In this document: in pieces, positions 1 through 64,000 of the stretch | How the letters are laid out: each line of letters begins with the position of its first letter | Numbering within the stretch: the stretch's first letter is position 1 | DNA from: an uncultured Candidatus Saccharibacteria bacterium | Lineage (GTDB): Bacteria > Patescibacteriota > Minisyncoccia > Phycocordibacterales > PALSA-1337 | NCBI GenBank assembly: GCA_964558375.1 | Contig: CAZLCD010000001.1 | Coordinates: forward strand, 131,406 to 195,405 | DNA: 64,000 bases | Reading direction: 5' to 3' | Notes under the pieces: model-generated | What the model was told of the DNA's origin: nothing | The model's database searches: none | The model's input: only the letters and a program-made list of their open reading frames with translations | Position numbers and translations under genes: made by a program

Positions 1-259
1 TGGGAATAATATATTATATCTCCATAATATGTAGATATTGTACAATTGTTATAGATCATTTTGATTATCTATTTCGTATCATGGTTTATAATCAATAATA
101 GTTTTTTCCTTCTCTCGCCTGTATAATTGAATATATATGGGAAAAAGATTATTACTAATATGTATCATTTCTGTAATAATATCAACTTGTCTCACTTTCT
201 ATAAAAATATGATTTTAAAAGAGTTTGAAGTCGTGGATTCTAGAACTTTAAATAACTAA

Positions 260-1171
260 ATGCACTGGATATTTATATCACTATCGGCACCTTTTCTCTG
301 GAGTATCTTAAATCATCTAGATAAATATCTTATATCTAAATATGTTGGAAATTCTGGTGTTGGTGGCCTATCAATATTTTCCTCAGGATTTGCTGTATTT
401 ACTCTGCCTATACTATATTTTTTTGATAAGAATATTTTTAATATAAATATATTAAATATCACCGTTCTTTCATTGACTGGTGTATTAACTGCTCTAGGCA
501 TCCTCTTTTATTTATATGCATTAAATAATGATGAGGCGTCATACGTAGTACCATTCTGGTTTCTAATACCTATTTTTAGTTATGTATTGGGTGTATTTAT
601 CCTAGGAGAACATATCTTCTTTGGTAAGATCATTGGTTCTATTATTACAATAATTGGCGCATTCGTTCTATCTCTGAAGTATGGTAAGGGTTTTCATGTT
701 AGAACAGGAACAGTTACTTTGATGATTGCATCAAGTTTTGTTTTAGCTCTAAATAACGTTCTATTTAAAGACTTAGCGATACATACATCATTTTGGCAAT
801 CTATGTTTTGGAATCAATTCGGTCTATTTATTTTTGGACTAAGTGCTTTTTTGTTTATTAAAAAGTATCGTCAGGATTTTATAAAGATAGTTAAATTTAA
901 CACCCTTGACCTGACTCTATTTAATATAGGCGGAGAAATCGTCCAAGTTGTGGCTGGTTTCTTTAATTATTATGCAGTTATACTTGCTCAAGTATCCCTA
1001 GTTTTATTAATAGAGTACACTTTCCAACCCCTCTTTGTTTTATTGGGAGGAATCATCTTAACAAAATTATTCCCATATATTACAAAAGAAGAGACTGGTC
1101 ATAAGTACACCCTCCAAAAGTTTTTTGCAATATCAATCATGGCTGTCGGGGTATATTTAATCGTGATATAA
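260..1171 (+). CDS. EamA/DMT-family-like 10-TM permease
   Basis: 303 aa, about ten hydrophobic helices in two halves, consistent with drug/metabolite transporter architecture. Confidence 0.5.
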   Translation: MHWIFISLSAPFLWSILNHLDKYLISKYVGNSGVGGLSIFSSGFAVFTLPILYFFDKNIFNINILNITVLSLTGVLTALGILFYLYALNNDEASYVVPFWFLIPIFSYVLGVFILGEHIFFGKIIGSIITIIGAFVLSLKYGKGFHVRTGTVTLMIASSFVLALNNVLFKDLAIHTSFWQSMFWNQFGLFIFGLSAFLFIKKYRQDFIKIVKFNTLDLTLFNIGGEIVQVVAGFFNYYAVILAQVSLVLLIEYTFQPLFVLLGGIILTKLFPYITKEETGHKYTLQKFFAISIMAVGVYLIVI

Positions 1172-1178
1172 TACTCCG

Positions 1179-1535
1179 ATGGAAATTAAGAAGAATACTC
1201 TGGTTAATAAATTTTTCTCTATACTTATATCGCTAACCCTCTTAAGTGCTTTTATTTCAACCTATTATAACTATATGATAAAGATGGAGCACAATTATTT
1301 AGTGGAGGAAAAATGTAATCCAGATACCGAAAAATGTTTCTATAGAGATTGCGATGGTGATCCAGACAGTTGTCCACCAAACAATTTTTCTTACTATAAA
1401 ATTTTTAACATAAAAGCTCATAATTTTAGTAGATGTGAAGATGGTTCTTGTAAAAATGTCTGTAGTCTAGATGAGTCGGTTTGTCAGTATATCTCTTGTG
1501 AAGAAAATGAAGGCAATATGTGTGTGGGTATGTAG
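1179..1535 (+). CDS. Small Cys-rich secreted/membrane-anchored protein (10 Cys)
   Basis: N-terminal hydrophobic segment then ten cysteines in a 75-aa D/E/N-rich tail; upstream of unknown ORF and sensor kinase. Confidence 0.4.
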   Translation: MEIKKNTLVNKFFSILISLTLLSAFISTYYNYMIKMEHNYLVEEKCNPDTEKCFYRDCDGDPDSCPPNNFSYYKIFNIKAHNFSRCEDGSCKNVCSLDESVCQYISCEENEGNMCVGM

Positions 1536-1551
1536 GTGTTCTTTTAAAAAA

Positions 1552-2397
1552 ATGTTCAGTAAAAAAAATATAGATGTAGACATAGACAACCTGATCTCTG
1601 AGCAGAAGATCTTCAGTGAATTTGTCTATACCGCATTAGATGATGCTGTAAACGAAATAAATAAAAGATCTTCAGATGTTATGTTAAAAAAATATCTAGA
1701 TAAAATGTTGCCGGCGGGGATCCCAAGTATTCTAGATAAGAAGAAGCACGCCTTTCTTTCTAGGTGTATAGCTACCCCTAATTATGAAACAAGTAGATTT
1801 ATAGATATTGTTTGTCTGATGGATGATTTTCAGCCATTGTTTTGGGAATATGGAATGGATAAGTTTAAGCCTAATGTTAATATCTCCAAACATAGTCTGG
1901 GAAAAATGACTTTTTGTGGCGGATTAGATAAGAAGGGAAATAAAAAAGTACAACATATTAATATTGTTGATTTTAATAAATATAATGGAAAAATACTCAA
2001 AGATATTAGGACTATTTGGGGGCAAGATTTAATAGATTTTCATCATGAGTTATTTGAGGAAGTATATGGAGATAGAAAAATCAAAACACTATCTTTTTTC
2101 GATGCTTCAGAGTGGTACTCTAATTCCGGCAGGGAAGTTGCTGTGTATTATAAATATATTTTGAGCCTTTTTCTAATTCATGGGGTCTTATTCGAAAACT
2201 TCCTTCTAGATGATTTATCAGAAAGACAGTTTATAAGGAATGTATTTTTGCCAGCTTTTATTGAAATAACAAAGGAAACAGGTAAAAAGCCGTTAATAGT
2301 TTCTCTTGGGCCCCCAAAAACAGAATCAGATAAATTCTGGCTATACTATCCACACAAACACACGGAATCAATAAAAGATAAACTAAATCTGATATAA
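1552..2397 (+). CDS. Hypothetical protein (start trimmed to internal ATG after upstream stop)
   Basis: Long ORF; first ATG that does not overlap upstream gene is at 1552; no recognised motifs. Confidence 0.4.
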   Translation: MFSKKNIDVDIDNLISEQKIFSEFVYTALDDAVNEINKRSSDVMLKKYLDKMLPAGIPSILDKKKHAFLSRCIATPNYETSRFIDIVCLMDDFQPLFWEYGMDKFKPNVNISKHSLGKMTFCGGLDKKGNKKVQHINIVDFNKYNGKILKDIRTIWGQDLIDFHHELFEEVYGDRKIKTLSFFDASEWYSNSGREVAVYYKYILSLFLIHGVLFENFLLDDLSERQFIRNVFLPAFIEITKETGKKPLIVSLGPPKTESDKFWLYYPHKHTESIKDKLNLI

Positions 2398-2404
2398 TAA
2401 AACA

Positions 2405-4048
2405 ATGGAACTTACATGTACAGGAGCTGTGGAATATGGATCAATAATATATTATTCTCATCTAATTCCAATTGGACTAATCATGGTATTATCTGTTTTT
2501 GTTTTTATAAAATCCGAATTTTCTTTTATATCAAGAATATTTCTCACATTCTCCAGTATATTTTCACTATGGTTATTGGGAGATGTTGTTGCTTGGGTAT
2601 CCACAGACTACAATATAATTTCATTTTTCTGGTCATCGCTTGACTATATAAATATACTATTCTATCTTTTTGCGCTATATTTCTTTTTTGTTGTTGTAAA
2701 AGGAAAAGATTTGTCTTTTATATATAAAATATTCCTAACTATATTATCTTTGCCAGCATGGTTTCTGACTATAAGTAATCTATCGATAGTGGAATTTGAT
2801 ACTACATGGTGTGAGGCTATAAATAATGAATTTCTAACAAACTATAAATTGGCCATAGAGGCTATCGTTATTGCATTCATAATTATTATTTCTATATACG
2901 AATTATTTAAAAAAATAGATTATTCACATAAAAAGAAAGTTGTCGTAGTTTCTGTTGCTCTAATTTTGTTCTTCCTTATATTTTCTATTACAGAATATAT
3001 ATCTAGCACCACAGGAGTCTACGAAATTAATTTATATAGTCTTTTTATACTTCCGGTATTTCTTTTTATAATCATATTTTCTACAATAAATCTTAAGGTT
3101 TTTAATATCAAACTAGCTGGCACACAGTTATTGGTCTACACAATGATTATTCTTGTCGGCTCACAATTCTTTTTTCTTGAAAATACTACGAGTCAAGTTT
3201 TAACCATTAGTACTTTTATATTATCGCTATCCTTTGGTGTTGTCCTAGTGAAAGATGCAAAACAGCAGGTCCTCCAACGCGAGCGTATCGAAGCTCTGGC
3301 TATCGACTTAAGAAAAGCCAATGATCGACTAACGGAGCTTGATATACAGAAAAGTGAATTCGTTTCGTTTGCCAGCCATCAGCTACGTGCGCCACTTACT
3401 GCTATTAAGGGCTACTCATCGCTACTTTTGGAAGGGGAGTTTGGGGCGATAGGGAAGGAAACAACCGAGGCCATTAGTCGTATTTTTGAAAGTTCAAAGA
3501 CATTGGCAACTATGGTTGATGACTATTTAAATATCTCAAGAATAGAGTTGGGTACGATGAAATATTCTTTCGATATGATAGATCTCAAAGAATTGGCTCA
3601 AAATGTTATAGCTGAACTCAAGCCAAATATTGAAAAAAGTAAGCTCGACTTTACTTTTGCAACCGATCCTGCGGATCCGAAAGAGAGATTTATGATACAT
3701 GCTGATAAAAATAATTTAAAGCAAGTTGTCGGCAACCTTATAGACAATTCTATAAAATATACTCCAAGTGGTTCCATCAAGGTTTTGCTTGCCAAAAATA
3801 AAGAAACAAGAAAAATTATTTTCTCTATCAAAGACACCGGAGTGGGGATAGATCCAGCTGTGATGCCAAAGCTTTTTTCAAAATTTGTCAGGGCACTCAA
3901 TGCTGATAAGCAGAATATTTATGGTACGGGCTTAGGGCTTTTCGTGGCTAAAGAGATAGTGCTCGCACACAAAGGCCGCCTTTGGGCTGAGTCAAAGGGG
4001 GAGGGTAAAGGCTCTACGTTTTTCTTGGAGATGGATATGGAGGTTTAG
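2405..4048 (+). CDS. Sensor histidine kinase with N-terminal multi-TM (about 8 helices) sensor
   Basis: H-box SHQLRAPLTAIKGY, HATPase motifs DTGVGI and GTGLGL; long hydrophobic N-terminal half. Confidence 0.8.
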   Translation: MELTCTGAVEYGSIIYYSHLIPIGLIMVLSVFVFIKSEFSFISRIFLTFSSIFSLWLLGDVVAWVSTDYNIISFFWSSLDYINILFYLFALYFFFVVVKGKDLSFIYKIFLTILSLPAWFLTISNLSIVEFDTTWCEAINNEFLTNYKLAIEAIVIAFIIIISIYELFKKIDYSHKKKVVVVSVALILFFLIFSITEYISSTTGVYEINLYSLFILPVFLFIIIFSTINLKVFNIKLAGTQLLVYTMIILVGSQFFFLENTTSQVLTISTFILSLSFGVVLVKDAKQQVLQRERIEALAIDLRKANDRLTELDIQKSEFVSFASHQLRAPLTAIKGYSSLLLEGEFGAIGKETTEAISRIFESSKTLATMVDDYLNISRIELGTMKYSFDMIDLKELAQNVIAELKPNIEKSKLDFTFATDPADPKERFMIHADKNNLKQVVGNLIDNSIKYTPSGSIKVLLAKNKETRKIIFSIKDTGVGIDPAVMPKLFSKFVRALNADKQNIYGTGLGLFVAKEIVLAHKGRLWAESKGEGKGSTFFLEMDMEV

Positions 4049-4119
4049 AAAAAACCCAAGGCTTAGTTGCCTCGGGTTCTTTCCAATCTCATGCATCGGG
4101 CATGGGGCTTTAATTTTTT

Positions 4120-4500
4120 CTACCTCTTCGCAACCTTTTTTACCATCTTCTTCGCCCCCTTCTTCACTTTAGCCTTCGGCAAAGTCTTTAGAATACTTTT
4201 CCACTGACCTTTAAGTACTTGCGCAAAAGCTTGAAGTTCTGGAGCAGCTACTTTACCGTTTGAAAGATAAGAAGCTAGCACAGAATCCACAATGCTATGG
4301 TAAACCTGCTCGGTGATCTCCTCTGCGTTTTGTATCTGCTCAATAATTTCGCCTTTCATTTTGATCATCCAACCCACCGCCTTCTTGCGATGAATATTTC
4401 CAGACGGACCAAAGAAGTAATATGTACTTGCTGCTAATGCTACTGCACCTGTTCCTAGAGCCACAATTGTTTTTGCAGAAACTTTATTATTTTTTTTCAT
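4120..4500 (-). CDS. Hypothetical membrane-anchored protein, Lys-rich C-terminus
   Basis: N-terminal TM (VALGTGAVALAAS), helical body, KKxxKK tail. Confidence 0.35.
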   Translation of the reverse strand: MKKNNKVSAKTIVALGTGAVALAASTYYFFGPSGNIHRKKAVGWMIKMKGEIIEQIQNAEEITEQVYHSIVDSVLASYLSNGKVAAPELQAFAQVLKGQWKSILKTLPKAKVKKGAKKMVKKVAKR

Positions 4501-4573
4501 AGTTTTGTTTCAGAATTAATCTGTTAATGTCTACTTGTTTTAGTATACCACTATAGAATTATTTAGGTATTGA

Positions 4574-4831
4574 CTACTTCAACATCTTGTTTCTAGGCTT
4601 TTTCTTGGCAGGGAAGAGCATTTTGAAAAAGACATTGTCGCGCATATCGTCGATAAGCTCCATAGTGGTATCTCCTATAGTCTCTACACTAGACTCTATT
4701 TTCTCCAAGATAGCTGTCAGAGAACGCAAAGCTCTTATAAAATAAACAAGAAGAATGGCTAGTAATATGCCCAAGATAATAAAACCTATTGATGAAATAA
4801 AGAAAAATATTTCTGAATGAATGATTTGCAT
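4574..4831 (-). CDS. Small membrane protein
   Basis: 85 aa, single N-terminal TM helix. Confidence 0.3.
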   Translation of the reverse strand: MQIIHSEIFFFISSIGFIILGILLAILLVYFIRALRSLTAILEKIESSVETIGDTTMELIDDMRDNVFFKMLFPAKKKPRNKMLK

Positions 4832-4877
4832 GTCTCTATTATATACTATCTGCTATAATATAAGGTAATCCTTTTAT

Positions 4878-6626
4878 ATGTTCATCGAAGATTCACAGCT
4901 TAATAAATTTATCCTTGATTCAAATCTTATATCAAAGGCTGATCTGGATTTGGCTGCAATTGAGGCAAAAGAAAAAGGCGTACGCCTCGGAGATATTCTA
5001 GTTAATACTGGCAAAATCACTGCCGATAATCTTCGCAGAATGCAAGCCTATGTGCTCGGTATACCTTTCGTTGATTTGAAAAATATAAAGATCCCTCTTG
5101 AGACTTTGTCTATGATCCCTGAGCCTGTAGCTCGCAATCACAATATCGTCGCTTTCAAAAAAGATGAACAATCCATGGAAGTGGCTATGCTCGATGTAGA
5201 TGATCTTTCTGCAATTGACTTCGTCAAGAAAAAAGTTTCTCTAAAGATTCTGCCAAGACTAACGGATTCAGAATCCATCAAGAATGCCATTATCCAATAT
5301 CAAAAGAGTTTGAAAGCCGAGTTTGGTGATCTTATTCAAAAAGAAACTGATGCACTAAAAACCGCTGTAGAAAAAACAGGGAATCCGACAACCGAAGAGG
5401 ATTTGAAAAAGGTAGCTTCTGACCTACCTGTGGTGCATATAGTCGACACTCTTCTCAAGCATGCTATTTTGCAAAATGCTTCAGATATACACATAGAGCC
5501 TATGGAAGAATCGTTACTTGTGAGATATCGCATCGATGGTCTGCTAAACGATGCTATGATTTTGCCGAAAAATGCTGAAGCCTCTATCACAGCGCGTATC
5601 AAAGTTCTTTCGAACTTGAAACTTGATGAGAAGCGCTTGCCACAAGATGGTCGCTTCAAGATAGAGATGAATGGAGAGAAGGTGAGCTTCCGAGTCTCGC
5701 TATTGCCGACCTACTATGGAGAAAAGACCGTGATGCGTCTCTTGCGAGAAAGTGTCTCTGGTTTTACTTTGGAATATCTTGGATTTCATGGTGAGGCTTT
5801 GGAGAGGATACATCATGCTAGTACTTTGACTACAGGTATGATACTCACCACTGGTCCTACAGGTTCCGGAAAGACCACAACCCTCTATACTATTCTCGAT
5901 ATTCTCAATCAGCCAGATGTCAACATTTCAACCATCGAAGATCCAGTGGAGTATCAAATGAAAAGAATTAATCAGACACAAGTAAAGCCTGATATTGGTT
6001 TTACATTTGCCTCGGGTTTGAGAACACTTGTCAGACAGGATCCAGATGTGATCATGGTTGGTGAGATTCGAGACAATGAAACTGCTTCACTTGCCGTCAA
6101 TGCCGCTTTGACTGGTCACCTTGTGCTCTCTACTCTACACACAAACAGCGCAGCTGGAGCTATACCGAGATTTTTGGATATGAAGATCGAACCATTCCTC
6201 TTGGTTTCTACGATCAATGTGATCATCGCTCAGAGGCTTGTGCGAAAGCTTTCTGAAAGTAAGCAGCAATATTTTTTGAATGCAGAAGAATTGGCAGTCT
6301 TGGCCAAAAGTGTCGATCTCGACAGGGTACTCGAAGCATTGAAGGTTGAGAAAGTAGTGAAGCCAGAGGATACTTGGGATAAGATTCCTTTGTATAAAGC
6401 TGTACCTTCGAAAGATAATGATGGATACAAAGGGCGTATCGGTATTCACGAAGTTTTGAAAGTTACACCGACCATCAAGGAACTTATCATCAAAGGTGCC
6501 ACTTCAGGCGAGATAGAAATCCAGGCCAAAAAGGAAGGCATGCTTACCATGATCGAAGATGGAATTTTCAATGTTGTTTCTGGTCGTACAACAATAGAAG
6601 AGGTGTTAAGGGTGATCTCCGAATAA
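4878..6626 (+). CDS. pilB: Type IV pilus / T2SS assembly ATPase (GspE/PilB family)
   Basis: N-terminal T2SSE_N-like domain, Walker A GPTGSGKTT, Asp box, His box (TGHLVLSTLHTN). Confidence 0.85.
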   Translation: MFIEDSQLNKFILDSNLISKADLDLAAIEAKEKGVRLGDILVNTGKITADNLRRMQAYVLGIPFVDLKNIKIPLETLSMIPEPVARNHNIVAFKKDEQSMEVAMLDVDDLSAIDFVKKKVSLKILPRLTDSESIKNAIIQYQKSLKAEFGDLIQKETDALKTAVEKTGNPTTEEDLKKVASDLPVVHIVDTLLKHAILQNASDIHIEPMEESLLVRYRIDGLLNDAMILPKNAEASITARIKVLSNLKLDEKRLPQDGRFKIEMNGEKVSFRVSLLPTYYGEKTVMRLLRESVSGFTLEYLGFHGEALERIHHASTLTTGMILTTGPTGSGKTTTLYTILDILNQPDVNISTIEDPVEYQMKRINQTQVKPDIGFTFASGLRTLVRQDPDVIMVGEIRDNETASLAVNAALTGHLVLSTLHTNSAAGAIPRFLDMKIEPFLLVSTINVIIAQRLVRKLSESKQQYFLNAEELAVLAKSVDLDRVLEALKVEKVVKPEDTWDKIPLYKAVPSKDNDGYKGRIGIHEVLKVTPTIKELIIKGATSGEIEIQAKKEGMLTMIEDGIFNVVSGRTTIEEVLRVISE

Positions 6627-6647
6627 TTTTATAGAAAAATTTATTAT

Positions 6648-7871
6648 ATGCCACATTTTATTTTTAAAGCAAAAAATTCTAGCGGACAAGTATACAAAGA
6701 TGAAAGAGATGCGAAGGATCGCTATGAACTTTACCGAATACTAAAAGAAAATGGTGAAGAAATAATAAAGATTAAGGAAAGAGAACACAGTATGTTTTCC
6801 TTCGCTAGACTTACGGCGCTTCTGCCCTTTGGCCATTCCATAAAGATCCAAGAGAAAATAACTTTGGCCAGAAATCTTGGAGCCATGATCACTGCCGGAC
6901 TTTCCATGTCACGCGCTTTGTCCGTGATCGAAAGACAAAGCAACAACAAGCTTCTGAAGAGGATTTTGAATACCTTAAAAACCAAAATCAGTGAAGGAAA
7001 GACCCTAAGTGAGGCTATGGGGCTTTATAAAAACATTTTTTCACCTATCTTCGTCTCTATGGTCAAAGCGGGGGAGCAGAGTGGAACTTTGGCGGAGTCT
7101 CTGCGAGTAGTGGCGGTGCAGATGGACAAATCCTTTGCTCTGCAAAGAAGAGTAAGGGGAGCCATGATGTATCCAGGCGTGATCCTTATCGCCATGATAC
7201 TTATTGCTATACTTATGCTTACATATATCGTTCCGACCTTGATGAAAACATTTACAGAACTAAAGCTCGATCTTCCTGCTTCTACAAAGTTTGTACTCTG
7301 GACTAGTAGCCTTGTAAGAGAGCATGGGTTCTTTCTTTTCTTGGCAATAGCAGTGGGACTTGGAATCTTTGTGGCTTGGTCCAAGCGCGCTTCTGGCAAA
7401 AAGGTTATACATTATGCCATTTTAAAAATCCCCATCATCGGCAACATTATCAAAGAGATTAACACTGCAAGAACAGCCAGAACTCTCTCTTCACTTATTT
7501 CGTCCGGTGTGGATATGATAGAAGCTATAAACATCACTACAGATGTTGTACAGAATGTGCACTATAAAGCGGTATTGAAAGAGACAAGTGAGGTGGTCAA
7601 AGCGGGAGGTCCGATGTCGGAAGTCTTCAGTCGGCATACCAAACTTTATCCGATCTTTATCGGAGAAATGATGAGTGTGGGTGAAGAAACTGGAAAGATA
7701 GGGGAGATGCTCCTCGGTGTGGCGGTGTTCTATGAAGATGATGTAGAACAAAAGACCAAGGACATGTCCACTGTGATCGAGCCTTTCCTTATGGTGACTA
7801 TCGGTGCGGTGGTCGGGTTCTTTGCAGTTGCGATGATTTCACCTATGTACTCATTGGTCAATGTAATCTAA
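6648..7871 (+). CDS. pilC: Type IV pilus / T2SS platform protein (GspF/PilC family)
   Basis: 407 aa, two GspF repeats, three TM segments, immediately downstream of pilB. Confidence 0.85.
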   Translation: MPHFIFKAKNSSGQVYKDERDAKDRYELYRILKENGEEIIKIKEREHSMFSFARLTALLPFGHSIKIQEKITLARNLGAMITAGLSMSRALSVIERQSNNKLLKRILNTLKTKISEGKTLSEAMGLYKNIFSPIFVSMVKAGEQSGTLAESLRVVAVQMDKSFALQRRVRGAMMYPGVILIAMILIAILMLTYIVPTLMKTFTELKLDLPASTKFVLWTSSLVREHGFFLFLAIAVGLGIFVAWSKRASGKKVIHYAILKIPIIGNIIKEINTARTARTLSSLISSGVDMIEAINITTDVVQNVHYKAVLKETSEVVKAGGPMSEVFSRHTKLYPIFIGEMMSVGEETGKIGEMLLGVAVFYEDDVEQKTKDMSTVIEPFLMVTIGAVVGFFAVAMISPMYSLVNVI

Positions 7872-9671
7872 ATGCCAAATCAAATTAAATTTAAACAAGG
7901 TTTCACTCTAGTCGAAGTTCTAGTCGGTATCGCCGTTTTTCTTTTGATCGCTACAGCTTCTTATCAAGCTTATATAAGCCTCTTTACTTTGATAAATTTG
8001 AATCAATACAAAATCACCGCGCTCAATCTGGTTAATGAGCAATTTGAAATTATTCGCAATCTTCCATACGCAGATGTTGGTGTGCAGGGAAGTATTCCAA
8101 AAGGCAAAATCCCTCATACACAGACTCTGACTCGAAGTGGTGTCACATTTGTAGTGACAGCAACGATCAGAAATGTTGATCTGCCTTTCGACGGAACTAT
8201 CGGTGGAAGTCCAAATGATCTTTCACCTTCGGATAATAAAATAGTTGAGATTCAAGTAGACTGTGCAAGTTGTAAAAGCTTTACACCTCTTAGTCTGACC
8301 ACAACAGTGGCACCGAAGAACTTGGAGACAGCTTCTACAAATGGTGCTCTATTTATCAGAGTCTTTGATGCAAATGGTATAGCTATACCTGATGCTTCGG
8401 TACATATTGTAAACAATAAGGTCAGCCCTGCTATCACAATCGATGATGTGACAGATGTAAACGGTATGCTTCAGATAGTTGATGTGCCTCCAGGTACCAA
8501 TGCCTATGAGATCACGGTTAGTAAAAATGGATATTCAAGCGATAGGACATATACGCCAGGAACACTAGAAAATCCAGATCCCACACAACCACATGCCAAT
8601 GTTCTTATTCAGCAAGTAACTCAAATAAGTTTTGTTATAGATCGACTCAGTACACTTTCATTCTCAAGTGTTACACCGACATGCCAAGCCGTGCCAAATA
8701 TTGACTTCAATTTGACTGGTGCAAAAACAATAGGCACCAATATCCCAAAATATTCACAGAACCTTATTACCAATAGCAGTGGAGTTTATTCAAACAGCGC
8801 AATAGAGTGGGATACGTATCAAGTTCTTGTGAATGATGCAGATTACAATATTATAGGCCTCAATCCTTTAAATCCTATTCTTCTAAATCCCAATAGTTCA
8901 CAGAATGTTCGACTCATTTTACAACCAAAGGATCCAAATACTTTACTTGTCACTATCAAAGATAGTGCTACGAATCTTCCTTTGACTGATGCTATGATCA
9001 AGGTGACAGGTCCAGCGTCTTTTAATGAGACCAAGATTTCTGGTCGAGGATTTATCAATCAGACGAACTGGTCTGGAGGTCCGAATCAAACTTTATACAC
9101 AGATCTGATCAAATATTTCTTTGATGATGGTAGTACAGAAATCGCCTCGCCCACTGGAGAGATCAAATTGAAAAATGTATTCGGCGCATATAACCCTAGT
9201 GCTGTGCTCGAATCCTCAACTATCGACACTGGATCTGTCAGTAATTTTTACAATCTGACTTGGGGTCCTGTGGATCAGCCTGTGCTTGCGGGGCCAGAAA
9301 GTGTGAAGTTCCAATTTGCAAGCAATGATAGTGATCCTGCGACCACAACATGGGAATATGTCGGTCCAGATGGCGCGACAACCACCTATTACACTTCTTC
9401 CAATACTTCGCTTTCATCTATTCACAATGGAGATCGCTATGCTCGCTACAAAGTTTTCTTGAAAACAGATTCGACCACCGTCACACCAAACATCTCTGAT
9501 GTGGCTTTCACTGTGACATCATCTTGTACACCTCCAGGGCAAGTCGTATTTTCTGGTTTGCCTTTAGGTACCTATCATGTCGAAGTCGGCAAGAGTGGGT
9601 ACGCTACCTCAACGCTTGATGTCGACTTGAATGTTCCATGGAAGGAGCAGGAGATGATTTTAAACCAATAA
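7872..9671 (+). CDS. Large prepilin-like protein (class III signal, 599 aa) with Ig-like/carboxypeptidase-regulatory-like repeats
   Basis: N-term KFKQGFTLVEVLVGIAVF (G|FTLVE with Glu+5); beta-rich T/S/N-rich body with motifs like IRVFDANGIAIPDASVHIV and GTYHVEVGKSGYATS. Confidence 0.7.
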   Translation: MPNQIKFKQGFTLVEVLVGIAVFLLIATASYQAYISLFTLINLNQYKITALNLVNEQFEIIRNLPYADVGVQGSIPKGKIPHTQTLTRSGVTFVVTATIRNVDLPFDGTIGGSPNDLSPSDNKIVEIQVDCASCKSFTPLSLTTTVAPKNLETASTNGALFIRVFDANGIAIPDASVHIVNNKVSPAITIDDVTDVNGMLQIVDVPPGTNAYEITVSKNGYSSDRTYTPGTLENPDPTQPHANVLIQQVTQISFVIDRLSTLSFSSVTPTCQAVPNIDFNLTGAKTIGTNIPKYSQNLITNSSGVYSNSAIEWDTYQVLVNDADYNIIGLNPLNPILLNPNSSQNVRLILQPKDPNTLLVTIKDSATNLPLTDAMIKVTGPASFNETKISGRGFINQTNWSGGPNQTLYTDLIKYFFDDGSTEIASPTGEIKLKNVFGAYNPSAVLESSTIDTGSVSNFYNLTWGPVDQPVLAGPESVKFQFASNDSDPATTTWEYVGPDGATTTYYTSSNTSLSSIHNGDRYARYKVFLKTDSTTVTPNISDVAFTVTSSCTPPGQVVFSGLPLGTYHVEVGKSGYATSTLDVDLNVPWKEQEMILNQ

Positions 9672-9673
9672 AA

Positions 9674-10303
9674 ATGATAAGAAAGAATATGAGAAAAAAT
9701 AATTTTAAAAAAGGTTTTACTTTAACAGAGATTGTTGTTGTACTCGGTATTCTTGGTTTAATTATGTTATCTGTGAGTTCTTTTCAAAGGGATGTGCTTG
9801 TTAATAATAAATTTTCTTCAGATTCTCTGACAACAATAGAAAACGCTAGGCCGATAATGAGAACAATTATAAGAAGTCTGCGCTCTGCTGGACCAAGTGA
9901 CAATGGCTCTTATGCTATAGCTCAAGCAGCTACAAATACGATCACCTTTTTTAGCGACGCAGATCTTGATGGTTTGAAAGAGCAGATAAGGTATTTCGTG
10001 CAGGGTACGGATCTAAAAATGGGATATGTGAAGCCTACCGGTTCTCCTTTGACTTACAATCAAGCCAATGAAGTGATCACTATCTTGGCCAATAGTGTGA
10101 AGAATGCTACAAGCACGGGGCTTTTTGAATATTATGATAAAAACTATACGGGTACGACCTCACCCATGACTTTACCTATCAATGTAACCTCTGTGCGTCT
10201 TATCAAGGTAAATCTAATGATAGATATAGACCCTAGCCGTTCGCCAGTACCTCGAATATATACTTCGCAAGTTAATATAAGAAATTTAAAGGATAATTTA
10301 TGA
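9674..10303 (+). CDS. Pseudopilin / minor pilin
   Basis: N-term KKGFTLTEIVVVLGILG prepilin cleavage/methylation motif with Glu+5. Confidence 0.65.
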   Translation: MIRKNMRKNNFKKGFTLTEIVVVLGILGLIMLSVSSFQRDVLVNNKFSSDSLTTIENARPIMRTIIRSLRSAGPSDNGSYAIAQAATNTITFFSDADLDGLKEQIRYFVQGTDLKMGYVKPTGSPLTYNQANEVITILANSVKNATSTGLFEYYDKNYTGTTSPMTLPINVTSVRLIKVNLMIDIDPSRSPVPRIYTSQVNIRNLKDNL

Positions 10304-11772
10304 AAAAAGAAAATTTAAAAAATAAAAGTGCTTTTGAGAGAGGAATGATTTTGGTCAATGTTATGGTCTTTGGATTTATTGCAATCATTGTGACTACGGC
10401 TTTGGTCAATTGGGGAGGGACTATGCTTAAGAATACAAAGAATCTTTCGCTAAATGAACAGGCCTTTCAGATCGCTGAAGCAGGGATTGACTATTATCGT
10501 TGGCATTTGGCGCATGCACCGACGGATTATAAAGATGGCACAGGCTCTGCTGGCAACGGCCCATTTGTCCATGATTTTAAAGATAAGGATGGGAATGTTA
10601 TAGGGCAATTTGCTTTAACCATCACACCACCCTTAGTCGGCTCAACCTTGGTTAGAATCAAATCCACAGGAACAGTTATTGAAAGTCCATCAATCTCTCG
10701 TTCTATCGAAGTTAGCTTAGCTATTCCATCTTTTGCAAAATACGCTGCTGTGTCGAATAGTGTTATACGTTTTGGATCAGGAACAGAGGTGTTTGGACCA
10801 ATTCATTCAAATGATGGAGTGAGGTTCGATGGACTTGCGCACAATATAATAAGTAGTGCTAAAGATAAATACATTGATCCAGATCAGGGTTCTCATACCC
10901 CTGCATGGTATCAGTTCGGTGTCTATACAGTAGTTAATCCTTCAGAGTTAAATACAGATAGCACTCCACCGACTACAATTCCAAATCGTCCAGATGTATT
11001 CATGGTTGGAAGACAATTTCCTGTACCTGCGGTGGACTTTGTTGGTATTACAACCGAACTTTCTGCTATGAAAACTCAAGCGCAAGCTAATAACAGATAC
11101 TATGCCGCTTCAGGTGCTCAGGGTTATAGGATTGTACTCAAAACAACCGACAGATTTGATCTTTATAGAGTTACATCATTACATGCTGCTCCAAACAACT
11201 GTAATAATTCACAAAATCAAACAGGTTGGGGTACATGGAGTATTAATAATCAGACTTTAATAAGTAGTAATGTAACTTTTCCTGCCAATGGAATAATTTT
11301 TGTTGAAGATAATTTGTGGGTTGAGGGACAGATAAATACCGCAAGACTTACTATTGCTGCAGGCAGATTCCCAGATAGTCCAAGTACTCGCAAAGATATT
11401 ACTATAAATAATAATTTGTCATATACCAACTATGATGGTCAAGATGCAATTGCTCTAGTTGCTCAGGGGAATATTACTACAGGCTTGCATAGTGCTAGTA
11501 ACTTGCGTGTAGATGCCGCACTTATTGCTCAGAACGGTAGAGTTGGGAGATTTTATTATTCAAGTAATTGCGGTGCCAACTATGTACGTTCGGCCATAAC
11601 TTTGTTTGGTATGATCGGCACCAATCTTCGTTATGGTTATGCTTATACTGATAATACTGGATATTTAATACGAAATATTATTTATGATAGTAATCTTCTA
11701 TACTCTCCACCACCGAGCTTTCCTTTGACTTCTGATCAATATGTAACCCTATCTTGGGAAGAGGTTCAGTAA
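10300..11772 (+). CDS. PilX-like minor pilin / pilus-associated protein (490 aa)
   Basis: N-terminal hydrophobic PilX_N-like segment (GMILVNVMVFGFIAIIVTTALV), large beta-rich C-terminal region; overlaps upstream stop by 4 nt. Confidence 0.45.
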   Translation: MKKENLKNKSAFERGMILVNVMVFGFIAIIVTTALVNWGGTMLKNTKNLSLNEQAFQIAEAGIDYYRWHLAHAPTDYKDGTGSAGNGPFVHDFKDKDGNVIGQFALTITPPLVGSTLVRIKSTGTVIESPSISRSIEVSLAIPSFAKYAAVSNSVIRFGSGTEVFGPIHSNDGVRFDGLAHNIISSAKDKYIDPDQGSHTPAWYQFGVYTVVNPSELNTDSTPPTTIPNRPDVFMVGRQFPVPAVDFVGITTELSAMKTQAQANNRYYAASGAQGYRIVLKTTDRFDLYRVTSLHAAPNNCNNSQNQTGWGTWSINNQTLISSNVTFPANGIIFVEDNLWVEGQINTARLTIAAGRFPDSPSTRKDITINNNLSYTNYDGQDAIALVAQGNITTGLHSASNLRVDAALIAQNGRVGRFYYSSNCGANYVRSAITLFGMIGTNLRYGYAYTDNTGYLIRNIIYDSNLLYSPPPSFPLTSDQYVTLSWEEVQ

Positions 11773-11789
11773 GTGATATACTAGTATTT

Positions 11790-12545
11790 ATGAAAAAAAT
11801 AATAGTCGGCAATTGGAAAATGAATCCCACAACACTCGCAGAGGCTCGAAGAATTTTCCAATCCACCAAGAACGTGGCTAAGAAATTGAAAAAAGTTGAA
11901 GTAGTAGCTTGTCCTCCTTATGTCTATATGGGCACCTTGCTCAATACTCGTAGTGAAAGGGTAGTGGCAGTAGGAGCGCAAGACGCCTTCTTCGAAGAAC
12001 AAGGATCTTTCACAGGCTCCGTCAGTCCTCTCATGCTAAAAGACCTCGGTGTTACTCATTGTATCATCGGACACTCAGAAAGAAGACAGCAAGGGGAAAC
12101 CGACGAGATTGTCTCCAAGAAAGTTCTTCGGGCCCTAGAATCTGGTCTTACTGTAATCCTTTGTGTTGGGGAAAAGGAAAGAAATGATCAGGGTACCCAC
12201 TTGGATACTCTAAAATTACAAATAAAAAATTCCTTAAATAAGGTTCCCAAAAAACTCATAGAAAAACTTATCATAGCTTATGAGCCTGTATGGGCTATTG
12301 GTGCAAAGGAAGCCATGAACCCGGCCATGGTCCATGAGATGACTATATTCGTAAAGAAAGTTCTTTCAGATATTTATGGACATGATGAAGCAGTTTCCGC
12401 TCTGGTTTTGTACGGAGGTTCAGTGAATTTTAGAAATGCCAAAGATATTATAGTAGAAGGTGAAGTAGATGGATTGCTTGTGGGAAGAGAAAGTGTTAAC
12501 CCAGCGGGGTTCAGCGAATTGCTAAGAACGATCGAGGCTATATAA
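11790..12545 (+). CDS. tpiA: Triosephosphate isomerase
   Basis: IVGNWKMN, AYEPVWAIG, LYGGSV motifs. Confidence 0.85.
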   Translation: MKKIIVGNWKMNPTTLAEARRIFQSTKNVAKKLKKVEVVACPPYVYMGTLLNTRSERVVAVGAQDAFFEEQGSFTGSVSPLMLKDLGVTHCIIGHSERRQQGETDEIVSKKVLRALESGLTVILCVGEKERNDQGTHLDTLKLQIKNSLNKVPKKLIEKLIIAYEPVWAIGAKEAMNPAMVHEMTIFVKKVLSDIYGHDEAVSALVLYGGSVNFRNAKDIIVEGEVDGLLVGRESVNPAGFSELLRTIEAI

Positions 12546-12559
12546 GATAATTTCTCAAT

Positions 12560-13600
12560 ATGAAAAGCATAAAAGAAATAGAAAATTTGCAGGGAGTAAG
12601 GGTCTTGGTTCGTCTCGATTTAAACGTGCCTATTGCAAATGGGATTATTACCGATGATTTTCGTATACGAAAGGCATTGCCAACCATAGAATTTCTGAGA
12701 AGGGGTGGCGCGCAAATTATTTTGATAAGTCATATAGAGACTAAGGAAAATCCGACACTTGAGCCAGTTGCCGACTATTTAAATAAAATCGGCATCATCT
12801 GTCGTTTCGAAAAAGATTATAAAAAAGTTTTAAATTCAAAAGAGCCGATCATCTTGCTCGAAAATCTTCGAAAGTATGAAGGTGAAAAAAATAATGATAA
12901 AAAGTTTGCAAAAGAACTAGCTTCTCTGGCTGATATTTATGTAAATGAAGCCTTCTCGGTTTCGCATCGTAAACATGCGTCTGTCTCTGCCATAACGGAG
13001 TTTATACCAAGCTATGTCGGATTTCAATTTGAAGAAGAGATTAAAAATCTTAGCTCAGCTTTCAATCCAGAACACCCCTTTCTCTTTATTCTTGGTGGCG
13101 CAAAGTTTGATACCAAGCTGCCTTTAGTTGAGAAATTTATTTCTATTGCTGACAAAGTTTTTATCGGCGGCGCTTTGGCTAATGATTTCTTTAAAGAGCA
13201 GGGGAAGGATATCGGGACATCTTTGATTTCCGAAGTTAAGGTGGATTTGAAAAATATCCTAGGTAACGAAAAATTACTTTTACCAGTGGATAGCGTTTTA
13301 AAAGATACAGCTATTATGGATGCAGGAGATAAGACTATAGAAATGCTGGCGGGAGAGATCGCGAAGGCAAAATATATTCTCTGGAATGGACCTCTCGGCG
13401 CTTACGAGACTGGTTTTAAAGATGCAACTATCAAGCTCGCAAAACTTCTAGCGGAAGCCACAGCCAATGGTGCTAAGACTATCGTGGGCGGAGGGGATAC
13501 TCTAGCGGCTATAAGCGAACTCAAACTAGAAGATTCCTTTACTTTTGTTTCTACGGGCGGTGGAGCAATGCTTGACTATCTTGCCAAAGGGGAATTGTAA
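12560..13600 (+). CDS. pgk: Phosphoglycerate kinase (short form)
   Basis: VRLDLNVP...ITDDFRI...PTIEFL N-domain motifs; C-terminal GGGDT/GGGA nucleotide-binding motifs. Confidence 0.75.
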   Translation: MKSIKEIENLQGVRVLVRLDLNVPIANGIITDDFRIRKALPTIEFLRRGGAQIILISHIETKENPTLEPVADYLNKIGIICRFEKDYKKVLNSKEPIILLENLRKYEGEKNNDKKFAKELASLADIYVNEAFSVSHRKHASVSAITEFIPSYVGFQFEEEIKNLSSAFNPEHPFLFILGGAKFDTKLPLVEKFISIADKVFIGGALANDFFKEQGKDIGTSLISEVKVDLKNILGNEKLLLPVDSVLKDTAIMDAGDKTIEMLAGEIAKAKYILWNGPLGAYETGFKDATIKLAKLLAEATANGAKTIVGGGDTLAAISELKLEDSFTFVSTGGGAMLDYLAKGEL

Positions 13601-13652
13601 AAAGAATTATGGGTGGATAGTCTATTTTAATTTTATATACTATAATTACGTT

Positions 13653-14843
13653 ATGAAATTAACAATGAAATCAATAAAACTTTTTGGTATTTTAATAGTT
13701 GTTTGTTTATTAGCTTTTGGAACATTAGGTGGTATTGCTTCAGCTGAGACTTCTTGCAACTTTACCAGAACACTTTCTATAGATGATGAAGGTGAGGATG
13801 TAAGATGTTTGCAAAAGTATTTAAATAATTTAGGTTTCAAAATTTCCAATGAAGGACCTGGCTCTACAGGTAAAGAAACTTCGACATTCAAGAACCTGAC
13901 CAAGACCGCTTTAGCAAAATGGCAAACCGCCAATGGCATATCTCCTGCAACTGGGAACTTTGGACCAGCATCACGCCAAGCTTATGACAGACTGATGGCT
14001 CTTGCAGAAGCTGCAAGAACTCAAGCCCCGCAGACTACATCTATAGTTAATCCTGATCCTGTAGTGGTGGTGGCTCCTGTAGTAAAGTCTGTTGCAATGG
14101 AAAATGCAAAGACTGCAATACTCAAAGCTATGGAAGCTATCGAAAATGCAGAAGATGAGATCGATGGTTCTTCTGAAAGTGCAAATAAAATCGAAGATGC
14201 AAAGGAAGGCTTGGAGGATGCTAGGGTAGATTTTCTAAAAACTATCAAAGCGTATCTATCTGAACAATATGAACGTGCAAGCACAATAGCCAAAACTGTT
14301 TTTGAAGAAGCCGAAGAAGCTTACAAAGATGCTGGTGGGGAAACCGATGAAGACGAGATTGACGATCTTATAAATACCGTGGAGGATGAAATCGATGCAG
14401 TGAAGGTCAAGATCAAGACCGCTGATAAGGCTGGAAAAGATGTAGATGAATCCGAAAACCTTATCGATGAAGCTGAGAACCTTATAGACAAAGCAGATAC
14501 AAAGCTCGATGAAGGTGATACAGAAGAAGCTGAAGACCTTGCAAAAGACGCTAGAAATAAAGCTGAGGATGCAGAAGATGCAATAGGTGAAAAGAGCAAT
14601 GACTTGGAAAATGCCGAGGATGCAATAGCTGATGCAAAAGATGCTATAAAAAAAGCTAAAGCTGAAATACGCGAAGCACAGGATGATGACAAAAATACAA
14701 ATGATGCTGAAGACTTACTAGATGACGCAGAGAATTTGTACGATAAAGCTCGAGAAGAGTTTGATGATGAGGATTATGACAATGCAAAAGATCTAGCAGA
14801 AGATGCAGAGAAAAAAGCAGAGGATGCTATAGATGAGTTGTAA
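13653..14843 (+). CDS. Secreted protein with peptidoglycan-binding domain and long acidic (D/E/A/K) helical repeat tail
   Basis: Signal/TM MKLTMKSIKLFGILIVVCLLAF; PG_binding_1-like CLQKYLNNLGF...ALAKWQTANGI; about 250 aa of DAEDA/ENLID repeats. Confidence 0.55.
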   Translation: MKLTMKSIKLFGILIVVCLLAFGTLGGIASAETSCNFTRTLSIDDEGEDVRCLQKYLNNLGFKISNEGPGSTGKETSTFKNLTKTALAKWQTANGISPATGNFGPASRQAYDRLMALAEAARTQAPQTTSIVNPDPVVVVAPVVKSVAMENAKTAILKAMEAIENAEDEIDGSSESANKIEDAKEGLEDARVDFLKTIKAYLSEQYERASTIAKTVFEEAEEAYKDAGGETDEDEIDDLINTVEDEIDAVKVKIKTADKAGKDVDESENLIDEAENLIDKADTKLDEGDTEEAEDLAKDARNKAEDAEDAIGEKSNDLENAEDAIADAKDAIKKAKAEIREAQDDDKNTNDAEDLLDDAENLYDKAREEFDDEDYDNAKDLAEDAEKKAEDAIDEL

Positions 14844-14848
14844 TCTGC

Positions 14849-15211
14849 ATGGAAAATTGTATATTTTGTAAAATAGTAAAAAAGGAAATACCGGCTCATA
14901 TAGTCTATGAAGATGAAAAGTTTTTGGCGTTCTTGGATATTCATCCAGTATCGTTGGGTCACACCCTCATAATTCCAAAAACTCACTATAGATGGGTATG
15001 GGATGTTCCAGAACTAGGATCTTATTTTGAATTTGTTGGAAAAATTGCAAAGGCACAACAAAAGGCATTTGGTCATGAAGCAATCTGGAGCGGAATACGT
15101 GGAGACGAAGTGCCACATGCGCACATTTCAGTAATGCCTCACTCTGAAACGATCGGCGACAAGAAAAACTTTGAAGAAAATAGGCTAAAGATAGCTGATA
15201 ATATACGATAG
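14849..15211 (+). CDS. HIT-family (histidine triad) hydrolase
   Basis: HTLIIPKTH and HAHISVMPH (HxHxH-type) motifs. Confidence 0.8.
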   Translation: MENCIFCKIVKKEIPAHIVYEDEKFLAFLDIHPVSLGHTLIIPKTHYRWVWDVPELGSYFEFVGKIAKAQQKAFGHEAIWSGIRGDEVPHAHISVMPHSETIGDKKNFEENRLKIADNIR

Positions 15212-15227
15212 TTTTTATCATAAAAAA

Positions 15228-15270
15228 TCCCCAACCGAAGGCCGGCCGGGGGTGGGGTAGAAGGGGGTGA
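15228..15270. terminator. GC-rich stem-loop; rho-independent terminator for the minus-strand gene (T-run on minus strand), possibly bidirectional
   Basis: CCCCAACC...GGCCGGCC...GGTGGGG hairpin in AT-rich DNA between convergent genes; T6 follows on minus strand. Confidence 0.5.
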
Positions 15271-15912
15271 TCAGTAGGTTGGCACCTTACCTTCTCCAAA
15301 TTTTTCAACCAAGAAATTAATTGTGCTTTCTGGATTTGATAAAGCTATAAGAGCGTCATCAATAAACTTGCTTCTGTAGAATCTGCATGGTTCAAATGTT
15401 GTTCCATACATCGTGTAGTATGTTGCACTGAAAACTTGTAATTTCGCCTCAAACATCCCTCTTCTATTTTTCCAAGAAGTTCTAGATAGTGTAATTGCAA
15501 GCACGATCACTCTTGTGTTGTACGTAAGAGCATGCTTCTTGCCACTCTCTGTCTGGATTACAAACACAGATTCTTCTGTGTCAGGAGGGATAAGAATGCT
15601 GGGTCCAATATACGAACGTTGACGTCTAAGTTTAGCGGATATTGGTGCTCGTCTAGTCATTTCGTGTATTTCAAACAGTCTAGCTAGATAATCACGAAAC
15701 CCACTATTTTCTTTTCCAGAACGAAGCATTGAGGGGAGATTACGTCTAGCTCCTTTCAGGATGTCTGCGATCTTCTTTTCCCTAATAATCGATCTACGTC
15801 TTTTGATTTTAGTTATCCCTCTATCATTAGGGTGACTAGTCTTAGCTCCAGCTTCTCTGTGTTTTGCGATCTGGTCGTTTAGTAAATAGTCGATACTGTG
15901 TGTAATTTTCAT
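15271..15912 (-). CDS. Hypothetical Arg/Lys-rich protein (monocistronic unit)
   Basis: ATG at 15912 preceded by AAGGA RBS; own terminator; basic composition; no recognised catalytic motif. Confidence 0.45.
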   Translation of the reverse strand: MKITHSIDYLLNDQIAKHREAGAKTSHPNDRGITKIKRRRSIIREKKIADILKGARRNLPSMLRSGKENSGFRDYLARLFEIHEMTRRAPISAKLRRQRSYIGPSILIPPDTEESVFVIQTESGKKHALTYNTRVIVLAITLSRTSWKNRRGMFEAKLQVFSATYYTMYGTTFEPCRFYRSKFIDDALIALSNPESTINFLVEKFGEGKVPTY

Positions 15913-16035
15913 AATCCTTAATCCTGCACCGCGGTTAAATTGGCAATGAGCCAATACATTCTGGCTCTATTTATACTCTTTTAAATAATCTAGTCAATCC
16001 TCATAAAAATTCCATCATGTTATACTTCCATCCAC

Positions 16036-17730
16036 ATGAAAAACTATAAAATCCGAGAAAAAATTAATGGTGATTTCATTGATCATCTTCTTTTCTATCG
16101 CAATATAAAGACTCCAGAAGCAAAGCAAGCTTTCTTAAATCCAAATTATGACGAACATATCCTCGATCCATTTTTATTGAAAGATGCAGAAAAATCAGCC
16201 AAAAGAATAGTCGAAGCTATAGAAAAAAGTGAAAAAATAGTGATATATAGTGACTATGATGCCGACGGTATACCTGCCGGGGTTATCTTCCATGACTTCT
16301 TTAAAAGGATCGGTTTTAAAAATTTTATAAATTATATTCCACATAGGCATGATGAAGGCTTTGGTCTAAACACTGACGCTATAGATCAATTTGTGAAAGA
16401 TAAAGTGGATCTTCTGATTACTCTTGATTGTGGAATTTCTGATATTGAAGCTGTAAAATTGGCAAAAGAAAATAAAATAGACGTAATCATTACAGATCAT
16501 CATGAGCCTCATGAGATTTTGCCAGACGCCTTTGCTATCGTTGATCATAAGCAGAAAGATTGCAATTATCCTGAAAAGATCCTTTGCGGTTCTGGTGTTG
16601 GATTCAAATTGATTCAAGCTGTACTTAAGGTCAAAAGATTTGATATGAAAGAAGGTCAAGAAAAATGGCTACTTGATATGGTAGGTATCGCTACACTTTC
16701 GGATATGGTTCCTTTGACGGGGGAGAATAGGGCTCTGGCACACTTTGGTTTGCGGGTTTTAAAGATCAGTCCACGTAAAGGTTTGATGAGACTTCTAAAT
16801 CATTTAAAAATTCCTCAGAAACATTTAACCGAAGATGATATAGGCTTTATGATTACACCACGTATCAATGCGGCATCACGAATGGGAATACCTATGGATG
16901 CCTTCAAATTGCTTTCAACAGATGATGACAACGAAGCTCATACCTTTGTAGAGCATCTTGATAAAATAAATACAGAGAGAAAAAGTGTAGTAGCCGGCCT
17001 TGTAAAAGAAGTAAAGAAGATTATGAAAGAAAGAAATAAAGATAATACTCGCAATGTCATAGTGATGGGTAATCCAGATTGGAAGCCATCTTTACTTGGG
17101 CTTGTAGCCAACAATCTTGCGGAAGAGTTCGGTAAGCCAGCTTTTCTTTGGGGGCGCGATGGAGATGGTGTTATCAAAGGCTCATGTCGTTCGGGGGATA
17201 CGGTCAGTGTTGTTGAGATTATGAACAAAAGTAAAGACGGAACCTTTATCCAGTATGGTGGACACTTTGCTTCTGGAGGCTTCGTGGTTTCAAATGAAGC
17301 TATACATCATCTCGACGATCATCTCAATGCTTCTTTTGATATTTTAAAAAAAGAAAATCTTATCAAAGAACCAGACTTTATAGATATGCAAATTTCTTTG
17401 GAGGAGGTCAATTGGAATACTTATAGTGATGTAGAGAAGCTGGCGCCTTTCGGTGTTGGCAATCATAAACCGCTTTTTATTTTTAAAAATATTAAAATTG
17501 CTGGTATCAAAGAATTTGGCAAAGAAAAGAATCATCTTGAATTAAGTTTTAAAAAAGAAAATGGACAACCAGTAAATGCTATCGGATTTTTCATGTTAGC
17601 CGATAATTTTAAAAATAAAGATGGAGAGACTATTAAAATAGGGGATAGTATCGATCTTATTGCTACTATGGAAAAGTCGATGTTTAGAGGAAGGGCAGAG
17701 CTAAGGATGAGGATTGTTGATATAATATAG
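16036..17730 (+). CDS. recJ: Single-stranded-DNA-specific exonuclease RecJ
   Basis: DHH motifs (YSDYDADGI, IITDHHEP), DHHA1-like region (GGHxxAxG). Confidence 0.8.
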   Translation: MKNYKIREKINGDFIDHLLFYRNIKTPEAKQAFLNPNYDEHILDPFLLKDAEKSAKRIVEAIEKSEKIVIYSDYDADGIPAGVIFHDFFKRIGFKNFINYIPHRHDEGFGLNTDAIDQFVKDKVDLLITLDCGISDIEAVKLAKENKIDVIITDHHEPHEILPDAFAIVDHKQKDCNYPEKILCGSGVGFKLIQAVLKVKRFDMKEGQEKWLLDMVGIATLSDMVPLTGENRALAHFGLRVLKISPRKGLMRLLNHLKIPQKHLTEDDIGFMITPRINAASRMGIPMDAFKLLSTDDDNEAHTFVEHLDKINTERKSVVAGLVKEVKKIMKERNKDNTRNVIVMGNPDWKPSLLGLVANNLAEEFGKPAFLWGRDGDGVIKGSCRSGDTVSVVEIMNKSKDGTFIQYGGHFASGGFVVSNEAIHHLDDHLNASFDILKKENLIKEPDFIDMQISLEEVNWNTYSDVEKLAPFGVGNHKPLFIFKNIKIAGIKEFGKEKNHLELSFKKENGQPVNAIGFFMLADNFKNKDGETIKIGDSIDLIATMEKSMFRGRAELRMRIVDII

Positions 17731-17733
17731 TTT

Positions 17734-18225
17734 ATGAATAATACAAATACAATAACAATCTTTACCGACGGTTCATCTCGTGGAAATCCTGGACGTGGAG
17801 GATGGGGTGCTATTGTTGTGTCTGGAAACGAAGTCAGAGAATTGGGTGGAAAGGAAGATCATACTACAAATAACAGAATGGAGCTTGTGGGGGCAATAGA
17901 GTCCTTAAAAAATGCTGATTCAAATTTACCTATCACCTTATATTCTGATTCTCAATACGTAATAAAAGGCATGACGGAATGGATAGCAGGGTGGCAAAAG
18001 AAAAACTGGATAAATTCTCAGAAAAAGCCGGTGATGAATCGAGATCTCTGGGAGAGTCTTCTTGAAGTTTCTTTGAATAAAAAAATAGAATGGAAATATA
18101 TAAAAGGTCATGCAGAAAATCCAGGCAACAATAGATGTGATGAGATTGCTACTTCATTTGCAGACGGAGAACCGACAAAACTATACGAAGGCTCCCTTGA
18201 CTCCTATCCCCATAAAGTTGTCTAA
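17734..18225 (+). CDS. rnhA: Ribonuclease HI
   Basis: TDGSSRGNPG...GWGA, NNRMEL, YSDSQYV, KGHAENPGNNRCDEIA. Confidence 0.85.
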   Translation: MNNTNTITIFTDGSSRGNPGRGGWGAIVVSGNEVRELGGKEDHTTNNRMELVGAIESLKNADSNLPITLYSDSQYVIKGMTEWIAGWQKKNWINSQKKPVMNRDLWESLLEVSLNKKIEWKYIKGHAENPGNNRCDEIATSFADGEPTKLYEGSLDSYPHKVV

Positions 18226-18293
18226 AGCAAATCTTTATCAAATCTTTATTATTTCTTTATCTTTTCTTAATGTCGGTTTGGTATGGTTGAGGG

Positions 18294-18785
18294 ATGATAA
18301 AAAGATTCAAAGAGTGGATAGTGCTCAAAGAAAAATTACATACAGTTTCCTATAATAAAACTCCTTATTTTAAGGAGGGAGAAATTTGGTGGTGTAGTAT
18401 AGGCGATAATGTTGGTAGTGAAATAAATGGCAAAAGTGGGTATTTCTCCAGACCAATTCTAGTTTTTAAAAAGTTCAACAAAAATTTATTTTTTGGAATA
18501 CCCTTAACTTCAAAACCAAAGATGGGTACATGGTTCGTGGGAATATCTTTTTTGAATAAGACACAGACTATTGTTTTAAGTCAGGCAAGAACTTTAGATG
18601 CAGCCAGAATTAAGGATTTAATCGGACAATGTGACGAGAGTGATTTTGAAAAGATAAAAGCTGGTTTTAGCCAGCTCTATCTAAATATTTCTCCCAATAA
18701 AGGGAGGTCGTGGGAAATCCCCAAAAATCTTCTCTTATATCTTAACAAAATAATTATACATGTCAAATCAAAATTCAAAATTTAA
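18294..18785 (+). CDS. MazF/PemK-family endoribonuclease toxin-like protein (no adjacent antitoxin seen)
   Basis: GEIWWCSIG..GSEING..RPILVF...GIPLTSKPK...VLSQARTLDAARI matches MazF/Kid core (GDIxxVDFDPTxGSEQxGxRPxVVxS...SQ). Confidence 0.6.
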   Translation: MIKRFKEWIVLKEKLHTVSYNKTPYFKEGEIWWCSIGDNVGSEINGKSGYFSRPILVFKKFNKNLFFGIPLTSKPKMGTWFVGISFLNKTQTIVLSQARTLDAARIKDLIGQCDESDFEKIKAGFSQLYLNISPNKGRSWEIPKNLLLYLNKIIIHVKSKFKI

Positions 18786-20142
18786 TTTTGTGATAGTTTC
18801 TATCCTAATATTAACCATCTCCCTCCGCTTATACTTCGCTCTCAATAATAACCATCGAGACGTCTTGGTTGAAAAATACTCGGGTAAAGTTTCTGAAGTT
18901 ACGGGTATTATTATCGATGAGCCCCTAACAAAAGATTTTACCAAGACCTTCACCGTAAAAACTGAAAGTATTATTGGCAATGATATCAATAACGATAGTG
19001 TAAATATAAATATCCGCGTTCAAACCGAAAGGTACTTGGATTATGAATATGGTCAGAAAATTCTTTTGAAAGGGAGGCTGTCGGCACCATTTAATTTTAA
19101 AAGTAATGGCGGCAGGACCTTTGATTATATCAATTTTCTTTTGAAAGACGGTATTTATTTTGAAATGAAAAAGCCCAGCATAGAAATTTTGGAAAGCGAG
19201 ACAGGAAGCATAGTTTCAAGAAATTTATTTAAAGTTAAACAAAAGTTTTTGAGAAATATAAAAAGAGTTTTGGGAGAACCACATGCTGCCTTGGCTGGAG
19301 GTCTTGTGGTGGGGGAGAAAAGTGCTTTGGGCAAAGATCTGCTTGAGGATTTTAGGTTGGTCGGACTCATACATATCATAGTTCTTTCTGGTTACAATAT
19401 AACCATCATTGCCGATTCTATAATGAAAATATTGTCTTTCTTACCCAGAACACTCGGTATTGTTACTGGAGGTTTTGGAATTGTAGCTTTCGGCATTCTT
19501 GTTGGTGGGGGAGCAACTGTTGTGCGCTCTTGCATCATGGCGGTGATCGCTCTATCAGGATCTCTCTTCCGTAAAGATTACAATGCGGGCAAAGCACTTT
19601 TTGTGGCTGGAGCTTTGATGTTAATCCAAAACCCTCTTATCCTTCTTTACGATCCTTCATTTCAACTTTCATTTCTAGCAACTATGGGACTTATTTTACT
19701 ATCTTCACCCATTGAAAATAAATTGAAATTCATCACAGAGAGGCTAGGCATGCGCTCTCTCATAGCCTCTACCTTTGCTACACAGATTTTTGTTTCGCCA
19801 TTTATTTTGCATATGATGGGACAACTTTCTTTGATAGGGGTGATCGTAAATATTTTGGTTTTACCGATTATCCCTCTAACCATGCTTTTTGTGGCACTGA
19901 CTGGTTTTGCTGGTTTTATTTCAAATACCCTGGCTTATATACCAGGGTATCTTTCTCATTTTCTATTGTCCTATGAACTTATGATTGTTAACCTTTTTGC
20001 AAAGGTGCCTTTTGCCTCGATCAATTTACCAAAGTTTTCTTTTTGGTTGGTAGTGGCCTTCTATGCTAGCTATTTTGTAGCTTCGATAAAGTTACCTTCA
20101 ACTTTCTCCCAATTCAAATTTAAAAAGAAATCTTCTACATAA
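18760..20142 (+). CDS. comEC: ComEC/Rec2 competence channel, membrane portion (DUF4131 + competence domain)
   Basis: N-terminal TM, OB-like region, ALAGGLVVGEKSALGKDLLEDFRLVGLIHIIVLSGYNI motif, multiple TM helices. Confidence 0.7.
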   Translation: MSNQNSKFNFVIVSILILTISLRLYFALNNNHRDVLVEKYSGKVSEVTGIIIDEPLTKDFTKTFTVKTESIIGNDINNDSVNINIRVQTERYLDYEYGQKILLKGRLSAPFNFKSNGGRTFDYINFLLKDGIYFEMKKPSIEILESETGSIVSRNLFKVKQKFLRNIKRVLGEPHAALAGGLVVGEKSALGKDLLEDFRLVGLIHIIVLSGYNITIIADSIMKILSFLPRTLGIVTGGFGIVAFGILVGGGATVVRSCIMAVIALSGSLFRKDYNAGKALFVAGALMLIQNPLILLYDPSFQLSFLATMGLILLSSPIENKLKFITERLGMRSLIASTFATQIFVSPFILHMMGQLSLIGVIVNILVLPIIPLTMLFVALTGFAGFISNTLAYIPGYLSHFLLSYELMIVNLFAKVPFASINLPKFSFWLVVAFYASYFVASIKLPSTFSQFKFKKKSST

Positions 20143-20621
20143 TTTTTCTTACCAGATGGGGCATAGTCTGCAACATATGAATGCTCCCACATATCAAGAG
20201 CAAGGATGATGGGGCAATTTTGTAGATGATTGATATGTTGCTCCTCAACCCAATTATTTATAAGGCATTTGTTTTCTCTGTCATAATAAAGCATAGCCCA
20301 ACCTATACCGCGAGTAAGAGCAATAGCTTTGAAGCTCACAAGCCATGCATCGAATGAATTGAAATCAGTCTCTATTTGTTTCTTGAGCAGGCTATTTTCA
20401 GAAAGAGCTTTCATGCCACCTTCCAGACTAGTGAAATATATTTCATGATTCCTCATGCCATTGTATTCGAAACCAAGTCTGCGAATATCTTGTTTTCCTT
20501 CCAGAGTTTCATTTAAATTCTTCACATAACCAGCATAAAGCTTCAAATGCTCCTCTATGGTTTTGCTCGAAATTCCTTTCAATGTCCCAATATTAAATTT
20601 TTTCTCGGTAAATGTTTTCAT
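20070..20621 (-). CDS. sodA: Fe/Mn superoxide dismutase
   Basis: Metal ligand context EEH..., NHEIYF, ILALDMWEHSY (D-x-W-E-H); ATG at 20621. Confidence 0.75.
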   Translation of the reverse strand: MKTFTEKKFNIGTLKGISSKTIEEHLKLYAGYVKNLNETLEGKQDIRRLGFEYNGMRNHEIYFTSLEGGMKALSENSLLKKQIETDFNSFDAWLVSFKAIALTRGIGWAMLYYDRENKCLINNWVEEQHINHLQNCPIILALDMWEHSYVADYAPSGKKNYVEDFFLNLNWEKVEGNFIEATK

Positions 20622-20639
20622 ATGATAACATTCTATCAC

Positions 20640-21410
20640 ATGAAAAAAATTAAAGGCATTAAAATATGGGTGTTCATACTTTTTACACTAGGGATTATCT
20701 CCTTAGGTCTCTATATTTATGCTTGGGAATATCGAAAGCCTCTACTCGAGGTGGATTTCTTTAGCTTAAATAAGGGTAGGGCGATTTTTGTTCGTACGCC
20801 TATGAATAAGACTATTTTAATAGGTGGAGGACAGAATTCTGAAACTATAAGGGAAATCACAAAGCAAATGCCTTTTTATTCAAAAAAGATTGACACCGTG
20901 ATTATTCCTAGCGCTACAGCCGCTCAGATCGGCGGGTTAATAGAGATTGTAGACAGATATGAGATTGAGGAGATTTTAATACCAAAGACGCTATCAACAA
21001 GCACAGTTCTGACTCAATTAATGAAAGAGGTGAGAAAAAATAAAATCCATGTGGAGGAAGTAGAAAGGGGAGACACTATAGAAATTGAAAATGATTTAAG
21101 TTTTGAAATTCTATTTCCTTATGAAGAATTTAAATTTAATAAAACAAGTCTACCTGAACTTGGCTTAGCTATTTTATACAAGGATACCGGCGCATATCTC
21201 ATGGGGAATTTATCAAAGACAATTCAAAAAGATATTGCGCAAAACTTGTCTGTAACCACCAAAAACATTCTAGAATATTATCATAGCGCTACAGATACGA
21301 AGGTCTCTCCAGACCTTGTAGAGAAGCTAGACCCAAAATTTACTTTTTCAACAAAAGAAAAATCCATAAAATGGATTTCTGAGGGGGTAGAATGGATTAA
21401 GGGGAAATAA
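20640..21410 (+). CDS. ComEC C-terminal metallo-beta-lactamase-like domain protein, degenerate (HxHxDH replaced)
   Basis: TM + GRAIFVRTP...ILIGGGQ...TVIIPSATAAQIGGL resembles ComEC MBL domain but lacks His/Asp ligands. Confidence 0.5.
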   Translation: MKKIKGIKIWVFILFTLGIISLGLYIYAWEYRKPLLEVDFFSLNKGRAIFVRTPMNKTILIGGGQNSETIREITKQMPFYSKKIDTVIIPSATAAQIGGLIEIVDRYEIEEILIPKTLSTSTVLTQLMKEVRKNKIHVEEVERGDTIEIENDLSFEILFPYEEFKFNKTSLPELGLAILYKDTGAYLMGNLSKTIQKDIAQNLSVTTKNILEYYHSATDTKVSPDLVEKLDPKFTFSTKEKSIKWISEGVEWIKGK

Positions 21411-21432
21411 AAACTACTATTAGAACTAAGAA

Positions 21433-21675
21433 TTAAATAATCCCTGCTTTCTTGAGAGTTGCAAAAGCACCACGCTTCTTGATAGTTCGAAGAGCCTTAG
21501 TTGAGATAGTAAGGTTGAAAGACTTTTTGAGTTCAGGAACATAGATCTTCTTTTTTTGAAGATTTGGATACTTGCGTACCATTCCTGTAGGGTTAAACTG
21601 AGTAGCACGAGTGGCGTTTGAATATCCGCCTGCTACCATTGAACCTTTCTTTGTAATATCACAAACTTTAGCCAT
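21433..21675 (-). CDS. rpmB: 50S ribosomal protein L28
   Basis: MAKVCDITKKG...RATQFNPTG signature. Confidence 0.8.
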   Translation of the reverse strand: MAKVCDITKKGSMVAGGYSNATRATQFNPTGMVRKYPNLQKKKIYVPELKKSFNLTISTKALRTIKKRGAFATLKKAGII

Positions 21676-21726
21676 AGTGTTGATTATGCTATCATAAGTC
21701 TTATATTTAGCAAGTAATATTACAAT

Positions 21727-22332
21727 ATGGACCCATTAACTTTCACCGTTTCTGTTATTATATTGGTCATGTCTGTTGTTCTACATGAGCTTGCTCATGG
21801 CTATACAGCAGAGCTTCTTGGCGACCCTACTCCACGTTTACAAGGTCGACTTACTCTAAATCCACTCAAACATTTAGAATTATTTGGTTCTCTGATAGTG
21901 CCCCTCATTACTTCTATGACTGGCTTCATTTTTGGTTGGGCAAAGCCTGTGCAGTGGAATCCTTATAATGTAAAAAATAAAAGATGGGGAGAGCTTATCA
22001 TATCTATCGCTGGACCAGCTTCAAATATTTTTATTGCTATAGTTTTTGGATTGGTGATTAGGTTTTTTGGTGAAAGTTTCTCTACAGCTTTCTTGCAAAT
22101 CTCAACTTATGTCATCTTGATCAATGTTGTCTTGGCAGTATTTAATCTTGTACCGATACCACCACTTGATGGCTCAAAGGTCTTATTTTCTCTATTACCA
22201 CCTCATCTGGGGTATGTAAGAGAGTTTATCGAAAAGTATTCGATATTTCTTTTCCTCTTCCTGATTCTCTTCCTCTGGAGATTCATAGAACCTATAGTGC
22301 CATTTATTTTTAAAACTATTTTAGGGGTTTAA
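21727..22332 (+). CDS. Site-2 protease family (M50-like) membrane metalloprotease
   Basis: HELAHG zinc motif in first TM, NLVPIPPLDGSK motif, multi-TM. Confidence 0.6.
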   Translation: MDPLTFTVSVIILVMSVVLHELAHGYTAELLGDPTPRLQGRLTLNPLKHLELFGSLIVPLITSMTGFIFGWAKPVQWNPYNVKNKRWGELIISIAGPASNIFIAIVFGLVIRFFGESFSTAFLQISTYVILINVVLAVFNLVPIPPLDGSKVLFSLLPPHLGYVREFIEKYSIFLFLFLILFLWRFIEPIVPFIFKTILGV

Positions 22333-22481
22333 ATTTGCCTTTTCTGCTCAATATGATAGAGTACTTTCACGTTGTAAAACGAAAAGGGGTGAGTAACCGC
22401 TAGGTGAAAACAATCAACCCTTTTGTAAAAATAAGTAATTATTAAATATTAGTCGAGTTAATTAAATAAGTTAAATAAATA

Positions 22482-22901
22482 ATGCCAACAATCAATCAGC
22501 TTATACGCAAAAACCGTGTGCGATTTATCAAAAAGACAAAGTCTATAGCATTGACTAGAAGTTTCAATACTATTAAGAACCGTCCGAACTTTTTCCCATC
22601 TCCATTTAAAAGAGGAGTATGTATAAAGGTTACAACAAAGACTCCAAAGAAACCAAACTCAGCTATACGAAAGATCGCCCGAGTAAGACTTTCAAATGGT
22701 CTAGAAGTAACAGCCTATATTCCAGGAGAAGGACACAATCTTCAAGAACACTCAGTGGTTCTCTTGAGAGGAGGTCGCGTAAAGGACGTTGGACTTCGAT
22801 ATACAGTAGTACGAGGTGTGCTCGATGCAGCTGGAGTAGAGAAGCGCCGAAAGGGTCGAAGTCAATACGGAAACAAGAAGCCAAAGGCAGCCAAGGCTTA
22901 A
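22482..22901 (+). CDS. rpsL: 30S ribosomal protein S12
   Basis: [10 protein letters not shown]...conserved S12 sequence. Confidence 0.95.
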
Positions 22902-22948
22902 GCTTAGTATCCAATCTTACATTAACCAACAATTTTAATTAAAATACT

Positions 22949-23419
22949 ATGAGAAGAAGAATAAAGAATAAGCATATACTTAAGCCAGAATCTGTCTATG
23001 AAAGCGTCAAAGTTTCAAAGCTTATAAACTATGTCATGGACTCAGGCAAAAAGGCTACAGCTCGCAAGGTTGTATATGATTGCTTCGAATATATAAAAGA
23101 AAAGTCAAAGACTGAAGCTCCTTTGGAAGTTTTTGAAACTGCTTTGAAGAACACTATGCCAGCTATGGAAGTGCGCTCAAGAAGAGTGGGAGGTGCAAAC
23201 TATCAAGTTCCTCGAGAAGTTCGTCCAGAAAGACAGCGCTCACTTTCTATGAAATGGATTGTGCTTGCAGCTCGCTCAAAGAAGGGAAAGCCAATGGCAG
23301 AAAAGCTTGGAGATGAGATCATCGCAGCTTCAAAGAATGAGGGAGAAGCAGTGAAGAAGCGTGAAAATACTCACAAGATGGCAGAGGCAAACAAAGCATT
23401 CGCTCACTTTGCTTGGTAG
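22949..23419 (+). CDS. rpsG: 30S ribosomal protein S7
   Basis: Conserved S7 sequence. Confidence 0.95.
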   Translation: MRRRIKNKHILKPESVYESVKVSKLINYVMDSGKKATARKVVYDCFEYIKEKSKTEAPLEVFETALKNTMPAMEVRSRRVGGANYQVPREVRPERQRSLSMKWIVLAARSKKGKPMAEKLGDEIIAASKNEGEAVKKRENTHKMAEANKAFAHFAW

Positions 23420-23480
23420 GGGTTTTTGGTATAGTTGGTTTTTATAATTTTAGTCTATATAATTTATCTATATTTAATTT

Positions 23481-25625
23481 ATGCAAAGAGATTATCCATT
23501 AGAAAAAGTTCGTAATTTCGGTATCATCGCTCACATCGACGCTGGTAAAACTACTACATCAGAACGTATTTTGTATTACACAGGTATGATCCATAAGATC
23601 GGTGAAGTACATGAAGGAGAGACAACTACAGACTGGATGGAGCAGGAAAGAGAGCGAGGTATCACTATTACTGCCGCTGCCATCACTTGTTTCTGGAACC
23701 CTTCATACATGCCAAAAACAGACGTTTCAAAAAAGGTACGCTTCAATGTTATCGACACCCCAGGACATATCGACTTTACAGTAGAGGTAAAGCGATCTTT
23801 GCGCGTGCTTGACGGTGCTGTGGTGGTATTCGATGGAGTAGCGGGTGTAGAGCCTCAATCAGAGACCAACTGGCGTTATGCAGATGAAAGCAATGTACCT
23901 AGACTTTGCTTTATAAATAAAATGGACAGAATGGGTGCTTCTTTTGAAAGATCATATGCTTCAATTCTTGAAAGATTAAATAAAAAGGCTGTAAGATTTC
24001 AGATTCCTATAGGAACAGAAGGGGATCACAATGGAGTTATCGATCTTCTTAAAATGAAAGCTTATTACTTTGAAGGTGAAAAGGGTATAGAAGTTATAGA
24101 AAAGGAAATTCCAGAAAACCTTCTAGCTGACGCAAAGAAATATCATGCTGAGCTTATAGAAAAAGCTGTAGAACACAATGATGTGCTTATGCAACAATAC
24201 CTAGACGGTAAAGAAATCCCAGTCGAAGTTCTAAAGACTGAGATCCGAAAACTTGTGATCGACAACAAAATCTTCCCAGTATTTACAGGTTCTGCTCTTA
24301 AGAATGTCGGAGTTCAGCTAGTACTAGACGCGGTGGTTGATTATCTACCAGCCCCTACAGATATAAAGGCAGTAAGAGGTATAGATCCAAACACAGGTGA
24401 GGAGGTTTTCCGTGGACCATCTGATGAAGAACCTTTTGCGGCACTAGCCTTCAAGCTTCAGAACGATCCATTCGTAGGACAGCTGACCTTCTTTAGAGTA
24501 TATTCTGGAACAATAGAAGCTGGAACCTATCTTTACAATGCTACAACTGGCAAGAAGGAGAGACTTGGACGTATAGTGCGCCTACAAGCTGATAAAAGAG
24601 AAGAGGTTAAGAAAGTTTTTGCTGGAGAGATCGCTGCAGCAGTAGGTCTAAAGGATGCCCTTACTTCACATACTTTCTGCGATGAAGAAAAACCAATAGT
24701 TCTAGAGACGATCAAGTTCCTAGAGCCTGTGGTTTCTCTACGTGTAGAGCCAAAGACCAAAGCTGATCAAGAGAAAATGGGTATGGCACTCAAAAAGCTT
24801 GGAAATGAAGATCCAACATTTAAGATTTCTTCAAATAGCGAAACAGGAGAAACCATCATCTCAGGTATGGGAGAATTGCACTTGGACATTATGGTTGATC
24901 GTATGAAAAGAGAATTCGGTGTAGAAACTACAGTCGGTAAGCCTCAAGTAGCATACAGAGAGACAATTATGGGTACAGCAGAAGCAGAACACAAGTACAT
25001 CAAGCAATCAGGAGGTAAGGGTCAATACGGTCACGTAAAGATCAATATCAAGCCTATGGAAAAACTTGTCGAAGGTGAGAAGATTGCAAAGAATATTAGT
25101 CGATATGATGATTTCGAATTCATCAACTCTATAAAAGGAGGAGTTATCCCTCAAGAGTTCATCCCTGCAGTAGAGAAGGGGGTTCACGAGGCTATGGATC
25201 GAGGTATTGTCGCAGGTTTCCGTATGGTAAATGTAAGTTGCGAATTAACTTTCGGTTCTTACCATGATGTAGACTCATCCGAAATCGCTTACAAGATCGC
25301 AGGATCACAAGCCTTCCAAGAAGCTGCAAAGCGTGCACGTCCAGTTATTCTAGAACCTATCATGAAGCTTGAAGTTCTTTTCCCAGACAAATTCATGGGT
25401 GATGTTACAGGAAGTATCTCTTCAAAGAGAGGAACAATCGAGGAAATGACCGAAAGAGGTCAAGCCAAAGTTCTACATGCTATGGTCCCTCTTTCAGAAA
25501 TGTTCGGATACACTACTCAGCTTCGTTCAATGACTTCAGGACAAGGTTCAGCAACAATGGAATTTGATCATTACGAAGTGGTTCCAAAGAACGTTGAGGC
25601 GTCTATTGTGGAGGCGAGGAAGTAG
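23481..25625 (+). CDS. fusA: Elongation factor G
   Basis: AHIDAGKTT, DTPGHIDF G-domain motifs, 714 aa. Confidence 0.95.
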   Translation: MQRDYPLEKVRNFGIIAHIDAGKTTTSERILYYTGMIHKIGEVHEGETTTDWMEQERERGITITAAAITCFWNPSYMPKTDVSKKVRFNVIDTPGHIDFTVEVKRSLRVLDGAVVVFDGVAGVEPQSETNWRYADESNVPRLCFINKMDRMGASFERSYASILERLNKKAVRFQIPIGTEGDHNGVIDLLKMKAYYFEGEKGIEVIEKEIPENLLADAKKYHAELIEKAVEHNDVLMQQYLDGKEIPVEVLKTEIRKLVIDNKIFPVFTGSALKNVGVQLVLDAVVDYLPAPTDIKAVRGIDPNTGEEVFRGPSDEEPFAALAFKLQNDPFVGQLTFFRVYSGTIEAGTYLYNATTGKKERLGRIVRLQADKREEVKKVFAGEIAAAVGLKDALTSHTFCDEEKPIVLETIKFLEPVVSLRVEPKTKADQEKMGMALKKLGNEDPTFKISSNSETGETIISGMGELHLDIMVDRMKREFGVETTVGKPQVAYRETIMGTAEAEHKYIKQSGGKGQYGHVKINIKPMEKLVEGEKIAKNISRYDDFEFINSIKGGVIPQEFIPAVEKGVHEAMDRGIVAGFRMVNVSCELTFGSYHDVDSSEIAYKIAGSQAFQEAAKRARPVILEPIMKLEVLFPDKFMGDVTGSISSKRGTIEEMTERGQAKVLHAMVPLSEMFGYTTQLRSMTSGQGSATMEFDHYEVVPKNVEASIVEARK

Positions 25626-25662
25626 ATAAAAAATTGTGACACATAATATATGATTAAAATCA

Positions 25663-25721
25663 TTGACTTCAAAACATGTGTTATGTTAGTATAGCGAGTA
25701 CGCGTTTTTGCGTTGGTACTC
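25663..25721 (+). promoter_or_regulatory. Putative sigma70-like promoter (TTGACT-18-TAGTAT) plus 5'UTR hairpin upstream of tuf
   Basis: TTGACT at 25663, TAGTAT at 25687; inverted repeat GAGTAC...GTACTC 25697-25721. Confidence 0.35.
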
Positions 25722-25755
25722 TTAATAATTATTAATTTTTTAAATATTATATTTT

Positions 25756-26946
25756 ATGGCAGCAACAGAATTTAATCGTACAAAACCACATGTGAACGTA
25801 GGTACTATCGGACACGTTGACCACGGTAAGACAACTCTTACTACTTCTATTCTTGCTGTTCAAGCAAAGGATGGTCTTGCTCAATTGAAGGCTTATGCAG
25901 ATATTGCAAAGGGAGGTACAGTTCGAGATGCTACAAAGGTGGTTACAATTTCTCTAGCTCACGTAGAATACGAGTCAAATGCAAGACACTATGCTCATAT
26001 CGATGCTCCAGGACACGCTGACTATATAAAGAACATGATCACAGGTGCTGCCCAGATGGACGGTGCTATCCTTGTGGTATCTGCTCTAGACGGTGTTATG
26101 CCACAGACAAGAGAGCATATTCTTCTTGCAAAGCAAGTCGGTGTTCCTCAAATAGTAGTTTTCTTGAACAAGTGCGATATGGTTGCGGAAGCTGATCTTC
26201 TAGATCTAGTTGAAGAAGAAGTAAGAGATCTCCTTACAAAGAATGGTTTTGACGGAAAAGGAGCGCCAGTTATAAGAGGTTCTGCTCTTAAGGCTCTTGA
26301 AGGTGATCCAGCTTGGGTAGCAAAGATCAAGGATCTTATGAACGCTCTAGATACTTATATCCCTATGCCAGTTCGTGAAGTTGATAAGCCTTTCCTTATG
26401 CCTATCGAAGACATCTTCTCTATCGAAGGTCGTGGAACTGTAGTAACAGGTCGTATTGAAAGAGGTATGATCAAGGTTGGTGAAGAAGTAGAAGTTATCG
26501 GTTTCAAAGATACTTCAAAGACAACTATCACTGGTATCGAAATGTTCAATAAGAGCCTAAAGGAAGGTATCGCTGGGGATAACGCAGGACTACTTCTAAG
26601 AGGTACTGGAAAAGACGATGTAACTCGTGGTATGGTTCTTGCTAAGACTGGTTCAGTGAAACCTCACACAGATTTCGAATCAGAAGTTTATATCCTAAAG
26701 AAAGAAGAGGGTGGACGACATACCCCATTCTTTACAGGATACAAGCCTCAGTTCTATATCAGAACAACTGACGTAACAGGAGAAGTGACTTTGGCAGAAG
26801 GAGTAGAAATGGTTATGCCAGGAGACACAGTTACTTTCAAGGTAAAGCTTGTATCACCAGTTGCTCTAGAAGATAAGATGAGATTTGCTATTCGAGAAGG
26901 AGGCAAGACTGTGGGTGCTGGAGTTGTAACAAAAATCGTTGCCTAA
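25756..26946 (+). CDS. tuf: Elongation factor Tu
   Basis: [22 protein letters not shown] motifs. Confidence 0.95.
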
Positions 26947-26975
26947 ATACTTTCAGACCTAATTAAATTATCAAC

Positions 26976-27350
26976 ATGGCAACAATCGCAAAAGAAAAGA
27001 GAATCTCTAAACCAAAGGTAGCTAAGGCTCCAAAAGAGGGAGAAATAGCAAAATTAAGGATTAGAGTTCGTGCATACGAATACAAAATTCTCGATGCTTC
27101 TTTGAAGCAGATTATGGATACTGCGATTCGTTACGATGTAGAGTTTTTTGGACCTATACCTCTTCCTACAGAGATAAAGAAATACACAGTCAATCGAGCT
27201 TCTTTTGTATTCAAAAACGCTCGTGAACAGTTCGAGATGCGTGTGCACAAGCGCCTTATTGATATTTTGAATCCAAATCAAAAGATTATTGAAGCCCTTA
27301 CCAATCTCAGTCTTCCATCTGGGGTCAATATAGATGTAAAAATGATGTAA
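26976..27350 (+). CDS. rpsJ: 30S ribosomal protein S10 (with about 20-aa N-terminal extension)
   Basis: KLRIRVRAYEYKILD...conserved S10 core. Confidence 0.9.
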   Translation: MATIAKEKRISKPKVAKAPKEGEIAKLRIRVRAYEYKILDASLKQIMDTAIRYDVEFFGPIPLPTEIKKYTVNRASFVFKNAREQFEMRVHKRLIDILNPNQKIIEALTNLSLPSGVNIDVKMM

Positions 27351-27373
27351 TTGTTTAATTTAAAAATACTGAA

Positions 27374-27940
27374 ATGAAATTCACTCAAAAGTTTATACTG
27401 GGCCGAAAATTAAACATGACACAAGTCTTCGATAAAGAAGGACTAGTTCAGCCTGTTACAATGGTTGAGATTTCTCCGGTTGCTGTTACTCAAGTTAGGA
27501 CCAAAGAAAATGATGGCTATACAGCTGTGCAAGTGTCTTCAAAAAAAGGTAAACTAGAAGTAAAAAAGGAGTTTAGAATGTCTGAGGTTAATAAAAAGGT
27601 CGGTGATTCCATTGATCTAAGCCAGTTTGTAGAAGGTGACACTGTAGAAGTAAGTGCTATCTCAAAGGGTAAAGGTTTTCAGGGTGTAGTTAAGAGACAC
27701 GGCTTCGGTGGAGGTCCTAGAACACACGGTCAGAAACATTCAGAGCGTGAGCCTGGTTCTATCGGAGGAGGACTTAGAAACAAAGTTCCAAAGAAAATGC
27801 GCATGGCAGGACGTATGGGTAGTGACAGGATAACTGTAAAGAATTTGAAGGTAATCCATATTGACTCAGCTACAAACATAATGTACATTCTAGGGGCAAT
27901 ACCTGGTAAAAGAGGTACCTTAGTAGAAATTAGGGGGTAA
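27374..27940 (+). CDS. rplC: 50S ribosomal protein L3
   Basis: GRKLNMTQVF...conserved L3. Confidence 0.9.
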   Translation: MKFTQKFILGRKLNMTQVFDKEGLVQPVTMVEISPVAVTQVRTKENDGYTAVQVSSKKGKLEVKKEFRMSEVNKKVGDSIDLSQFVEGDTVEVSAISKGKGFQGVVKRHGFGGGPRTHGQKHSEREPGSIGGGLRNKVPKKMRMAGRMGSDRITVKNLKVIHIDSATNIMYILGAIPGKRGTLVEIRG

Positions 27941-27956
27941 TTAAATAATATATTAT

Positions 27957-28610
27957 ATGGAAGCAATAACTTACGATCAGAAAGGTAAAGAGGCAGGAAA
28001 AATTAAACTCCCAGAGTCTGTCTTTGGTGTTCCTTGGAATGCCGACCTTGTTCATCAGGTTGTTGTTTCTATGACTTCTAGTGCTAGACATTCTATTGCC
28101 AACACTAAGACGAGAGGTGAGGTGAGTGGTGGAGGTAAGAAGCCATGGCAACAGAAAGGTACTGGTAGAGCTCGACACGGTTCTACACGTTCACCAATAT
28201 GGGTTGGTGGAGGTATCGCTCATGGTCCAAGAGCAGACAAAAATTACGATAGAAAGGTCAACAAAAAGGCCAAAGCTAAAGCTCTCTACACTATTCTTTC
28301 TAAGAAGTTTCGTGATGGAGAAATACTCTTCATAGATTCTCTATCTTTTGCAAAACCAAAGACACAAGATGCAAAGTCTGCTGTTATGGCCTTTTCAAAG
28401 GTTAAGGGTTTTGAAAAATTTGCTACAAAACCAAAGAATGTTGCAATCCTTTCAATTGATAAGAAATATCCAGAGCTCGTAAAGAGTTTCAAAAATTTTG
28501 GAAATATTGAAGTCGAGGAGTTTAGAACCATAAACCCTGTTTCAGTTCTAAATCACAAATACCTGATCATTGCTAACCCTAGTCAATCACTTAAAGCTTT
28601 CAATAAATAA
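27957..28610 (+). CDS. rplD: 50S ribosomal protein L4
   Basis: Conserved L4 (GGGKKPWQQKGTGRAR). Confidence 0.9.
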   Translation: MEAITYDQKGKEAGKIKLPESVFGVPWNADLVHQVVVSMTSSARHSIANTKTRGEVSGGGKKPWQQKGTGRARHGSTRSPIWVGGGIAHGPRADKNYDRKVNKKAKAKALYTILSKKFRDGEILFIDSLSFAKPKTQDAKSAVMAFSKVKGFEKFATKPKNVAILSIDKKYPELVKSFKNFGNIEVEEFRTINPVSVLNHKYLIIANPSQSLKAFNK

Positions 28611-28611
28611 C

Positions 28612-28881
28612 ATGACTACTATCTTACGCCCAAGAATAACAGAAAAGTCAGGAACCATAAGCGAAAACTCGAATATCTATACTTTTGAAGTGGCTAAAAA
28701 TTCCACAAAGCACTCTATTGCAAATGAGATCAAAACACTCTACAAAGTCACTCCAACCAAGGTAGCGATCATCAATCTTCCTGCAAGAAAAGTTTTTGTT
28801 AGAGGAAAAAAGGGTACACAGTCTTCTGTAAAGAAAGCTATGGTGTATCTTAAAAAGGGGGATAAGATTGATTTTGTTTAA
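28612..28881 (+). CDS. rplW: 50S ribosomal protein L23
   Basis: ILRPRITEKS start; ATG immediately after rplD stop. Confidence 0.85.
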   Translation: MTTILRPRITEKSGTISENSNIYTFEVAKNSTKHSIANEIKTLYKVTPTKVAIINLPARKVFVRGKKGTQSSVKKAMVYLKKGDKIDFV

Positions 28882-28895
28882 TTAATTAAATTTTT

Positions 28896-29756
28896 ATGAA
28901 AAGTTATAGACCAAACACACCATCAAGAAGACATATGACCACAGTTCCATTCCGGGACTACCTTACTGTCTCTGAGCCACACAAAGCCCTTACAAAGGGA
29001 ATGAAGAGAGATATGGGAAGAAATGCCTTCGGTCGCATAACTGTTCGTCACAAGGGTGGTGGACACAAGAAGCTTTATAGAATGGTTGACTTTTCTTATA
29101 ACAAAAAAGACGTACCAGCAAAGATTACTACTATCGAATACGATCCTTTCAGAACTGGCTTCATCGCTCTTGTCCAATACGCTGACGGTGAAAAGAGATA
29201 TGTCCTTGTTCCAAAAAGTATGAAAGTTGGAGACAAGTTTATTGTTTCTGAAACTGCAAACATAGAAACAGGTAACAGACTTCCTTTGAGAAAAATCCCT
29301 GTTGGTGCCTTTGTTTACAATATCGAGATCAAGCCACAAGGTGGAGCAAAGCTCGTTCGTTCTGCCGGATCATTTGCTCAAGTTATCGCAAACGATGCAG
29401 GTTATACTCATATCAAACTTCCTTCAACTGAGATACGTAAGGTTCATGACAATGCTTGGGCAACTATCGGTACAGTTTCAAATGATGAAAATCGTTTGGT
29501 AAATATCGGTAAAGCCGGCCGAACTCGATGGCTCGGTATCCGTCCTACTGTTCGAGGTTCTGCTCAAAACCCTGTGGATCACCCATACGGAGGAGGTGAA
29601 CAGAGAACAGGTAGAGGATTGAGAAGATTGAAAACTCGATGGGGTAAGCCAGCCGGAAAGGGTCAGAAGACCAGAACCCCGAAGAAGTATTCAAATGTCT
29701 TCGTTGTCTCACGTCGTCGAGTGGGCAAGAATAAGAATGTAGAAGTTAATGGCTAA
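28896..29756 (+). CDS. rplB: 50S ribosomal protein L2
   Basis: Conserved L2 (GGGHKKLYR, NPVDHPYGGGE). Confidence 0.95.
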   Translation: MKSYRPNTPSRRHMTTVPFRDYLTVSEPHKALTKGMKRDMGRNAFGRITVRHKGGGHKKLYRMVDFSYNKKDVPAKITTIEYDPFRTGFIALVQYADGEKRYVLVPKSMKVGDKFIVSETANIETGNRLPLRKIPVGAFVYNIEIKPQGGAKLVRSAGSFAQVIANDAGYTHIKLPSTEIRKVHDNAWATIGTVSNDENRLVNIGKAGRTRWLGIRPTVRGSAQNPVDHPYGGGEQRTGRGLRRLKTRWGKPAGKGQKTRTPKKYSNVFVVSRRRVGKNKNVEVNG

Positions 29757-29825
29757 TAAAATCATTAAGTCTACAAAATCTTTCATAGATCGGTTCGTAA
29801 GTTTCCTGATCTATAAGATAAATTC

Positions 29826-29853
29826 TTGACTTAATGAGATATTTTGCTAGTAT
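29826..29853 (+). promoter_or_regulatory. Putative internal promoter (TTGACT-16-TAGTAT) before rpsS
   Basis: Consensus-like hexamers in the 105-bp rplB-rpsS spacer; adjacent 7-bp inverted repeat ATAGATC/GATCTAT. Confidence 0.3.
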
Positions 29854-29861
29854 AAAAAACT

Positions 29862-30209
29862 ATGTCACGATCACTTTATAAAGGACCATACGTCGAAGAG
29901 CGACTCTTGAAAAAGATAGCTGGAAAGAAACCTACTGAAACTGGGGTTATTAAGACATGGTATAGAAGAAGTCAGATCTCTCCAGAAATGGTCGGCTTCA
30001 TCTTTGGTGTTTATAATGGTCGACAACATGTCGAAGTTCTTGTTTCTGAAGAAATGGTAGGACATAGACTAGGTGAATTTTCTCCAACAAGAAAATTCAT
30101 AAGACATGGAGGAAAGATGCAGAAGGAGCTTGAAATGAAGGCCAAGGAAGCTGAGGTTAATGCTGCAAAATCAGCAAAGGAAGCTGTCGCAGCTCCAGCT
30201 AAAAAATAA
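29862..30209 (+). CDS. rpsS: 30S ribosomal protein S19 (K/E/A-rich C-terminal extension)
   Basis: [11 protein letters not shown]...NGRQHV. Confidence 0.9.
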
Positions 30210-30219
30210 TACATAATAT

Positions 30220-30594
30220 ATGATTACCGCATCACTAAAAAACTATAGACAATCACCAAGAAAAGTTAGAACTGTAGCAAACCTCGTGCGCGGTAAATCT
30301 GTAGAAAACGCTTTAAATACACTAAGTTTTTTGAGTAAAAAGGCCGCAGACCCACTTTATATTTTACTCATGTCAGCTATTGCCAATGCCAAGAACAATT
30401 TTCAAATAGAAAAAGATATTCTAGTTGTCAAAGAATTGAGAGTAGATGCAGGAAAAGTTTTAAAAAGAAGAATGCCAAGAGCTCGTGGTAACTCTTATCC
30501 TATAAACAAAAGAACTAGTCATGTCAGTCTAGTTTTGGAGCCAATGAAAGAAAAGGCTGTCAAAATAGCAAAAACAGAAAAAATTAAAAAATAA
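30220..30594 (+). CDS. rplV: 50S ribosomal protein L22
   Basis: Conserved L22. Confidence 0.9.
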   Translation: MITASLKNYRQSPRKVRTVANLVRGKSVENALNTLSFLSKKAADPLYILLMSAIANAKNNFQIEKDILVVKELRVDAGKVLKRRMPRARGNSYPINKRTSHVSLVLEPMKEKAVKIAKTEKIKK

Positions 30595-30598
30595 TTAT

Positions 30599-31288
30599 AT
30601 GTCACATTCAGTACACCCATATTCACATAGACTAGGAGTTATACGAGATTGGAAGAGTCGTTGGATTGCTCGTGATAAAAATTATCGCACAGCTCTTAAG
30701 GTTGATCTTCTTATCAGACAATTCCTTACAAAAGAACTTCGAACATTCTATCTTTCAGATATTCAAATAGAGAGAAATCAAAAGTCTTTACGTGTGATCA
30801 TCCGTAGTTCACGTCCTGGTATGATCATCGGTAGAAGTGGTGATGGTATGACAAAGCTTCATGACAAGATCGTCGCTTTTCTAAAGAAGAAGGGAGTTAT
30901 TATGTCTGAACATCTTTCTGGACAAGAGCTGAAGCTCGACATTGAAGAAGTCAGAAATCCAGAGGCTAATGCAGCGATTGTCGCTATGATGGTGGCTGAA
31001 GGTCTAGAAAAACGTCTACCTTTCCGAAGAGTTTTGAAGCAGACTCTTGAAAAGATTATTGCAAGCAAGGAAGTTAAGGGAGCAAAGATAAAACTTTCTG
31101 GTCGTCTTGGCGGTGCAGAAATGGCACGAAGAGAAGATCTTAAGAAGGGTCAGATTCCTCTACAAACATTGCGTGCAGATATTGATTTTGCTCGAGAGAA
31201 GGCTCATATGACTTATGGAGACATAGGTATAAAGGTCTGGATATACAAGGGTCAGATTTTCGAGAAAGACCTTAAAAATATAAAATAA
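30599..31288 (+). CDS. rpsC: 30S ribosomal protein S3
   Basis: Conserved S3 (KH domain, GRLGGAEMAR). Confidence 0.9.
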   Translation: MSHSVHPYSHRLGVIRDWKSRWIARDKNYRTALKVDLLIRQFLTKELRTFYLSDIQIERNQKSLRVIIRSSRPGMIIGRSGDGMTKLHDKIVAFLKKKGVIMSEHLSGQELKLDIEEVRNPEANAAIVAMMVAEGLEKRLPFRRVLKQTLEKIIASKEVKGAKIKLSGRLGGAEMARREDLKKGQIPLQTLRADIDFAREKAHMTYGDIGIKVWIYKGQIFEKDLKNIK

Positions 31289-31292
31289 TCAC

Positions 31293-31724
31293 ATGTTATT
31301 TCCTAAAAAAGTAAAATTCAGAAAGTGGCATACAGGCCGAACAAATGCAAAAAAGCTTGCAAATAGTGTTGAAACTCGTGGCACAAAAGTTTCTTTCGGC
31401 TCTTATGGTTTGAAAGCTCTGAAATATGGAAGACTTTCTTCAAATGAAATAGAAGCTGCTCGTAAGGTTATGGCACGTTATGCTACAAAGTCTGGAAAGG
31501 TTTGGGTGCGTATCTTCCCAGATAGACCATTTACACAGAAGCCTGCAGAGGTTAAGCTTGGAAAGGGTAAGGGAGAACCTATGGGATTCGTAGCTCAGGT
31601 CAAGGCTGGACGCGTTCTCTTTGAAATTGACGGAGTTGATGATAAGGTAGCACAAGAGGCTTTGAGAAAGGCTGGTACAAAGATTTCAATAAAGACCAAG
31701 ATAGTTAGTAGAAACCTAATGTAA
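31293..31724 (+). CDS. rplP: 50S ribosomal protein L16
   Basis: Conserved L16. Confidence 0.9.
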
Positions 31725-31728
31725 AGAT

Positions 31729-31917
31729 ATGAAAGAACTTAAAAACAAAACCCCACAAGAACTAAAGAAGCTCATTACCGAGAAGAATGAAGTTCTACGT
31801 AATTTTAGATTCGGTTCTACTGGTAGTAAGACTAAAAATGTTAAACTTGGCTATACCACAAAAAAAGAGATAGCAAGGATTATGACAGAATTAAGTATTA
31901 GAAAACATGCAAAATAA
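31729..31917 (+). CDS. rpmC: 50S ribosomal protein L29
   Basis: Conserved L29. Confidence 0.85.
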   Translation: MKELKNKTPQELKKLITEKNEVLRNFRFGSTGSKTKNVKLGYTTKKEIARIMTELSIRKHAK

Positions 31918-32167
31918 AACATCACAAAAGAATACTGAAGTAAGACACAAGACATTATCTGGTGTGGTAGTTTCTGACAAGATGAAGGACACTATCGTTG
32001 TTCGTGTTGGCAGATTCGTAAAGAATGAAAAATACAAAAAATACGTCACTTCTCACAAGCGTTACAAAGTTCACGACGCTGGTAATACCAAGAAAATCGG
32101 TGACAAGGTAATGATCGAGTCATGCAGACCTATGTCAAAGGACAAGTCATTTAAAGTAATCGCATAA
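31907..32167 (+). CDS. rpsQ: 30S ribosomal protein S17
   Basis: Conserved S17; overlaps rpmC by 11 nt. Confidence 0.9.
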   Translation: MQNKTSQKNTEVRHKTLSGVVVSDKMKDTIVVRVGRFVKNEKYKKYVTSHKRYKVHDAGNTKKIGDKVMIESCRPMSKDKSFKVIA

Positions 32168-32177
32168 TACAAATACC

Positions 32178-32549
32178 ATGATACAACCACGATCAATAGT
32201 AAGAATAACAGATAATTGCGGAGCAAAAATTGGCCGTATTTTCAAAGTGCTCGGAAGTTCAAAGAAGCGATACGCGGAGATAGGCGACCTTGTGATCCTC
32301 TCTGTACAAAAGGCAGAACCAAGAAAGGCTATCAAGAAGAAGGATGTATTACAGGGTGTAGTAGTTCGCCAAGTAAAAGCTTTTCGAAGAAAGGATGGTT
32401 CTTATATTCGCTTCGACGAAAACGCTGTAGTTATCCTTGAAAAAGGCAAGAAGGAGCCGATAGCTGGACGTATCTTCGGCCCTATCCCTCGCGAGCTTGG
32501 TGAAAAAGGTTTTCAAACTATTGCTTCAAAGGCACCAGAGATTGTATAA
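32178..32549 (+). CDS. rplN: 50S ribosomal protein L14
   Basis: MIQPRSIVRITDNCGAK. Confidence 0.95.
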   Translation: MIQPRSIVRITDNCGAKIGRIFKVLGSSKKRYAEIGDLVILSVQKAEPRKAIKKKDVLQGVVVRQVKAFRRKDGSYIRFDENAVVILEKGKKEPIAGRIFGPIPRELGEKGFQTIASKAPEIV

Positions 32550-32565
32550 ATTTTAATAAAAGATT

Positions 32566-32826
32566 ATGAAAATAAAAAAGGATGACAATGTAATAGTGCT
32601 AGCAGGAAAGGATAAGGGTAAAACCGGTAAGGTTATAAAAGCTATGCCAAAAGAAAATCGCGTAGTTGTTTCTGGTGTAAATATGTTTAAGAAAAACCAG
32701 AGAGCTCGTAAGCAAGGTCAAAAGGGTCAGGTTATAGAGGTAAATGGTTCTATCAATGTCTCAAACGTCGCGCTTGTGAGTGAATTTAAAAAAGAAACTA
32801 AAGCAAAGAAGGTCGCTAAGAAATAA
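32566..32826 (+). CDS. rplX: 50S ribosomal protein L24
   Basis: [23 protein letters not shown]. Confidence 0.9.
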
Positions 32827-32835
32827 AGAAATAAT

Positions 32836-33411
32836 ATGAAACCACATACACATACAGCAAAGCCAACATTTGAAATGAATAAGGAGTCCTTCAAGGCTCT
32901 CAAGGAAAAGTTCGACTACAAAAATGTCATGCAAGCGCCAAAGCTTACTAAGCTCGTGATCAGTACTGGTACGGGATCAGTGAAAGACAAGAAAAAGATC
33001 GAACTTATAGCTGATCGTCTAGCAAAGATCACAGGTCAGAAACCAGCTCCTCGTTCAAGTAAGAAATCAATTGCTTCTTTCAAAGTGCGACAAGGTGACC
33101 TTGTTGGATATCAGATCACTCTTCGTGGCAAGAGAATGGCAGACTTTATCGACAAGCTTGTGCATATCGCTCTTCCTCGTACAAAAGACTTTCGTGGTAT
33201 CTCAAAGACTGCTGTAGATGAAATGGGGAACTATACTCTAGGTATTAAGGAACACACTATCTTCCCAGAAACCGCAGATGAAGATCTAAAGGATGTTTTT
33301 GGTTTTGCTATGACTATCGTTACTACTTCAAAGAAGAAAGAAGAAACTCTAGCTTTCCTAGAATATCTCGGTTTTCCATTTAAGAAAGAGGAAGTGAAGA
33401 AGGGGAAGTAG
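32836..33411 (+). CDS. rplE: 50S ribosomal protein L5
   Basis: Conserved L5. Confidence 0.9.
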   Translation: MKPHTHTAKPTFEMNKESFKALKEKFDYKNVMQAPKLTKLVISTGTGSVKDKKKIELIADRLAKITGQKPAPRSSKKSIASFKVRQGDLVGYQITLRGKRMADFIDKLVHIALPRTKDFRGISKTAVDEMGNYTLGIKEHTIFPETADEDLKDVFGFAMTIVTTSKKKEETLAFLEYLGFPFKKEEVKKGK

Positions 33412-33551
33412 GGTTGAAAAATTTGTTTATTTTAGTTAACTTTGATATCATTCTCTTTATCATCTGAAGACTGGAAAATCCCCGCCCAGCGCTCTCCTAG
33501 AGAGAGGCATGTATGTGAGAACTTGGGGTCTCACCAGAACTAAAAACGGTT

Positions 33552-33576
33552 GGAAGTTTACCTTCCAGCCTTTTTA
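33552..33576 (+). terminator. Hairpin + T-run on plus strand inside foreign insert
   Basis: GGAAGtttacCTTCC then agccTTTTT. Confidence 0.35.
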
Positions 33577-33619
33577 GTTCGCTAGAAGTAGGAGGTGAGT
33601 TTGGGAAAATAAAAAGGGA

Positions 33620-33656
33620 GGTAATAAAAAACAGGCGGTCATTTCTGAGCGCCTGT
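33620..33656 (-). terminator. Rho-independent terminator of minus-strand foreign ORF
   Basis: CAGGCG...CGCCTG stem followed by T6 on minus strand, directly downstream of ORF stop at 33716. Confidence 0.55.
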
Positions 33657-33715
33657 GTAAATCTTCGAAGCATTGAGATTTCTCCGGTTGCTTCACCGAG
33701 TGGACAAACCACCAT

Positions 33716-34150
33716 TCATTGCAAGAGGTACCAATCTGCATTGGCTTGCCAAGACTGACTGTCTTGCCGTATAAACCTAAATGCATTCCTGAGTGTGAGT
33801 TCATACCCAGCTTTAATGCCAGGTTCCAACATCATAACTTGGGGTTTCTGTTGCGTGCGCCAGTCACTGACAATGACTGTGCCCAGTTTGGTGACCTCAT
33901 CAACCATGAAGACACGAGAGGGTGAATCCAGTTTCTCTAAACTGTGCACCTCAACAAGGTCGCCCGTACGGAGCTTTTGTTGCTCCTGGACATATTGGGT
34001 GATGACGTGCTGGGTGGTGGTATGCAAACCAGCAAACCACCGCGCTTCTTCTTCGGCACTGATTGCCATCTGTCGCAAGAAGATAAGTGTGCTTGTCAGC
34101 AGCACGGCGGCGATAGCTGTTCCGATAGACAAGTAATCACGAGTTTTCAT
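33716..34150 (-). CDS. Membrane-anchored hypothetical protein of foreign (GC-rich, proteobacterial-like) composition inserted in ribosomal operon
   Basis: 144 aa, N-terminal TM (LSIGTAIAAVLLTSTLIFL); G+C visibly about 50% vs host about 35-40%; Q/R/W/A-rich unlike neighbouring K/I/N-rich proteins. Confidence 0.55.
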   Translation of the reverse strand: MKTRDYLSIGTAIAAVLLTSTLIFLRQMAISAEEEARWFAGLHTTTQHVITQYVQEQQKLRTGDLVEVHSLEKLDSPSRVFMVDEVTKLGTVIVSDWRTQQKPQVMMLEPGIKAGYELTLRNAFRFIRQDSQSWQANADWYLLQ

Positions 34151-34436
34151 AGATATAGATATTTTGTATTTTGTTTAGTGCAGTCATGATCTACTATTTT
34201 TCACTCAAGCGAGTGGTAATAGATCAATTTCCACACTAAACCTTTTCAAGGTGCTCAACACTATCTTTCTACATGATAGCATACTATACAGTATATGTCA
34301 AGATGACATTATTTACCTTATCTGATAGTATAAGCCAATCGTAAATAAGTGAGTGAAATAAAGAAAAAGTAGTGATCGGAAGCACAACCGCAAGGTATAG
34401 CTAACCAATCCTTATTTTTGTTAAAAAATCGTAAAA

Positions 34437-34622
34437 ATGGCAAAAAAATCAACAATAGCAAGATCAAGTAAAGCACCGAAATTCAAAAGTCGAGTGGTTC
34501 GACGTTGCTTCCGTTGCGGTCGAAAGAATGGCTATATGAGAGACTTTGACCTTTGCCGTATTTGTTTTAGAGAGTTCGCTAATGAAGGAGTTATTCCAGG
34601 AATAAAAAAATCATCATGGTAA
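34437..34622 (+). CDS. rpsN: 30S ribosomal protein S14 type Z (zinc-binding, 61 aa)
   Basis: CxxC...CxxC (RCFRCGR...CRICFRE). Confidence 0.9.
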   Translation: MAKKSTIARSSKAPKFKSRVVRRCFRCGRKNGYMRDFDLCRICFREFANEGVIPGIKKSSW

Positions 34623-35008
34623 CAGACCCTATCGCAGATTTTATCGTAAGAATCAAGAATGCTAGTGATGCTCGCAAGGCTTCAGTTTCTATACCTTACT
34701 CTATTTTAAAAGAAAGTATTGCTCACACTTTGGTAAAGGGCGGGTATATCAATGCTGTTGAAAGTAAGGGTAAGAAAATCGACAAGACACTAGAGATCAC
34801 ACTTACTTATATCGGCAAAGAGCCAAGACTTCATGGTATCGATCGTATCTCTAAGCCTTCTCGAAGAATTTATCAAAAATCAAAAGACATCAGAATGTTT
34901 AAGAGTGGTTTTGGAAATGTAATACTTTCTACACCACAAGGTATTTATCTTGATGCTGATGCAAAGAAAGCAAAGGTCGGAGGCGAGGTTTTATTTAAAA
35001 TCTGGTAA
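34616..35008 (+). CDS. rpsH: 30S ribosomal protein S8
   Basis: MVTDPIADFIVRIKNA. Confidence 0.9.
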   Translation: MVTDPIADFIVRIKNASDARKASVSIPYSILKESIAHTLVKGGYINAVESKGKKIDKTLEITLTYIGKEPRLHGIDRISKPSRRIYQKSKDIRMFKSGFGNVILSTPQGIYLDADAKKAKVGGEVLFKIW

Positions 35009-35019
35009 TAAAAAATTAT

Positions 35020-35553
35020 ATGTCACGAATCGCAAAAAAACCTATTTTGATACCAGAAAAAACCGATGTCTCTTTTGCATCAGGAATTTTGACTGTCAAA
35101 GGTCCTTTGGGGGAAATTAAAAAATCTCTACGCTCTGAGATTGATGTAAAGATAGACGGCGGACAGATTTCTCTTATACCAGAAAGACAATCTCTAGATA
35201 TACTTGCTCTATGGGGAACATACGCTTCTCATATACGTAATATGATAGAGGGAGTTCATAAAGCTTTCGAAAAGAAACTGATCGTAGAAGGTATCGGTTT
35301 TAAGTCTGATGTAAAAGGCACCGAGCTACACCTTGCTCTAGGTTTCTCTCATCCAGTTGTCAAAAAGATTCCAGAAGGATTGAAGGTTACAGCCGAAAAG
35401 AATATCATTACAGTTTCTGGAATTGATATTGAAAAGGTGGGACAGTTTGTAGCTCAGGTTCGTGCCTTGAAAAAGCCAGAACCTTATAAGGGTAAGGGTA
35501 TTCGATATAGTGATGAAACTATACGAAGAAAGCAAGGTAAGAAATCTGTATAA
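35020..35553 (+). CDS. rplF: 50S ribosomal protein L6
   Basis: Conserved L6. Confidence 0.9.
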
Positions 35554-35563
35554 AGATAAATAT

Positions 35564-35887
35564 ATGAATACAAGTAAACAAAAACAATTAAAAATTTCTA
35601 GAAGACACAAAAAGATCAGATCTATATTGTCTGGAACAGCTTTGCGCCCACGTCTTTCAGTCTTTAAGTCTAATAAATTTCTCTATGCTCAGCTTATAGA
35701 TGATGAAAAAGGTAATACTCTTGCTCAAGCAAACTCTCACGATGCAAAAAAGGTTGGTGATGAGATAGCTAAGAAAGCAAAGACTTTGAAGATTGATAAG
35801 GTGGTTTTTGATCGAGGCGGATACCTTTACACTGGCAAGATAAAGTTGATTGCCGATTCAGCTAGAGAAGGAGGCCTTAATTTTTAA
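35564..35887 (+). CDS. rplR: 50S ribosomal protein L18
   Basis: RRHKKIRS...[11 protein letters not shown]; ATG after rplF stop. Confidence 0.85.
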
Positions 35888-35895
35888 TAAATAAT

Positions 35896-36519
35896 ATGGA
35901 TAAAGATACACAAACAATTGAACAAGAGGTACCAGTAATTGCGGATATTGTTGCACCTACTCCTTCTTCTGCAGCTCCTGCTCCAAGACAATCTTTCAGA
36001 GACTCACGCCCACCTCGTGGTGGCAAAAGACCTGCTCGTTCTGATAAAGAAAGAGTAAAGCCTGAGTTCGATACAAAGATTATTGCTATCCGTCGCGTAA
36101 CTCGAGTAGCATCTGGAGGTAGAAGATTTACTTTTTCTGTAGCAGTAGTTTCTGGAGATAGAAAGGGTAAGGTTGGAGTTGGTCTTGGTAAGGCTGGAGA
36201 CACTTCTCTTGCTATAGACAAGGCGACAAGAAATGCAAAGAAAAATATGATAAAAGTTACACTTTCTCAGTCTATGAATATACCTCATATGGTTGAAGCA
36301 AAGTATTCTAGTGCAAGAGTTATGATCATGCCAGCAAGAGGACGAGGGGTAGTAGCTGGAAGTGCTGTGCGCAATGTTATCGAACTTGCAGGTATTAAGG
36401 ATGTCTGTGCAAAACTCCTTTCTGGAAGTAAGAACAAGCTCAATATAGCTCGTGTTACTATCAAGGCTCTCGAGAAACTTTCCAAAAATCCTCGAACGAT
36501 TTTATCAGAAAAAATATAA
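35896..36519 (+). CDS. rpsE: 30S ribosomal protein S5 (with about 50-aa Pro/Ala/Arg-rich N-terminal extension)
   Basis: Conserved S5 core IRRVTRVASGGRRF. Confidence 0.9.
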   Translation: MDKDTQTIEQEVPVIADIVAPTPSSAAPAPRQSFRDSRPPRGGKRPARSDKERVKPEFDTKIIAIRRVTRVASGGRRFTFSVAVVSGDRKGKVGVGLGKAGDTSLAIDKATRNAKKNMIKVTLSQSMNIPHMVEAKYSSARVMIMPARGRGVVAGSAVRNVIELAGIKDVCAKLLSGSKNKLNIARVTIKALEKLSKNPRTILSEKI

Positions 36520-36528
36520 TACACTACC

Positions 36529-36969
36529 ATGCAACTCAATAATCTAATTCCAAAAACAAAAAACAAAAAGGCAATGCTTGTTGGTCGTGGAGGTAAAAGA
36601 GGTAAAACTTCAGGACGAGGTGGAAAGGGTCAGACAGCTCGTGCCGGTAACAAGAAGCGTCCAGAACTCAGAGACTTTATTAAAAGAATTCCTAAGCTTC
36701 GTGGTCGTGGAGTCAATCAAAACAAAAGTCCAAACACAAAGCCAACTATCGTAAACTTAAGTGATATCGAAGTTGTATTTGAAAATGGTTCTATAGTTTC
36801 TCCTGCTACTCTTATTGAAAAAAGAACCATCTCTACATTGGATGGTAGAATACCTCAAGTAAAGATTCTTGGTTCTGGAGATTTTACAAAGAAAATAACC
36901 ATCGAAGGTTGTCTGATTTCAGCTCAAGCAAAAGAGAAGGTGGAAAAGGCTGGGGGTATGGTAAAATAA
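36529..36969 (+). CDS. rplO: 50S ribosomal protein L15
   Basis: Conserved L15; follows rpsE directly (no rpmD/L30 between). Confidence 0.9.
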   Translation: MQLNNLIPKTKNKKAMLVGRGGKRGKTSGRGGKGQTARAGNKKRPELRDFIKRIPKLRGRGVNQNKSPNTKPTIVNLSDIEVVFENGSIVSPATLIEKRTISTLDGRIPQVKILGSGDFTKKITIEGCLISAQAKEKVEKAGGMVK

Positions 36970-36981
36970 ACATTAAATAAC

Positions 36982-38256
36982 ATGAAAAAACTTCTCGAAA
37001 AAATAACCGTCGTTCTTCGGGATCCTACATTGAGAAGACGAATAGGTTTTACGATAGGGGCACTCGTATTGTTCCGCCTTCTTTCGGCTATACCTGTGCC
37101 TGGTATCGACATTGCTAGTCTAGAAAGACTTCTTTCTGGTAATCAATTCCTAGGTCTTCTCGATATATTTTCTGGAGGAGGAGTCTCTAGACTTTCTATA
37201 GTTATGCTCGGTGTCGGACCTTACATCACTGGATCTATCATTATGCAACTTTTGACTATGATGTTCCCAAAGATGAAAGCTATGATGCAAGAAGAAGGTG
37301 AGGCTGGAAGACAAAAGCTTTCTAATTATTCAAGACTTATCTCAGTACCTCTAGCTGCTCTACAAGCTTTTGCTTTTATTAGTCTTTTTCAAAGTCAAAA
37401 TGTTCTTCCACAGTTCAACGGTATGGAATTATTTGTAAGTATCGTTGTGATCACCGCTGGTTCTGTACTACTTATGTGGATCGGTGAACTTATCTCAGAG
37501 TTTGGTATTGGTAATGGAGTATCCCTCATTATCTTTGCTGGTATCGTTGCGGTTTTGCCTCAAAGAATATTCCAGTTTATTGCAAAGTTCACTCCAGATC
37601 AGATACCTTTCTACCTTTTGTTCCTTGTAGTCGCTCTTGTTGTTATCATCGGTGTAGTTGTTGTAACTGAAGCAGAAAGATCCGTATCTGTAACATATGC
37701 AAAACAGGTAAGAGGTAACAAAGTTTATGGTGGAGTGTCTACATATTTACCATTAAGACTAAACCAAGCTGGAGTTATTCCAATTATCTTTGCTCTCTCA
37801 ATACTTCTTTTCCCTCAGATTATTGCCAACTTCTTTGCAAAATCTGCAAACTTAACTATAGCTGACTTCTCATCATTAGTCTTAAGTTTTCTAGCTAATC
37901 CATGGATATATGCAGCTACATATTTCTTCTTAGTTTTTGTTTTCACTTACTTCTACACTGCTGTGACTTTTGACCCAAAGCAGATCTCAGAAAACTTACA
38001 GAAAGGCGGAGCATTCATTCCTGGAGTTCGTCCTGGAGAAGCTACAATGGATTATCTTGCAAAGATCGTGACACGCATTACACTTGTTGGTGCTTTATTC
38101 CTCGGACTTATCGCAGTTTTGCCGAACGTTATACAAGGTATACAGGGTGGTGACCAGACATTTGCTATCGGTGGTACAGCGCTACTTATCGTCGTATCTG
38201 TAGTACTTGACCTATTGAAGAAAATCGATGCACAGGTCTCAATGAGAGAATATTAG
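36982..38256 (+). CDS. secY: Preprotein translocase SecY
   Basis: 10-TM, conserved SecY motifs. Confidence 0.95.
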   Translation: MKKLLEKITVVLRDPTLRRRIGFTIGALVLFRLLSAIPVPGIDIASLERLLSGNQFLGLLDIFSGGGVSRLSIVMLGVGPYITGSIIMQLLTMMFPKMKAMMQEEGEAGRQKLSNYSRLISVPLAALQAFAFISLFQSQNVLPQFNGMELFVSIVVITAGSVLLMWIGELISEFGIGNGVSLIIFAGIVAVLPQRIFQFIAKFTPDQIPFYLLFLVVALVVIIGVVVVTEAERSVSVTYAKQVRGNKVYGGVSTYLPLRLNQAGVIPIIFALSILLFPQIIANFFAKSANLTIADFSSLVLSFLANPWIYAATYFFLVFVFTYFYTAVTFDPKQISENLQKGGAFIPGVRPGEATMDYLAKIVTRITLVGALFLGLIAVLPNVIQGIQGGDQTFAIGGTALLIVVSVVLDLLKKIDAQVSMREY

Positions 38257-38267
38257 AACTAGAGCTC

Positions 38268-38861
38268 ATGACTCAACAAACCTTTATTTTTATAGGACGC
38301 TCAGGTTGCGGTAAAGGTACTCAGGCCAAACTACTTTCAGATTATTTAAAATCAAAAGATCCAGAAAAAGAAGTTCTATATATTCAAAGTGGAGGAGAGT
38401 TTCGTGAATTTATAAAAGGATCTTCTACTACTCAAAAGCTGTCAAAAGATATATATGATGTAGGTGGACTACAACCAGAGTTTTTGGCTGTATATATGTG
38501 GGTCAATGTTTTGGTTAATAAGTATAAAGATGGCGAACATCTAATAATGGATGGCATGCCTCGTAAGTATCATGAAGCGGGAGTACTAGATTCTATTTTT
38601 GATTTTTATAAAATTAAAAATCCGATTGTTATAAATATTGATATAAGCAAAGAATCCTCCATCAATCGTCTACTCGCAAGAAAAAGATACGATGATAATC
38701 GAGAAGACATTGCAGAGCGTCTGTCATGGTATGAAACTGATGTTGTGCCAGCTATGGATTATTATAAAAACAACAAGAATTATAGCTTCTTCGTAATAGA
38801 TGGAGAGAAAGGTATTGAGGCTATTCATCAAGAGATTTTGGAAAAAGCTGGATTGAAATAA
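38268..38861 (+). CDS. adk: Adenylate kinase-like nucleoside monophosphate kinase (atypical P-loop GRSGCGKGTQA)
   Basis: P-loop GxxGxGKGTQ, operon position after secY. Confidence 0.65.
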   Translation: MTQQTFIFIGRSGCGKGTQAKLLSDYLKSKDPEKEVLYIQSGGEFREFIKGSSTTQKLSKDIYDVGGLQPEFLAVYMWVNVLVNKYKDGEHLIMDGMPRKYHEAGVLDSIFDFYKIKNPIVINIDISKESSINRLLARKRYDDNREDIAERLSWYETDVVPAMDYYKNNKNYSFFVIDGEKGIEAIHQEILEKAGLK

Positions 38862-38862
38862 A

Positions 38863-39633
38863 ATGATTACGATCAAAACTAAGGAGGATATAGCTATACT
38901 TCGTGAAGGGGGTAAGCGCCATGCAGAAATCCTTTTAAAATTAAAAGAGATGGTGAAGCCTGGTGTTTCTGCATCAGAATTAAATGATTATGCTCATAAA
39001 CTTATTTTAAAAAATGGAGATACTCCGGCTTTTCTGAACTATAAACCAAACGGAGCTCGCCGACCTTTTCCTGCTAGCCTTTGTGTCTCTATAAATGACG
39101 AAATAGTTCATGGTATCCCAAACGAGGCTGAAAAGATTTTGAAAGAAGGGGATATAGTGTCTATTGATCTAGGACTTATACATAAAGGTCTTATAACCGA
39201 TGCTGCTATAACCATACCTGTCGGAGTAGTATCTTCAGAACTAACTAAGCTTTTAAATATCACAGAACAAGCTCTCATGGCTGGTATAAAAGCTGCAAAA
39301 GGTGGCAAAAAAACTGGAGATGTAGGAATGGCTATTGAAAGACTTGGTGTATCTGGAGGTTTTGGGATAGTTGAGGAATTGTCTGGACACGGAGTGGGTT
39401 ATAGTGTGCATGAAGATCCGTATGTGCCAAATTATGGCCAAAGTGGAACGGGGATTGTTCTTCGTCCTGGTATGGTTCTTGCTATTGAACCTATTTTTAA
39501 TATTGGATCGAGATATACAATGCTTGATAAAGATGGTTGGACTTACAAGACAAAAGATGGCAAACAAAGCGCGCATTTTGAGCATACTATTTTAATTACC
39601 AAAGGCGATCCAGAGATTTTGACGAGGGTTTAA
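38863..39633 (+). CDS. map: Methionine aminopeptidase type I
   Basis: Pita-bread fold motifs (D-x-G, HGIP, SGHGVG, EPI). Confidence 0.9.
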   Translation: MITIKTKEDIAILREGGKRHAEILLKLKEMVKPGVSASELNDYAHKLILKNGDTPAFLNYKPNGARRPFPASLCVSINDEIVHGIPNEAEKILKEGDIVSIDLGLIHKGLITDAAITIPVGVVSSELTKLLNITEQALMAGIKAAKGGKKTGDVGMAIERLGVSGGFGIVEELSGHGVGYSVHEDPYVPNYGQSGTGIVLRPGMVLAIEPIFNIGSRYTMLDKDGWTYKTKDGKQSAHFEHTILITKGDPEILTRV

Positions 39634-40232
39634 TGTATAATGTCCTCATGACACATCCAAAAAACGAACAGACTTTAATTATCCTAAAACCAGACAGTAT
39701 TCAAAGAAGTTTAATTGGTGAAATAATCTCTAGATATGAGAGGGTAGGCTTGAAACTTATTGCTATGAAAATGATGGTGCCTACCGCTGAACTTATTGAA
39801 AAGCATTATACTTTGGATCCAGAATGGAGAAGAATTACTGGAGAAAAAACTATAAAAGGATATTTGGATAAAGGACTTGTTCCTCCTACGAATAATCCTC
39901 TAGACATCACAAACATTCTCTTGGGTAGACTCGTTACATATATGACTAGTGGACCTATAATCGCCATGGTGTGGGAAGGTGCTCATGCTGTATCTATTGT
40001 CAGAAAGATTACAGGTGGAACAGAACCCCTTACTTCTGATGTCGGAACTATCAGAGGAGACTTTGTTCTAGACTCATATCAGATGACTGATGCAGATGAT
40101 CGTTGTATTAGAAACCTGGTTCATGCTTCAGGCTCTGTAAAAGAAGCAAAAGACGAGATACGGCACTGGTTCTCTAAAGATGAAATTATGCAGTACAAGC
40201 ACATTCAAGAGATTATACTTTATGATAAATAA
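39633..40232 (+). CDS. ndk: Nucleoside diphosphate kinase (long form with insert)
   Basis: TLIILKPDSIQRSLIGEIISRYERVGLKLIAMKM and NLVHASGS active-site His region. Confidence 0.75.
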   Translation: MYNVLMTHPKNEQTLIILKPDSIQRSLIGEIISRYERVGLKLIAMKMMVPTAELIEKHYTLDPEWRRITGEKTIKGYLDKGLVPPTNNPLDITNILLGRLVTYMTSGPIIAMVWEGAHAVSIVRKITGGTEPLTSDVGTIRGDFVLDSYQMTDADDRCIRNLVHASGSVKEAKDEIRHWFSKDEIMQYKHIQEIILYDK

Positions 40233-40522
40233 ATAGACGCTAGTCAAAAATAGTGTCTGAAGTCGTATTTGTATTGTTTTTTAAAAATAGAAGAATATAA
40301 TAATATTAGGTTACTAGAGTATTAACTCTATAACTTTTTGTTCGGGAGATCGAGAAGTTTCGCACTTCGTTATGTTGCACCTTGGTGTTATCATTTAGAT
40401 CACCCACCTAGTATTTTACTAGGCTTAATACTCTTGTAACCTACAAAGGACATCTGATATTCAGGTGTTTTTTGTTGGGCAGAAAAGTTTTTTAAGTATA
40501 TAATGATTAGGAATAACTAAAT

Positions 40523-40879
40523 ATGTATAGACCAAAACTAGCTATCTTCACCTTAATACTACTGGCAATCTTTCTCTATATACACTTAGAGGCTATGGCT
40601 TTTCATTGGTATTTGCGATTCCCGTCTCTCGATCTCATAACTCACTATATGGGTGGGGTAGTGATCGCTCTTTCTACTTTTTATGTATTGAGAAAGACAA
40701 AACACATTGTACTTATATCTATCCTTGGTGGCATCGCCTGGGAAATATTTGAAGTATATTTTGAGATCACTGGTTGGCCAATACATTCTCTAGATTATAA
40801 AATAGACACTTTTATAGATATGATTATGGATACCTTGGGTGCATTGAGTGTCTGGTATTTCCTTAAAATTAAAAAATAA
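40523..40879 (+). CDS. Small 4-TM membrane protein
   Basis: 118 aa, hydrophobic. Confidence 0.35.
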   Translation: MYRPKLAIFTLILLAIFLYIHLEAMAFHWYLRFPSLDLITHYMGGVVIALSTFYVLRKTKHIVLISILGGIAWEIFEVYFEITGWPIHSLDYKIDTFIDMIMDTLGALSVWYFLKIKK

Positions 40880-40880
40880 T

Positions 40881-42251
40881 ATGAGCGCATACGTAACATT
40901 TTATAGTGGTGTAGGAAGTGTAACTGGTGCCAATTTTCTTTTGGAATTGGGATCAAAGAAAATTTTAATTGATTGTGGTTTGATACAGGGTGAGAAGACG
41001 GCACAACTAGAGAATCGTAATGATTTTGAATATGATCCAAAAAGTATCGATATGCTTTTTGTTACTCATGCACATCTTGACCATGTCGGTCGTATAGGCA
41101 AGCTTGTAAAGGATGGTTTTAATGGAGTTATATATTCTACCCCAGAAACCTTGGCTCTAGCTGAACTTATTCTTGAAGATGCTGTAGGACTTCTACAAAA
41201 AGAAGCAATGAATGAAGGTCTGACACCGATATATGAACTTGCCGATATGCAGAAAGCTATCAATCTCTGGAAGACTATCCCATATCATACAGAAACAACT
41301 TTCGATTCTGGAATCGGAGGTGGATTCTCGGTCTATCTGAAGGATGCCGGACATATTCTCGGCTCTTCCATTATTCAATTCACCTTCGAAAATAAAAAAA
41401 TAGTTTTTACTGGAGACTTGGGCAACAGCCCAACACCTCTTTTAAGAGATACAGAATCTATTACTGGTGCAGATTATGTGATCATGGAAAGTGTATACGG
41501 AGATCGCAATCATGAATCAAAAGATCAGAGAAGGAAAAAGCTCGAAGAGATTATAAAAGACACGATCAATAAAAAGGGAACATTGATAATCCCAGCTTTT
41601 TCTCTAGAAAGAACCCAAGTCATTCTTTATGAAATTAATAATCTTGTAGAGTCAAAGGTTATACCTGTAATACCGGTCTATGTAGATTCTCCTTTGGCCA
41701 CAAAAGTTACCGATGTATACAAAAGCAGTACGCATCTTTTTAATGAACGTACACAGGCTGAGATACGGGGCGGGGATGATATCTTTAATTTTCCAAAACT
41801 ATCCTTTACTGTCGATGTAGATTCTTCTCGTGCCATCGATCATGCTTCATCTCCGAAGATAATTGTGGCTGGTTCTGGTATGTCTGTAGGTGGAAGGGTT
41901 CTTCATCATGAAGAGGTCTATCTCTCAGATCCCAAGAATACTATTCTCTTGGTTGGATATCAAACCATCGGTTCGGTCGGTCGTCACTTACTTAACGGAG
42001 AAAAGAGAGTAATAATTCACAAAAATGAAATTAAAGTCGCTGCAAAAATAGAGTCTATACTAGGCTATTCGTCTCACAAAGACTCTGATCGTCTTGTAGA
42101 ATTTGTAGAGACTACTCACAGTACTGTGAAGAAGATTTTTGTGGCGATGGGGGAGCCGAAAGCCTCTCTTTTCCTTGCACAAAAAATCCGAGATAATCTC
42201 GGACTTAATGCTCTGTACCCAGAGAGGCTTGTGAAATACAAGCTCGACTAG
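40881..42251 (+). CDS. MBL-fold beta-CASP family hydrolase (RNA-metabolising nuclease-like)
   Basis: HAHLDHVGR (HxHxDH), beta-CASP region, C-terminal His. Confidence 0.7.
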   Translation: MSAYVTFYSGVGSVTGANFLLELGSKKILIDCGLIQGEKTAQLENRNDFEYDPKSIDMLFVTHAHLDHVGRIGKLVKDGFNGVIYSTPETLALAELILEDAVGLLQKEAMNEGLTPIYELADMQKAINLWKTIPYHTETTFDSGIGGGFSVYLKDAGHILGSSIIQFTFENKKIVFTGDLGNSPTPLLRDTESITGADYVIMESVYGDRNHESKDQRRKKLEEIIKDTINKKGTLIIPAFSLERTQVILYEINNLVESKVIPVIPVYVDSPLATKVTDVYKSSTHLFNERTQAEIRGGDDIFNFPKLSFTVDVDSSRAIDHASSPKIIVAGSGMSVGGRVLHHEEVYLSDPKNTILLVGYQTIGSVGRHLLNGEKRVIIHKNEIKVAAKIESILGYSSHKDSDRLVEFVETTHSTVKKIFVAMGEPKASLFLAQKIRDNLGLNALYPERLVKYKLD

Positions 42252-42263
42252 CTTAGTCTTGGC

Positions 42264-42614
42264 TTAATTTACCTTCTTTACTATTGTTTCAAAAACCTTA
42301 GGGTTTTCGTTTGCAAGGGTAGAAAGGATTTTTCTGTCGATGGCAATGTTAGCCTTCTTTAAGTTTCCAATAAACTTGCTATAAGAATATTTTGCATCGA
42401 TGTTTCTTAGGGCAGCATTGATTCTTACATTCCAAAGTTTTCTGAAATCTCCTTTCTTGTCTCTTCTGTGTGCGAAAGCATATGCTCCAGCATGAGAGAT
42501 GGCTTCGTAAGCTGTACGTTCCTTTGTACTACGATTAAAACGATAGCCTTTTACTTGGCTTAATATATTTCTTCTTGTTTTTAACGCATTTACTGCTTTC
42601 TTTACTCTTGTCAT
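42264..42614 (-). CDS. rplT: 50S ribosomal protein L20
   Basis: Conserved L20. Confidence 0.9.
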   Translation of the reverse strand: MTRVKKAVNALKTRRNILSQVKGYRFNRSTKERTAYEAISHAGAYAFAHRRDKKGDFRKLWNVRINAALRNIDAKYSYSKFIGNLKKANIAIDRKILSTLANENPKVFETIVKKVN

Positions 42615-42639
42615 GGTATTTTGGTTATTACTTTACTTA

Positions 42640-42825
42640 TTATGCATTTATTAAAAATCTACTCTTCTCCTTTGCGGTCATATGAAAAGGCATTGAGCGT
42701 TTCTTGGCTAGCTGTGAACGACGGCTCTCTTTTGAATTGAAATGGTTTTGACCCTTTGAACGAGCAAGAATCTTACCGTTCTTTGTAACTTTAAGTCTTT
42801 TTAAATATGATTTATTTGTTTTCAT
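42640..42825 (-). CDS. rpmI: 50S ribosomal protein L35
   Basis: Conserved L35. Confidence 0.85.
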   Translation of the reverse strand: MKTNKSYLKRLKVTKNGKILARSKGQNHFNSKESRRSQLAKKRSMPFHMTAKEKSRFLINA

Positions 42826-42829
42826 TTTA

Positions 42830-43345
42830 TTATTTTGCTTTTTCTATTATCGCCGTCAACCCCTTCAATCCCTTTACAGGAGGACTTACGACTTTGTATT
42901 CAGTGGTGATCAATCTGAACACTCTCTCCATTCTTTCTTTAAGAAAGTTGATATCCATATACTTTGACCTACCCACTAGATATAGATCAATCTTCACTCG
43001 ATTGCCGTCTTTAAGCCATTCTGAAGCCTTTTTAGCCTTTAATTCGAGATCATGGTCTCCTGTACCCACCTTTATTTGAATATTCTTCAATTCGGAGGTT
43101 TGGGTACGAGATTTTGCTACCTTTTGCTTTTTCTTTTCGTCATATTGAAATTTACCATAATCCATGATTTTTGCAACTGGTGGAGTGGCATTTGGGGATA
43201 TTTCAATAAGATCAAGGCTTCTGGCCTGGGCTTGCTTTATAGCCTCTGCAAGTGTAATAACTCCGAGGTTCTCTCCCTCATCCGTGATGACACGCAATTC
43301 TGGTGCTTTTATGAAGTTATTGATACGTACGCGTAGAGTGCTCAA
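42830..43345 (-). CDS. infC: Translation initiation factor IF-3
   Basis: Conserved IF3 (LIEISPNATPPVAKIMDYGKF); true start may be a non-ATG codon. Confidence 0.85.
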   Translation of the reverse strand: MSTLRVRINNFIKAPELRVITDEGENLGVITLAEAIKQAQARSLDLIEISPNATPPVAKIMDYGKFQYDEKKKQKVAKSRTQTSELKNIQIKVGTGDHDLELKAKKASEWLKDGNRVKIDLYLVGRSKYMDINFLKERMERVFRLITTEYKVVSPPVKGLKGLTAIIEKAK

Positions 43346-43397
43346 AGTCTTTGTTTAGAGGCTATTTATAGCATTGTTTTGGATAAATCGCAAATCT

Positions 43398-44477
43398 TTA
43401 TAGAAAATCTCTAAGTAGCCTAATAAAAAACTCAGCCACCTTTTCGATCCAGTATCTATCTTTCCAACCTTGCCCTGTAATCTCCACGGAACTTTTTAAG
43501 TCATTGTTGAAATGATTTAATAATTCATCAGTAAAGTTTTTGTTACTAGTGACTAGGTTTGCTTCAAAATTGTAGAGCAAACTGATGGTGTCGAGGTTCA
43601 ATGTACCAACACTTGCCCAGTCGTCATCAATCACCATGGTCTTGCTATGCAACATTCGACCTTCATATAGATATATTTTTATTCCAGACTGTAACATCTT
43701 TGCAAAAAAAGATCTGCCACATATGTCCACGATAGGATAGTCGGTTGATTGTGGAATAATGATTTTTATATCTACTCCACGATGTGCTGCTAGTCTCAAA
43801 ACTCGGAGGAGACGTCTGGTCGGAACAAAATATGGTGTAGTGATATAAATATTTTTCTTTGCATTGCGTATAGCCTCAACTACATGATTGTAAAGTCGAC
43901 GATTTCTCGGTAGGGGATTGTTGGTAATGTATTTGAATTCATGATCACTATGTTCTTCCTTTTTAATTCGAGCCAACTTTTTTCTAGAGGCTCTATCCCA
44001 CATTCTTTCAAAAGCGTTTTGCATATCTTTCACTACTGGACCTTTTACGCTAACAAGCGTGTCTCGCCAATTTATCATTTTATCTGAAACACAAATACTT
44101 CCTGTAAAGGCAATCACCCCATCTATAACCAAAGTTCTTCGGTGATTGCGGAAATACCAACTTTTATAATTGTGAATTTCAAAAAAATTAGGAAGAAGGG
44201 TTTTGAAGAAAATTAATTCTATGCCTTTACTCTTTAAATCTTCCACTATCGATGAACCAAAAAAGGTAAAGCTCCCAGCAGCATCCCAGATAAACCTAAC
44301 CTTAACACCTTGTGAAGCTTTTCTGGCACAGACTTCTATAAAACGCTTGCCTATATCGTCGGTTACAAAGATAAACTGCTCAAGATCTATGCTTTTTTCT
44401 GCAGATTCACAAGCTGTAAGCATTGCTTCAAAGCCCTCTTCGTTTTCGGTATATAACTTCCAATAAGTTTCTTTCAT
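43398..44477 (-). CDS. Phospholipase D / cardiolipin synthase-like protein (two HKD-type motifs)
   Basis: HRRTLVIDGVIAFTGSICVSD and HSKTMVIDDDWASVGTLNLD. Confidence 0.75.
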   Translation of the reverse strand: MKETYWKLYTENEEGFEAMLTACESAEKSIDLEQFIFVTDDIGKRFIEVCARKASQGVKVRFIWDAAGSFTFFGSSIVEDLKSKGIELIFFKTLLPNFFEIHNYKSWYFRNHRRTLVIDGVIAFTGSICVSDKMINWRDTLVSVKGPVVKDMQNAFERMWDRASRKKLARIKKEEHSDHEFKYITNNPLPRNRRLYNHVVEAIRNAKKNIYITTPYFVPTRRLLRVLRLAAHRGVDIKIIIPQSTDYPIVDICGRSFFAKMLQSGIKIYLYEGRMLHSKTMVIDDDWASVGTLNLDTISLLYNFEANLVTSNKNFTDELLNHFNNDLKSSVEITGQGWKDRYWIEKVAEFFIRLLRDFL

Positions 44478-44887
44478 TGACTGTAGTATAATACATCTAT
44501 GGAAAATATTACACTTATAATCGCAGCGGCCATTTTCGGATTTTTATTTTTTGGACCTCATACAAAATCTGCAAAACCGAAGGATGATAAAAAAGGCGGA
44601 GGAAAAGATGCAAAGAAATAAATTTAAATTAATTTAAAAAAAAGTTATACACTTTTTATTTTATTTTTTTCACTAATTTTATTTATTTAGTGTTACACTA
44701 TAGTGAGTGGTCGATCAAATACTTTTAATATAAAAAATATTTTCACTCATATGGCAAAAGCAAAAAAGAAAGTTACAAAGAAGTCTTCAAGAAAAGTTTC
44801 AAAGAAGACAAAGAAAAGCAAAAAGAGCACAAAGCGATCAAGATAGTTTTTGCGAAAGTTTTTACAAATAAAATTGTAAACAAAAAG

Positions 44888-44909
44888 CATCTCGAAAGAG
44901 GTGTTTTTT
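44888..44909 (+). terminator. Plus-strand hairpin + T6
   Basis: CATCTCgaaaGAGGTG followed by TTTTTT; downstream of 31-aa Lys-rich micro-ORF (44751-44846). Confidence 0.35.
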
Positions 44910-44926
44910 GATTATAAAAAAGAAAA

Positions 44927-44960
44927 GACCCTCGCGTGAGAAGTCCGTGAGGGCTTTTCA
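44927..44960. terminator. Bidirectional hairpin terminator
   Basis: GACCCTC...GAGGGC stem flanked by A-run upstream and T-run downstream. Confidence 0.45.
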
Positions 44961-44980
44961 TGAGAGGGTCGTAAATACTC

Positions 44981-45394
44981 CTAATCTTGCGTGGGATTTT
45001 GTTGAAGTTCAGGTTTGTTTGCAGACTCGAGTTTTCTCAGAAACTCGCGAAGGAAACACCTACCTACATTTGTTGCCAGCCACTGTACGGTAGCAGCCAC
45101 AATACGGGTATCCCTTGTGGAAAACTTTCTGTTGTAGCGGTGAAGGCCTTTGGTAAGTGCTAATCGTGATACCTTACCACACTCTTCTGTGCATTCATGC
45201 AAGATCTGATCTAAAGGAACCAGGCCAAAGTTTATTAATGGGTCCCTTACATTTTCTTGGGCCCATAAATGGACCATAATATGTTCAGCATCTTTTCTTC
45301 TATTTTTTTCTTTAATTTCCTTAAGACGATGTAATGCATTTGGCATAGTCACCCCTTCAGGAGACTCCGACTTTTTACCTGTTTTTCTTTTCAT
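44981..45394 (-). CDS. Hypothetical protein immediately downstream of tmRNA 3' end
   Basis: 137 aa; composition (R/H/E/L-rich, somewhat higher GC) differs from neighbours. Confidence 0.4.
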   Translation of the reverse strand: MKRKTGKKSESPEGVTMPNALHRLKEIKEKNRRKDAEHIMVHLWAQENVRDPLINFGLVPLDQILHECTEECGKVSRLALTKGLHRYNRKFSTRDTRIVAATVQWLATNVGRCFLREFLRKLESANKPELQQNPTQD

Positions 45395-45489
45395 AATTTC
45401 CGTATTTGTTTTTGTTGTGTCTGGTATTGCCCAGCGTTGTTCAAGCTGCGGGTAGCATATGATTTAACTTGGCTACTGTCAAATTTTGT

Positions 45490-45906
45490 GGAGATGGGCG
45501 GAATCGAACCGCCGTGCAAATGAAGTTTCATAATACTTCTACATTGTATAGATTACTTTAGCGAGACAAGCCTTGCGACCTATCTCTTTTAACTTATACA
45601 CTTTAAAATAAACAAAATATATATAAGCGATTCCCCAAGTTTCAAACTAGAGACAGGGAAGAGTCAGTAGTTCTATGTCTAATTTATATCACCCCAACAT
45701 TGAACTAGACAAAATCAATGTGGAATGTCGCTTAAGCCGTAGCTAGAGCGAAAGTGAAATCTCGTGATCCAAAATATGGAGACACAGCAGACTTTACTTT
45801 TGTAAGTGCTGATTCAGCATTTAACATTTTCTATAAGTTTAAAGAGTTTATAGAGCTCTACAATGCATAGTATGAAATACCTCAAATGTCGAGGCCTTTC
45901 ATCCCC
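45490..45906 (-). ncRNA. ssrA: tmRNA (SsrA)
   Basis: 5' GGGGAUGAAAGGCCUCGACAUUUGAGG (tmRNA 5' consensus-like) pairs with 3' tRNA-like end GGCGGUUCGAUUCCGCCCAUCUCCA (T-arm + acceptor); directly downstream of smpB. Confidence 0.75.
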
Positions 45907-45918
45907 ATGTTTAATTTT

Positions 45919-46371
45919 TCAACGATCCTTAAATTCTCTTCGAATATCACGGTTCACATCGCGCTTCTTTATATCTTCACGCTTATCGTACTTTTTCTTA
46001 CCGCGTACCACAGCGATCTGAACCTTGATTTTCGTGCCTTTACTATACACTGAAATAGGAGCTATTGTCAAACCCTTCTTCGCCTCAAGAGAAGCGAGCT
46101 GCTGAACCTCACTCTTTTTTAAAAGAAGCTTACGATTCCTTTTTTGATTGTAATCTTGCGGAGTATTGTTCATCTGGAAAGGGGGGATATCTAGAGCAAT
46201 AATAAAGGCTTCTCCTCCGCGCACGGTCACATGCGCTCCTAGAAGGGAGCCCTGTTTATTACGAAGACTCTTTACTTCGAAACCCAGAAGTTCGATACCT
46301 GCTTCAAAAGACTCGAGTATCTCATAGTCTAGGTTTATCTTTTTATTATAAATAAGGGATTCAGAAGGCAT
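45919..46371 (-). CDS. smpB: SsrA-binding protein SmpB
   Basis: GIELLGFEVKSLR, KRNRKLLL, VRGKKKYDKRE motifs. Confidence 0.9.
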   Translation of the reverse strand: MPSESLIYNKKINLDYEILESFEAGIELLGFEVKSLRNKQGSLLGAHVTVRGGEAFIIALDIPPFQMNNTPQDYNQKRNRKLLLKKSEVQQLASLEAKKGLTIAPISVYSKGTKIKVQIAVVRGKKKYDKREDIKKRDVNRDIRREFKDR

Positions 46372-46460
46372 GAAAATATCATAGCATTCTTTGACTTATT
46401 GTAAAAGAAATGGTAATTTAAAAAATAGCTGTTGTCCAAAACCTCGAACCCATTGAAATT

Positions 46461-46787
46461 ATGAATCAAACACACATGTACATTATTTGTGTAGTGGTTG
46501 TTGTTCTGTTCGTCTGTTACAGACTGTACAGAAAATCAAAAAGAACTTGTCCATCTTGCGGTGGCTGGCTTCTTTACAGACGCAAGCACAATGTAGAAAA
46601 GTTCGGACTAGATGTTAATGGGTATACCATTAGGTGTACAACTGAAGGTACCTGTCACAATCCCCGATGTCTTTTTTACAACATTAGTTTTCCAGAACTT
46701 GGCTCCTACTGCAAATTCATTAGTTATTGTAAGTGGTGGCCACCGTCAAATATATTAAGACACATTCGCTTTCGTAAATTTTTGTAG
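46461..46787 (+). CDS. Membrane-anchored zinc-ribbon-like Cys-rich protein
   Basis: TM then CPSCGG...C..C pairs. Confidence 0.35.
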   Translation: MNQTHMYIICVVVVVLFVCYRLYRKSKRTCPSCGGWLLYRRKHNVEKFGLDVNGYTIRCTTEGTCHNPRCLFYNISFPELGSYCKFISYCKWWPPSNILRHIRFRKFL

Positions 46788-46814
46788 TCGCACACCCTCC
46801 CGCTTCGGCCGGAG

Positions 46815-46846
46815 GGAATTTTTTTATTATTTTTCTTCCATTTATC
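46815..46846 (+). terminator. Rho-independent terminator
   Basis: CCCTCC-GC-TTCG-GC-GGAGGG stem with TTCG tetraloop then T7. Confidence 0.7.
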
Positions 46847-46871
46847 CAAATTTTAAGTATAATCAATATCT

Positions 46872-48782
46872 ATGAAGAAAAAACAAGATTCTGAAGGAAA
46901 AAAGCAAAATAAAAAAGTAAATAAATTTGGTCTACTGAACTCCATCGCTACGGTTTTATTTGTGCTCTTTATTATAACTAGTCTATATTCTGTAGCTGTA
47001 GAGCAACAGGCCAATGTGACAGATATATCATTGTCGGAACTTGTACATGACGTGGGGATGGGTAAGGTGTCGTCTATTGTTGTAAGGGGAGACGATATTG
47101 TTGCTGAGTATGCAGACAAAACTTCAAAGAAAACTAAAAAAGAAACTGACTCTTCTGTCACAGAAACTTTCGCTCGGTACGGACTGACTCCAGAAAAGCT
47201 CAATGCTGTCAAAATAAATGTTGAAGGACCTAGTGGTGCCGGATTTTGGTTCGCGCAGATTTTGCCTTTCTTAGCACCTTTAATTTTCCTTGGTCTTATT
47301 ATCTGGTTTCTATCGAGACAAGTTAAAGGAGCTGGCATGCAAGCTTTTTCTTTCGGTCAAAGCAAGGCTCGTATTACTGCTTCTGACGATAAGAAACAAA
47401 AGGTGACTTTCAAGGATGTGGCTGGAGCAAAAGAAGCCAAGCAAGAACTTTCAGAGATTGTCGACTTCTTAAAGAATCCCAAAAAGTTTCTCGATATCGG
47501 CGCGGTTATTCCAAAAGGGATTTTGCTTATGGGGGCACCAGGAACAGGAAAGACTCTCTTAGCTCGTGCCGTCGCAGGTGAAGCCTCTGTAACTTTCTTT
47601 GCGATTTCTGGTTCAGAATTTGTGGAGATGTTTGTGGGTGTGGGTGCGAGTCGAGTGCGTGATCTTTTTAAAATGGCAAAGCAGGCAGCGCCATCTATTA
47701 TATTCGTAGATGAAATAGACGCAGTAGGAAGGGTTCGTGGTACTGGAGTTGGTGGTGGTAATGATGAGCGCGAGCAGACTCTAAATCAGATTCTTGTAGA
47801 AATGGACGGCTTTGAACCAAACGAAAAGGTGATCGTGATGGCTGCTACAAACAGACCTGATGTTCTTGATCCTGCTTTGCTTCGTCCGGGTCGCTTTGAT
47901 CGTCGTGTGACTATAGATCTTCCAGATCGAGGTGATAGAGAAGAGATTCTAAAAATCCACTCGGCAAAGAAGCCTTTTGCAGAAGATGTAGCTCTTCGTG
48001 TGATAGCTGAGAGAACTCCTGGATTTTCTGGTGCTGATCTTTATTCTCTTATGAATGAAGGAGCTATTCTTGCTGCGCGTGAGAATCGTACAAAGGTATC
48101 CCAATACGACCTCATAAGGGCTATCGAAAAAGTGATGCTTGGTCCTGAAAGAAAAAGTCATTTACTTTCTAAAAAAGAAAAAGAGATCACTGCATATCAT
48201 GAAGCAGGCCATGCTCTTGTTGCGTCTGTCCTACCTTTTGCTGATCCTGTTCACAAAATCTCTATCATTTCTCGTGGTCGTGCAGCTGGTTATACTTTAC
48301 ATTTACCTCTTGAAGATAGAAAAATGCAAAGTAAAAAAGAGTTTCTTGATGATATCTCCGTGTCCCTCGGTGGTTATGTGGTCGAGAAGATGATGTTTGA
48401 CGATGTGACTACTGGTCCTTCAAATGATCTTCAGGTATCTACTGCTCTAGCGCGCGATATGGTTACAAAGTATGGTATGTCAGAAAAGATCGGTGTGCTT
48501 GCTCTAGAAAATTCTGGTGGTCGTGCAATGTTTGGAAAGGGAATAGAGGGTAAAGAATATTCCGAAAAGATCGGTGCAGACATAGACTCTGAAGTAGCAC
48601 GTATTATGGATGAAGCTTATAAAAAAGCTGAGCATATCGTTACCAAACATCGCGTTGCTCTAGACTCCATTGCTAAGAGGCTTATAGAAACTGAAACTAT
48701 AGAGAGAGAAGAATATGAAAGCATCATAATTGCTCATGGTATACAACCAAAGAAGAAGTTGGATATAGAGCATCAGATATGA
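46872..48782 (+). CDS. ftsH: ATP-dependent zinc metalloprotease FtsH
   Basis: AAA Walker [18 protein letters not shown] zinc motif. Confidence 0.95.
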
Positions 48783-48822
48783 TATAAATTATCATGTATG
48801 CAATTAAACAATGCATACAAAT

Positions 48823-48896
48823 GCGCCTGTAGCTCAGTTGGTTAGAGCATCGAGCTTATACCTCGAGGGTCCCACGTTCGAATCGTGGCAGGCGCA
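48823..48896 (+). tRNA. tRNA-Ile (anticodon UAU)
   Basis: Cloverleaf: acceptor GCGCCTG/CAGGCGC, D-arm GCTCAGTTGGTTAGAGC, anticodon loop CTTATAC, T-arm CCACGTTCGAATCGTGG. Confidence 0.8.
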
Positions 48897-48973
48897 CAAA
48901 AGGCTTGATTTTGATGTGGGGGTGGGTATATAGTGTGTGGTAGTAAACTGCAACAACTTACAACTAAATATTT

Positions 48974-49336
48974 ATGCCAACCGTAAACGTAAAAGTATTG
49001 AAAGCAGACGGCGGTGAAGTTAATTGTTCCTTCGATACAGACTTACTAACTGTGCAAGACTTTGTGGATATTCTAAGTAAAGCTTACACACAAAAGTCCC
49101 TTTTTTCTTTTGAGATGGAACTCTCTAAACTGGAGATTTGTTTCAAATTAATTAACGAAACCCCACCACTTGAAGAGGAAAAATTAAAAGAAATGTTCAG
49201 TCGTGAAAATCGTGGAGTCGTCATTCCTCTTGTTGAATTCGACTCATTCGGGCAATTTATGCAGTATATTGAGATTTCAAGAACAGGTACTTCATTGGCC
49301 AAAGTCAGATTCAGGTTACCCAGCTCACTTATGTGA
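48974..49336 (+). CDS. Hypothetical protein
   Basis: 120-aa ORF with RBS-like context; no motif recognised. Confidence 0.35.
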   Translation: MPTVNVKVLKADGGEVNCSFDTDLLTVQDFVDILSKAYTQKSLFSFEMELSKLEICFKLINETPPLEEEKLKEMFSRENRGVVIPLVEFDSFGQFMQYIEISRTGTSLAKVRFRLPSSLM

Positions 49337-49384
49337 TACTTCGATTGTTCCCCACCTCGCCATGCGTCTGTCCATGGCGACTTT

Positions 49385-51673
49385 TTATTCCCAATGCTTA
49401 ACATCACTTTCTCTAGCTTTTAAATAATCTTTCACTTGAGGATATTTAATTAAATTTATATCTTCTTCAACCAAGATTTTTGCTTCAGTTCTTGCTGCCT
49501 CTACCATTTTAATATTTTGCAATGCTTCCATAGCTATATCAGACATTCCCCATTGTTTGCCACCAGACAATTCTCCAGATCCTCGAAACTTAAGATCATA
49601 TTCTGCGAGTTCAAATCCATTCTTTGCGGTTTTTAAGGCATTGAGGCGGTCTATCGTCTTGTCAGATTTTGTTTCGGCAAAGACATAACAATAAGCTTGA
49701 TCATTGGAACGGATCACGCGTCCGCGTAGCTGATGTAGCTGTGCCAGGCCGAAACGCTCCGCACCTTCTATGATAATAACGGTGGCGTTCGGCACATTGA
49801 CCCCGACTTCGACTACCGATGTGGCACAAAGAATATTTATTTTGCCCAATTTAAAATCCGCCATCACGCGATCCTTTTCTGCAGGTTTCATTTTGCTATG
49901 AAGTATACCTATTTCATATTCAGGGAAAACTTTACTCTTCAACCTCTTGGCTTCCTCTTTCACTGACTTGGCATTGATCGCTAGTTCTTTGTCTGGATCT
50001 GGTTCATTGATTCTTGGACAGATGACATAGGCTTGTCTTCCCAAATTTAATTCAAGACGAATTTTCTCATAAGTTTCTTCTCTTTTATTTGGTGTTACTA
50101 TATCGGTTATTATAGGTTTTCTGCCATGGGGCATTTGATCTAGTAAAGTAAGGTCTAGGTCGCCATATATTGTCAAAGCCAATGTGCGAGGGATTGGTGT
50201 GGCAGTCATGGATAAGAGATGAGGGACTCTCAGAAAAGAACTATTCTCATCAGCACGCATAAAAGCCTGTTGGCTTTTTGCTATTCTCGGCCCATCGGCC
50301 TGCGAAATGCTTCCTCGAATAGTCTTTTCTGCGAGTCCCTGTATTTCTTTCTGCACTAATGAAGCCCTTTGTTTGAGACCAAAGCGATGTTGTTCATCGA
50401 TGATCACATAAGCTAGATGTTTAAATTTTACAGCTTTCTGTATAAGTGCATGTGTGCCTATGAGGATGGGGATTTCTCCGAGTGCTACCCATTTTAAAAG
50501 TTGTGTGCGAGAAATATCTGTCCAGCCCTTCGGATTTAATTTTGAAGGAAATTTCCTACAGCCACTTCCTGTGATAAGGCCGATTTGAATTCCTAAATAC
50601 GAAAAATATTGAATAAAAGATTCAAAGTGTTGGGTTGCCAATATTTCTGTGGGACACATATAGGCGACCTGAAGGTGGCCGAACTTTCTCTGCACGCCAT
50701 TTTCTTTTGGAGTGGTTGTAACTACGGCGTAGGCAGTAGAGGCGGCTACGGCGGTTTTGCCGGAGCCGACATCTCCTTCAAGTAGTCGAGACATGGCATG
50801 ACCTCTTTTAAAATCTTCTACTATGGTCGCTATAGACTTCCTCTGTGCCTCGGTGGCTTCAAAAGGAAAGCGTTTTATGAACTCATGCATATTTTTCTCT
50901 GATGGTTCAATAATGAAGGCTGGATTTTTCTCATATTGTTTGCGAGTAATCTGCTTTTCTAATTGAATAAAAAATATTTCTTCAAAGGCAAAGCGCTTAC
51001 GTGCAGAAGCTGCATCTTCATTTTTCATGGGCGTATGTATCCAGATCAAGGCGGTCTTGAGACTGGGTAGATTGTATTTTGAGAGAATCTCTTTTGGTAT
51101 CGGATCTGTTATCTGATCCAATATTCCTTCTTTAAAAATTTCGATGATTTTGTGATATATCCAGTTTGAAGTGATACCTCTGGACTCTGGATAAATGGGG
51201 TAGAGGGTATGGTTCTGTCCATCATCTTTAAAAAGTGAATCTCCAACGCCTGTTGGCAATTTATTCACTATCTCTATTTTTGGATTTGAAAAATACAGTT
51301 CCTGAGTTTTTTTTCTTTCCGAAACTTTACCTTCAATCCTCACCAAAGCATTCTCCGCTGTCATCTTCGCAATATATGGTTGATTGAACCAGACGCAATG
51401 TATCTTTCCACTCTCATCTTCTACCCAAGCGTCGGCCATGGCGATTTTTGTTTTGAACCCTTTGCTGGTTTTGAGCTTGGATATTTTTCCAAAAATAACA
51501 GCAGTGTCTCCAGCGACAAGTGAAGAGATGTTTTTGGTTTCGGAAGTGTCTCCATAACGAGCAGGGAAATGATAAAGTAGATCTCGCACAGTCTCTATAC
51601 CGAGCTTTTTTAGAGCGATTTTCTGTGGAGGGATAAGGCGAGCATTGTCTGTAATCAGTGAATCGTATTGCAT
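49385..51673 (-). CDS. recG: ATP-dependent DNA helicase RecG
   Basis: Wedge domain N-terminus, helicase motifs GDVGSGKT, DEQHRFG, 762 aa. Confidence 0.9.
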   Translation of the reverse strand: MQYDSLITDNARLIPPQKIALKKLGIETVRDLLYHFPARYGDTSETKNISSLVAGDTAVIFGKISKLKTSKGFKTKIAMADAWVEDESGKIHCVWFNQPYIAKMTAENALVRIEGKVSERKKTQELYFSNPKIEIVNKLPTGVGDSLFKDDGQNHTLYPIYPESRGITSNWIYHKIIEIFKEGILDQITDPIPKEILSKYNLPSLKTALIWIHTPMKNEDAASARKRFAFEEIFFIQLEKQITRKQYEKNPAFIIEPSEKNMHEFIKRFPFEATEAQRKSIATIVEDFKRGHAMSRLLEGDVGSGKTAVAASTAYAVVTTTPKENGVQRKFGHLQVAYMCPTEILATQHFESFIQYFSYLGIQIGLITGSGCRKFPSKLNPKGWTDISRTQLLKWVALGEIPILIGTHALIQKAVKFKHLAYVIIDEQHRFGLKQRASLVQKEIQGLAEKTIRGSISQADGPRIAKSQQAFMRADENSSFLRVPHLLSMTATPIPRTLALTIYGDLDLTLLDQMPHGRKPIITDIVTPNKREETYEKIRLELNLGRQAYVICPRINEPDPDKELAINAKSVKEEAKRLKSKVFPEYEIGILHSKMKPAEKDRVMADFKLGKINILCATSVVEVGVNVPNATVIIIEGAERFGLAQLHQLRGRVIRSNDQAYCYVFAETKSDKTIDRLNALKTAKNGFELAEYDLKFRGSGELSGGKQWGMSDIAMEALQNIKMVEAARTEAKILVEEDINLIKYPQVKDYLKARESDVKHWE

Positions 51674-51705
51674 TTAGGCATTATACGATATAATCTACTA
51701 ATATT

Positions 51706-51793
51706 GGAACCGTGGTGGAGTGGTCTAACATACCTCTTTGCTAAAGAGGCAGGCCCTTTAAAGGTCTCGAGGGTTCGAATCCCTCCGGTTCCG
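51706..51793 (+). tRNA. tRNA-Ser (anticodon GCU), long variable arm
   Basis: Acceptor GGAACCG/CGGTTCC, anticodon loop TTGCTAA, long extra arm, T-arm GAGGGTTCGAATCCCTC. Confidence 0.8.
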
Positions 51794-51989
51794 CAATAGT
51801 TCTTGAGAATGGCTTTTGCCATTCGAAAGAATTATCGGGAAAACGAGGAGATGAGAAAGCCGGACTGAGCGAAGGCAAAGGAGGCGGGGTCGCAAGCGCT
51901 TTCAGCAGAAAGCGACTTGTGACCGAATCCCTAATATCAATAAAATAGAGCCACTTCCACTTGGGAAGCAGCTCCGGCTTTTGGATCGC

Positions 51990-52376
51990 CTAGCGACTCG
52001 GTTTACCTTGCATATCATCGGTAACCTCGACGAGATTTTGGCGAGTGACTCCACTAATGATTTCGGCTTCGTCCTCACCAAAACAGAAACACTCACCAAG
52101 CTTTGGATAGCCATGCCTTCTCCACCACCTCGCCGCCCATGGCCGATATCTTTCTAGTGTGATAATTGCTCGATCTTGTGGAACACTGAATCCAAGACGA
52201 TTGTGAGTACGTTCTTTGTCACTTATGGCATCACGCTCAAATTCTCCATCTGGATAGCCAAGGTACGGTTCACATGGAAGAGTCAACCAAAGCCATGCTC
52301 GGCGGACTTCAAAAGGTGCTTCGCCTGCTGGTACTTTTGTGATTCTGATTCGCCCGGTTGCTGATTCATCTGTCAT
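51990..52376 (-). CDS. Hypothetical protein of atypical (R/W/G/P-rich, GC-rich) composition adjacent to tRNA-Ser
   Basis: 128 aa; local G+C clearly higher than flanks. Confidence 0.45.
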   Translation of the reverse strand: MTDESATGRIRITKVPAGEAPFEVRRAWLWLTLPCEPYLGYPDGEFERDAISDKERTHNRLGFSVPQDRAIITLERYRPWAARWWRRHGYPKLGECFCFGEDEAEIISGVTRQNLVEVTDDMQGKPSR

Positions 52377-52493
52377 TGTGTAAAGTCCTTTCGGTTAATT
52401 GTTTGTCTAAAGTAGATACTATCAGAATTTTCTGGAATAGCCAAAAATTACCCTAATCGTATAAAAGTACTACGATTGTGGTAAAATAACCCC

Positions 52494-52898
52494 ATGTCTA
52501 CATATAACTGGTACTCACAACTTATCAAACCATCATGGGCTCCACCGAGCTGGCTCTTTGGGCCAGTGTGGACCGTGCTGTATGCGATTATCGCTATCTC
52601 TTTCGGTACAGTTTTTTATAAGGCTTTCACCAAACAAATTCCTTGGATTGTAGCTTTACCTTTTGCACTCAATCTACTTTTCAATTTTATTTTTACTCCA
52701 ATTCAATTTGGTTTAAAAAATAATCTACTTGCATCAATCGACATACTTTTCGTCGTCGGCACACTCGTCTGGGCTCTCTACGCTATCTGGCATGCATCGC
52801 CTGAACTACGCTGGGTCGTCTATGCCAACATCCCTTATCTTCTCTGGGGAACATTTGCTACATGTTTGCAATTAACCATAACTTATTTAAATGCATAA
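52494..52898 (+). CDS. tspO: TspO/MBR family tryptophan-rich sensory protein
   Basis: KPSWAPPSWLFGPVWTVLY signature, 5 TM. Confidence 0.7.
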   Translation: MSTYNWYSQLIKPSWAPPSWLFGPVWTVLYAIIAISFGTVFYKAFTKQIPWIVALPFALNLLFNFIFTPIQFGLKNNLLASIDILFVVGTLVWALYAIWHASPELRWVVYANIPYLLWGTFATCLQLTITYLNA

Positions 52899-52922
52899 AA
52901 ACTATGATTATTTTTATAAACT

Positions 52923-53378
52923 ATGACAAACTCAATATTTGATTTTTTAGGACTTTTTATTTTTATCTCTGGTTTTATTATTGGCCTCGGAGCTGTCACG
53001 GTTATCGATATTCACGGCTTTCTCGGACGAAAATCATCATACTGGACCGAAGCAGCGACGCGAACACATAAGGTTACAAAACCTATGATCTGGGTTGGAA
53101 TCATTCTTGCTATTATTGGTGGTTTGATTTTCTACCGCCATCAGTCTTTCTCGGGTATTCCACTCGTTCATTCAATCTCTGCACTCATCTTAATTGCAAA
53201 TGGATATTTCCTTTCATTCAAAGTTAGTCCGTTTATGTTGCAACGTGAAAAAGAAGGGCGATCTGGAGAATTACTGCCTGCATCATGGCAGAAGAAAATC
53301 ATGATAAGTCTTATTGTTTCAGACATTGGGTGGTGGGGTGGGTTGTTTCTACTTGTTCTATATTTAATTCATCGCTAG
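52923..53378 (+). CDS. Membrane protein (4 TM)
   Basis: Hydrophobic helices. Confidence 0.35.
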   Translation: MTNSIFDFLGLFIFISGFIIGLGAVTVIDIHGFLGRKSSYWTEAATRTHKVTKPMIWVGIILAIIGGLIFYRHQSFSGIPLVHSISALILIANGYFLSFKVSPFMLQREKEGRSGELLPASWQKKIMISLIVSDIGWWGGLFLLVLYLIHR

Positions 53379-53384
53379 ATATTT

Positions 53385-53915
53385 ATGACAAATGTTCCAA
53401 AACAAAAACAAGTTGTAGTTAATGATAAAATGCAGAGAGGATACTGCTACGAACTTTCTGAACCTTTTGGTAAAAATTTTGATCCTGCATTCAAGCCGCA
53501 ACTTACCCCAAAAGATATGCTTAAAATCGGTGTATTTGGTGGTGTCTATATGCGTGATTGTACTAATGAATTTCCAAATGACTGGTTTGTAAATGCAAAA
53601 TTCCAGAAAGAGGGAAGCTATGACCATGACCCAAAACTCAATTATTTTGGTGTTAATGCCTCTCAGCCATTATCAGTTTGGAGAAAGAAAGGTTGGATTT
53701 ACAAAGATGATCCGCGAGGATGGTTTCAGTGGTATTGTCGTTATTATATGGGAAGAAGAATCCCTGATGAAGATGCTCGTCAGATAAGAAGATGGAGAGC
53801 TATACAGAGACATATTGCTCAGGTAAAGAAAAATTGTAACGTAGGAGACCATCATTGTCGTCCAAAGCAAAGACAAGCAATCCTACACTGGGCGTATGAT
53901 AGTCGGAAGTTGTAA
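53385..53915 (+). CDS. Hypothetical Trp/Tyr/Cys/Arg-rich protein
   Basis: GWFQWYCRYYMGRR...RRWRAIQRH; unrecognised. Confidence 0.4.
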   Translation: MTNVPKQKQVVVNDKMQRGYCYELSEPFGKNFDPAFKPQLTPKDMLKIGVFGGVYMRDCTNEFPNDWFVNAKFQKEGSYDHDPKLNYFGVNASQPLSVWRKKGWIYKDDPRGWFQWYCRYYMGRRIPDEDARQIRRWRAIQRHIAQVKKNCNVGDHHCRPKQRQAILHWAYDSRKL

Positions 53916-53988
53916 GACTTGACAAGTACCAATTTATAATATAATTTATAGGAAACTGCACACACAAAATTAAACAGAAAGACATAGA

Positions 53989-54438
53989 ATGAAAAAAGTA
54001 TTTTTTGGTATTTTTGGTATAATTAAAGAATTCCTGACAGGGGAACCTCGCTGGTTCCACCCCTATGGTGGGAAAGTGTTAGTTGTTGGCGTTAACCAAG
54101 AGTATTACTCACCGAGAAAAGAGTTGATATTGGGACCATTGTCAAACTTGGTTAGCATTAGGATTTGTAAACATCCTTCCAAATCTAATTATCTGATTTC
54201 TTACGAAATTAGTCACCCTAAAGAGCCCTCGACTGATAAAGGGAGGATCGAGATGTCTGATGTTGACTTGAGAAGAGCTTTCGGATTGTCAGAAGACCTC
54301 GATAGTGAACATAAGGTTCCAGGCAAGTTCATTCGTTCCGGTGACTACTTGCATATTATCTCAGGGTCTTCTCAAGACCCTGGTGTCTTCATTCATCTCG
54401 ACAACAAAATTAAAAAAGATGTTGAGATGTTACTCTAA
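53989..54438 (+). CDS. Hypothetical protein
   Basis: ORF followed by strong terminator. Confidence 0.35.
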   Translation: MKKVFFGIFGIIKEFLTGEPRWFHPYGGKVLVVGVNQEYYSPRKELILGPLSNLVSIRICKHPSKSNYLISYEISHPKEPSTDKGRIEMSDVDLRRAFGLSEDLDSEHKVPGKFIRSGDYLHIISGSSQDPGVFIHLDNKIKKDVEMLL

Positions 54439-54443
54439 ACAAT

Positions 54444-54500
54444 CCGAAAAACTTTCGGGGCAAAGGCGAAGAACTAACCATTCTTCGCCCCTCTTTTTTT
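54444..54500. terminator. Tandem hairpins + T-run between convergent genes
   Basis: CCGAAAaacTTTCGG and GGCGAAGAA-ctaacca-TTCTTCGCC then CTCTTTTTTT. Confidence 0.55.
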
Positions 54501-54507
54501 ACTAAAA

Positions 54508-54885
54508 TTATTTAATTTCTTGACCCAACTTATTCCACGCTACATAAGAGACTATCAGTATCGCTATCGCAATGACAGCTGGCAGAAGCATGATACCGAA
54601 ACCATCTACAACCCAGATACTTATAAAAGCAGATAGGAAATCAATCATGAACCCTGCATATGCCCACTCTTTAACTCTCTTTGGAACTTGTGGAATGATC
54701 AATGCAAGAGAACCTAAAATTTTAAAGACAGTTAGAAGAGTTACGAAATACAAAGGATAACCCAAATGTGTTATGCCTTGTATAGACATTTCGCTCTGAG
54801 AAGTGAAAGCTGGCATTACTCCTTCGAATAAAAATATTAAACCAGTCGTTACCCAAAAAATTATTTTATATTTTTTCATATTCAT
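54508..54885 (-). CDS. DoxX-like membrane protein
   Basis: 125 aa, 4 TM, DoxX-like layout. Confidence 0.45.
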   Translation of the reverse strand: MNMKKYKIIFWVTTGLIFLFEGVMPAFTSQSEMSIQGITHLGYPLYFVTLLTVFKILGSLALIIPQVPKRVKEWAYAGFMIDFLSAFISIWVVDGFGIMLLPAVIAIAILIVSYVAWNKLGQEIK

Positions 54886-54922
54886 TATTGTAGGGTTTTA
54901 ATAAACTTAATTCAAGTCTCTC

Positions 54923-55609
54923 TCATTTCCAATCAATTTCCTCTAGTTCATGATTCTTCAAATACGCATTCGCTTTACTAAAATGTTTACAACCAAAGAA
55001 TCCACTATAAGCCGAAAAAGGAGAAGGGTGAGCGGCTTCAAGGACTAGATGTTTACTACGATCAATGATCACGCCTTTATTCTTCGCATAATTCCCCCAA
55101 AGCATAAAGACAATATGTTCGCGCTCTTCGGACAAAGCCTTGATCACCGTATCAGTAAATATTTCCCAACCTTTTTTCTGATGAGATCCTGGGGTCTGTG
55201 CACGGACTGTGAGGGTGGCATTTAGAAGAAGCACACCTTGCTTGGCCAAGCGGGTAAGGTCACCACTTTTTTCTGGGATGATTCCTAGATCTGACTCAAT
55301 TTCTTTAAAAATATTTTGCAAAGATGGTGGAAGGGCAATGCTTTCGTCTACAGCAAAGGCTAAACCATTGGCTTGCTTGGAACCATGATACGGGTCTTGG
55401 CCAAGGATCACGACTTTTACTTTATCGAAAGGGCAGAGGTCGAAAGCGCGAAAAATATCTTTCGGAGGAGGATAGATTTTATTTTTTACATATTCCTCTA
55501 GAACAAAATCGGAAAGCTCAATAAAGTAGGGTTTTTCGAATTCTTTATTTAAAACCTTTTTCCAACTAGGCTCAATGCGAATATTTGATTGCATATTAGA
55601 TGTGGGCAT
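54923..55609 (-). CDS. ung: Uracil-DNA glycosylase (family 1)
   Basis: ILGQDPYHG, GVLLLNATLTV, HPSPFS motifs. Confidence 0.9.
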   Translation of the reverse strand: MPTSNMQSNIRIEPSWKKVLNKEFEKPYFIELSDFVLEEYVKNKIYPPPKDIFRAFDLCPFDKVKVVILGQDPYHGSKQANGLAFAVDESIALPPSLQNIFKEIESDLGIIPEKSGDLTRLAKQGVLLLNATLTVRAQTPGSHQKKGWEIFTDTVIKALSEEREHIVFMLWGNYAKNKGVIIDRSKHLVLEAAHPSPFSAYSGFFGCKHFSKANAYLKNHELEEIDWK

Positions 55610-55645
55610 AAGCTAATCTTAGTGTTTATGTTAGAATCTAACAAT

Positions 55646-56257
55646 ATGAAAGTATTCTATATAATTCTCGGTATTATAGCATTATCCATCGCTTCTTATT
55701 TTATCTTTTTTAAAGAGGATAAAATCACCAATTATCCTTCGCGGGGCACAAACATTATTGCCTTTGGAGATAGTCTAGTGCAAGGAGTCGGCGCGGCTGA
55801 GGGAGCAGACTTTGTATCTCTACTTTCAAAAGAAATAGGAGAGCCTATTGTAAACGCTGGCATTAGTGGCAATACAACTATAGATGGCTTGGCTCGACTT
55901 GAGAAAGATGTTCTGTCCAAGAATCCAAAGATCGTGATCTTACTTCTTGGTGGTAATGATTATCTTCGTAAAATCGACAAGAAAATAACTTTTAATAATC
56001 TGCAAAAAATGGTAGATGAAATACATAAAGCAGGATCAATGGTTCTGCTTCTGGGGGTAAGAGGAGGATTGCTTCGAGATACATATAGAGGAGACTTCGA
56101 TGATTTTGCAAAAAGAAATCATGTGGCCTATGTTCCAAATGTTCTAGATAATATTCTTGGAGACGCCGAGCTAATGGCTGATCAGATCCATCCCAACGCT
56201 TCGGGGTATAAAATTATTGCAGCCAAGGTTGCGTCTGTATTAAGGAAACTGCTATAA
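55646..56257 (+). CDS. SGNH/GDSL hydrolase
   Basis: GDSL block (IIAFGDSLVQG), GGNDY block, DQIHP block; N-terminal signal/TM. Confidence 0.75.
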   Translation: MKVFYIILGIIALSIASYFIFFKEDKITNYPSRGTNIIAFGDSLVQGVGAAEGADFVSLLSKEIGEPIVNAGISGNTTIDGLARLEKDVLSKNPKIVILLLGGNDYLRKIDKKITFNNLQKMVDEIHKAGSMVLLLGVRGGLLRDTYRGDFDDFAKRNHVAYVPNVLDNILGDAELMADQIHPNASGYKIIAAKVASVLRKLL

Positions 56258-56267
56258 TGCCTGTATT

Positions 56268-56582
56268 ATGATAAATACATTATTTGCAAATTCACACGGT
56301 GCTTTTCCAATGTTTGGGCTAGGCTTGGGACTATTCACTATGGGTGCGCTTTTGTTTTTTGTTCTTATGTTAGCTGTAGTTGCTCTCAAAGGCTACGCTC
56401 TATGGCATGCAGCAAAGAGAGATGAAAAGGGTTGGTTTATTGCACTTCTTTTGATCAATACTATCGGAATCTTGGAACTTGTATATCTATACTTTGTTGT
56501 TGGCAAATGGAAAAATCCTTCTAGTGAATCTTCTAGTACGCAATCGTCAAGCACTCCACATCAAGATAGCCAGCCTCAATAA
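56268..56582 (+). CDS. Small 2-TM membrane protein with Ser-rich tail
   Basis: Hydrophobic helices. Confidence 0.3.
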   Translation: MINTLFANSHGAFPMFGLGLGLFTMGALLFFVLMLAVVALKGYALWHAAKRDEKGWFIALLLINTIGILELVYLYFVVGKWKNPSSESSSTQSSSTPHQDSQPQ

Positions 56583-57168
56583 GAGTTTTCTTGGCTTCAT
56601 TTAATGTACTGCCTGTTGTTGTAACATCATCGATAATGATGATGTTATTTTCAATTTGAATTTTATTTCTTACTTCAAAAATATTCTTAACATTAACCAA
56701 TCGCTCGCTCCTATTTTTCAAAGTCTGCTTCTCTATATCCTTTATTCTAAATAATAAATTAAAATTCTTTACAAATTTACCACCTGTTTCTTTTTCTGTA
56801 TCTAATTTAATAATCTCATCTATTAGTAACTCACATTGATTGTACCCTCTCTCTTTTCTGCGATTCTTGGATATAGATATAGGGATTAAAGTGGCGCCAT
56901 GAGGATATCTGAATTTCAGTTCATTGTACAAAGCGTAAGCAGCGATTTCTACAGCATGTTTGTCCTTTTTATACTTGATCTGCCATATAAGTTCTCTCAC
57001 CAGAGGGTTTTTGTAAGAGAAAATAGAAAATTGCGCGGCATCCCTGTATTTCTTTAAAAAATCTGCAGGGGAAAGCTTTCTCAATTCTAAAACGAATTGA
57101 TTGGGTGGAAATAAAAAGTCGATAATAGCAACAACGCCTTGTTTTAAAAAATATACAAATCTATTCAT
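56533..57168 (-). CDS. comFC: ComF-family phosphoribosyltransferase-domain competence protein
   Basis: PRTase motif IIIIDDVTTTGSTL. Confidence 0.7.
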   Translation of the reverse strand: MNRFVYFLKQGVVAIIDFLFPPNQFVLELRKLSPADFLKKYRDAAQFSIFSYKNPLVRELIWQIKYKKDKHAVEIAAYALYNELKFRYPHGATLIPISISKNRRKERGYNQCELLIDEIIKLDTEKETGGKFVKNFNLLFRIKDIEKQTLKNRSERLVNVKNIFEVRNKIQIENNIIIIDDVTTTGSTLNEAKKTLIEAGYLDVECLTIAY

Positions 57169-57205
57169 TATATGATTTTATACTATATGTTATAATATTT
57201 CACAT

Positions 57206-58321
57206 ATGAATATCTCTTCAATCTTCGCGTCCATATTCTCCGGGAAAAACAAAAGTGTTTTGGGAGTAGATATTGGTTCTTCAGCTATAAAGGTTGTTCA
57301 AATCAAGAAAAAAAGGGGTAGGGCGGTGCTTGAAACCTATGGTGAACTGGCTCTCGGACCTTATGCTGGCATAGAAGTAGGTAGATCCACCCAATTGCCA
57401 AATGAGAAAATCATAGAAGCTTTGCGGGATATTTTGAGAGAAGCCAAGACTACCACAGTGTCGGCGGGAGTGGCTTTACCATTGTCTTCAAGCTTGATCT
57501 CTTTTATCACCATCCCTCCCGTGGCTGACAAACAAATGGCTGACGTTATAGCCATCGAAGCTCGCAAATACATACCGGTACCTATGAATGAGGTAATGCT
57601 CGATTATTCTCTTATACCTCGAGAAGATACATATTCTACAGATGAGACTAGTCCCCAAAATCAGGTTCAGAAGCAAAGCCAAGACGTGCTTGTGATTGCC
57701 ATACACAATGAATATATCAACAATTATCAGACTATCACGAAAGGTTCAGGCCTAGATACCTCTTTTTATGAAATAGAGCTATTTAGTTCTATCCGCGCGG
57801 TTGTGGATCAAGGTATACAAAGTGTCATGATTATCGATATGGGTGCGCACACCACAAAGCTTTACATAATCGAAAGAGGTATCCTTCGTGCTTCTCACAT
57901 TATCAATCGAGGTTCTCAAGATTTAACTTTAGCTATTTCAAAATCATTAACCTTAAATATCAATGAAGCCGAAAATCTCAAAAGGGTTCACGGACTCAAA
58001 GGTGGACCAGAATACAAAGAATTGACCGAGATAATAACCATCAACCTTGACTACGTTTTCTATGAAGCCAATGCCACCTTGCTCAATTATCAGAAAAAGT
58101 ACATGAAAAATATAGCCAAGGTCATTCTCACTGGAGGTGGAGTCTTACTCAAAGGCTTTGTAGACCTTGCTCGTATAAGCTTTCAAACCGAAGTGGTGTA
58201 TGCAGACCCTTTTGGTCGATTAGAGACACCGGCATTCTTGGCTGAAGAGTTTTCTCAGGCAGGTCCGGAGTTCGCGGTAGCTATTGGTTGTGCCCTAAGA
58301 AGGCTTTCCGAAATCGAATAA
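57206..58321 (+). CDS. pilM: Type IV pilus assembly protein PilM (actin-like)
   Basis: VLGVDIGSSAIKVV actin-fold N-terminus. Confidence 0.7.
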   Translation: MNISSIFASIFSGKNKSVLGVDIGSSAIKVVQIKKKRGRAVLETYGELALGPYAGIEVGRSTQLPNEKIIEALRDILREAKTTTVSAGVALPLSSSLISFITIPPVADKQMADVIAIEARKYIPVPMNEVMLDYSLIPREDTYSTDETSPQNQVQKQSQDVLVIAIHNEYINNYQTITKGSGLDTSFYEIELFSSIRAVVDQGIQSVMIIDMGAHTTKLYIIERGILRASHIINRGSQDLTLAISKSLTLNINEAENLKRVHGLKGGPEYKELTEIITINLDYVFYEANATLLNYQKKYMKNIAKVILTGGGVLLKGFVDLARISFQTEVVYADPFGRLETPAFLAEEFSQAGPEFAVAIGCALRRLSEIE

Positions 58322-58391
58322 TTATCGATCAATAGATATACACATACAACCTATCGATATTTCTTTATTATTTTAGTATACTTAGGTTTAA

Positions 58392-59024
58392 ATGGAGACT
58401 AAATTTCAAACATCGTTCATTCCAAAGAAACCTTTAATATCAGATCCAAAGATCAGGACTGGTGGAGGTAGAACTAGTATATTGATGTTAATCTCTATGC
58501 TGGTTTTTGTAGCTTCGGTTGCTGGAGCAGCTTATTCTTTCCTTTGGAAAGGTGTACTTATAGAGGCTCAAGAGGATTATAAGCTAAGATTAGCCGAAAA
58601 TGACAAAAGATTCGACACTACTCTCATTGAAAATCTCAAAAAAGCAAATATTAAAATAGACACTAGTAAGAAATTATTAAAAAATCACTTAGCCGTATCA
58701 GAAATTTTCGCTATTATCAGTGACCTTACTATCTCTGGGGTAAGGTTTACGAGCTTCGACTTTTCTGGTCCAGAAAAGGAGGGGGATGATATAAAAATAT
58801 CCATGAAAGGTATTGGTAATAGCTTCAATGATATCGCATTTCAATCCTTGGTCTTCGGAACTTCAGAGAAATACGGCACCAACAAAATTCTCAAAAACCC
58901 AATACTTTCTGACTTGGTGGTCGATACAAATGGCAAAGTCGGCTTTACATTTACCACAAGTGTAAAATCTGAAGACTTACTTTACGATAAAGCACTTGAA
59001 GCTTCTTTAAATTCTACCCAATAA
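58392..59024 (+). CDS. pilN: PilN-like bitopic inner-membrane protein
   Basis: Cytoplasmic N-tail, single TM, periplasmic domain; position after pilM. Confidence 0.5.
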   Translation: METKFQTSFIPKKPLISDPKIRTGGGRTSILMLISMLVFVASVAGAAYSFLWKGVLIEAQEDYKLRLAENDKRFDTTLIENLKKANIKIDTSKKLLKNHLAVSEIFAIISDLTISGVRFTSFDFSGPEKEGDDIKISMKGIGNSFNDIAFQSLVFGTSEKYGTNKILKNPILSDLVVDTNGKVGFTFTTSVKSEDLLYDKALEASLNSTQ

Positions 59025-59028
59025 CCAT

Positions 59029-59586
59029 ATGAACAAAAACGCTACACCTATAATACTTCTAATTCTCGCTATCGGTATTTACTTTACCTTTACTACAGGC
59101 AGGCTCGAAGAATTGAAGTCGATAAAGCTTGTCAATGCTGGATACGAAGAGGCACTTATAAATTCTGAGAAGCTCATAAAGGTTCGCGATACCGTGAGAG
59201 ATAATTACAATAAAATTGATCCTATTGATCGTACCAAGCTCGACAAAATGGTGCCAGACAATGTGGATAATGTACGTTTGATCATAGATGCAAACGGTAT
59301 TGCAGCCAGACGTGGGCTTTCTATAAAAAACGTAAAGACTAGCGCTACAAATATCCTATCAGGTGAAACTCCAGAGAGAGTGGAAGGTTTCAACTCAAAC
59401 CCTACGTTGGACACAGTCACTCTTTCATTTAGCGTCAATACAAGTTATCAAAATTTTATAAATCTACTCCGAGATATCGAAGCAAGTTTGCGAATCATGG
59501 ATGTTACAAAGATCACCTTGCAAACAGGTGAGGGACAGAACTATGATTACGGAGTAGAAATTAAAACATATTGGTTAAAACAATAG
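59029..59586 (+). CDS. pilO: PilO-like bitopic membrane protein
   Basis: N-terminal TM then coiled region; gene order. Confidence 0.45.
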   Translation: MNKNATPIILLILAIGIYFTFTTGRLEELKSIKLVNAGYEEALINSEKLIKVRDTVRDNYNKIDPIDRTKLDKMVPDNVDNVRLIIDANGIAARRGLSIKNVKTSATNILSGETPERVEGFNSNPTLDTVTLSFSVNTSYQNFINLLRDIEASLRIMDVTKITLQTGEGQNYDYGVEIKTYWLKQ

Positions 59587-59596
59587 TAAAAAATAT

Positions 59597-59917
59597 ATGA
59601 ATCAACCAAAATCAGGAACAAAAAGCACACTCATCTTTGTCGGTATAGCCGTCATCGGTTTGCTTATATATTTTTATAATCTAGGCAATGCTACAGATTC
59701 ATCTTTAAATTCTTTGGAGACTCAAGGTAGTCCAGAGTCTGTAGAGGCCTTGAATGATGGAGCAAGAGTACTTTCTCTTCTCAATCAAGTGAGCTCACTT
59801 CAGATCGACGGTTCGGTTTTTGAAACAGCAGCTTTTCGATCACTATTTGATTATTCTATAGAGATAGAACCAAGAAGTGTTGGTCGTCCAAATCCATTCG
59901 CCCCTATTTCGCAGTAG
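59597..59917 (+). CDS. Small TM protein (PilP-like position)
   Basis: Single TM, 106 aa; gene order. Confidence 0.3.
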   Translation: MNQPKSGTKSTLIFVGIAVIGLLIYFYNLGNATDSSLNSLETQGSPESVEALNDGARVLSLLNQVSSLQIDGSVFETAAFRSLFDYSIEIEPRSVGRPNPFAPISQ

Positions 59918-59928
59918 TTATAAAATAT

Positions 59929-61644
59929 ATGAGCATCATAGACATACTTTTAAGTAAAAATCTTATAAACAAAGATGATATCCGCGATTTGAGACGCGGT
60001 ATGGCTGAAGGCGATACTATAGACAAAGTTCTAATCGCCAAAGGAGTTCATCCAGAAGATATCTTGGCTGCACGCGGGGAGTTTTTAAATATTCCTACGA
60101 AGGTTATCGGAGATGCCAATGTTCCTTTTGAAGCACTAGACTATATTCCCGAAGAATCGGCAACGCATTATAAGTTTGTACCGATCGGTATAAAGGAAGG
60201 TGTGCTTGAGGTGGGTATTGTCGATCCAGACAATATAGAGGCTCGTGATGCACTAAACTTCATTGCCGCTAAAAATAATATTCCGTATAAGATATATATA
60301 ATAAATATAGATGACTTCAAAAGGGTTATAGATTTGTATAAGGGTATGGGTGGAGAGGTATCAAAAGCTTTGTCCGAACTAGAAAATGTTCTATCTGTAG
60401 ATCTCGAAGGAACCATTGATACAAAAAATGCAAAGTCTGAACCAAAGTCCGATGCCATAATCATCGAAGATGCACCAGTGGTCAAAATCGTGGCAACTAT
60501 TGTTCGCTATGCAACTGAAGGTAATGCTTCTGATGTGCACATAGAACATATGCGAGAGAAAATCCGCGTAAGATTCCGTGTAGATGGTGTATTAAACACA
60601 AGTTTGGTCCTACCGCCACAAGTTCATAGCTCGGTAGTAGCTCGTATCAAAGTTCTATCCAATATGAAACTCGATGAAAAGAGAAAGCCGCAAGACGGAC
60701 GTTTCTCTGCACGTATCGATGGTCGTAAGATCGACTTTCGAGTATCTACTTTTCCTGCTTTCTACGGTGAGAAGGTGGTGATGCGTATTCTTGATCAAGA
60801 AAAAGGTGTAAAGAAGCTTGATGATATGGGACTCACTCCAAAAAACTTGGCCTATGTAAAAGATGCTATTCAAAGACCTTATGGTCTCATTCTCATAACC
60901 GGTCCTACAGGTTCTGGAAAATCTACAACTCTTTATTCTATGTTAAATGAAGTGGATCGCGAAGGTTCAAATGTACTTTCTCTTGAAGATCCTATCGAAT
61001 ATAACATGGATGGTGTTAGTCAATCTCAAGTACGTCCTGAAATAGGTTATACATTTGCGTCCGGACTAAGAACAACATTGAGACAAGACCCGGATGTGAT
61101 CATGGTGGGAGAGATCCGAGATAAAGAGACTGCGCAGCTTGCTGTGCAAGCTGCGCTTACTGGCCACCTTGTGTTTTCGACTTTACATACGAACAATGCT
61201 GCCGGCGTCATCCCTCGTCTTATAGACATGGGTGTGGATCCTTTCCTCATCGCCCCAACTCTTATCTTGGCTGTGGCGCAGAGACTAGTGGGAACCTTGC
61301 CACCTGGAGCAGGTAAGCCTATACCAGTTGATGGAAGTATAAAGATGATGATAGACAAGCAATTCTCAGATCTGCCAGAACAGTACAAAGCCGATATACC
61401 ATTCTCTGATACTGTGTATGGTATCGCTCCGACGCCTGATTGTCCAAAGGGTACCAGAGGACGTATGGCTGTCTTTGAAGCTTTCAAAATGGATAAGGAA
61501 ATTGAAAGTGTGATTTTGAAAAATCCTACAGAACTTGAGATCAGTCGACTTCTCAGACAGAAAGGAATGCTCACTATGAAAGAGGATGCGATAATTAAAG
61601 CCTTCCAGAGAGTTGCACCATTTGAGGAAGTGAATAAACTCTAG
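59929..61644 (+). CDS. pilB: Second GspE/PilB-family pilus assembly ATPase
   Basis: Walker A GPTGSGKST, Asp/His boxes. Confidence 0.85.
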   Translation: MSIIDILLSKNLINKDDIRDLRRGMAEGDTIDKVLIAKGVHPEDILAARGEFLNIPTKVIGDANVPFEALDYIPEESATHYKFVPIGIKEGVLEVGIVDPDNIEARDALNFIAAKNNIPYKIYIINIDDFKRVIDLYKGMGGEVSKALSELENVLSVDLEGTIDTKNAKSEPKSDAIIIEDAPVVKIVATIVRYATEGNASDVHIEHMREKIRVRFRVDGVLNTSLVLPPQVHSSVVARIKVLSNMKLDEKRKPQDGRFSARIDGRKIDFRVSTFPAFYGEKVVMRILDQEKGVKKLDDMGLTPKNLAYVKDAIQRPYGLILITGPTGSGKSTTLYSMLNEVDREGSNVLSLEDPIEYNMDGVSQSQVRPEIGYTFASGLRTTLRQDPDVIMVGEIRDKETAQLAVQAALTGHLVFSTLHTNNAAGVIPRLIDMGVDPFLIAPTLILAVAQRLVGTLPPGAGKPIPVDGSIKMMIDKQFSDLPEQYKADIPFSDTVYGIAPTPDCPKGTRGRMAVFEAFKMDKEIESVILKNPTELEISRLLRQKGMLTMKEDAIIKAFQRVAPFEEVNKL

Positions 61645-61656
61645 TATAATTATCAT

Positions 61657-62058
61657 ATGGACACCATAAAAACTATTCTCTTTGTCGATGACGATAAGTT
61701 CTTACTAGATATGTATGCTTTGAAGTTTTCCAAAAATAATTTCAAAGTGAGCACCGCTACTTCTCCAGATGAGGCATTGAAAATCCTTCGAAGCGGGCTC
61801 AATCCAGATATTTTACTCCTCGATGTGGTGATGCCCGGCTTAGATGGAGTAGATCTACTGACTATTATCAGAAAAGAAAATTTGGCTAAAGGTAGTTTGG
61901 TTATCATGCTTACGAATCAAGGTTTACCGGACGATATAGCCAAGGCCAAGAAGCTCAATGTGGATAGTTATATTATAAAATCGACAACCGTTCCTTCCGA
62001 AGTTTTGGCTGAAGTTATAAAAAACTATGAAGCTCATCAAAAAAATAATTTAAAATAA
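61657..62058 (+). CDS. Single-domain response regulator (CheY/PilH-like)
   Basis: DD...D phospho-acceptor (LLLDVVMPGLDG), conserved T and K. Confidence 0.75.
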   Translation: MDTIKTILFVDDDKFLLDMYALKFSKNNFKVSTATSPDEALKILRSGLNPDILLLDVVMPGLDGVDLLTIIRKENLAKGSLVIMLTNQGLPDDIAKAKKLNVDSYIIKSTTVPSEVLAEVIKNYEAHQKNNLK

Positions 62059-62059
62059 T

Positions 62060-63118
62060 ATGGATTATACAAAAGAAATTGAAAAGCTTGTAAAGATAGT
62101 CATAGATGCTGGAGCCTCCGATCTCCATCTTTCTGATGATAGAATCCCAGCTATACGTGTGTCTAGTGCTCTCATTCCTCTTGTCAAAAATCCAAAGCTT
62201 ACACCTGTAGATATGCAGGGATTTCTCAATGTCTTTCTAAGTGAAGCCAATAAGATTTTGTTGGAAAAGGATAAAGATGTAGACTTTTCTTATAATCTTG
62301 TGGACAGTCGTTTCCGTGGCAATGCGTATTATCGTCAAGGAATGGTCTCTATTGCCCTTCGACTTATCCCAAAGAAAATCAGAACTTTGGCAGAATTGAA
62401 CCTTCCGCCGATTCTTGAATCTTTTACTAGAAAGCAGCAAGGATTCTTCTTGGTGGTTGGACCTATTGGTCAGGGAAAGTCCACAACCCTTGCTTCTCTG
62501 ATAGAGATGATTAATCAGACTAGAACAGAACATATCATGACTATCGAAGATCCTGTCGAATATCTTTATGAATCCAAAAAATCCATCATTGATCAAAGAG
62601 AGGTCAGAATAGACACTCCAGATTTCAAAGATGCTTTGATCTCCATGTTCAGACAAGATATAGATGTCTGTCTTGTGGGTGAGATGAGAGATATAGAAAC
62701 CATAGCCACAGCAGTGACGGCGGCAGAGACGGGGCACCTTGTGTTCTCTACTTTACATACAAACAATGCCGCTCAGACTATAAACCGTATCATAGATTCA
62801 TTCCCAGGTGGGCAGCAAGATCAGATCCGAGTACAGCTTGCTAGTAGTCTCACTGGAATCTTTTCACAGAGACTAGTACCGCGTATTTCTGGTGGACTGA
62901 TACCAGCTTATGAACTTCTTATAAACAACAGTGCTATCTCGAACCTCATCCGTGAAAAAAGAGTTCACGAGATCAACACGGTGATAGAGACAAGTTCTGG
63001 TGATGGTATGATAGATATGAACCGATCCTTGGCTGAGCTTGTAAGAACAGGACAGATCAGTGTGGAGAATGCATATCTGAATTCTAGTAATCCAAAGAAT
63101 TTGGAGAGAATGGTTTAA
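62060..63118 (+). CDS. pilT: Twitching-motility retraction ATPase PilT
   Basis: 352 aa, Walker A GPIGQGKSTT, His box, no N-terminal T2SSE_N. Confidence 0.85.
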   Translation: MDYTKEIEKLVKIVIDAGASDLHLSDDRIPAIRVSSALIPLVKNPKLTPVDMQGFLNVFLSEANKILLEKDKDVDFSYNLVDSRFRGNAYYRQGMVSIALRLIPKKIRTLAELNLPPILESFTRKQQGFFLVVGPIGQGKSTTLASLIEMINQTRTEHIMTIEDPVEYLYESKKSIIDQREVRIDTPDFKDALISMFRQDIDVCLVGEMRDIETIATAVTAAETGHLVFSTLHTNNAAQTINRIIDSFPGGQQDQIRVQLASSLTGIFSQRLVPRISGGLIPAYELLINNSAISNLIREKRVHEINTVIETSSGDGMIDMNRSLAELVRTGQISVENAYLNSSNPKNLERMV

Positions 63119-63136
63119 TTATTTAATTTTTAAAAT

Positions 63137-64000
63137 ATGTTATTTATTTATCAAGCAGTAGATCAAACAGGTGCACCGAAGAATGGATCCGTCGATGCTG
63201 TAAATGTCGATATCGCTATATCTTCGTTACAGAGAAGGGGATTCGTTATCACCTCTATACATGAAGAAGGAGAGAACAAGGGTATTCTTTCGATGAAAAT
63301 CTCTTGGCTTGAAAGAGTGTCGAACAAAGATGTGGTGATCTTGTCTAGACAACTAGCAACTCTTTTTGAAGCACAGATCTCTGCATTGCGTATCTTTAGA
63401 CTTCTGTCTTCAGAAACAGAAAATAAAGTTTTGGGAAGCAAGCTCCTTGTGATCGCTGATGATCTTCAGGCTGGAAGTCAGATCTCTGCGGCGCTAGCCA
63501 AACATCCAAAAGTCTTCTCGGACTTTTATGTGAGTATGGTAAAGGCAGGTGAAGAGTCTGGTAAGCTCAATGAAACCTTCGGCTACCTTGCGGACTACCT
63601 TGACCGCACTTATGAGCTTGTGTCCAAAGCGAAGGGTGCACTTATCTATCCTGCCTTCGTGGTTATGACCTTTATCACCGTTATGATCCTCATGTTCACT
63701 ATGGTTATTCCTAAAATCAGCTCTATTTTGGTGGAGTCTGGTCAAGAAATCCCTGTCTATACAAAAATCGTTCTAGGTATCAGTAATTTCTTTGTAAGCT
63801 ATGGCTTCGTCATTCTTGGTCTTACCGTAATTGGCGGTTTCTTTTTATTTAAATATATTCGTACTCCAGGTGGTAAGGAGGTTTTTGATAGAGTGAAGCT
63901 CAGCATCCCTTATATCAGTAGTTTGTTCAGAAAGCTTTATTGGTCTCGTATGGCAGACAATATGAACACCATGCTTGTCTCTGGTATACCTATCATCCGC
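63137..64000 (+). CDS. pilC: Second GspF/PilC-family platform protein (partial; runs off window end)
   Basis: Manual translation from ATG 63137: MLFIYQAVDQTG...GspF repeat and TM segments; no stop before window end. Confidence 0.7.
   Translation, partial: MLFIYQAVDQTGAPKNGSVDAVNVDIAISSLQRRGFVITSIHEEGENKGILSMKISWLERVSNKDVVILSRQLATLFEAQISALRIFRLLSSETENKVLGSKLLVIADDLQAGSQISAALAKHPKVFSDFYVSMVKAGEESGKLNETFGYLADYLDRTYELVSKAKGALIYPAFVVMTFITVMILMFTMVIPKISSILVESGQEIPVYTKIVLGISNFFVSYGFVILGLTVIGGFFLFKYIRTPGGKEVFDRVKLSIPYISSLFRKLYWSRMADNMNTMLVSGIPIIR

Follow-up and report, generated by a model that had tools for sequence, protein, structure and literature searches.

[quoted passage not shown] The type III systems ToxIN, CptIN and TenpIN consist of an endoribonuclease of Kid/MazF-like fold paired with an RNA; antitoxins of this type are tandem repeat arrays located upstream of the toxin gene on the same strand and are processed by the toxin. 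Moreover, plasmid pVir of C. jejuni reportedly carries a type I system named CjpT/CjrA. Two publications describe CjrA, encoded on this plasmid, as an antisense RNA antitoxin validated by experiment (PMC10470494, PMC7826846, citing Shen et al. 2016, Mol Microbiol 101:909). For B. subtilis type I systems overlapping at their 3' ends, cleavage of the duplex by RNase III is established (PMC6562991). Furthermore, the antisense RNA aMEF of the E. coli mazEF locus has a promoter of non-canonical type, increases the expression of mazEF and occurs alongside the MazE protein (PMC8749433); like the RNA presented below, it is associated with a mazF-type gene. The Rfam pemK RNA motif RF02913 is also an RNA associated with pemK/mazF, but it is filed as a cis-regulatory element. 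Over half of the genes belonging to toxin families appear to be solo (PMC2701414). A report linking Patescibacteria, MazF/PemK and an RNA partner was not found in the literature searched.

Within the window, i.e., the whole analyzed stretch of 64,000 nucleotides, the plus-strand ORF at 18294-18785 encodes, from an ATG start, a PemK/MazF-fold protein of 163 amino acids plus stop codon. The Pfam profile PF02452 (PemK_toxin) covers residues 27-127 with 46.9 bits (E 3.7e-12; cut-off 23.1), so that the initial annotation's assignment to the MazF/PemK family is supported by the HMM search. The PemK/MazF core (codons 27-127, 18372-18674) was delimited by this Pfam span, by the alignment to B. subtilis EndoA and by invariant columns. 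NCBIfam and PADLOC yielded no match for the toxin. The AlphaFold2 model of the protein (mean pLDDT 83.6) predicts an SH3-like barrel of the MazF/Kid fold and was best matched by B. subtilis YdcE/MazF (1ne8, 4mdx), S. aureus MazF, MoxT and Mtb MazF-mt1 (E ~4e-7, target TM 0.70-0.77); the best 50 Foldseek matches in the PDB were all MazF, MoxT or YdcE structures (target TM 0.60-0.78). Residues R53 (18450-18452) and T72/S73 (18507-18512) align with the catalytic R25 and T48 of the B. subtilis enzyme. Among 89 homologs, R53, Q97 and R99 are invariant, and the position equivalent to T48 is always occupied by Thr or Ser. Q97 and R99 are taken here to be the counterparts of the RNA-binding Gln and Arg. 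Compared with its orthologs, the gene shows a dN/dS of ~0.13, indicating purifying selection, and it presumably encodes an active endoribonuclease toxin of the MazF family. The subfamily comprises ~1,780 clusters (50% identity) at E <= 1e-10 and 2,916 at E <= 1e-3. Since the latter are the only ones among 1.84 billion representatives, the subfamily is, by sequence, well separated from the bulk of MazF proteins.

Upstream of the core, codons 1-26 (18294-18371, plus strand) encode a subfamily-specific N-terminal segment, MIKRFKEWIVLKEKLH, in which a helix is predicted at residues 3-17 (pLDDT ~71-75 in the AlphaFold2 model). The 26-residue extension noted in the initial annotation is thus real, though conserved throughout the family: K3, W8 and K12 are invariant, L15 and H16 occur in at least 90% of the sequences, and plasmid and prophage copies from Campylobacterota also carry the segment. 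At the other end, codons 128-163 (18675-18782, plus strand) form a tail that is found only in the closest relatives. This tail is produced by the toxin ORF reading through the predicted antisense RNA gene, and it contains the peptide GRSWEIPK, which corresponds to hairpin H1 of the RNA (described below) translated from the opposite strand. For the tail, dN/dS is ~0.5, and dS amounts to 0.6-0.7 compared with values above 1.8 or at saturation in the core; the low dS in this overlapped part speaks for the RNA gene.

Type II systems would lead one to look for a MazE/PemI-type antitoxin gene, and the locus differs from them by the absence of such a gene at ~90 loci, by its extra N-terminal helix and by a convergent RNA partner. 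The rnhA gene (PF00075, 149.7 bits) ends at 18225, which confirms the 68-bp distance to the toxin gene given previously, and no coding sequence lies within this spacer (18226-18293). No protein antitoxin adjoins any of ~90 homologous genes, and the earlier statement that none is encoded upstream of or overlapping the gene stands. When all ORFs of at least 40 aa located up to 1.2 kb from any of 80 homologs were clustered, the set was heterogeneous: only housekeeping neighbors recurred, and no small protein family did. Two of 99 small adjacent ORFs look regulatory, namely those at L003 (XRE-like) and L005 (HxlR-like). In the 64-kb window, none of 37 free-standing small ORFs matched a MazE-, AbrB-, RHH- or HTH-type antitoxin among the best 25 of 31 Pfam families; they gave ribosomal proteins, HIT, TspO and similar. 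The ORF at 18110-18355, considered as an antitoxin candidate, is regarded as spurious: no family matches it credibly, and in L084, the syntenic ortholog, it is cut short at 34 aa.

On the minus strand, the promoter scan identified a sigma-70 promoter, TTGACA-16-TGtTAAGAT (18766-18739), matching the consensus at 10 of 12 positions plus the TG. Its -35 hexamer TTGACA (18761-18766), which overlaps the comEC start codon at 18760, is invariant in the orthologs L084, L085 and L001, and its extended -10 element TGtTAAGAT (18739-18747) is also supported by ortholog conservation and family-wide statistics. From this promoter, an antisense small RNA of ~85 nt is predicted that lies wholly inside the toxin ORF (18648-18732, minus strand), its start being deduced from the promoter and its end from the terminator, both of which are consensus matches. 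The predicted fold has -28.3 kcal/mol (z -3.86), and none of 200 shuffled sequences folded as well. The conserved core of the RNA (18681-18731, minus strand) consists of a 5' leader, hairpin H1, a linker, hairpin H2 and AAUAUUU, and scored 43.5 bits (E 1.6e-8) with the covariance model R1 as the sole strong match in 64 kb. Conservation within the RNA is highest in H1 (UGGG-GAUUU-CCCA, 18711-18723, minus strand). H2 (CUCCC-UUUAUU-GGGAG, 18691-18706, minus strand) is not followed by a U-run here; H2 plus a U-run constitutes the terminator in most family members. In the window, the terminator scan placed the predicted end at a terminator-like hairpin, H3 (18657-18678), with its U-run (18648-18656), the whole element spanning 18648-18678 on the minus strand within the codons for the conserved peptide KAGFSQLY. 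H3 is retained in L084, L085 and L001, and the changes on both of its arms in L085 also alter amino acids; promoter and terminator hairpin are kept in orthologs at 61-69% protein identity. The predicted minus-strand small-RNA gene within 18648-18766 had been overlooked in the initial annotation.

The pair of toxin gene and RNA recurs across hundreds of genomes of Patescibacteria (CPR), of which 83 loci were examined. By eye, the convergent unit of promoter, H1, H2 and U-tail was recognized at ~78 loci. R1 placed the RNA opposite to the gene, abutting or overlapping its 3' end, in each of the 83 sources, among them five loci left out when the model was built; in 69 of the 83 the 3' end of the RNA overlaps the stop-codon region. 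A promoter scoring at least 10/12 was present in 86% of loci compared with 0.3% of controls, and the distance between its -10 element and H1 is exactly 11 nt in 68 of 78 loci. In H1, 99.3-99.4% of cells are paired and three of the four pairs show compensatory changes (CG/UA, GC/AU, GC/CG); none of 500 shuffles reached the observed value, and slid controls gave 38-62%. All five modelled pairs of H2 covary across the family, with many U-G pairs. Moreover, the antisense strand folds better than the sense strand (p = 0.009), and this asymmetry together with the U-G pairs favors transcription of an RNA from the minus strand. A putative closing helix (5' AUAUU / 3' AAUAU) is paired in 74% and contains one covarying pair. 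The conserved single-stranded AUAUU was also considered as a self-avoided cleavage motif and was rejected, since toxin ORFs show no depletion of it (z +0.4); GUUA(A), by contrast, is depleted in these ORFs. No Rfam family matched the RNA, and RF02913 was detected neither in positions 17500-19500 of the window (E <= 10) nor at eight homologous loci (E <= 1).

Further copies bear on the relationship between the two genes. Five of six additional R1 matches adjoin further MazF-like ORFs, one toxin copy that R1 did not match has a diverged RNA, and no toxin gene devoid of the RNA was present among the loci examined. In a metagenome scan starting from the RNA, hits were filtered by their flanks and by the covariance model, because most matches to an exact 18-mer fell in an unrelated coding sequence from a gut organism of high abundance. 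In total, 12 true RNAs were retained, six of which have the toxin. Five of the 12 sit where a 434-bp toxin ORF was removed by one clean deletion and the RNA kept; these orphan RNAs preserve an intact promoter after loss of the toxin. Orphan RNAs occurring without RNA-less toxins represent the asymmetry that a TA pair predicts. On viral contigs, the sequences matched by a 17-mer proved to be something other than the RNA, and no match was obtained with a second variant.

Based on these results, the toxin's partner would be a small structured RNA instead of a protein, its convergent transcription being driven by a strong promoter near the 3' end of the toxin gene, and this RNA is probably the toxin's dedicated controller or antitoxin. 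From sequence, we infer the transcription of the RNA, the toxicity of the protein, its neutralization by the RNA and the route by which this occurs. The initial reading of an orphan or solo toxin does not hold, since a predicted convergent small-RNA gene overlaps the 3' end of the gene and accompanies every homolog examined. No terminator was found on the sense strand between the stop codon and the RNA gene, and the toxin mRNA must therefore run into the RNA gene. An abundant antisense RNA of ~55-85 nt would then pair with the 3' end of the mRNA, probably beginning at the complementary loops of H1 and H2. The duplex may be cleaved (RNase III-type decay) and/or expression may be blocked, keeping toxin synthesis low; upon a falling supply of the RNA, toxin would accumulate and cut cellular RNA. 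Such an antisense, type I-like route comes close to an even chance without reaching it. In its favor, the sequence predicts what characterizes type I, namely an antisense RNA gene encoded in cis that overlaps the transcript of the toxin. However, pairing of a cis-antisense RNA requires no sequence conservation, whereas for H1 and the single-stranded stretches on either side of it, sequence conservation extends over Saccharibacteria, Paceibacteria, Nomurabacteria and others, with H2 varying freely; this near-invariance across phylum-level lineages points to recognition by a protein. Furthermore, nearly every type I toxin known so far is a small hydrophobic peptide (PMC6562991), and the protein encoded here is a soluble MazF-fold protein of 163 aa.

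The conservation of H1 and its flanks beyond what structure demands is also what suggests a type III-like mechanism, in which direct binding of the structured RNA to the MazF-like protein would obstruct the active site, the antisense overlap being secondary. The RNA could serve as a pseudo-substrate, with the basic N-terminal helix as a possible RNA-binding adaptor; this helix is the other defining feature of the subfamily and always occurs with an RNA partner. ToxN-type toxins, which have a Kid/MazF-like fold, are inhibited by RNA, and the tolerance of orphan RNAs fits as well. Nevertheless, we regard this mechanism as rather unlikely: the RNA is single-copy and convergent, with two hairpins and its own predicted promoter and terminator, unlike ToxI, CptI and TenpI, and a tandem-repeat antitoxin array is absent, the locus having just an unrelated 11-bp repeat in about three copies. 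Moreover, the protein belongs to PF02452/MazF and not to ToxN, the lack of AUAUU avoidance lends no support to this sequence as a cleavage motif, and the homologs of Campylobacterota retain the N-terminal helix but have unrelated RNA sequences. A combination of both routes is likewise conceivable, though doubtful: in a previously unrecognized class of TA system, a MazF-family RNase would have exchanged its protein antitoxin for an RNA of ~55 nt that both binds the protein, with docking at the N-terminal helix, and pairs with the mRNA, giving a type I/III hybrid. If true, this module would occur widely and in multiple copies in Patescibacteria, with related modules on plasmids and prophages of Campylobacterota.

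Genomic context also bears on readings without a TA relationship. The window copy resides in the conserved housekeeping order recJ-rnhA-toxin-comEC-sod, which is unusual for an addiction module, and in 7-8 loci the pair is located between the halves of a split transketolase. Stable synteny, purifying selection and an RNA that outlasts the toxin with its promoter intact, as if valuable by itself, would suit partners of another kind, the RNA being substrate or cofactor of a domesticated processing RNase or a regulator of other targets sharing the bidirectional 3' region. This is improbable given that the toxin gene never occurs without the RNA, that homologs reside on plasmids and prophages and that the pair is patchily distributed in unrelated contexts, often with several copies per contig, which is TA-like. 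The family also includes tandem paralogs as well as degraded and frameshifted copies, and such copy-number variation and decay are typical of TA systems and not of housekeeping genes. More remote still are the readings of the initial annotation, i.e., a solo toxin, a domesticated RNase co-transcribed with rnhA or self-inhibition by the N-terminus, with the minus-strand motifs being DNA palindromes (an operator) or a shared terminator. They accord with the absence of a protein antitoxin, the short spacer after rnhA and the shared orientation with recJ-rnhA-comEC, and a covarying inverted repeat would also suit a DNA-binding site. Moreover, cis-antitoxin domains of the EzeT type are known (PMC4826407). 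Neither an operator nor a sense-strand terminator would be expected to show a near-consensus promoter, a fixed distance of 11 nt and a U-run on one strand only, and the U-G pairs and the folding asymmetry favor a minus-strand RNA. Co-transcription of a domesticated RNase with rnhA is not supported, the adjacency being confined to the closest relatives and the pair of gene and RNA occurring elsewhere in unrelated contexts and often in several copies per contig. For the N-terminal extension, which is invariant subfamily-wide, including plasmid copies with the same layout, and always co-occurs with the RNA, nothing in the sequences suggests that it replaces an antitoxin.

Among the described systems, the 3'-overlapping pairs txpA/RatA, bsrG/SR4 and yonT/SR6 of B. 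subtilis likewise combine convergent genes, 3'-end pairing and a strong RNA promoter, the latter being predicted for the proposed RNA-controlled MazF module. In contrast to the latter, which encodes a MazF-fold RNase of 130-163 aa, their toxins are small hydrophobic membrane peptides, and their RNAs lack sequence conservation across phyla. The homolog on pVir of C. jejuni strain 81-176 (WP_011117588.1) has 33% identity and keeps the N-terminal motif; opposite to it, a convergent promoter (TTGATT-17-TGATATAAT) and a hairpin-containing antisense region extend into the 3' end of the gene. This PemK-like homolog may correspond to CjpT, which is encoded on pVir as well; if the two are one protein, the present family would form a remote branch of a system with experimental validation. 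Both for the pVir homolog and for one on a Nitratiruptor plasmid, the 3' end of the gene is faced by a convergent promoter with hairpins and a U-run. R1 gave no match at the pVir and Nitratiruptor loci, and the RNAs at these loci are therefore not detectably homologous to the one in Patescibacteria. Compared with pVir, the latter RNA constitutes a distinct and far more conserved structured family, and the window copy is chromosomal.

For one sizeable MazF subfamily, the missing partner is accordingly predicted to be an unannotated small RNA, representing a new, strongly covarying family absent from Rfam. A toxin from a type II family would thereby be under the control of an RNA antitoxin, and Patescibacteria with their reduced genomes would harbor such modules in multiple copies, the second component of which is missed by pipelines calling these genes orphan "type II toxin". 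Moreover, the pair offers a simple system for separating antisense control from sequestration of the protein.

Regarding the spacer between rnhA and the toxin gene (18226-18293, plus strand), a tandem repeat of 11 bp in 3.1 copies occupies 18228-18268 and is absent from ortholog spacers. Furthermore, a -10-like TGgTATGGT (18279-18287) ends 6 nt before the toxin ATG and is kept in orthologs. It possibly represents the toxin's own promoter, giving rise to a leaderless mRNA. Across the family, 42% of toxin genes had a -10-like box close to the start codon, compared with 37% of control ORFs.

The ORF at 18294–18785 on the plus strand begins with ATG and encodes a protein of 163 aa, residues 27–127 of which matched the Pfam family PemK_toxin (PF02452; E 3.7e-12, 46.9 bits compared to a cut-off of 23.1), and the assignment to the MazF/PemK toxins made in the initial annotation was thereby borne out. 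No match for the protein was obtained in NCBIfam or PADLOC. The AlphaFold2 model, for which 89 homologs were used (pLDDT 83.6), had its best structural matches among solved MazF structures (E about 4e-7, target TM 0.70–0.77), namely B. subtilis YdcE/MazF, S. aureus MazF, MoxT and M. tuberculosis MazF-mt1. In the alignment, R53 corresponds to the catalytic R25 and T72/S73 to T48 of B. subtilis MazF; furthermore, R53, Q97, R99 and R105 are invariant across the toxin family. Based on these structural matches and residues, the protein looks like a working endoribonuclease of MazF fold, with an active site that appears intact. The dN/dS value of about 0.13 indicates purifying selection on the gene.

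No cognate antitoxin ORF preceding or overlapping the toxin gene had been recognised at first inspection, and none was found here. The 68-bp spacer following rnhA (17734–18225, located upstream together with recJ) contains no coding sequence, and the ORF at 18110–18355 was rejected as spurious since it lacks a family match and its counterpart in the syntenic ortholog is cut down to 34 aa. No antitoxin family was observed among the best 25 of 31 Pfam families for the 37 free-standing small ORFs of the window. The order recJ-rnhA-toxin-comEC-sod is shared with the closest relatives, at 69% and 63% identity, and comEC (18760–20142) overlaps the toxin gene's 3' end by 26 bp. Across 80 fetched genomic loci of homologs, nearly all from Patescibacteria, neighbourhoods were heterogeneous, and clustering of all ORFs revealed no recurrent small protein within 1.2 kb; recurring neighbours were housekeeping genes only (split transketolase halves, a YchF-like GTPase and a NUDIX-like protein).

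Some minor features of these neighbourhoods were also recorded. The rnhA-toxin spacer is filled by about 3.1–3.4 copies of the 11-bp tandem repeat CAAATCTTTAT (18228–18268), which is absent from the spacers of the orthologous loci L084 and L085. The motif TTTGrTAkrGTTG(AGGG) at 18277–18293, ending 6 nt ahead of the start codon and kept upstream of the toxin in L084, L085 and a third ortholog, L001, looks like an extended -10 box that would give a leaderless mRNA; a -10-like box near the start occurs in 42% of the family's toxin genes versus 37% of control ORFs. Moreover, comEC and the Fe/Mn superoxide dismutase gene converge with a 73-bp 3' overlap (20070–20142), as they do in the 69%-identity ortholog (L084 6763–6835). 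In the Paceibacteria-type genomes of loci L002, L003, L006, L018, L024, L030, L032 and L044, the toxin gene and the RNA gene described below lie beside or between genes resembling the N- and C-terminal halves of a split transketolase, as assigned by reading the sequences.

In the 3' part of the toxin gene, a consensus scan flagged a predicted minus-strand promoter (TTGACA-16-TAAGAT with TG extension, 18766 to 18739) and a terminator-like hairpin (18678 to 18657, minus strand). Both are conserved in three orthologs, the hairpin with changes in both arms that even affect toxin amino acids (L085), and dS in the toxin tail (0.6–0.7) is far below that of the core (>1.8). For every homolog, the sequence antisense to the gene's 3' end and its surroundings was then extracted, and nearly everywhere it carried TTGACA-N16-18-TGnTATAAT followed after about 11 nt by a conserved hairpin H1 (AUAUU-YGGG-loop-CCCR), a short linker, a variable GC-rich hairpin H2 and a U-run. 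Judged from its sequence, this unit constitutes a separate gene for a small RNA of about 55 nt, which faces the toxin gene in convergent orientation and is presumably transcribed from the opposite strand; the window's version (~85 nt) folds at -28.3 kcal/mol (z -3.86). A score of at least 10/12 was reached by the antisense promoter in 86% of loci, compared to 0.3% of random positions. In 68 of 78 loci the -10 to H1 distance is exactly 11 nt, and folding was more favourable for the antisense-strand transcript than for its complement (p = 0.009).

The element bounded by the predicted promoter and terminator showed covariation. In a 73-sequence alignment, 99.3% of H1 cells were paired, with the substitutions CG38/UA33, GC65/AU8 and GC68/CG5, compared to 38–62% with slid partners and 0/500 shuffles as high; RNAalifold recovered the H1 helix independently. 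All five modelled H2 pairs covary in the alignment based on the covariance model, and U-G pairs are numerous. Rfam 15, including the pemK motif RF02913, returned no match, and by sequence the small RNA is a new RNA family. A near-perfect 79-nt inverted repeat in one homolog locus (L017 2740–2818) matched several microRNA-precursor models (mir-3156, 48.5 bits), which this long bacterial hairpin surely resembles only by chance.

A covariance model of the conserved core (R1) gave one strong match in the 64-kb window (18681–18731, minus strand, 43.5 bits). A weak second match (46775–46825, plus strand, 18.3 bits, E 0.095) just past ORF 46461–46784 is probably an ordinary terminator; no MazF-like gene lies near it, the window's only one being at 18294. 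Among homologs, R1 matched the opposite strand at the toxin gene's 3' end in 83 of 83 sources, including five non-seed loci, and the single toxin copy without a match has a diverged RNA with another compensatory H1 variant. Hence, the RNA is present at every toxin gene examined, and the description of the window gene as an orphan does not hold. Of 83 loci, 69 have an RNA whose 3' end overlaps the region of the toxin stop codon, and in 13 loci the ORF runs through the RNA. Additional matches in the fetched loci adjoined further MazF-like ORFs, some of them degraded, in five of six cases. Several modules per contig or genome were seen in L007, L025, L028, L048, L079, JAFTBP010000002, JAFRAS01 and JAFRJZ01, and frameshifted or truncated toxin copies retaining the RNA in, e.g., L025 (5330–5681, 7549–7773) and L048 (5011–5244).

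An RNA-first metagenome scan used the H1 18-mer ATATTCGGGAATACCCGC as exact-match query. By chance, this 18-mer is also contained in a coding sequence from a human-gut organism of very high abundance (L092 6283–6300 and about 55 other metagenome loci within L090–L166, dozens of assemblies having the same flanks), which swamps such searches; the covariance model gives this chance occurrence 26.8 bits versus at least 43.7 for true copies. Twelve genuine RNAs (44–55 bits) were retrieved, of which six have a convergent toxin and one is orphan. The remaining five adjoin an IMPase-like gene at its 3' end, the site of the IMPase-toxin-RNA arrangement in L035, where 8 bp replace the 434-bp toxin ORF and the RNA is kept at 96% identity. 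Decay is thus asymmetric, and antitoxin-only remnants without toxin-only remnants match the prediction for a toxin-antitoxin pair. An orphan RNA (L079 2203–2254, minus strand, 41 bits) lies between ORFs of 273 aa and 356 aa, resembling by eye a zeta-toxin/AAA-like and a Fic-domain protein and adjoining two tandem modules; L079 1139–3750 is possibly an island of toxin-antitoxin or defence genes.

Based on these sequence features, the window gene is one half of a predicted RNA-controlled MazF module, in which the MazF-like protein would be toxic and the RNA would neutralise it. With no sense-strand terminator between the toxin stop codon and the RNA gene, the toxin mRNA would have to run into the RNA gene and be complementary to the antisense RNA. 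Type I-like antisense control is favoured, with a probability approaching even, because the arrangement is that of the 3'-overlapping type I systems of B. subtilis, in which the RNA is complementary to the 3' end of the toxin mRNA and which act through RNase III (PMC6562991). Direct, type III-like recognition of the protein by the RNA is considerably less probable: the near-invariant H1 sequence and a basic N-terminal helix specific to the subfamily argue for it; AUAUU is not avoided in the toxin ORFs, so this test lends it no support. That RNA and RNase are partners other than antitoxin and toxin fits the data poorly and is improbable, and the proposals of a solo toxin or a cis-acting antitoxin, which fit poorly as well given the RNA gene at every toxin gene, are more improbable still. 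The module would represent a variant of types I and III with a new RNA family, and possibly of CjpT/CjrA.

Distant homologs retaining the N-terminal motif were detected by tblastn on C. jejuni pVir/pTet-type plasmids, in CJIE4 prophages and on Helicobacter and Nitratiruptor plasmids. R1 did not match the pVir and Nitratiruptor loci; both nevertheless carry, in convergent orientation, an extended -10 promoter with hairpins and a U-run that reach into the 3' end of the gene. According to two papers, CjrA is an experimentally validated type I antisense RNA antitoxin on pVir of strain 81-176 (PMC10470494, PMC7826846), and CjpT/CjrA is a candidate relative, CjpT possibly being the PemK-like homolog.

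The homolog search yielded 177 proteins, almost all of about 130 aa, from Nomurabacteria, Paceibacterota, Saccharibacteria, Taylorbacteria and similar groups. The N-terminal extension noted initially is present, but it is not particular to the window gene: MIKRFxEWIxLKEKLH, with invariant K3, W8 and K12, is a hallmark conserved in all homologs. An exhaustive profile search gave 1,780 clusters (50% identity) at E <= 1e-10, a number that rises only to 2,916 when the limit is relaxed to E <= 1e-3, so the subfamily is sizeable and well apart from ordinary MazF. The 36-residue C-terminal tail is confined to the closest relatives and exists because, in the window's clade, the RNA gene is read through by the toxin ORF; its peptide GRSWEIPK is H1 translated from the reverse strand. 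In the 243-aa homolog P0022, a PF07866 domain follows a VGNPKY read-through segment, and such tails may occasionally capture extra domains. Finally, GUUA (0.6x expected, z -6.1) and GUUAA (0.41x, z -5.2), and likewise UUAAA, are depleted in the toxin ORFs of 82 loci, including 18294–18782 of the window, relative to synonymous-codon shuffles, the z-scores being inflated since homologous genes are not independent. Neighbouring genes lack this depletion (z -0.8, -1.4 and -1.2 for GUUA, GUUAA and UUAAA); in the toxin ORFs it may reflect self-avoidance of the toxin's cleavage motif.

Follow-up and report, generated by a model that had tools for sequence, protein, structure and literature searches.

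A hypervariable cargo slot between rplE and rpsN in the ribosomal protein cluster of a Paceibacteria (CPR) lineage, occupied by a foreign membrane-protein cassette next to a conserved predicted rpsN promoter and candidate leader RNA

The S10-spc-alpha cluster is the textbook case of a frozen gene order, usually the most rigid in prokaryotes, and it serves as the backbone of concatenated ribosomal protein phylogenies and of binning checks for uncultured CPR. How, then, does a block of about 1 kb come to lie between 2 of its genes? We analyzed a window of 64,000 nucleotides (the whole stretch of DNA under study) in which rplE (uL5; 32836..33411, plus strand; an ORF with Pfam Ribosomal_L5/L5_C matches on identical products) and rpsN (uS14 of the Zn-ribbon type, 61 aa; 34437..34622, plus strand; Pfam Ribosomal_S14 on identical products) bound a spacer of 1025 bp (33412-34436). 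An earlier note had described this spacer as a GC-rich foreign cassette, and its coordinates and features were borne out, with rplE ending at 33411 and rpsN beginning at 34437. All long ORFs of the 8 kb around the site (30-38 kb) were read as encoding ribosomal proteins or SecY, most genes of the window lack Shine-Dalgarno sequences, and a scan of the entire window at Rfam gathering thresholds returned the tmRNA and 2 tRNAs and nothing else, with no rRNA among the matches.

The G+C of the block is above that of its flanks, as had been noted, at 0.44-0.51 in 200-bp windows across 33500-34100 versus ~0.37 on either side. The minus-strand gene that it carries (ORF144, 144 aa; 33716..34150) had a GC of 0.492 and a GC3 of 0.538. 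Mean values for the window's 73 long ORFs were 0.386 +/- 0.033 and 0.326 +/- 0.051, respectively, and ORF144 had the highest GC3 among these 73 genes, an outlier by roughly +4 sd. On a coarser scale the compositional anomaly of the block is milder: the 702-bp cassette that contains ORF144 (33592-34293) had a GC of 0.449 and ranked 56th among 633 windows in trinucleotide distance, and the region at 51.4-52.4 kb equals the block in GC richness.

A mis-assembly or binning error that joined a GC-rich block to the operon had been put forward as 1 of 2 readings, and the unusual composition, an ORF144 nearly without relatives, and the origin of the sequence from a MAG would all suit it. However, Logan assemblies of SRR12762303 and SRR12762304, 2 run-level assemblies for which another assembler was used, contained the whole block and both junctions at 100% identity, an agreement that tests the assembler and not the sample, as both may share reads with the MAG. 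Loci L001 and L002 were 100% identical over 1300 and 1240 bp that include both junctions. Contigs from other samples matched each flank at 95-99%, which supports the sequence across the left junction as far as 33591 and, on the right, the flank beginning at 34294. Further, the cassette occupies the exact spot of other cargo in siblings and dozens of relatives, and its predicted promoter matches the promoter type of the clade. A chimera or contaminant is, in our judgment, extremely improbable. The other reading, a horizontal insertion, stands: the block carries a real, recently acquired, compositionally foreign, and self-contained gene unit.

The expectation that the rplE-rpsN junction normally spans only a few bases does not apply to this lineage. 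In 86 bounded junctions of Paceibacteria, the spacer ranged from 21 to 4849 bp, with 35 junctions of <=250 bp, 11 of 251-600 bp, 20 of 601-1500 bp, and 20 of >1500 bp (51 of the 86 relatives thus exceeding 250 bp), and rpsN was missing within 6 kb in at least 10 more loci. Most ORFs in these gaps were singletons (127 of 190), and the cargo included HigB/Gp49, MazF, ORF6N, KilA-N, NYN, Fic, reverse transcriptase, and helicase genes, along with ECF sigma modules, LuxR, and IS30-like genes. Among 16 ribosomal protein junctions, only L5|S14 (51/86 >300 bp) and L2|S19 (39/52 >300 bp) were expanded, and the remaining junctions had medians of -10 to 29 bp. The site had been read as a singular violation of a conserved operon; it is instead a general, hypervariable cargo slot in the clade. 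The presence of this insert, with host-like composition, in relatives had been named as what would speak against an insertion; no relative showed it, and the relatives carry other inserts at this site.

The slot resembles the chromosomal hotspots of horizontal gene transfer, islets among syntenic core genes that include hotspots of the defence-island type, in being a fixed interval between core genes (bounded by uL5 and uS14 in 86 loci) with strain-variable occupants from unrelated cargo families, with empty (35/86) and mosaic alleles, and with an abundance of toxin-antitoxin, phage-related, and candidate-defence genes. Its variability is also specific, being limited to L5|S14 and L2|S19 among the 16 junctions. 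It differs from such hotspots in lying inside the S10-spc cluster, in holding tiny units, often of 1 gene, and in having a second, analogous slot at L2|S19. In Gammaproteobacteria and Bacilli, insertions were reported mainly between operons (PMC8046335).

Turnover at the slot is visible among the closest relatives. Contigs encoding an identical 191-aa uL5 carried differing cargo, namely ORF144 (L175), a 274-aa KilA-N gene (L174), and a 160-aa MuF_C-like gene (L176), and their flanks matched at 99% identity as far as 33415 or 33591 and once more from 34294 onward. The alleles are mosaic, combining a left module A or B with a right module X or Y. In empty alleles L179, L181, L184, and L185, the predicted rplE terminator is followed by the rpsN promoter, and L186 has the same terminator, then cargo, and then the rpsN promoter. 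Predicted internal promoters upstream of both rpsN and rpsS are conserved in the closest relatives of the window. Cargo turnover may be read as recombination between the shared modules and flanks.

An alternative would be that what fills the spacer is ancient and has been passed on vertically, that the operon was split long ago, and that ORF144 is a resident gene of the lineage. The ECF sigma / anti-sigma / fn3 trio and ORF6N do recur in several genomes and diverge roughly in step with their flanks, a pattern as compatible with vertical descent within sub-clades as with exchange, and the comparison of cargo with flank identity neither supports nor opposes exchange between lineages; the promoter and leader upstream of rpsN are also ancient in the clade. 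Yet ORF144 was missing at all other loci examined, including the identical-uL5 contigs with 99% identical flanks, its arrival destroyed part of an older gene of which L176 still has an intact copy, its GC3 is displaced as described above, and its 4 homologues occupy unrelated contexts. Long residence of ORF144 is therefore very unlikely in our view, and we favor recent acquisition into a variable slot.

Comparison with siblings resolved the block, which had been taken for a single 1-kb cassette, into a three-part mosaic, with 180 bp left from the 3' end of older cargo (33412-33591), the 702-bp cassette (33592-34293), and 143 bp of ancestral sequence comprising the conserved promoter and leader (34294-34436). 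The left module is common to siblings with other cargo, showing 98-99% nucleotide identity to L176, L177, and L178 that runs through 33591/33488 before the sequences diverge; in L174, L006, and L007, the sibling homology ends 4 nt past the rplE stop codon. Within it lie an element resembling a promoter, a structured stretch rich in GC, and the predicted terminator of rplE, and its RNA fold had z = -3.2. The putative promoter-like element (33423..33451, plus strand), read as TTGTTT-17-TATCAT with TTTGA before it, appears to be a degenerate copy of the clade promoter TTGAC...TnTGnTAnnAT, pointing antisense into the 3' end of the old cargo. Better copies lie at the equivalent place in L006, L007, L174, L009, and L010, and the promoter scan offered TTAACT-16-TATCAT at 33436-33463 as an alternative in the window.

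The old cargo itself is represented by the last 31 codons and stop of a MuF_C/PBECR2-like gene (33497..33591, minus strand), identified by comparison with sibling strain L176, in which the gene is intact. The remnant matched the C-terminus of the 160-aa ORF of L176 at 30/31 residues, and that ORF was 53% identical over its full length to a 172-aa cargo protein of L010; Pfam matches of both to MuF_C/PBECR2 were weak. A 72-aa minus-strand ORF (33497-33715), considered as a gene, is explained as the stump of this MuF_C-like gene, and no families were found for it, for a 76-aa minus-strand ORF (33574-33804), or for the plus-strand ORFs over ORF144. Within the left module, the terminator scan, inverted repeat I1, and the fold agreed on a predicted intrinsic terminator for rplE read-through (33537..33580, plus strand), with a stem at 33548-33570 and a T-run to 33576 inside an inverted repeat with 21-nt arms. 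The scan gave 9 pairs on the plus strand and 6 on the minus strand, which is the weaker owing to a C.A mismatch. The plus-strand hairpin and T-run noted earlier are thus present (33548-33570, 9 pairs, TTTTT), and the predicted terminator at 33548-33576 supports the proposal that the block would stop read-through from rplE.

The cassette proper (33592..34293, minus strand) is strain-specific and is delimited by the points at which siblings diverge (33592, L176) and rejoin (34294, L174). It was 100% identical in L001 and L002. Its DNA showed no similarity among ~185 related loci or plasmids, and a plasmid search with the whole spacer as query gave no match. Upstream of ORF144, the promoter scan and fold predicted a promoter and a highly structured 5'UTR of ~120 nt (34151..34301, minus strand; fold z = -4.4). 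The predicted promoter, TTGACA-17-TATCAT with a TG extension, agrees with the consensus at 11/12 positions (34301..34273), with the -35 TTGACA at 34301..34296 and the -10 TATCAT at 34278..34273. Because L174 and L176 share the sequence that holds this -35 hexamer (from 34294), the right junction would fall inside or beside it. Downstream, inverted repeat I5 and the fold pointed to an intrinsic terminator of the ORF144 transcript (33625..33656, minus strand), consisting of the stem ACAGGCGCUCA-GAAA-UGACCGCCUGU followed by U6, with arms at 33631-33641 / 33646-33656 and folding as a 10-bp stem with a GAAA loop; the minus-strand rho-independent terminator with T6 that had been described was in this way recovered at 33656..33625. 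As a separate observation, 20 nt of the ORF144 3'UTR (33673..33692, minus strand) are perfectly antisense to the gene at 27374-27940, at 27465-27484, an exact match without extension (BLAST E = 3e-4 within the window); we read that gene as uL3-like from our own inspection and its operon position.

The cassette recalls phage morons, with which it shares a predicted promoter and terminator, a deviant GC and GC3, a place between 2 genes of a tight cluster, and homologues that are also stand-alone units. Judged by these consensus and fold signals, it would be an autonomous unit of deviant composition in the moron sense. It differs in residing in a chromosomal ribosomal operon without phage genes around it; residence in a prophage or phage was not indicated, given its ribosomal neighbors and the lack of PHROG or BFVD matches.

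The minus-strand 144-aa ORF with an N-terminal TM anchor was confirmed, as a hydrophobic N-terminal helix is seen in the sequence and corresponds to helix 3-40 of the AlphaFold model. A single-sequence AlphaFold run was poor (pLDDT 50.6), and a usable model was obtained from a 5-sequence alignment. ORF144 is modeled as a TM anchor, a helical stalk, an SH3/Tudor-like beta-barrel, and a conserved C-terminal tail (F.FI...A.A.WY..Q), from which we predict a membrane-anchored protein of type-II topology (N-in/C-out) whose SH3-like barrel would be extracytoplasmic. Fold searches returned generic SH3/Tudor-like similarity and nothing closer. Searches of ORF144 and its family against Pfam, PHROGs, NCBIfam, PADLOC, and PDB sequences gave nothing significant, and weak matches to PCB_OB, CcmE, and the MecC N-terminal domain echo the combination of a TM anchor and a small barrel. 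With respect to known anti-phage defence or toxin-antitoxin proteins, no PADLOC, Pfam, or NCBIfam model matched, and there was no PHROG match below E = 0.01 and no structural match in BFVD.

The ORF144 family is a very rare family of membrane-anchored proteins, with 5 members comprising ORF144 and 4 metagenomic proteins, all of them encoded by stand-alone, GC3-rich cassettes in variable regions. An impression that the protein is gamma-proteobacterial in character found no backing, as its sole homologues are these 4 metagenomic proteins without host assignment. For 2 of the homologues, a tmRNA 3' end or a copy of one is found immediately upstream, and 1 of them is beside an IS1595 transposase, and in this they resemble tmRNA/tRNA-adjacent islands; the tmRNA of the window (45486-45906) differs in lying 11 kb from the cassette. 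As a guess that we hold to be doubtful, ORF144 may be an envelope accessory factor, for example, an exclusion, defence, or surface-interaction protein.

Instead of a passively permissive gap, the slot could also be the attachment site of a site-specific mobile element (an integron-like cassette, an IS or MITE, or an integrase islet) that targets the rpsN promoter. Entry occurs within a few nucleotides of fixed points, after the rplE stop or terminator and before the rpsN -35, the cargo of L176 is bordered on both sides by AAGTA(G)TGTCAA, and in the window the right junction coincides with TGTCAAgATGACA, in which 2 -35 boxes form a palindrome. Certain occupants are IS30-like or reverse-transcriptase genes, and relatives of ORF144 adjoin tmRNA, a classic integrase target, near a partial repeat of its 3' end. 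Against such an element, the cassette has neither integrase nor transposase, no attC-like site, no terminal inverted repeat, and no convincing target duplication. On inspection of the sequence we saw no attC-like imperfect palindrome with RYYYAAC/GTTRRRY cores, there is no integrase ORF in 30-38 kb, and ORF144 has a predicted promoter of its own. The cassette ends show short AT-rich repeats at chance level only and no transposase domain was found, nor did a search for bounding repeats, target duplications, and inverted repeats yield anything convincing. The cargo is, moreover, extremely heterogeneous and mostly lacks recombinase genes, and homologous exchange would be expected to leave alleles that share left and right modules in the mosaic manner seen here. 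We therefore rate a site-specific element as rather unlikely and favor exchange through shared sequence.

The earlier note had also reasoned that rpsN and the genes after it would need a new promoter within 34151-34436. A promoter is predicted there, but it is not new: ATGACA-17-TAGTAT with TG upstream (34303..34331, plus strand; promoter scan and alignment) was aligned and conserved in 12/12 relatives (TTGAC...T.TG.TA..AT), and the promoter and the leader after it are kept in relatives whether the site is empty or occupied, indicating that it is ancestral. On the strength of this consensus match, rpsN is predicted to be served by its own conserved sigma70 promoter and would head the transcription unit that follows. 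All promoter, terminator, and attenuator assignments in this work are consensus matches or folds.

Between the promoter and rpsN lies a conserved structured leader (34372..34424, plus strand), delineated from alignments A1, A4, and A5, RNAalifold, and pair counts, with an outer A-rich/U-run helix beginning at ~34362. It consists of P1 (GAUYGG/CCAAUC), a 1x2 internal loop, P2 (AGC/GCU), an internal loop, a variable P3, and a U-run; the internal-loop nucleotides GGAAGC...AGCUAACC are invariant, and the apical P3 is free in sequence and length. We collected 87 copies, 14 from the loci and 73 from further exact-pattern matches in metagenomes, sitting about 10-110 nt upstream of rpsN in 69/73 metagenome matches and 14/14 loci, and nearly every locus with enough upstream sequence has the promoter 58-79 nt before the leader. 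As the retrieval pattern fixes P1 and P2, only P3 and the U-run are independent in the metagenome matches; P3 took the form of 70 distinct hairpins (96% fold, mean z = -2.9), and a U-run followed the hairpin in 72/73 copies. The pair count found 98% of cells paired versus 92.6% in shuffles, and 0/500 shuffles reached the score. Compensatory changes were seen in 4 pairs, 3 of them in P1, for which the P1/P2 covariation comes from single sequences (L009 and L028), and P3 showed CG/GC/UA/UG. The predicted secondary structure is thus supported by covariation, in P1/P2 from few sequences. Covariance model R1, run on 83 sources, found no copies outside the 14 training loci, and the leader would therefore be confined to a sub-clade of ~>=70% uL5 identity. 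No Rfam 15 family matched the leader (cmscan of 32500-35500, E <= 1); the hits at that threshold across 32.5-35.5 kb were MIR8001 (on the terminator hairpin) and STnc410 only, both at chance level. The window has a P1 mismatch (GAUCGG) and a weakened -35 (ATGACA), and we considered these as compensation for read-through lost after the ORF144 insertion; the idea was rejected because sibling L174, with other cargo, has both as well.

Leaders that attenuate ribosomal protein genes include, in B. subtilis, the L20 leader of infC-rpmI-rplT and, in E. coli, the S10 leader with L4. The rpsN leader is like these in its invariant loops, its variable peripheral helix, and a hairpin followed directly by a U-run, and differs in having its own sequence and structure, without an Rfam 15 family, and in standing before rpsN. 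As a conserved element in the predicted 5'UTR of a ribosomal protein gene, downstream of a promoter, it has the makings of a ribosomal protein leader. An rpsN or S14 leader is absent from 2 surveys of such leaders (PMC7247131; PMC11109978), and neither the leader nor the rplE-rpsN hotspot was found in the literature searched, the coverage of which was partial. We regard the element as a probable transcription attenuator responsive to a ribosomal protein, for which S8 would be the first guess.

In E. coli, the S8 operator of the spc operon overlaps the start of rplE and acts on translation. The operon family is the same here, S8 is encoded just downstream (34616-35008), and by our reading the leader loosely recalls the helix-21 core in having A-U and G-C pairs after an unpaired A. 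The differences are that the leader precedes rpsN, has a terminator-like U-run, and carries its two-nucleotide bulge on the opposite side of the A-U/G-C pairs; presumably, its core is not in register with the E. coli S8 site in 16S helix 21. This lack of an in-register copy of the rRNA site, together with the pairing of the U-run with an upstream A-rich stretch in folds, as in ordinary bidirectional terminators, would fit a constitutive structure such as an mRNA stabiliser or upstream terminator. Such a structure, however, accords poorly with the position of the element, which follows a conserved promoter and precedes rpsN by 10-109 nt in 69/73 and 14/14 cases, and with invariant internal-loop nucleotides beneath a free apical hairpin (70 variants), as invariant loops with a variable apical hairpin are the usual signature of a protein-recognition site. 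We consider a constitutive element unlikely, though the least so of the alternatives weighed here, and retain the candidate attenuator.

Taken as a whole, the locus is likely to be an insulated, swappable slot that holds a foreign ORF144 cassette and leaves rpsN with its own promoter and leader. In this lineage of Paceibacteria (CPR), the S10-spc cluster would be split into separate transcription units at rplB|rpsS and rplE|rpsN, with rpsN transcribed from a conserved sigma70 promoter through a structured leader that ends in a U-run. The stretch from the rplE stop (or terminator) to the rpsN promoter, a few bases in length, would be transcriptionally insulated, and this gap may have become a slot that acquires, exchanges, and loses accessory genes even between strains with identical uL5. 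In the window, the 3' stump of the older MuF_C/PBECR2-like gene would still provide the terminator that halts rplE read-through, and a horizontally acquired, monocistronic 702-bp cassette on the opposite strand, with its predicted promoter, structured 5'UTR, ORF144, and terminator, would have displaced most of that older gene, with its right junction at the -35 hexamer.

More broadly, and more tentatively, Paceibacteria (CPR) may keep 2 such insulated slots, in which ribosomal homology arms allow swaps while promoter and r-protein-sensing leader isolate expression. As the near-invariant ribosomal genes would act as universal homology arms, cassettes of a single gene, be it an accessory, toxin, or defence gene, could be swapped between strains and even species, with the leader representing a new class of rpsN attenuator. 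The 2 strain-variable junctions explain assemblies that break or seem "contaminated" at these points, and the slots are a precise place in which to search for what separates near-identical episymbiont strains in their accessory, defence, and surface genes. For CPR genetics, the slot offers a natural neutral landing pad with universal homology arms, and the candidate new ribosomal leader RNA, with its 87 copies, opens the autoregulation of ribosomal proteins in CPR to direct testing.

In the window, rplE (uL5) ends at 33411 and rpsN (a 61-aa, Zn-type uS14) starts at 34437, a distance of 1025 bp on the plus strand, with S19, L22, S3, L16, L29, S17, L14, L24, and L5 head to tail on the left of this spacer and S14, S8, L6, L18, S5, L15, and SecY on the right. 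The GC-rich block and the 144-aa minus-strand ORF (ORF144) that an earlier note had placed between the 2 genes were both present at confirmed coordinates, and in 200-bp windows GC was 0.44-0.51 across 33500-34100 vs ~0.37 in the flanks. The ORF144 gene (33716-34150, minus strand; GC 0.492, GC3 0.538) was the highest GC3 outlier among the window's 73 long ORFs (mean GC 0.386 +/- 0.033, mean GC3 0.326 +/- 0.051). The anomaly was milder at the ~700-bp scale, where the ORF144 cassette ranked 4 by GC and 56/633 by trinucleotide distance and was equaled in GC richness by 51.4-52.4 kb. That stretch (51400-52400) was the most GC-rich of the window (0.47-0.48) and holds a tRNA-Ser and a 128-aa minus-strand ORF.

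Elsewhere, window positions 1-3000 were very AT-rich (GC 0.27-0.32) and had the most deviant trinucleotide profile. Region 44478-45486, by the 3' end of the window tmRNA (45486-45906, minus strand), may be another variable spot; it holds a 137-aa ORF without obvious identity (44981-45394) and a spacer that was also very AT-rich (GC ~0.31) and among the most deviant trinucleotide windows. ARAGORN identified a tRNA-Ile with anticodon TAT (UAU) at 48823-48897; in most bacteria, AUA is read by a lysidine-modified CAU tRNA.

The exact ORF144 protein was found on Logan assemblies of the separate runs SRR12762303 and SRR12762304, on 2 contigs with 100% identity to the window over 1300 and 1240 bp, spanning rplE, the entire spacer, and the beginning of rpsN. 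These runs may be the source reads of the MAG, so this comparison is a test of the assembler and not of the sample. The flanks were independently confirmed by contigs from other samples: the sibling strains L176, L177, and L178 matched at 98-99% identity from upstream of rplE to 33591 or 33488, and the sibling L174 at 99.3% to 33415 and then at 95% from 34294 on. With the whole spacer reproduced at 100% and each flank supported, the chimera or contamination considered earlier as the alternative did not hold, and, judged from these contigs, the ORF144 block is no assembly artefact.

By alignment with the siblings, 33412-34436 reads as a mosaic of 3 parts (33412-33591, 33592-34293, and 34294-34436), so only 702 bp of the ~1-kb cassette proposed earlier stood as a foreign unit, and the whole block as 1 unit did not. 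The left part (33412-33591) is common to sibling strains whose cargo is another gene. A minus-strand ORF of 160 aa crosses the matching stretch in L176, and since its last 31 residues agreed with the window frame 33497-33591 at 30/31 positions, this frame is a stump left by an older cargo gene. The L176 protein had 53% identity over its full length to a 172-aa cargo protein of L010, and both gave weak MuF_C/PBECR2 (nuclease-toxin-like) matches. The predicted plus-strand rplE terminator (hairpin 33548-33570 plus T-run, from a terminator scan) is embedded in this stump, and its hairpin is stronger on the plus strand, with G.U there and C.A on the minus. Several occupied alleles also have a predicted plus-strand copy of the extended -10 promoter directly after the rplE stop, with a structured stretch of 55-110 nt and then a terminator behind it (window 33423-33580; L006, L007, and L174; L009 4573-4670; L010 from 4594). 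These copies are either stranded old rpsN promoters or sources of a short RNA that would be antisense to the cargo gene, which is convergent and often toxin-like, at its 3' end.

The ORF144 cassette (33592-34293, 702 bp, minus strand) is unique to this strain, with no DNA similarity found in ~185 related loci or plasmids. From its signals, it is a complete monocistronic unit, with a predicted promoter at 34301..34273 (TTGACA-17-TATCAT with TG extension, 11/12 positions), a 5'UTR of 122 nt after the -10 box (fold z = -4.4 vs shuffles), and a strong predicted terminator at 33656..33625 (10-bp stem, GAAA loop, U6). The regulatory signals described from the sequence earlier, the plus-strand and minus-strand terminators among them, were thus all recovered as predictions. 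Because the -35 hexamer already lies within sequence common to L174 and L176 (TGTCAAgATGACA), the right cassette junction is placed at or in this hexamer; the right part (34294-34436, plus strand) is ancestral and contains the rpsN promoter and leader. In the ORF144 3'UTR region, 33673-33692 equals 27465-27484 as an exact 20-mer, TTGAGATTTCTCCGGTTGCT (BLAST E = 3e-4, no extension), so the minus-strand ORF144 transcript is predicted to be perfectly antisense over 20 nt to the mRNA of the gene at 27374-27940, 6 kb upstream, which we read as uL3-like from its sequence and operon position.

A word-indexed search of 5.8 billion proteins matched ORF144 only to itself. An exhaustive HMMER search of 1.84 billion representatives identified 2 relatives at 38-41% identity (E about 1e-16); with 2 others from a profile search, the family has 5 members of 139-144 aa each, which share an N-terminal hydrophobic anchor after basic residues, a conserved VGD(L/I)VEV strand, and F.FI...A.A.WY..Q as a C-terminal motif. 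GC3 was 0.60-0.61 in the homologue genes regardless of flanks of 0.33-0.49, and 0.54-0.61 across the family's cassettes (window 33716-34272, minus strand; L095, L098, and L099), reflecting either recent arrival from a GC-richer donor pool or self-maintained codon usage. Each homologue is predicted to stand alone as a unit, with its own promoter (TTGAC-17-TAnAAT), a hairpin-rich 5'UTR of 80-120 nt, and its own terminator. The homologue P0007 (L098 5309-6408) follows a tmRNA gene at a distance of 290 bp, with a partial copy of the tmRNA 3' end (TTCCCCATCTCCAC) in front of it and an IS1595 transposase on the opposite side of the tmRNA; P0009 (L099 2380-3052), which has the same conserved, hairpin-rich 5'UTR, is preceded by the tmRNA-3'-like CCCCCCCATCTCCACCA. 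The members are thus stand-alone, GC3-rich units, some beside tmRNA 3' ends, and as a family they behave like mobile cargo found in variable regions. Our best guess from architecture and context, a doubtful one, is that ORF144 is an envelope accessory factor (exclusion, defence, or surface interaction) with its predicted barrel outside the membrane.

An identical 191-aa uL5 was followed by 3 different cargos: ORF144 (L175), a 274-aa KilA-N protein (L174), and the 160-aa MuF_C-like protein (L176). Behind uL5 variants of 99.5% or ~90% identity, we found a HigB/Gp49 toxin with a small partner, 4 minus-strand genes including an ORF6N protein, and the 172-aa MuF_C-like gene. A uL5 scan with 1 genome per species gave 80 loci, all Patescibacteria/Paceibacteria MAGs labeled Taylor-, Kaiser-, Adler-, Zambryskibacteria, and similar. 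The absence of rpmD (L30) between rpsE and rplO in the window, where these genes are 9 bp apart (36519-36529), is typical of CPR bacteria and agrees with the Patescibacteria labels on all relatives. Together with 73 metagenome loci, the scan provided 86 junctions bounded by both genes, with L5|S14 spacers of <=250 bp in 35, 251-600 bp in 11, 601-1500 bp in 20, and >1500 bp in 20 (largest 4849 bp); at least 10 more loci had no rpsN within 6 kb of rplE. A near-zero junction, presumed normal in the earlier note, is therefore not the rule in these relatives (median 502 bp; 51/86 >300 bp). Among 190 gap ORFs, 127 had no relative among the rest. Identified cargo included toxin- and phage-type genes (MazF/PemK, HigB, NYN, Fic/SoFic, ORF6N [PADLOC candidate PDC-S05], and KilA-N), nucleic-acid enzymes (reverse transcriptase, PIF1/RecD-like helicases, and an IS30-like transposase), SPFH proteins, LuxR and TrmB regulators, ECF sigma/anti-sigma/fn3 trios, Laminin_G_3 and TIG surface proteins, and an asparaginase. 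ORF144 was not found in other relatives' L5|S14 loci. Across these loci, rplE|rpsN is thus a general, strain-variable cargo slot, with ORF144 as one allele of it.

As a control, each of the 16 junctions between neighbouring genes, L2 through SecY, was measured in the same loci. Fourteen were tight (medians -10 to 29 bp, spacers >300 bp limited to 3 outliers), and only L5|S14 and L2|S19 were expanded, the latter with a median of 825 bp (39/52 >300 bp; range 21-2741 bp; relatives L016-L094). By its spacer lengths, L2|S19 is a second variable slot, a twin to the first within this gene cluster. The window's own L2|S19 spacer is 105 bp (29757-29861) and has the conserved predicted rpsS promoter (TTGACTTAAT...ATTTTGnTAGTAT / TTGACTTAAT..ATTTTGCTAGTAT; 29827-29855), which ends ~9 nt before the ATG, so the rpsS mRNA is predicted to be nearly leaderless. 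In a related genus, an empty L5|S14 allele consists of the rplE stop, a terminator (GCCCCGAAAGGGGC plus T-run), the rpsN promoter, and the leader, and an occupied allele of the identical terminator, an ORF6N gene, and the rpsN promoter. Cargo is therefore located in the gap between two predicted transcription units, the least costly position for insertion, and the slot would be tolerated because rpsN keeps a conserved promoter and leader of its own. In Gammaproteobacteria and Bacilli, the insertions analyzed in this cluster were mainly between operons, with nrdHEF in rpoBC as the sole within-operon case (PMC8046335), whereas Paceibacteria cargo lies within the ribosomal super-operon.

When the region upstream of rpsN was aligned between the window and 11 relatives, all had an extended -10 promoter (TTGAC-N17-T.TG.TA..AT), invariant whatever precedes it. 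A promoter had been expected in 34151-34436 and is predicted there on the plus strand at 34303-34331 (ATGACA 34303-34308, TAGTAT 34326-34331), but it is ancestral and kept across relatives, not new. By pattern scan, it lies 58-79 nt 5' of the leader in almost all loci with sufficient upstream sequence, and in empty alleles its -35 is just 1-30 nt past the rplE stop. The leader (34372-34424, plus strand) consists of helices P1 (GAUUGG/CCAAUC) and P2 (AGC/GCU) separated by a 1x2 internal loop, then another internal loop and the apical hairpin P3, which is variable, and immediately after the element a U-run that can pair in folds with an upstream A-rich stretch. In 14 genome copies, 98.1% of cells were paired vs 92.6% in shuffles, 4 pairs had compensatory changes, and the covariation score was reached by 0/500 shuffles. 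The exact pattern GATTGGAAGC-N10-40-AGCTAACCARTC selected 73 metagenome contigs, with the rpsN start 10-109 nt downstream in 69/73 and >=5 T within 8 nt after P1 in 72/73. Among the total of 87 copies (loci L009-L033 and L101-L173), P3 had 70 distinct inserts of 14-43 nt, 96% of which fold as a hairpin, often with GNRA loops (mean z -2.9). P1 of the window leader contains a C.A mismatch (GAUCGG), and the promoter before it has a weakened -35; L174 has both, so these are lineage traits, and a response to ORF144 is ruled out. The leader core bears what we take to be only a loose resemblance to the E. coli helix-21 site. No Rfam 15 family matched at E <= 1, and the r-leader surveys PMC7247131 and PMC11109978 make no mention of an rpsN or S14 leader. 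The leader's loop nucleotides do not vary, its apical helix varies freely, and its tail resembles a terminator; before a ribosomal protein operon, these traits point to a probable new rpsN autoregulatory leader of the attenuation type, with S8, encoded next, as the obvious candidate ligand.

The window and L176 have the left module in common and differ in cargo and right module, L174 and L176 have ~150 bp of right module in common and differ in left module and cargo, and the L174 left module is also present in L006 and L007. By these comparisons, alleles of strains with 99% identical flanks are mosaic, as predicted if cargo turns over by repeated homologous exchange between alleles, which we favor. 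The ORF144 unit itself must have come in through an illegitimate event, with the loss of ~130 codons from the older gene. Cargo entry by a site-specific mechanism is kept as an improbable rival on account of the short AAGTA(G)TGTCAA repeat flanking the L176 cargo and the window junction at the palindromic TGTCAAgATGACA, although the ORF144 cassette showed neither an integrase nor terminal repeats nor a target duplication. Recurrent cargo diverges roughly in step with its flanks, so this comparison does not directly prove exchange between lineages.

The ORF144 insertion is real and is one allele of a hypervariable slot in the Paceibacteria ribosomal super-operon. The kinds of element involved, namely core-gene-flanked hotspots of horizontal gene transfer, moron-like cassettes, and ribosomal protein leaders, are already known. 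The slot context is more interesting than the ORF144 insertion taken singly, and what would have made the slot possible is an internal promoter of ancestral origin together with a probable new rpsN leader attenuator.

Follow-up and report, generated by a model that had tools for sequence, protein, structure and literature searches.

The 64,000-nt stretch of DNA analysed here (called the window throughout) contains a short GC-rich islet directly downstream of a tRNA-Ser(GCU) gene, and it raises the question whether foreign DNA has entered the genome at the tRNA or whether the islet is an ordinary part of the host sequence. Elements with tyrosine recombinases insert at the 3' ends of tRNA and tmRNA genes and duplicate the 3' part of the gene as attL/attR, and the islet likewise begins at a tRNA 3' end (base 51794), as tRNA-associated genomic islands do. 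The first-pass annotation had accordingly read the islet, together with its small ORF, as a remnant or cargo of an integrated element.

Position and extent of the GC-rich islet

The existence of the islet is confirmed. The segment 51794-52380 has a GC content of 48.6% against a window mean of 38.3%, which corresponds to z = 3.06 in comparison with all 587-nt windows, only 0.2% of which are as high. The sole second peak of similar GC lies at about 33.46-33.56 kb. The features of the locus are as follows.

51706..51794, plus strand: tRNA-Ser(GCU), found by ARAGORN and Rfam
51795-51989: spacer of 195 nt between the tRNA and the ORF, 48.7% GC
51990-52376, minus strand: 128-aa ORF, 48.3% GC, containing both peptides quoted in the first-pass annotation
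52377..52493: intergenic region between the divergent 128-aa and TspO genes; 52442-52482 is the site of an extra 1.4 kb in the close relative L003
52494..52898, plus strand: TspO/MBR family gene, a conserved divergent neighbour whose protein is 100% identical in L003 and L015, used here as the backbone reference for divergence

The GC content is raised in the spacer and in the ORF alike. The islet is real but ordinary, and very probably consists of two native features that happen to adjoin, namely a resident gene and a hairpin-rich spacer between convergent genes.

Base composition of the 128-aa ORF

With 36 long ORFs from the window as reference, the 128-aa protein contains more R (11.7 vs 4.4%), more W (3.9 vs 0.7%), more P (7.0 vs 3.8%) and more E (10.2 vs 6.2%), whereas its contents of K (3.1 vs 7.9%), of I (5.5 vs 9.2%) and of N (1.6 vs 4.6%) are low. 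It is thus indeed unlike the K/I/N-rich proteins of the host, as had been noticed before, and its earlier description as an R/W/G/P/E-rich protein holds for R, W, P and E, while Gly is barely raised (7.8 vs 6.9%).

The same annotation had called the ORF compositionally alien, and this does not stand, because the deviation in GC is restricted to codon positions 1 and 2. The GC1/2/3 values of the ORF are 0.60/0.50/0.35, and the host means are 0.475/0.359/0.329 with a standard deviation of 0.051 for GC3 (n = 53 window ORFs of at least 150 aa), so that GC3 is host-like (0.35 vs 0.33±0.05). Moreover, when the protein was re-coded 2,000 times with the synonymous codon frequencies of the window, a GC content of 46.5±1.5% was obtained, and the observed 48.4% lies within the range of the simulations (p = 0.11, i.e. 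11% of them). Neither the GC3 comparison nor the re-coding test found atypical synonymous composition or codon usage in this ORF. A deviation that is driven by amino acids raises GC1 and GC2 and leaves GC3 unchanged, whereas horizontally acquired DNA deviates in GC3 and codon usage. The 128-aa gene matches the former pattern exactly; the argument applies to the gene and excludes the non-coding spacer. The elevated GC of the islet is therefore ascribed to protein composition and spacer content, not to foreign origin. The conserved sequence, which is rich in R/W/P/E and poor in K/I/N, requires G+C at the first two codon positions, and the third follows the host. In addition, the gene lies 4-11 GC points above its own locus in the window and in all of the related loci measured (7/7, with locus GC contents of 36-56%), so the high GC content belongs to the family as a whole.

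Conservation of the locus in relatives

The genetic organization around the gene is largely shared by L003, which is 95-98% identical to the window. The order in L003 is RecG, tRNA-Ser(GCU), Vut_1 and a 159-aa gene as one insert, the family gene, a metallo-beta-lactamase-fold gene and a 211-aa gene as the extra 1.4 kb at 52442-52482, and then TspO, a 176-aa gene, DoxX, UDG and lipase. Its flanking genes show 93-99% nucleotide identity to those of the window, with dN of at most 0.02 for RecG, TspO, the 176-aa gene, DoxX, UDG and lipase. In L015 the gene is divergent from TspO, like in the window. L014 is a distant relative, with a RecG 52% identical to that of the window, and its neighbourhood keeps tRNA-Ile(UAU), RecG, the family gene, tRNA-Ser(GCU), ComF and PilM with one inversion. 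Furthermore, the gene is flanked in L008, L017 and L025 by FtsH, SmpB and tmRNA, all of which are found 3-6 kb off in the window. The gene thus occupies the same site in the close relatives L003 and L015 and in the more distant L011 and L014. These are same-locus homologues of similar composition in low-GC relatives, a finding that the first-pass annotation itself had named as speaking for an ancestral gene. From these gene orders we regard the 128-aa gene as ancestral at the locus; it would be a resident gene, vertically inherited in the host lineage.

The 3' flank of tRNA-Ser as a variable site

Signs of integration come from the neighbourhood of the gene rather than from the gene itself. 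In blastn, the alignment to L003 with 95% identity ends exactly at 51794, i.e. at the 3' end of the tRNA, which favours an element that entered there. The segment following it is

51795..51940: 146 nt without counterpart in L003, in which 1,460 bp with a Vut_1 transporter gene and a 159-aa gene stand here, with a repeat of the tRNA 3' end at the boundary

and from 51941 to 52441 the two strains are 82% identical. Further downstream, the window carries an extra 151-aa ORF (52923-53378) in comparison with L003, and the gene at 53989-54438 has been replaced, with 42% protein identity between the two. The insert of about 1.4 kb in L003 is framed by TTCCGCTGAAATGGACCCCATAAAGT at the tRNA and TTCCGCTGATCCGTACCCCATAAAGT 1.4 kb away, which are identical at 22 of 26 positions (shuffle p = 0.005), and the sequence CGAGGGTTC upstream of the distal copy corresponds to the T-arm, from the interior of which 15 nt have been deleted. 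Incomplete copies of the tRNA-Ser end are also present in L021, at 155 nt downstream, and in L011, where one lies at about 160 nt downstream and is accompanied by an inverted one. Such att-like duplicates of the tRNA 3' end, which bound an inserted segment in L003, L011 and L021 as in tRNA-associated islands, speak for an integrated element in relatives, and the presence or absence of cassettes between strains exactly at the tRNA end is likewise common to such islands and to this locus.

However, the repeats sit between the tRNA and the family gene in L003, L011 and L021, and the gene lies outside the repeat-bounded segment in all three. In these relatives the family gene is thus conserved flank rather than cargo, as judged from the position of the repeats. 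The locus differs from tRNA-island cargo in this respect, and also in that the gene is conserved at its place and the variable cassettes have a host-like GC content (33-36%). The earlier proposal that the tRNA-Ser 3' end serves as an integration site is therefore right for the neighbourhood, given the break at 51794 and the duplicates in three relatives, and wrong for the ORF. The comparison indicates that the tRNA-Ser 3' flank is a strain-variable hot spot of recombination and integration in this clade, where cassettes are gained and lost.

Search for signatures of integration within the window

A direct repeat of about 15-25 nt of the tRNA end, which the first-pass annotation had proposed to look for near 52380-52480, is absent. 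A repeat search, and local alignment of the terminal 45 nt of the tRNA together with 30 nt of trailer against the 6 kb downstream, gave no direct repeat at 52380-52480 nor elsewhere in the 6 kb, the best matches being at chance level (p = 0.13-0.47). One of them, the 9-nt CGAATCCCT at 51924-51932 (p = 0.13), was considered as a decayed att remnant and rejected, since both L015 and L003 read CGAAGACC there and CGAATCCCT is thus not ancestral. The ORFs at 51.8-56.6 kb encode the 128-aa protein, TspO, the 151-aa, 176-aa and 149-aa proteins, DoxX, UDG and a GDSL lipase, and no recombinase or integrase domain was found among these eight, five of which were scanned with Pfam and NCBIfam (four of those also with PHROGs and PADLOC), while DoxX, UDG and lipase were covered solely via the annotation of their L003 orthologues. 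Unlike tRNA islands, the locus in the window shows no tRNA-end duplicate within these 6 kb, no integrase or mobile-element gene among these ORFs and no atypical synonymous composition. A tyrosine recombinase gene does occur beside one member of the family, since the homologue in L004 sits 56 nt downstream of one, and this counts in favour of an element. No relevant work turned up when the literature was searched for Patescibacteria, genomic islands and tRNA integrases.

A divergent mosaic tract across tRNA and gene

The divergence between the window and L003 is not evenly distributed over the locus. Sliding identity is 100% at 51600-51700, falls to 58-88% across the 3' two-thirds of the ORF and returns to 92-96% at 52241-52340, which delimits the tract

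51706..52240: recombinant tract in comparison with L003, 58-88% identity, with 92-100% on either side

The tRNA-Ser gene itself is only about 80-84% identical to its L003 orthologue, with 14 differences in 89 nt, although the 100 nt upstream are 100% identical. Several of these differences, as read off the alignment without a formal count, fall on both sides of a stem as paired substitutions. Among the pairs of window, L003 and L015, the 128-aa gene has dS of 0.33-0.69 and dN of 0.12-0.19, with a dN/dS of about 0.3, and the dS of TspO is 0.12-0.18. The informative sites occur in long runs in which the window groups first with L003 and then with L015 (max-chi2 28.1, permutation p < 0.0005), and such alternating runs indicate that diverged alleles within the clade have exchanged tRNA and gene piecewise. 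A divergent mosaic tract thus extends over the tRNA, the spacer and the 3' two-thirds of the gene, and each of the three gene alleles (window, L003 and L015) is a mosaic of the others. The alignments point to homologous recombination within the population, and not to import from a compositionally different donor, as the way of exchange; by this process the tRNA and the 3' part of the gene have been swapped between diverged alleles of one clade.

The protein family

The ORF is a real gene, which belongs to a large uncharacterised family of small proteins. A word-indexed search found 27 homologues with 40-80% identity, and when the family profile was run with HMMER against all of 1.84 billion cluster representatives, 1,698 of them scored E<=1e-3 and 818 of these E<=1e-10, i.e. 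a family of about 1,700 clusters at 50% identity. All members with a named source are Patescibacteria, Paceibacterota, Parcubacteria or a MAG of an unclassified 'bacterium'. No relatives were found in IMG/VR, the INPHARED phages or the PLSDB plasmids. This search, which had been suggested as a check for an element, thus speaks against one. A pattern scan of the JGI metagenome contigs with the family protein gave only four distant loci. No family in Pfam-A, NCBIfam, PHROGs or PADLOC matched the 128-aa protein at E<=0.1, ten members extended at the N terminus by about 65-200 residues likewise had no match to a curated family, and in a profile search no PDB sequence came below E = 0.6.

Among the conserved motifs of the family are TGRIRI, VPxGEAP, LPC, VPQ, F-F-EDEAEIISGV and a helix that contains WW. 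For the 128-aa protein, which is taken to be soluble, structure prediction gives an SH3-like beta-barrel into which a pair of helices is inserted (AF2 core pLDDT >90), and its closest known counterparts would be the small SH3-like beta-barrel proteins PetP, PsaE and the KOW-like OapB, the OapB-like match being weak. As a working guess, which we hold with low confidence, the model suggests that the protein may be a cytoplasmic SH3-like binding module evolving under local diversification.

The spacer and its hairpins

The spacer between the convergent tRNA and 128-aa genes contains three hairpins and a purine-rich linker.

51796..51835, plus strand: hairpin H1, right after the tRNA, -20.6 (plus) vs -14.9 (minus) kcal/mol, no U-tract, within the segment absent from L003
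51836..51887, plus strand: purine-rich linker of 52 nt, 81% A+G, with several GGAG/AGGAGG motifs, its right half conserved in L015
51888..51924, plus strand: hairpin H2, 16 bp with one bulge, -26.1 (plus) vs -22.7 (minus) kcal/mol, identical in L015, no U-tract
51937..51975, minus strand: hairpin H3 with T-run, 12 pairs, -22.7 (minus) vs -14.3 (plus) kcal/mol, intrinsic terminator of the 128-aa gene

H3 fits the pattern of intrinsic terminators: just past the stop codon, the gene strand has a stem of 12 bp that contains G+C, and ATTTTATT comes directly after it. The terminator scan matched 51975..51947 on the minus strand, with the T-run extending to 51937, 12 pairs and a ATTTTATTGA tail, and both L003 and L015 retain the hairpin, in which a single G-U pair is changed to G-C. 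Judged by these features, H3 is the predicted intrinsic terminator of the 128-aa gene itself. In contrast to intrinsic terminators, H1 and H2 on the tRNA strand have no U-tracts, and the purine tract between them has no terminator role; these two hairpins probably belong to a 3' trailer transcript of the tRNA.

The composition of the spacer is not fully accounted for, since its part outside the stems still has 47% GC, and this is the one piece that the native-gene reading leaves unexplained. Its origin may be connected with the variable cassettes. Of H2, only the 3' half, AGCGACTTGTGACCGAA (the last 17 nt), is shared with L003, where it stands at the right end of the insert of about 1.4 kb, and this match hints that the trailer derives by deletion from such an insert. 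An origin of the 146-nt trailer as what a deletion left of an insert like that of L003 is accordingly a tentative proposal, which we hold to be somewhat less likely than not. The 17-nt match at the right end was the only similarity of the trailer; neither the left end of the L003 insert nor other parts of the window resemble it.

Alternatively, the 146-nt trailer (H1, purine tract and H2) could be a functional small RNA, either stand-alone or derived from the tRNA trailer, and not a scar or a terminator. Its fold on the plus strand is exceptionally stable (-60.0 kcal/mol, z = -6.2), as is that of the whole 195-nt spacer (-80.4 kcal/mol, z = -7.0 on the plus strand vs z = -4.7 on the minus strand), G-U pairs favour the plus strand, and H2 is identical in L015 despite a dS of 0.18 in TspO. 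However, the trailer is absent from the close relative L003, and its conservation is known from two lineages alone. In a search of Rfam 15 down to E<=10 only the tRNA passes, the other hits being below gathering, with E>=0.01 and overlapping the tRNA or belonging to miRNA models. No second copy of the trailer was found in the window, the fetched loci, the JGI metagenome contigs, IMG/VR, or the phage or PLSDB plasmid sets, and an exact-pattern scan of the JGI metagenome contigs with the gene terminator gave no match. We therefore consider a functional small RNA unlikely. Four known kinds of structured RNA (group II intron domain V, retron ncRNA, omega-RNA and T-box) were also considered for the trailer and rejected, with no Rfam hit and no partner gene for any of them.

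Association of the family with tRNA-Ser

The neighbourhoods of the gene were sampled in about 17 independent lineages out of the roughly 1,700 clusters, each with 40% or more identity to the query and with the window and L003 counted as one. A tRNA-Ser lies within 3.5 kb of the 3' end of the gene in eight lineages, and in one (L019) tRNA-Gln is the nearest, so that Ser is the nearest tRNA in 8/9 lineages that have a tRNA within this distance. The anticodon is GCU in five lineages, at 54 nt to 3.3 kb (including window/L003, L011, L014 and L022), and GGA, UGA and CGA in L013, L021 and L026, respectively. A tmRNA stands just upstream of the gene in four loci from three lineages, and five lineages have no nearby tRNA. 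Ser accounts for about 10% of bacterial tRNA genes. The finding of Ser as nearest tRNA with four anticodons is not what chance predicts. A mundane cause is consistent with it, namely recombination between tRNA-Ser paralogues, or elements targeting tRNA-Ser, which would swap the flanks, and it agrees with the scars seen in L011 and L021.

The other possibility is that the 128-aa protein and tRNA-Ser, a class II tRNA with a long variable arm, form a functional module, in which the protein binds, protects, processes or acts on tRNA-Ser and the pair co-diversify and are exchanged together. The excess of Ser over the background of about 10% with all four anticodons would agree with this, as would the divergent tract of the window, which spans tRNA and gene together, and the predicted SH3-like/KOW-like fold, which is compatible with RNA binding although the OapB-like match is weak. 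On the other hand, the two genes are mostly convergent, so there is no co-transcription, their orientation varies (tandem in L022), and the spacing of 54 nt to 3.3 kb includes unrelated genes. Furthermore, lineages exist without any nearby tRNA or with tmRNA instead, and swapping of flanks by recombination between tRNA-Ser paralogues gives the same pattern with no functional link. A functional module is thus very improbable, and we give no more credit to the wider idea that the family is tied to tRNA-Ser as a class, for example as a binding or protecting factor in an arms race against tRNA-targeting nucleases, with the structured trailer as a possible part of the unit.

The ORF in the ribosomal-protein operon and a foreign donor

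The first-pass annotation had also proposed that the islet and an insert in the ribosomal operon (33.4-34.2 kb), which have a similar GC content, derive from the same foreign donor, and had suggested comparing their codon usage. The feature concerned is

33716-34150, minus strand: 144-aa ORF in the ribosomal-protein operon

Its GC content is 49.3% against 42.6±1.4% expected under host codon usage, a value reached in 0 of 2,000 simulations (p < 0.0005), and its GC3 is 0.54. The deviation in GC3 that marks horizontally acquired DNA is thus seen in the 144-aa ORF and is absent from the 128-aa gene, in which GC3 is 0.35 and codon usage host-like. There is no sequence similarity between the two proteins, and the 144-aa ORF has no homologue but itself among 5.8 billion proteins, i.e. 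it is an ORFan. The two ORFs are alike in their overall GC value alone, and a shared donor is refuted.

That the whole segment of about 590 bp including the ORF is a remnant or cargo of an element at the tRNA-Ser end, from a donor of about 50% GC and maybe shared with the ribosomal-operon insert, is likewise largely refuted and very unlikely: its GC content, its place beside the tRNA, the break of identity with L003, the att-like duplicates and the recombinase gene in L004 all speak for it, but they are outweighed by the host-like GC3 and a GC content expected from the amino acids, the same locus and GC excess in relatives, the lack of a direct repeat in the window and of an integrase among the scanned or L003-annotated downstream ORFs, the position of the gene outside the repeat-bounded segments, the lack of phage, plasmid and IMG/VR viral-contig relatives, and the dissimilar ORFan in the ribosomal operon.

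Implications

The locus is a cautionary case, in which a GC peak beside a tRNA mimicked a foreign islet, and codon positions and relatives reveal a native gene, while the ORF in the ribosomal operon of the same window illustrates what a truly atypical gene looks like. Two further points, neither of which alters current understanding, concern those who work on the candidate phyla radiation. The 128-aa gene represents an uncharacterised family of about 1,700 clusters with no Pfam model, which appears to be diversifying by intragenic recombination between near-identical strains. And the 3' ends of tRNA-Ser genes in these tiny genomes are recurrent sites of cassette gain and loss, where duplications of the tRNA end are left as scars.

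The mosaic between RecG and DoxX

Set beside the same locus of L003, a close relative, the window forms a mosaic from RecG to DoxX in which some cassettes are conserved and others swapped, because the two following ORFs (window coordinates) differ in this way:

52923–53378, + strand: 151-aa membrane ORF, missing from L003
53989–54438, + strand: 149-aa ORF, whose counterpart in L003 is a 139-aa gene with 42% identity

For the latter pair dS is saturated, while the genes on either side are 97–99% identical. The tRNA-Ser gene (51706–51794 in the window, 6900–6988 in L003) has 84% identity, and the DNA on its flanks 96–100%; several of the differences, read off the alignment, are paired across the acceptor, anticodon and variable-arm stems. 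The gene appears to have been swapped jointly with its own 3' flank. Furthermore, L003 carries a 1.4-kb insert of two genes, for a Vut_1 vitamin-uptake-type transporter and a 159-aa protein, with no integrase present in it. Its ends are formed by a 26-nt imperfect direct repeat (locus coordinates 5458–5483 and 6880–6905) that takes in the last 6 nt of tRNA-Ser, and the distal copy also retains the T-arm, minus 15 nt deleted between TTC microrepeats. RecG in L003, on a Logan contig, is called as two ORFs (7021–7419 and 7425–8345) that are 98–99% identical to the RecG of the window, which is intact at 762 aa; the split is likely a frameshift or an assembly error. Adjoining RecG in the window is the following tRNA gene:

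48823–48897, + strand: tRNA-Ile, anticodon UAU

It is kept in the distant relative L014 (959–1035). Decoding of AUA by a UAU tRNA-Ile is unusual, and replaces the lysidine-modified CAU tRNA.

The ORF in the ribosomal-protein operon

Another ORF of the window lies inside the ribosomal-protein operon, between the genes for uL5 (32836–33411) and uS14 (34437–34622):

33716–34150, - strand: 144-aa ORF

Its codon usage is genuinely atypical for the host, with a GC3 of 0.54 vs 0.33 and a GC content of 49.3% observed vs 42.6% expected (p<0.0005). The Pfam search gave zero matches, and a search of 5.8 billion proteins returned the self-match and zero other homologues. The adjoining ~300 nt (33412–33715) hold just short overlapping minus-strand ORFs of 72 and 76 aa.

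The 128-aa protein family and its loci

Some members of the 128-aa protein family have N-terminal extensions of ~65–200 residues, which gave zero matches to Pfam models; P0029, P0030, P0056, P0065, P0072, P0096 and P0141 were flagged for extension or duplication, and in P0141 a shortened domain is duplicated in tandem. In the metagenome-assembled genome GCA_030647855.1 (L004), the family gene (5001–5456) lies 56 nt 3' of a same-strand gene (4045–4944) for a 299-aa XerC/D-type tyrosine recombinase, the sole recombinase seen near any family member among the loci examined. In the loci L008, L017 and L025 of other genomes, the family gene is flanked by a trio that is also found in the window, where SmpB (45919–46371) and FtsH (46872–48782) adjoin the following gene:

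45488–45906, - strand: tmRNA, with the long tag peptide AESALTKVKSAVSPYFGSRDFTFALATA

Moreover, partial tRNA 3'-end copies, both inverted and direct, lie 3' of tRNA-Ser in two other loci with the family gene, L011 (11474–11660) and L021 (1600–1830). The trailer motif CCGC-ATTTAAAAATCC-hairpin-GATTTTTTATGCGGAG is common to the tRNA-Ser(GCU) locus of L011 and to a displaced 3' fragment in L021, which adjoins tRNA-Ser(UGA). This common motif suggests that one ancestral position has been held by tRNA-Ser genes of differing anticodons.
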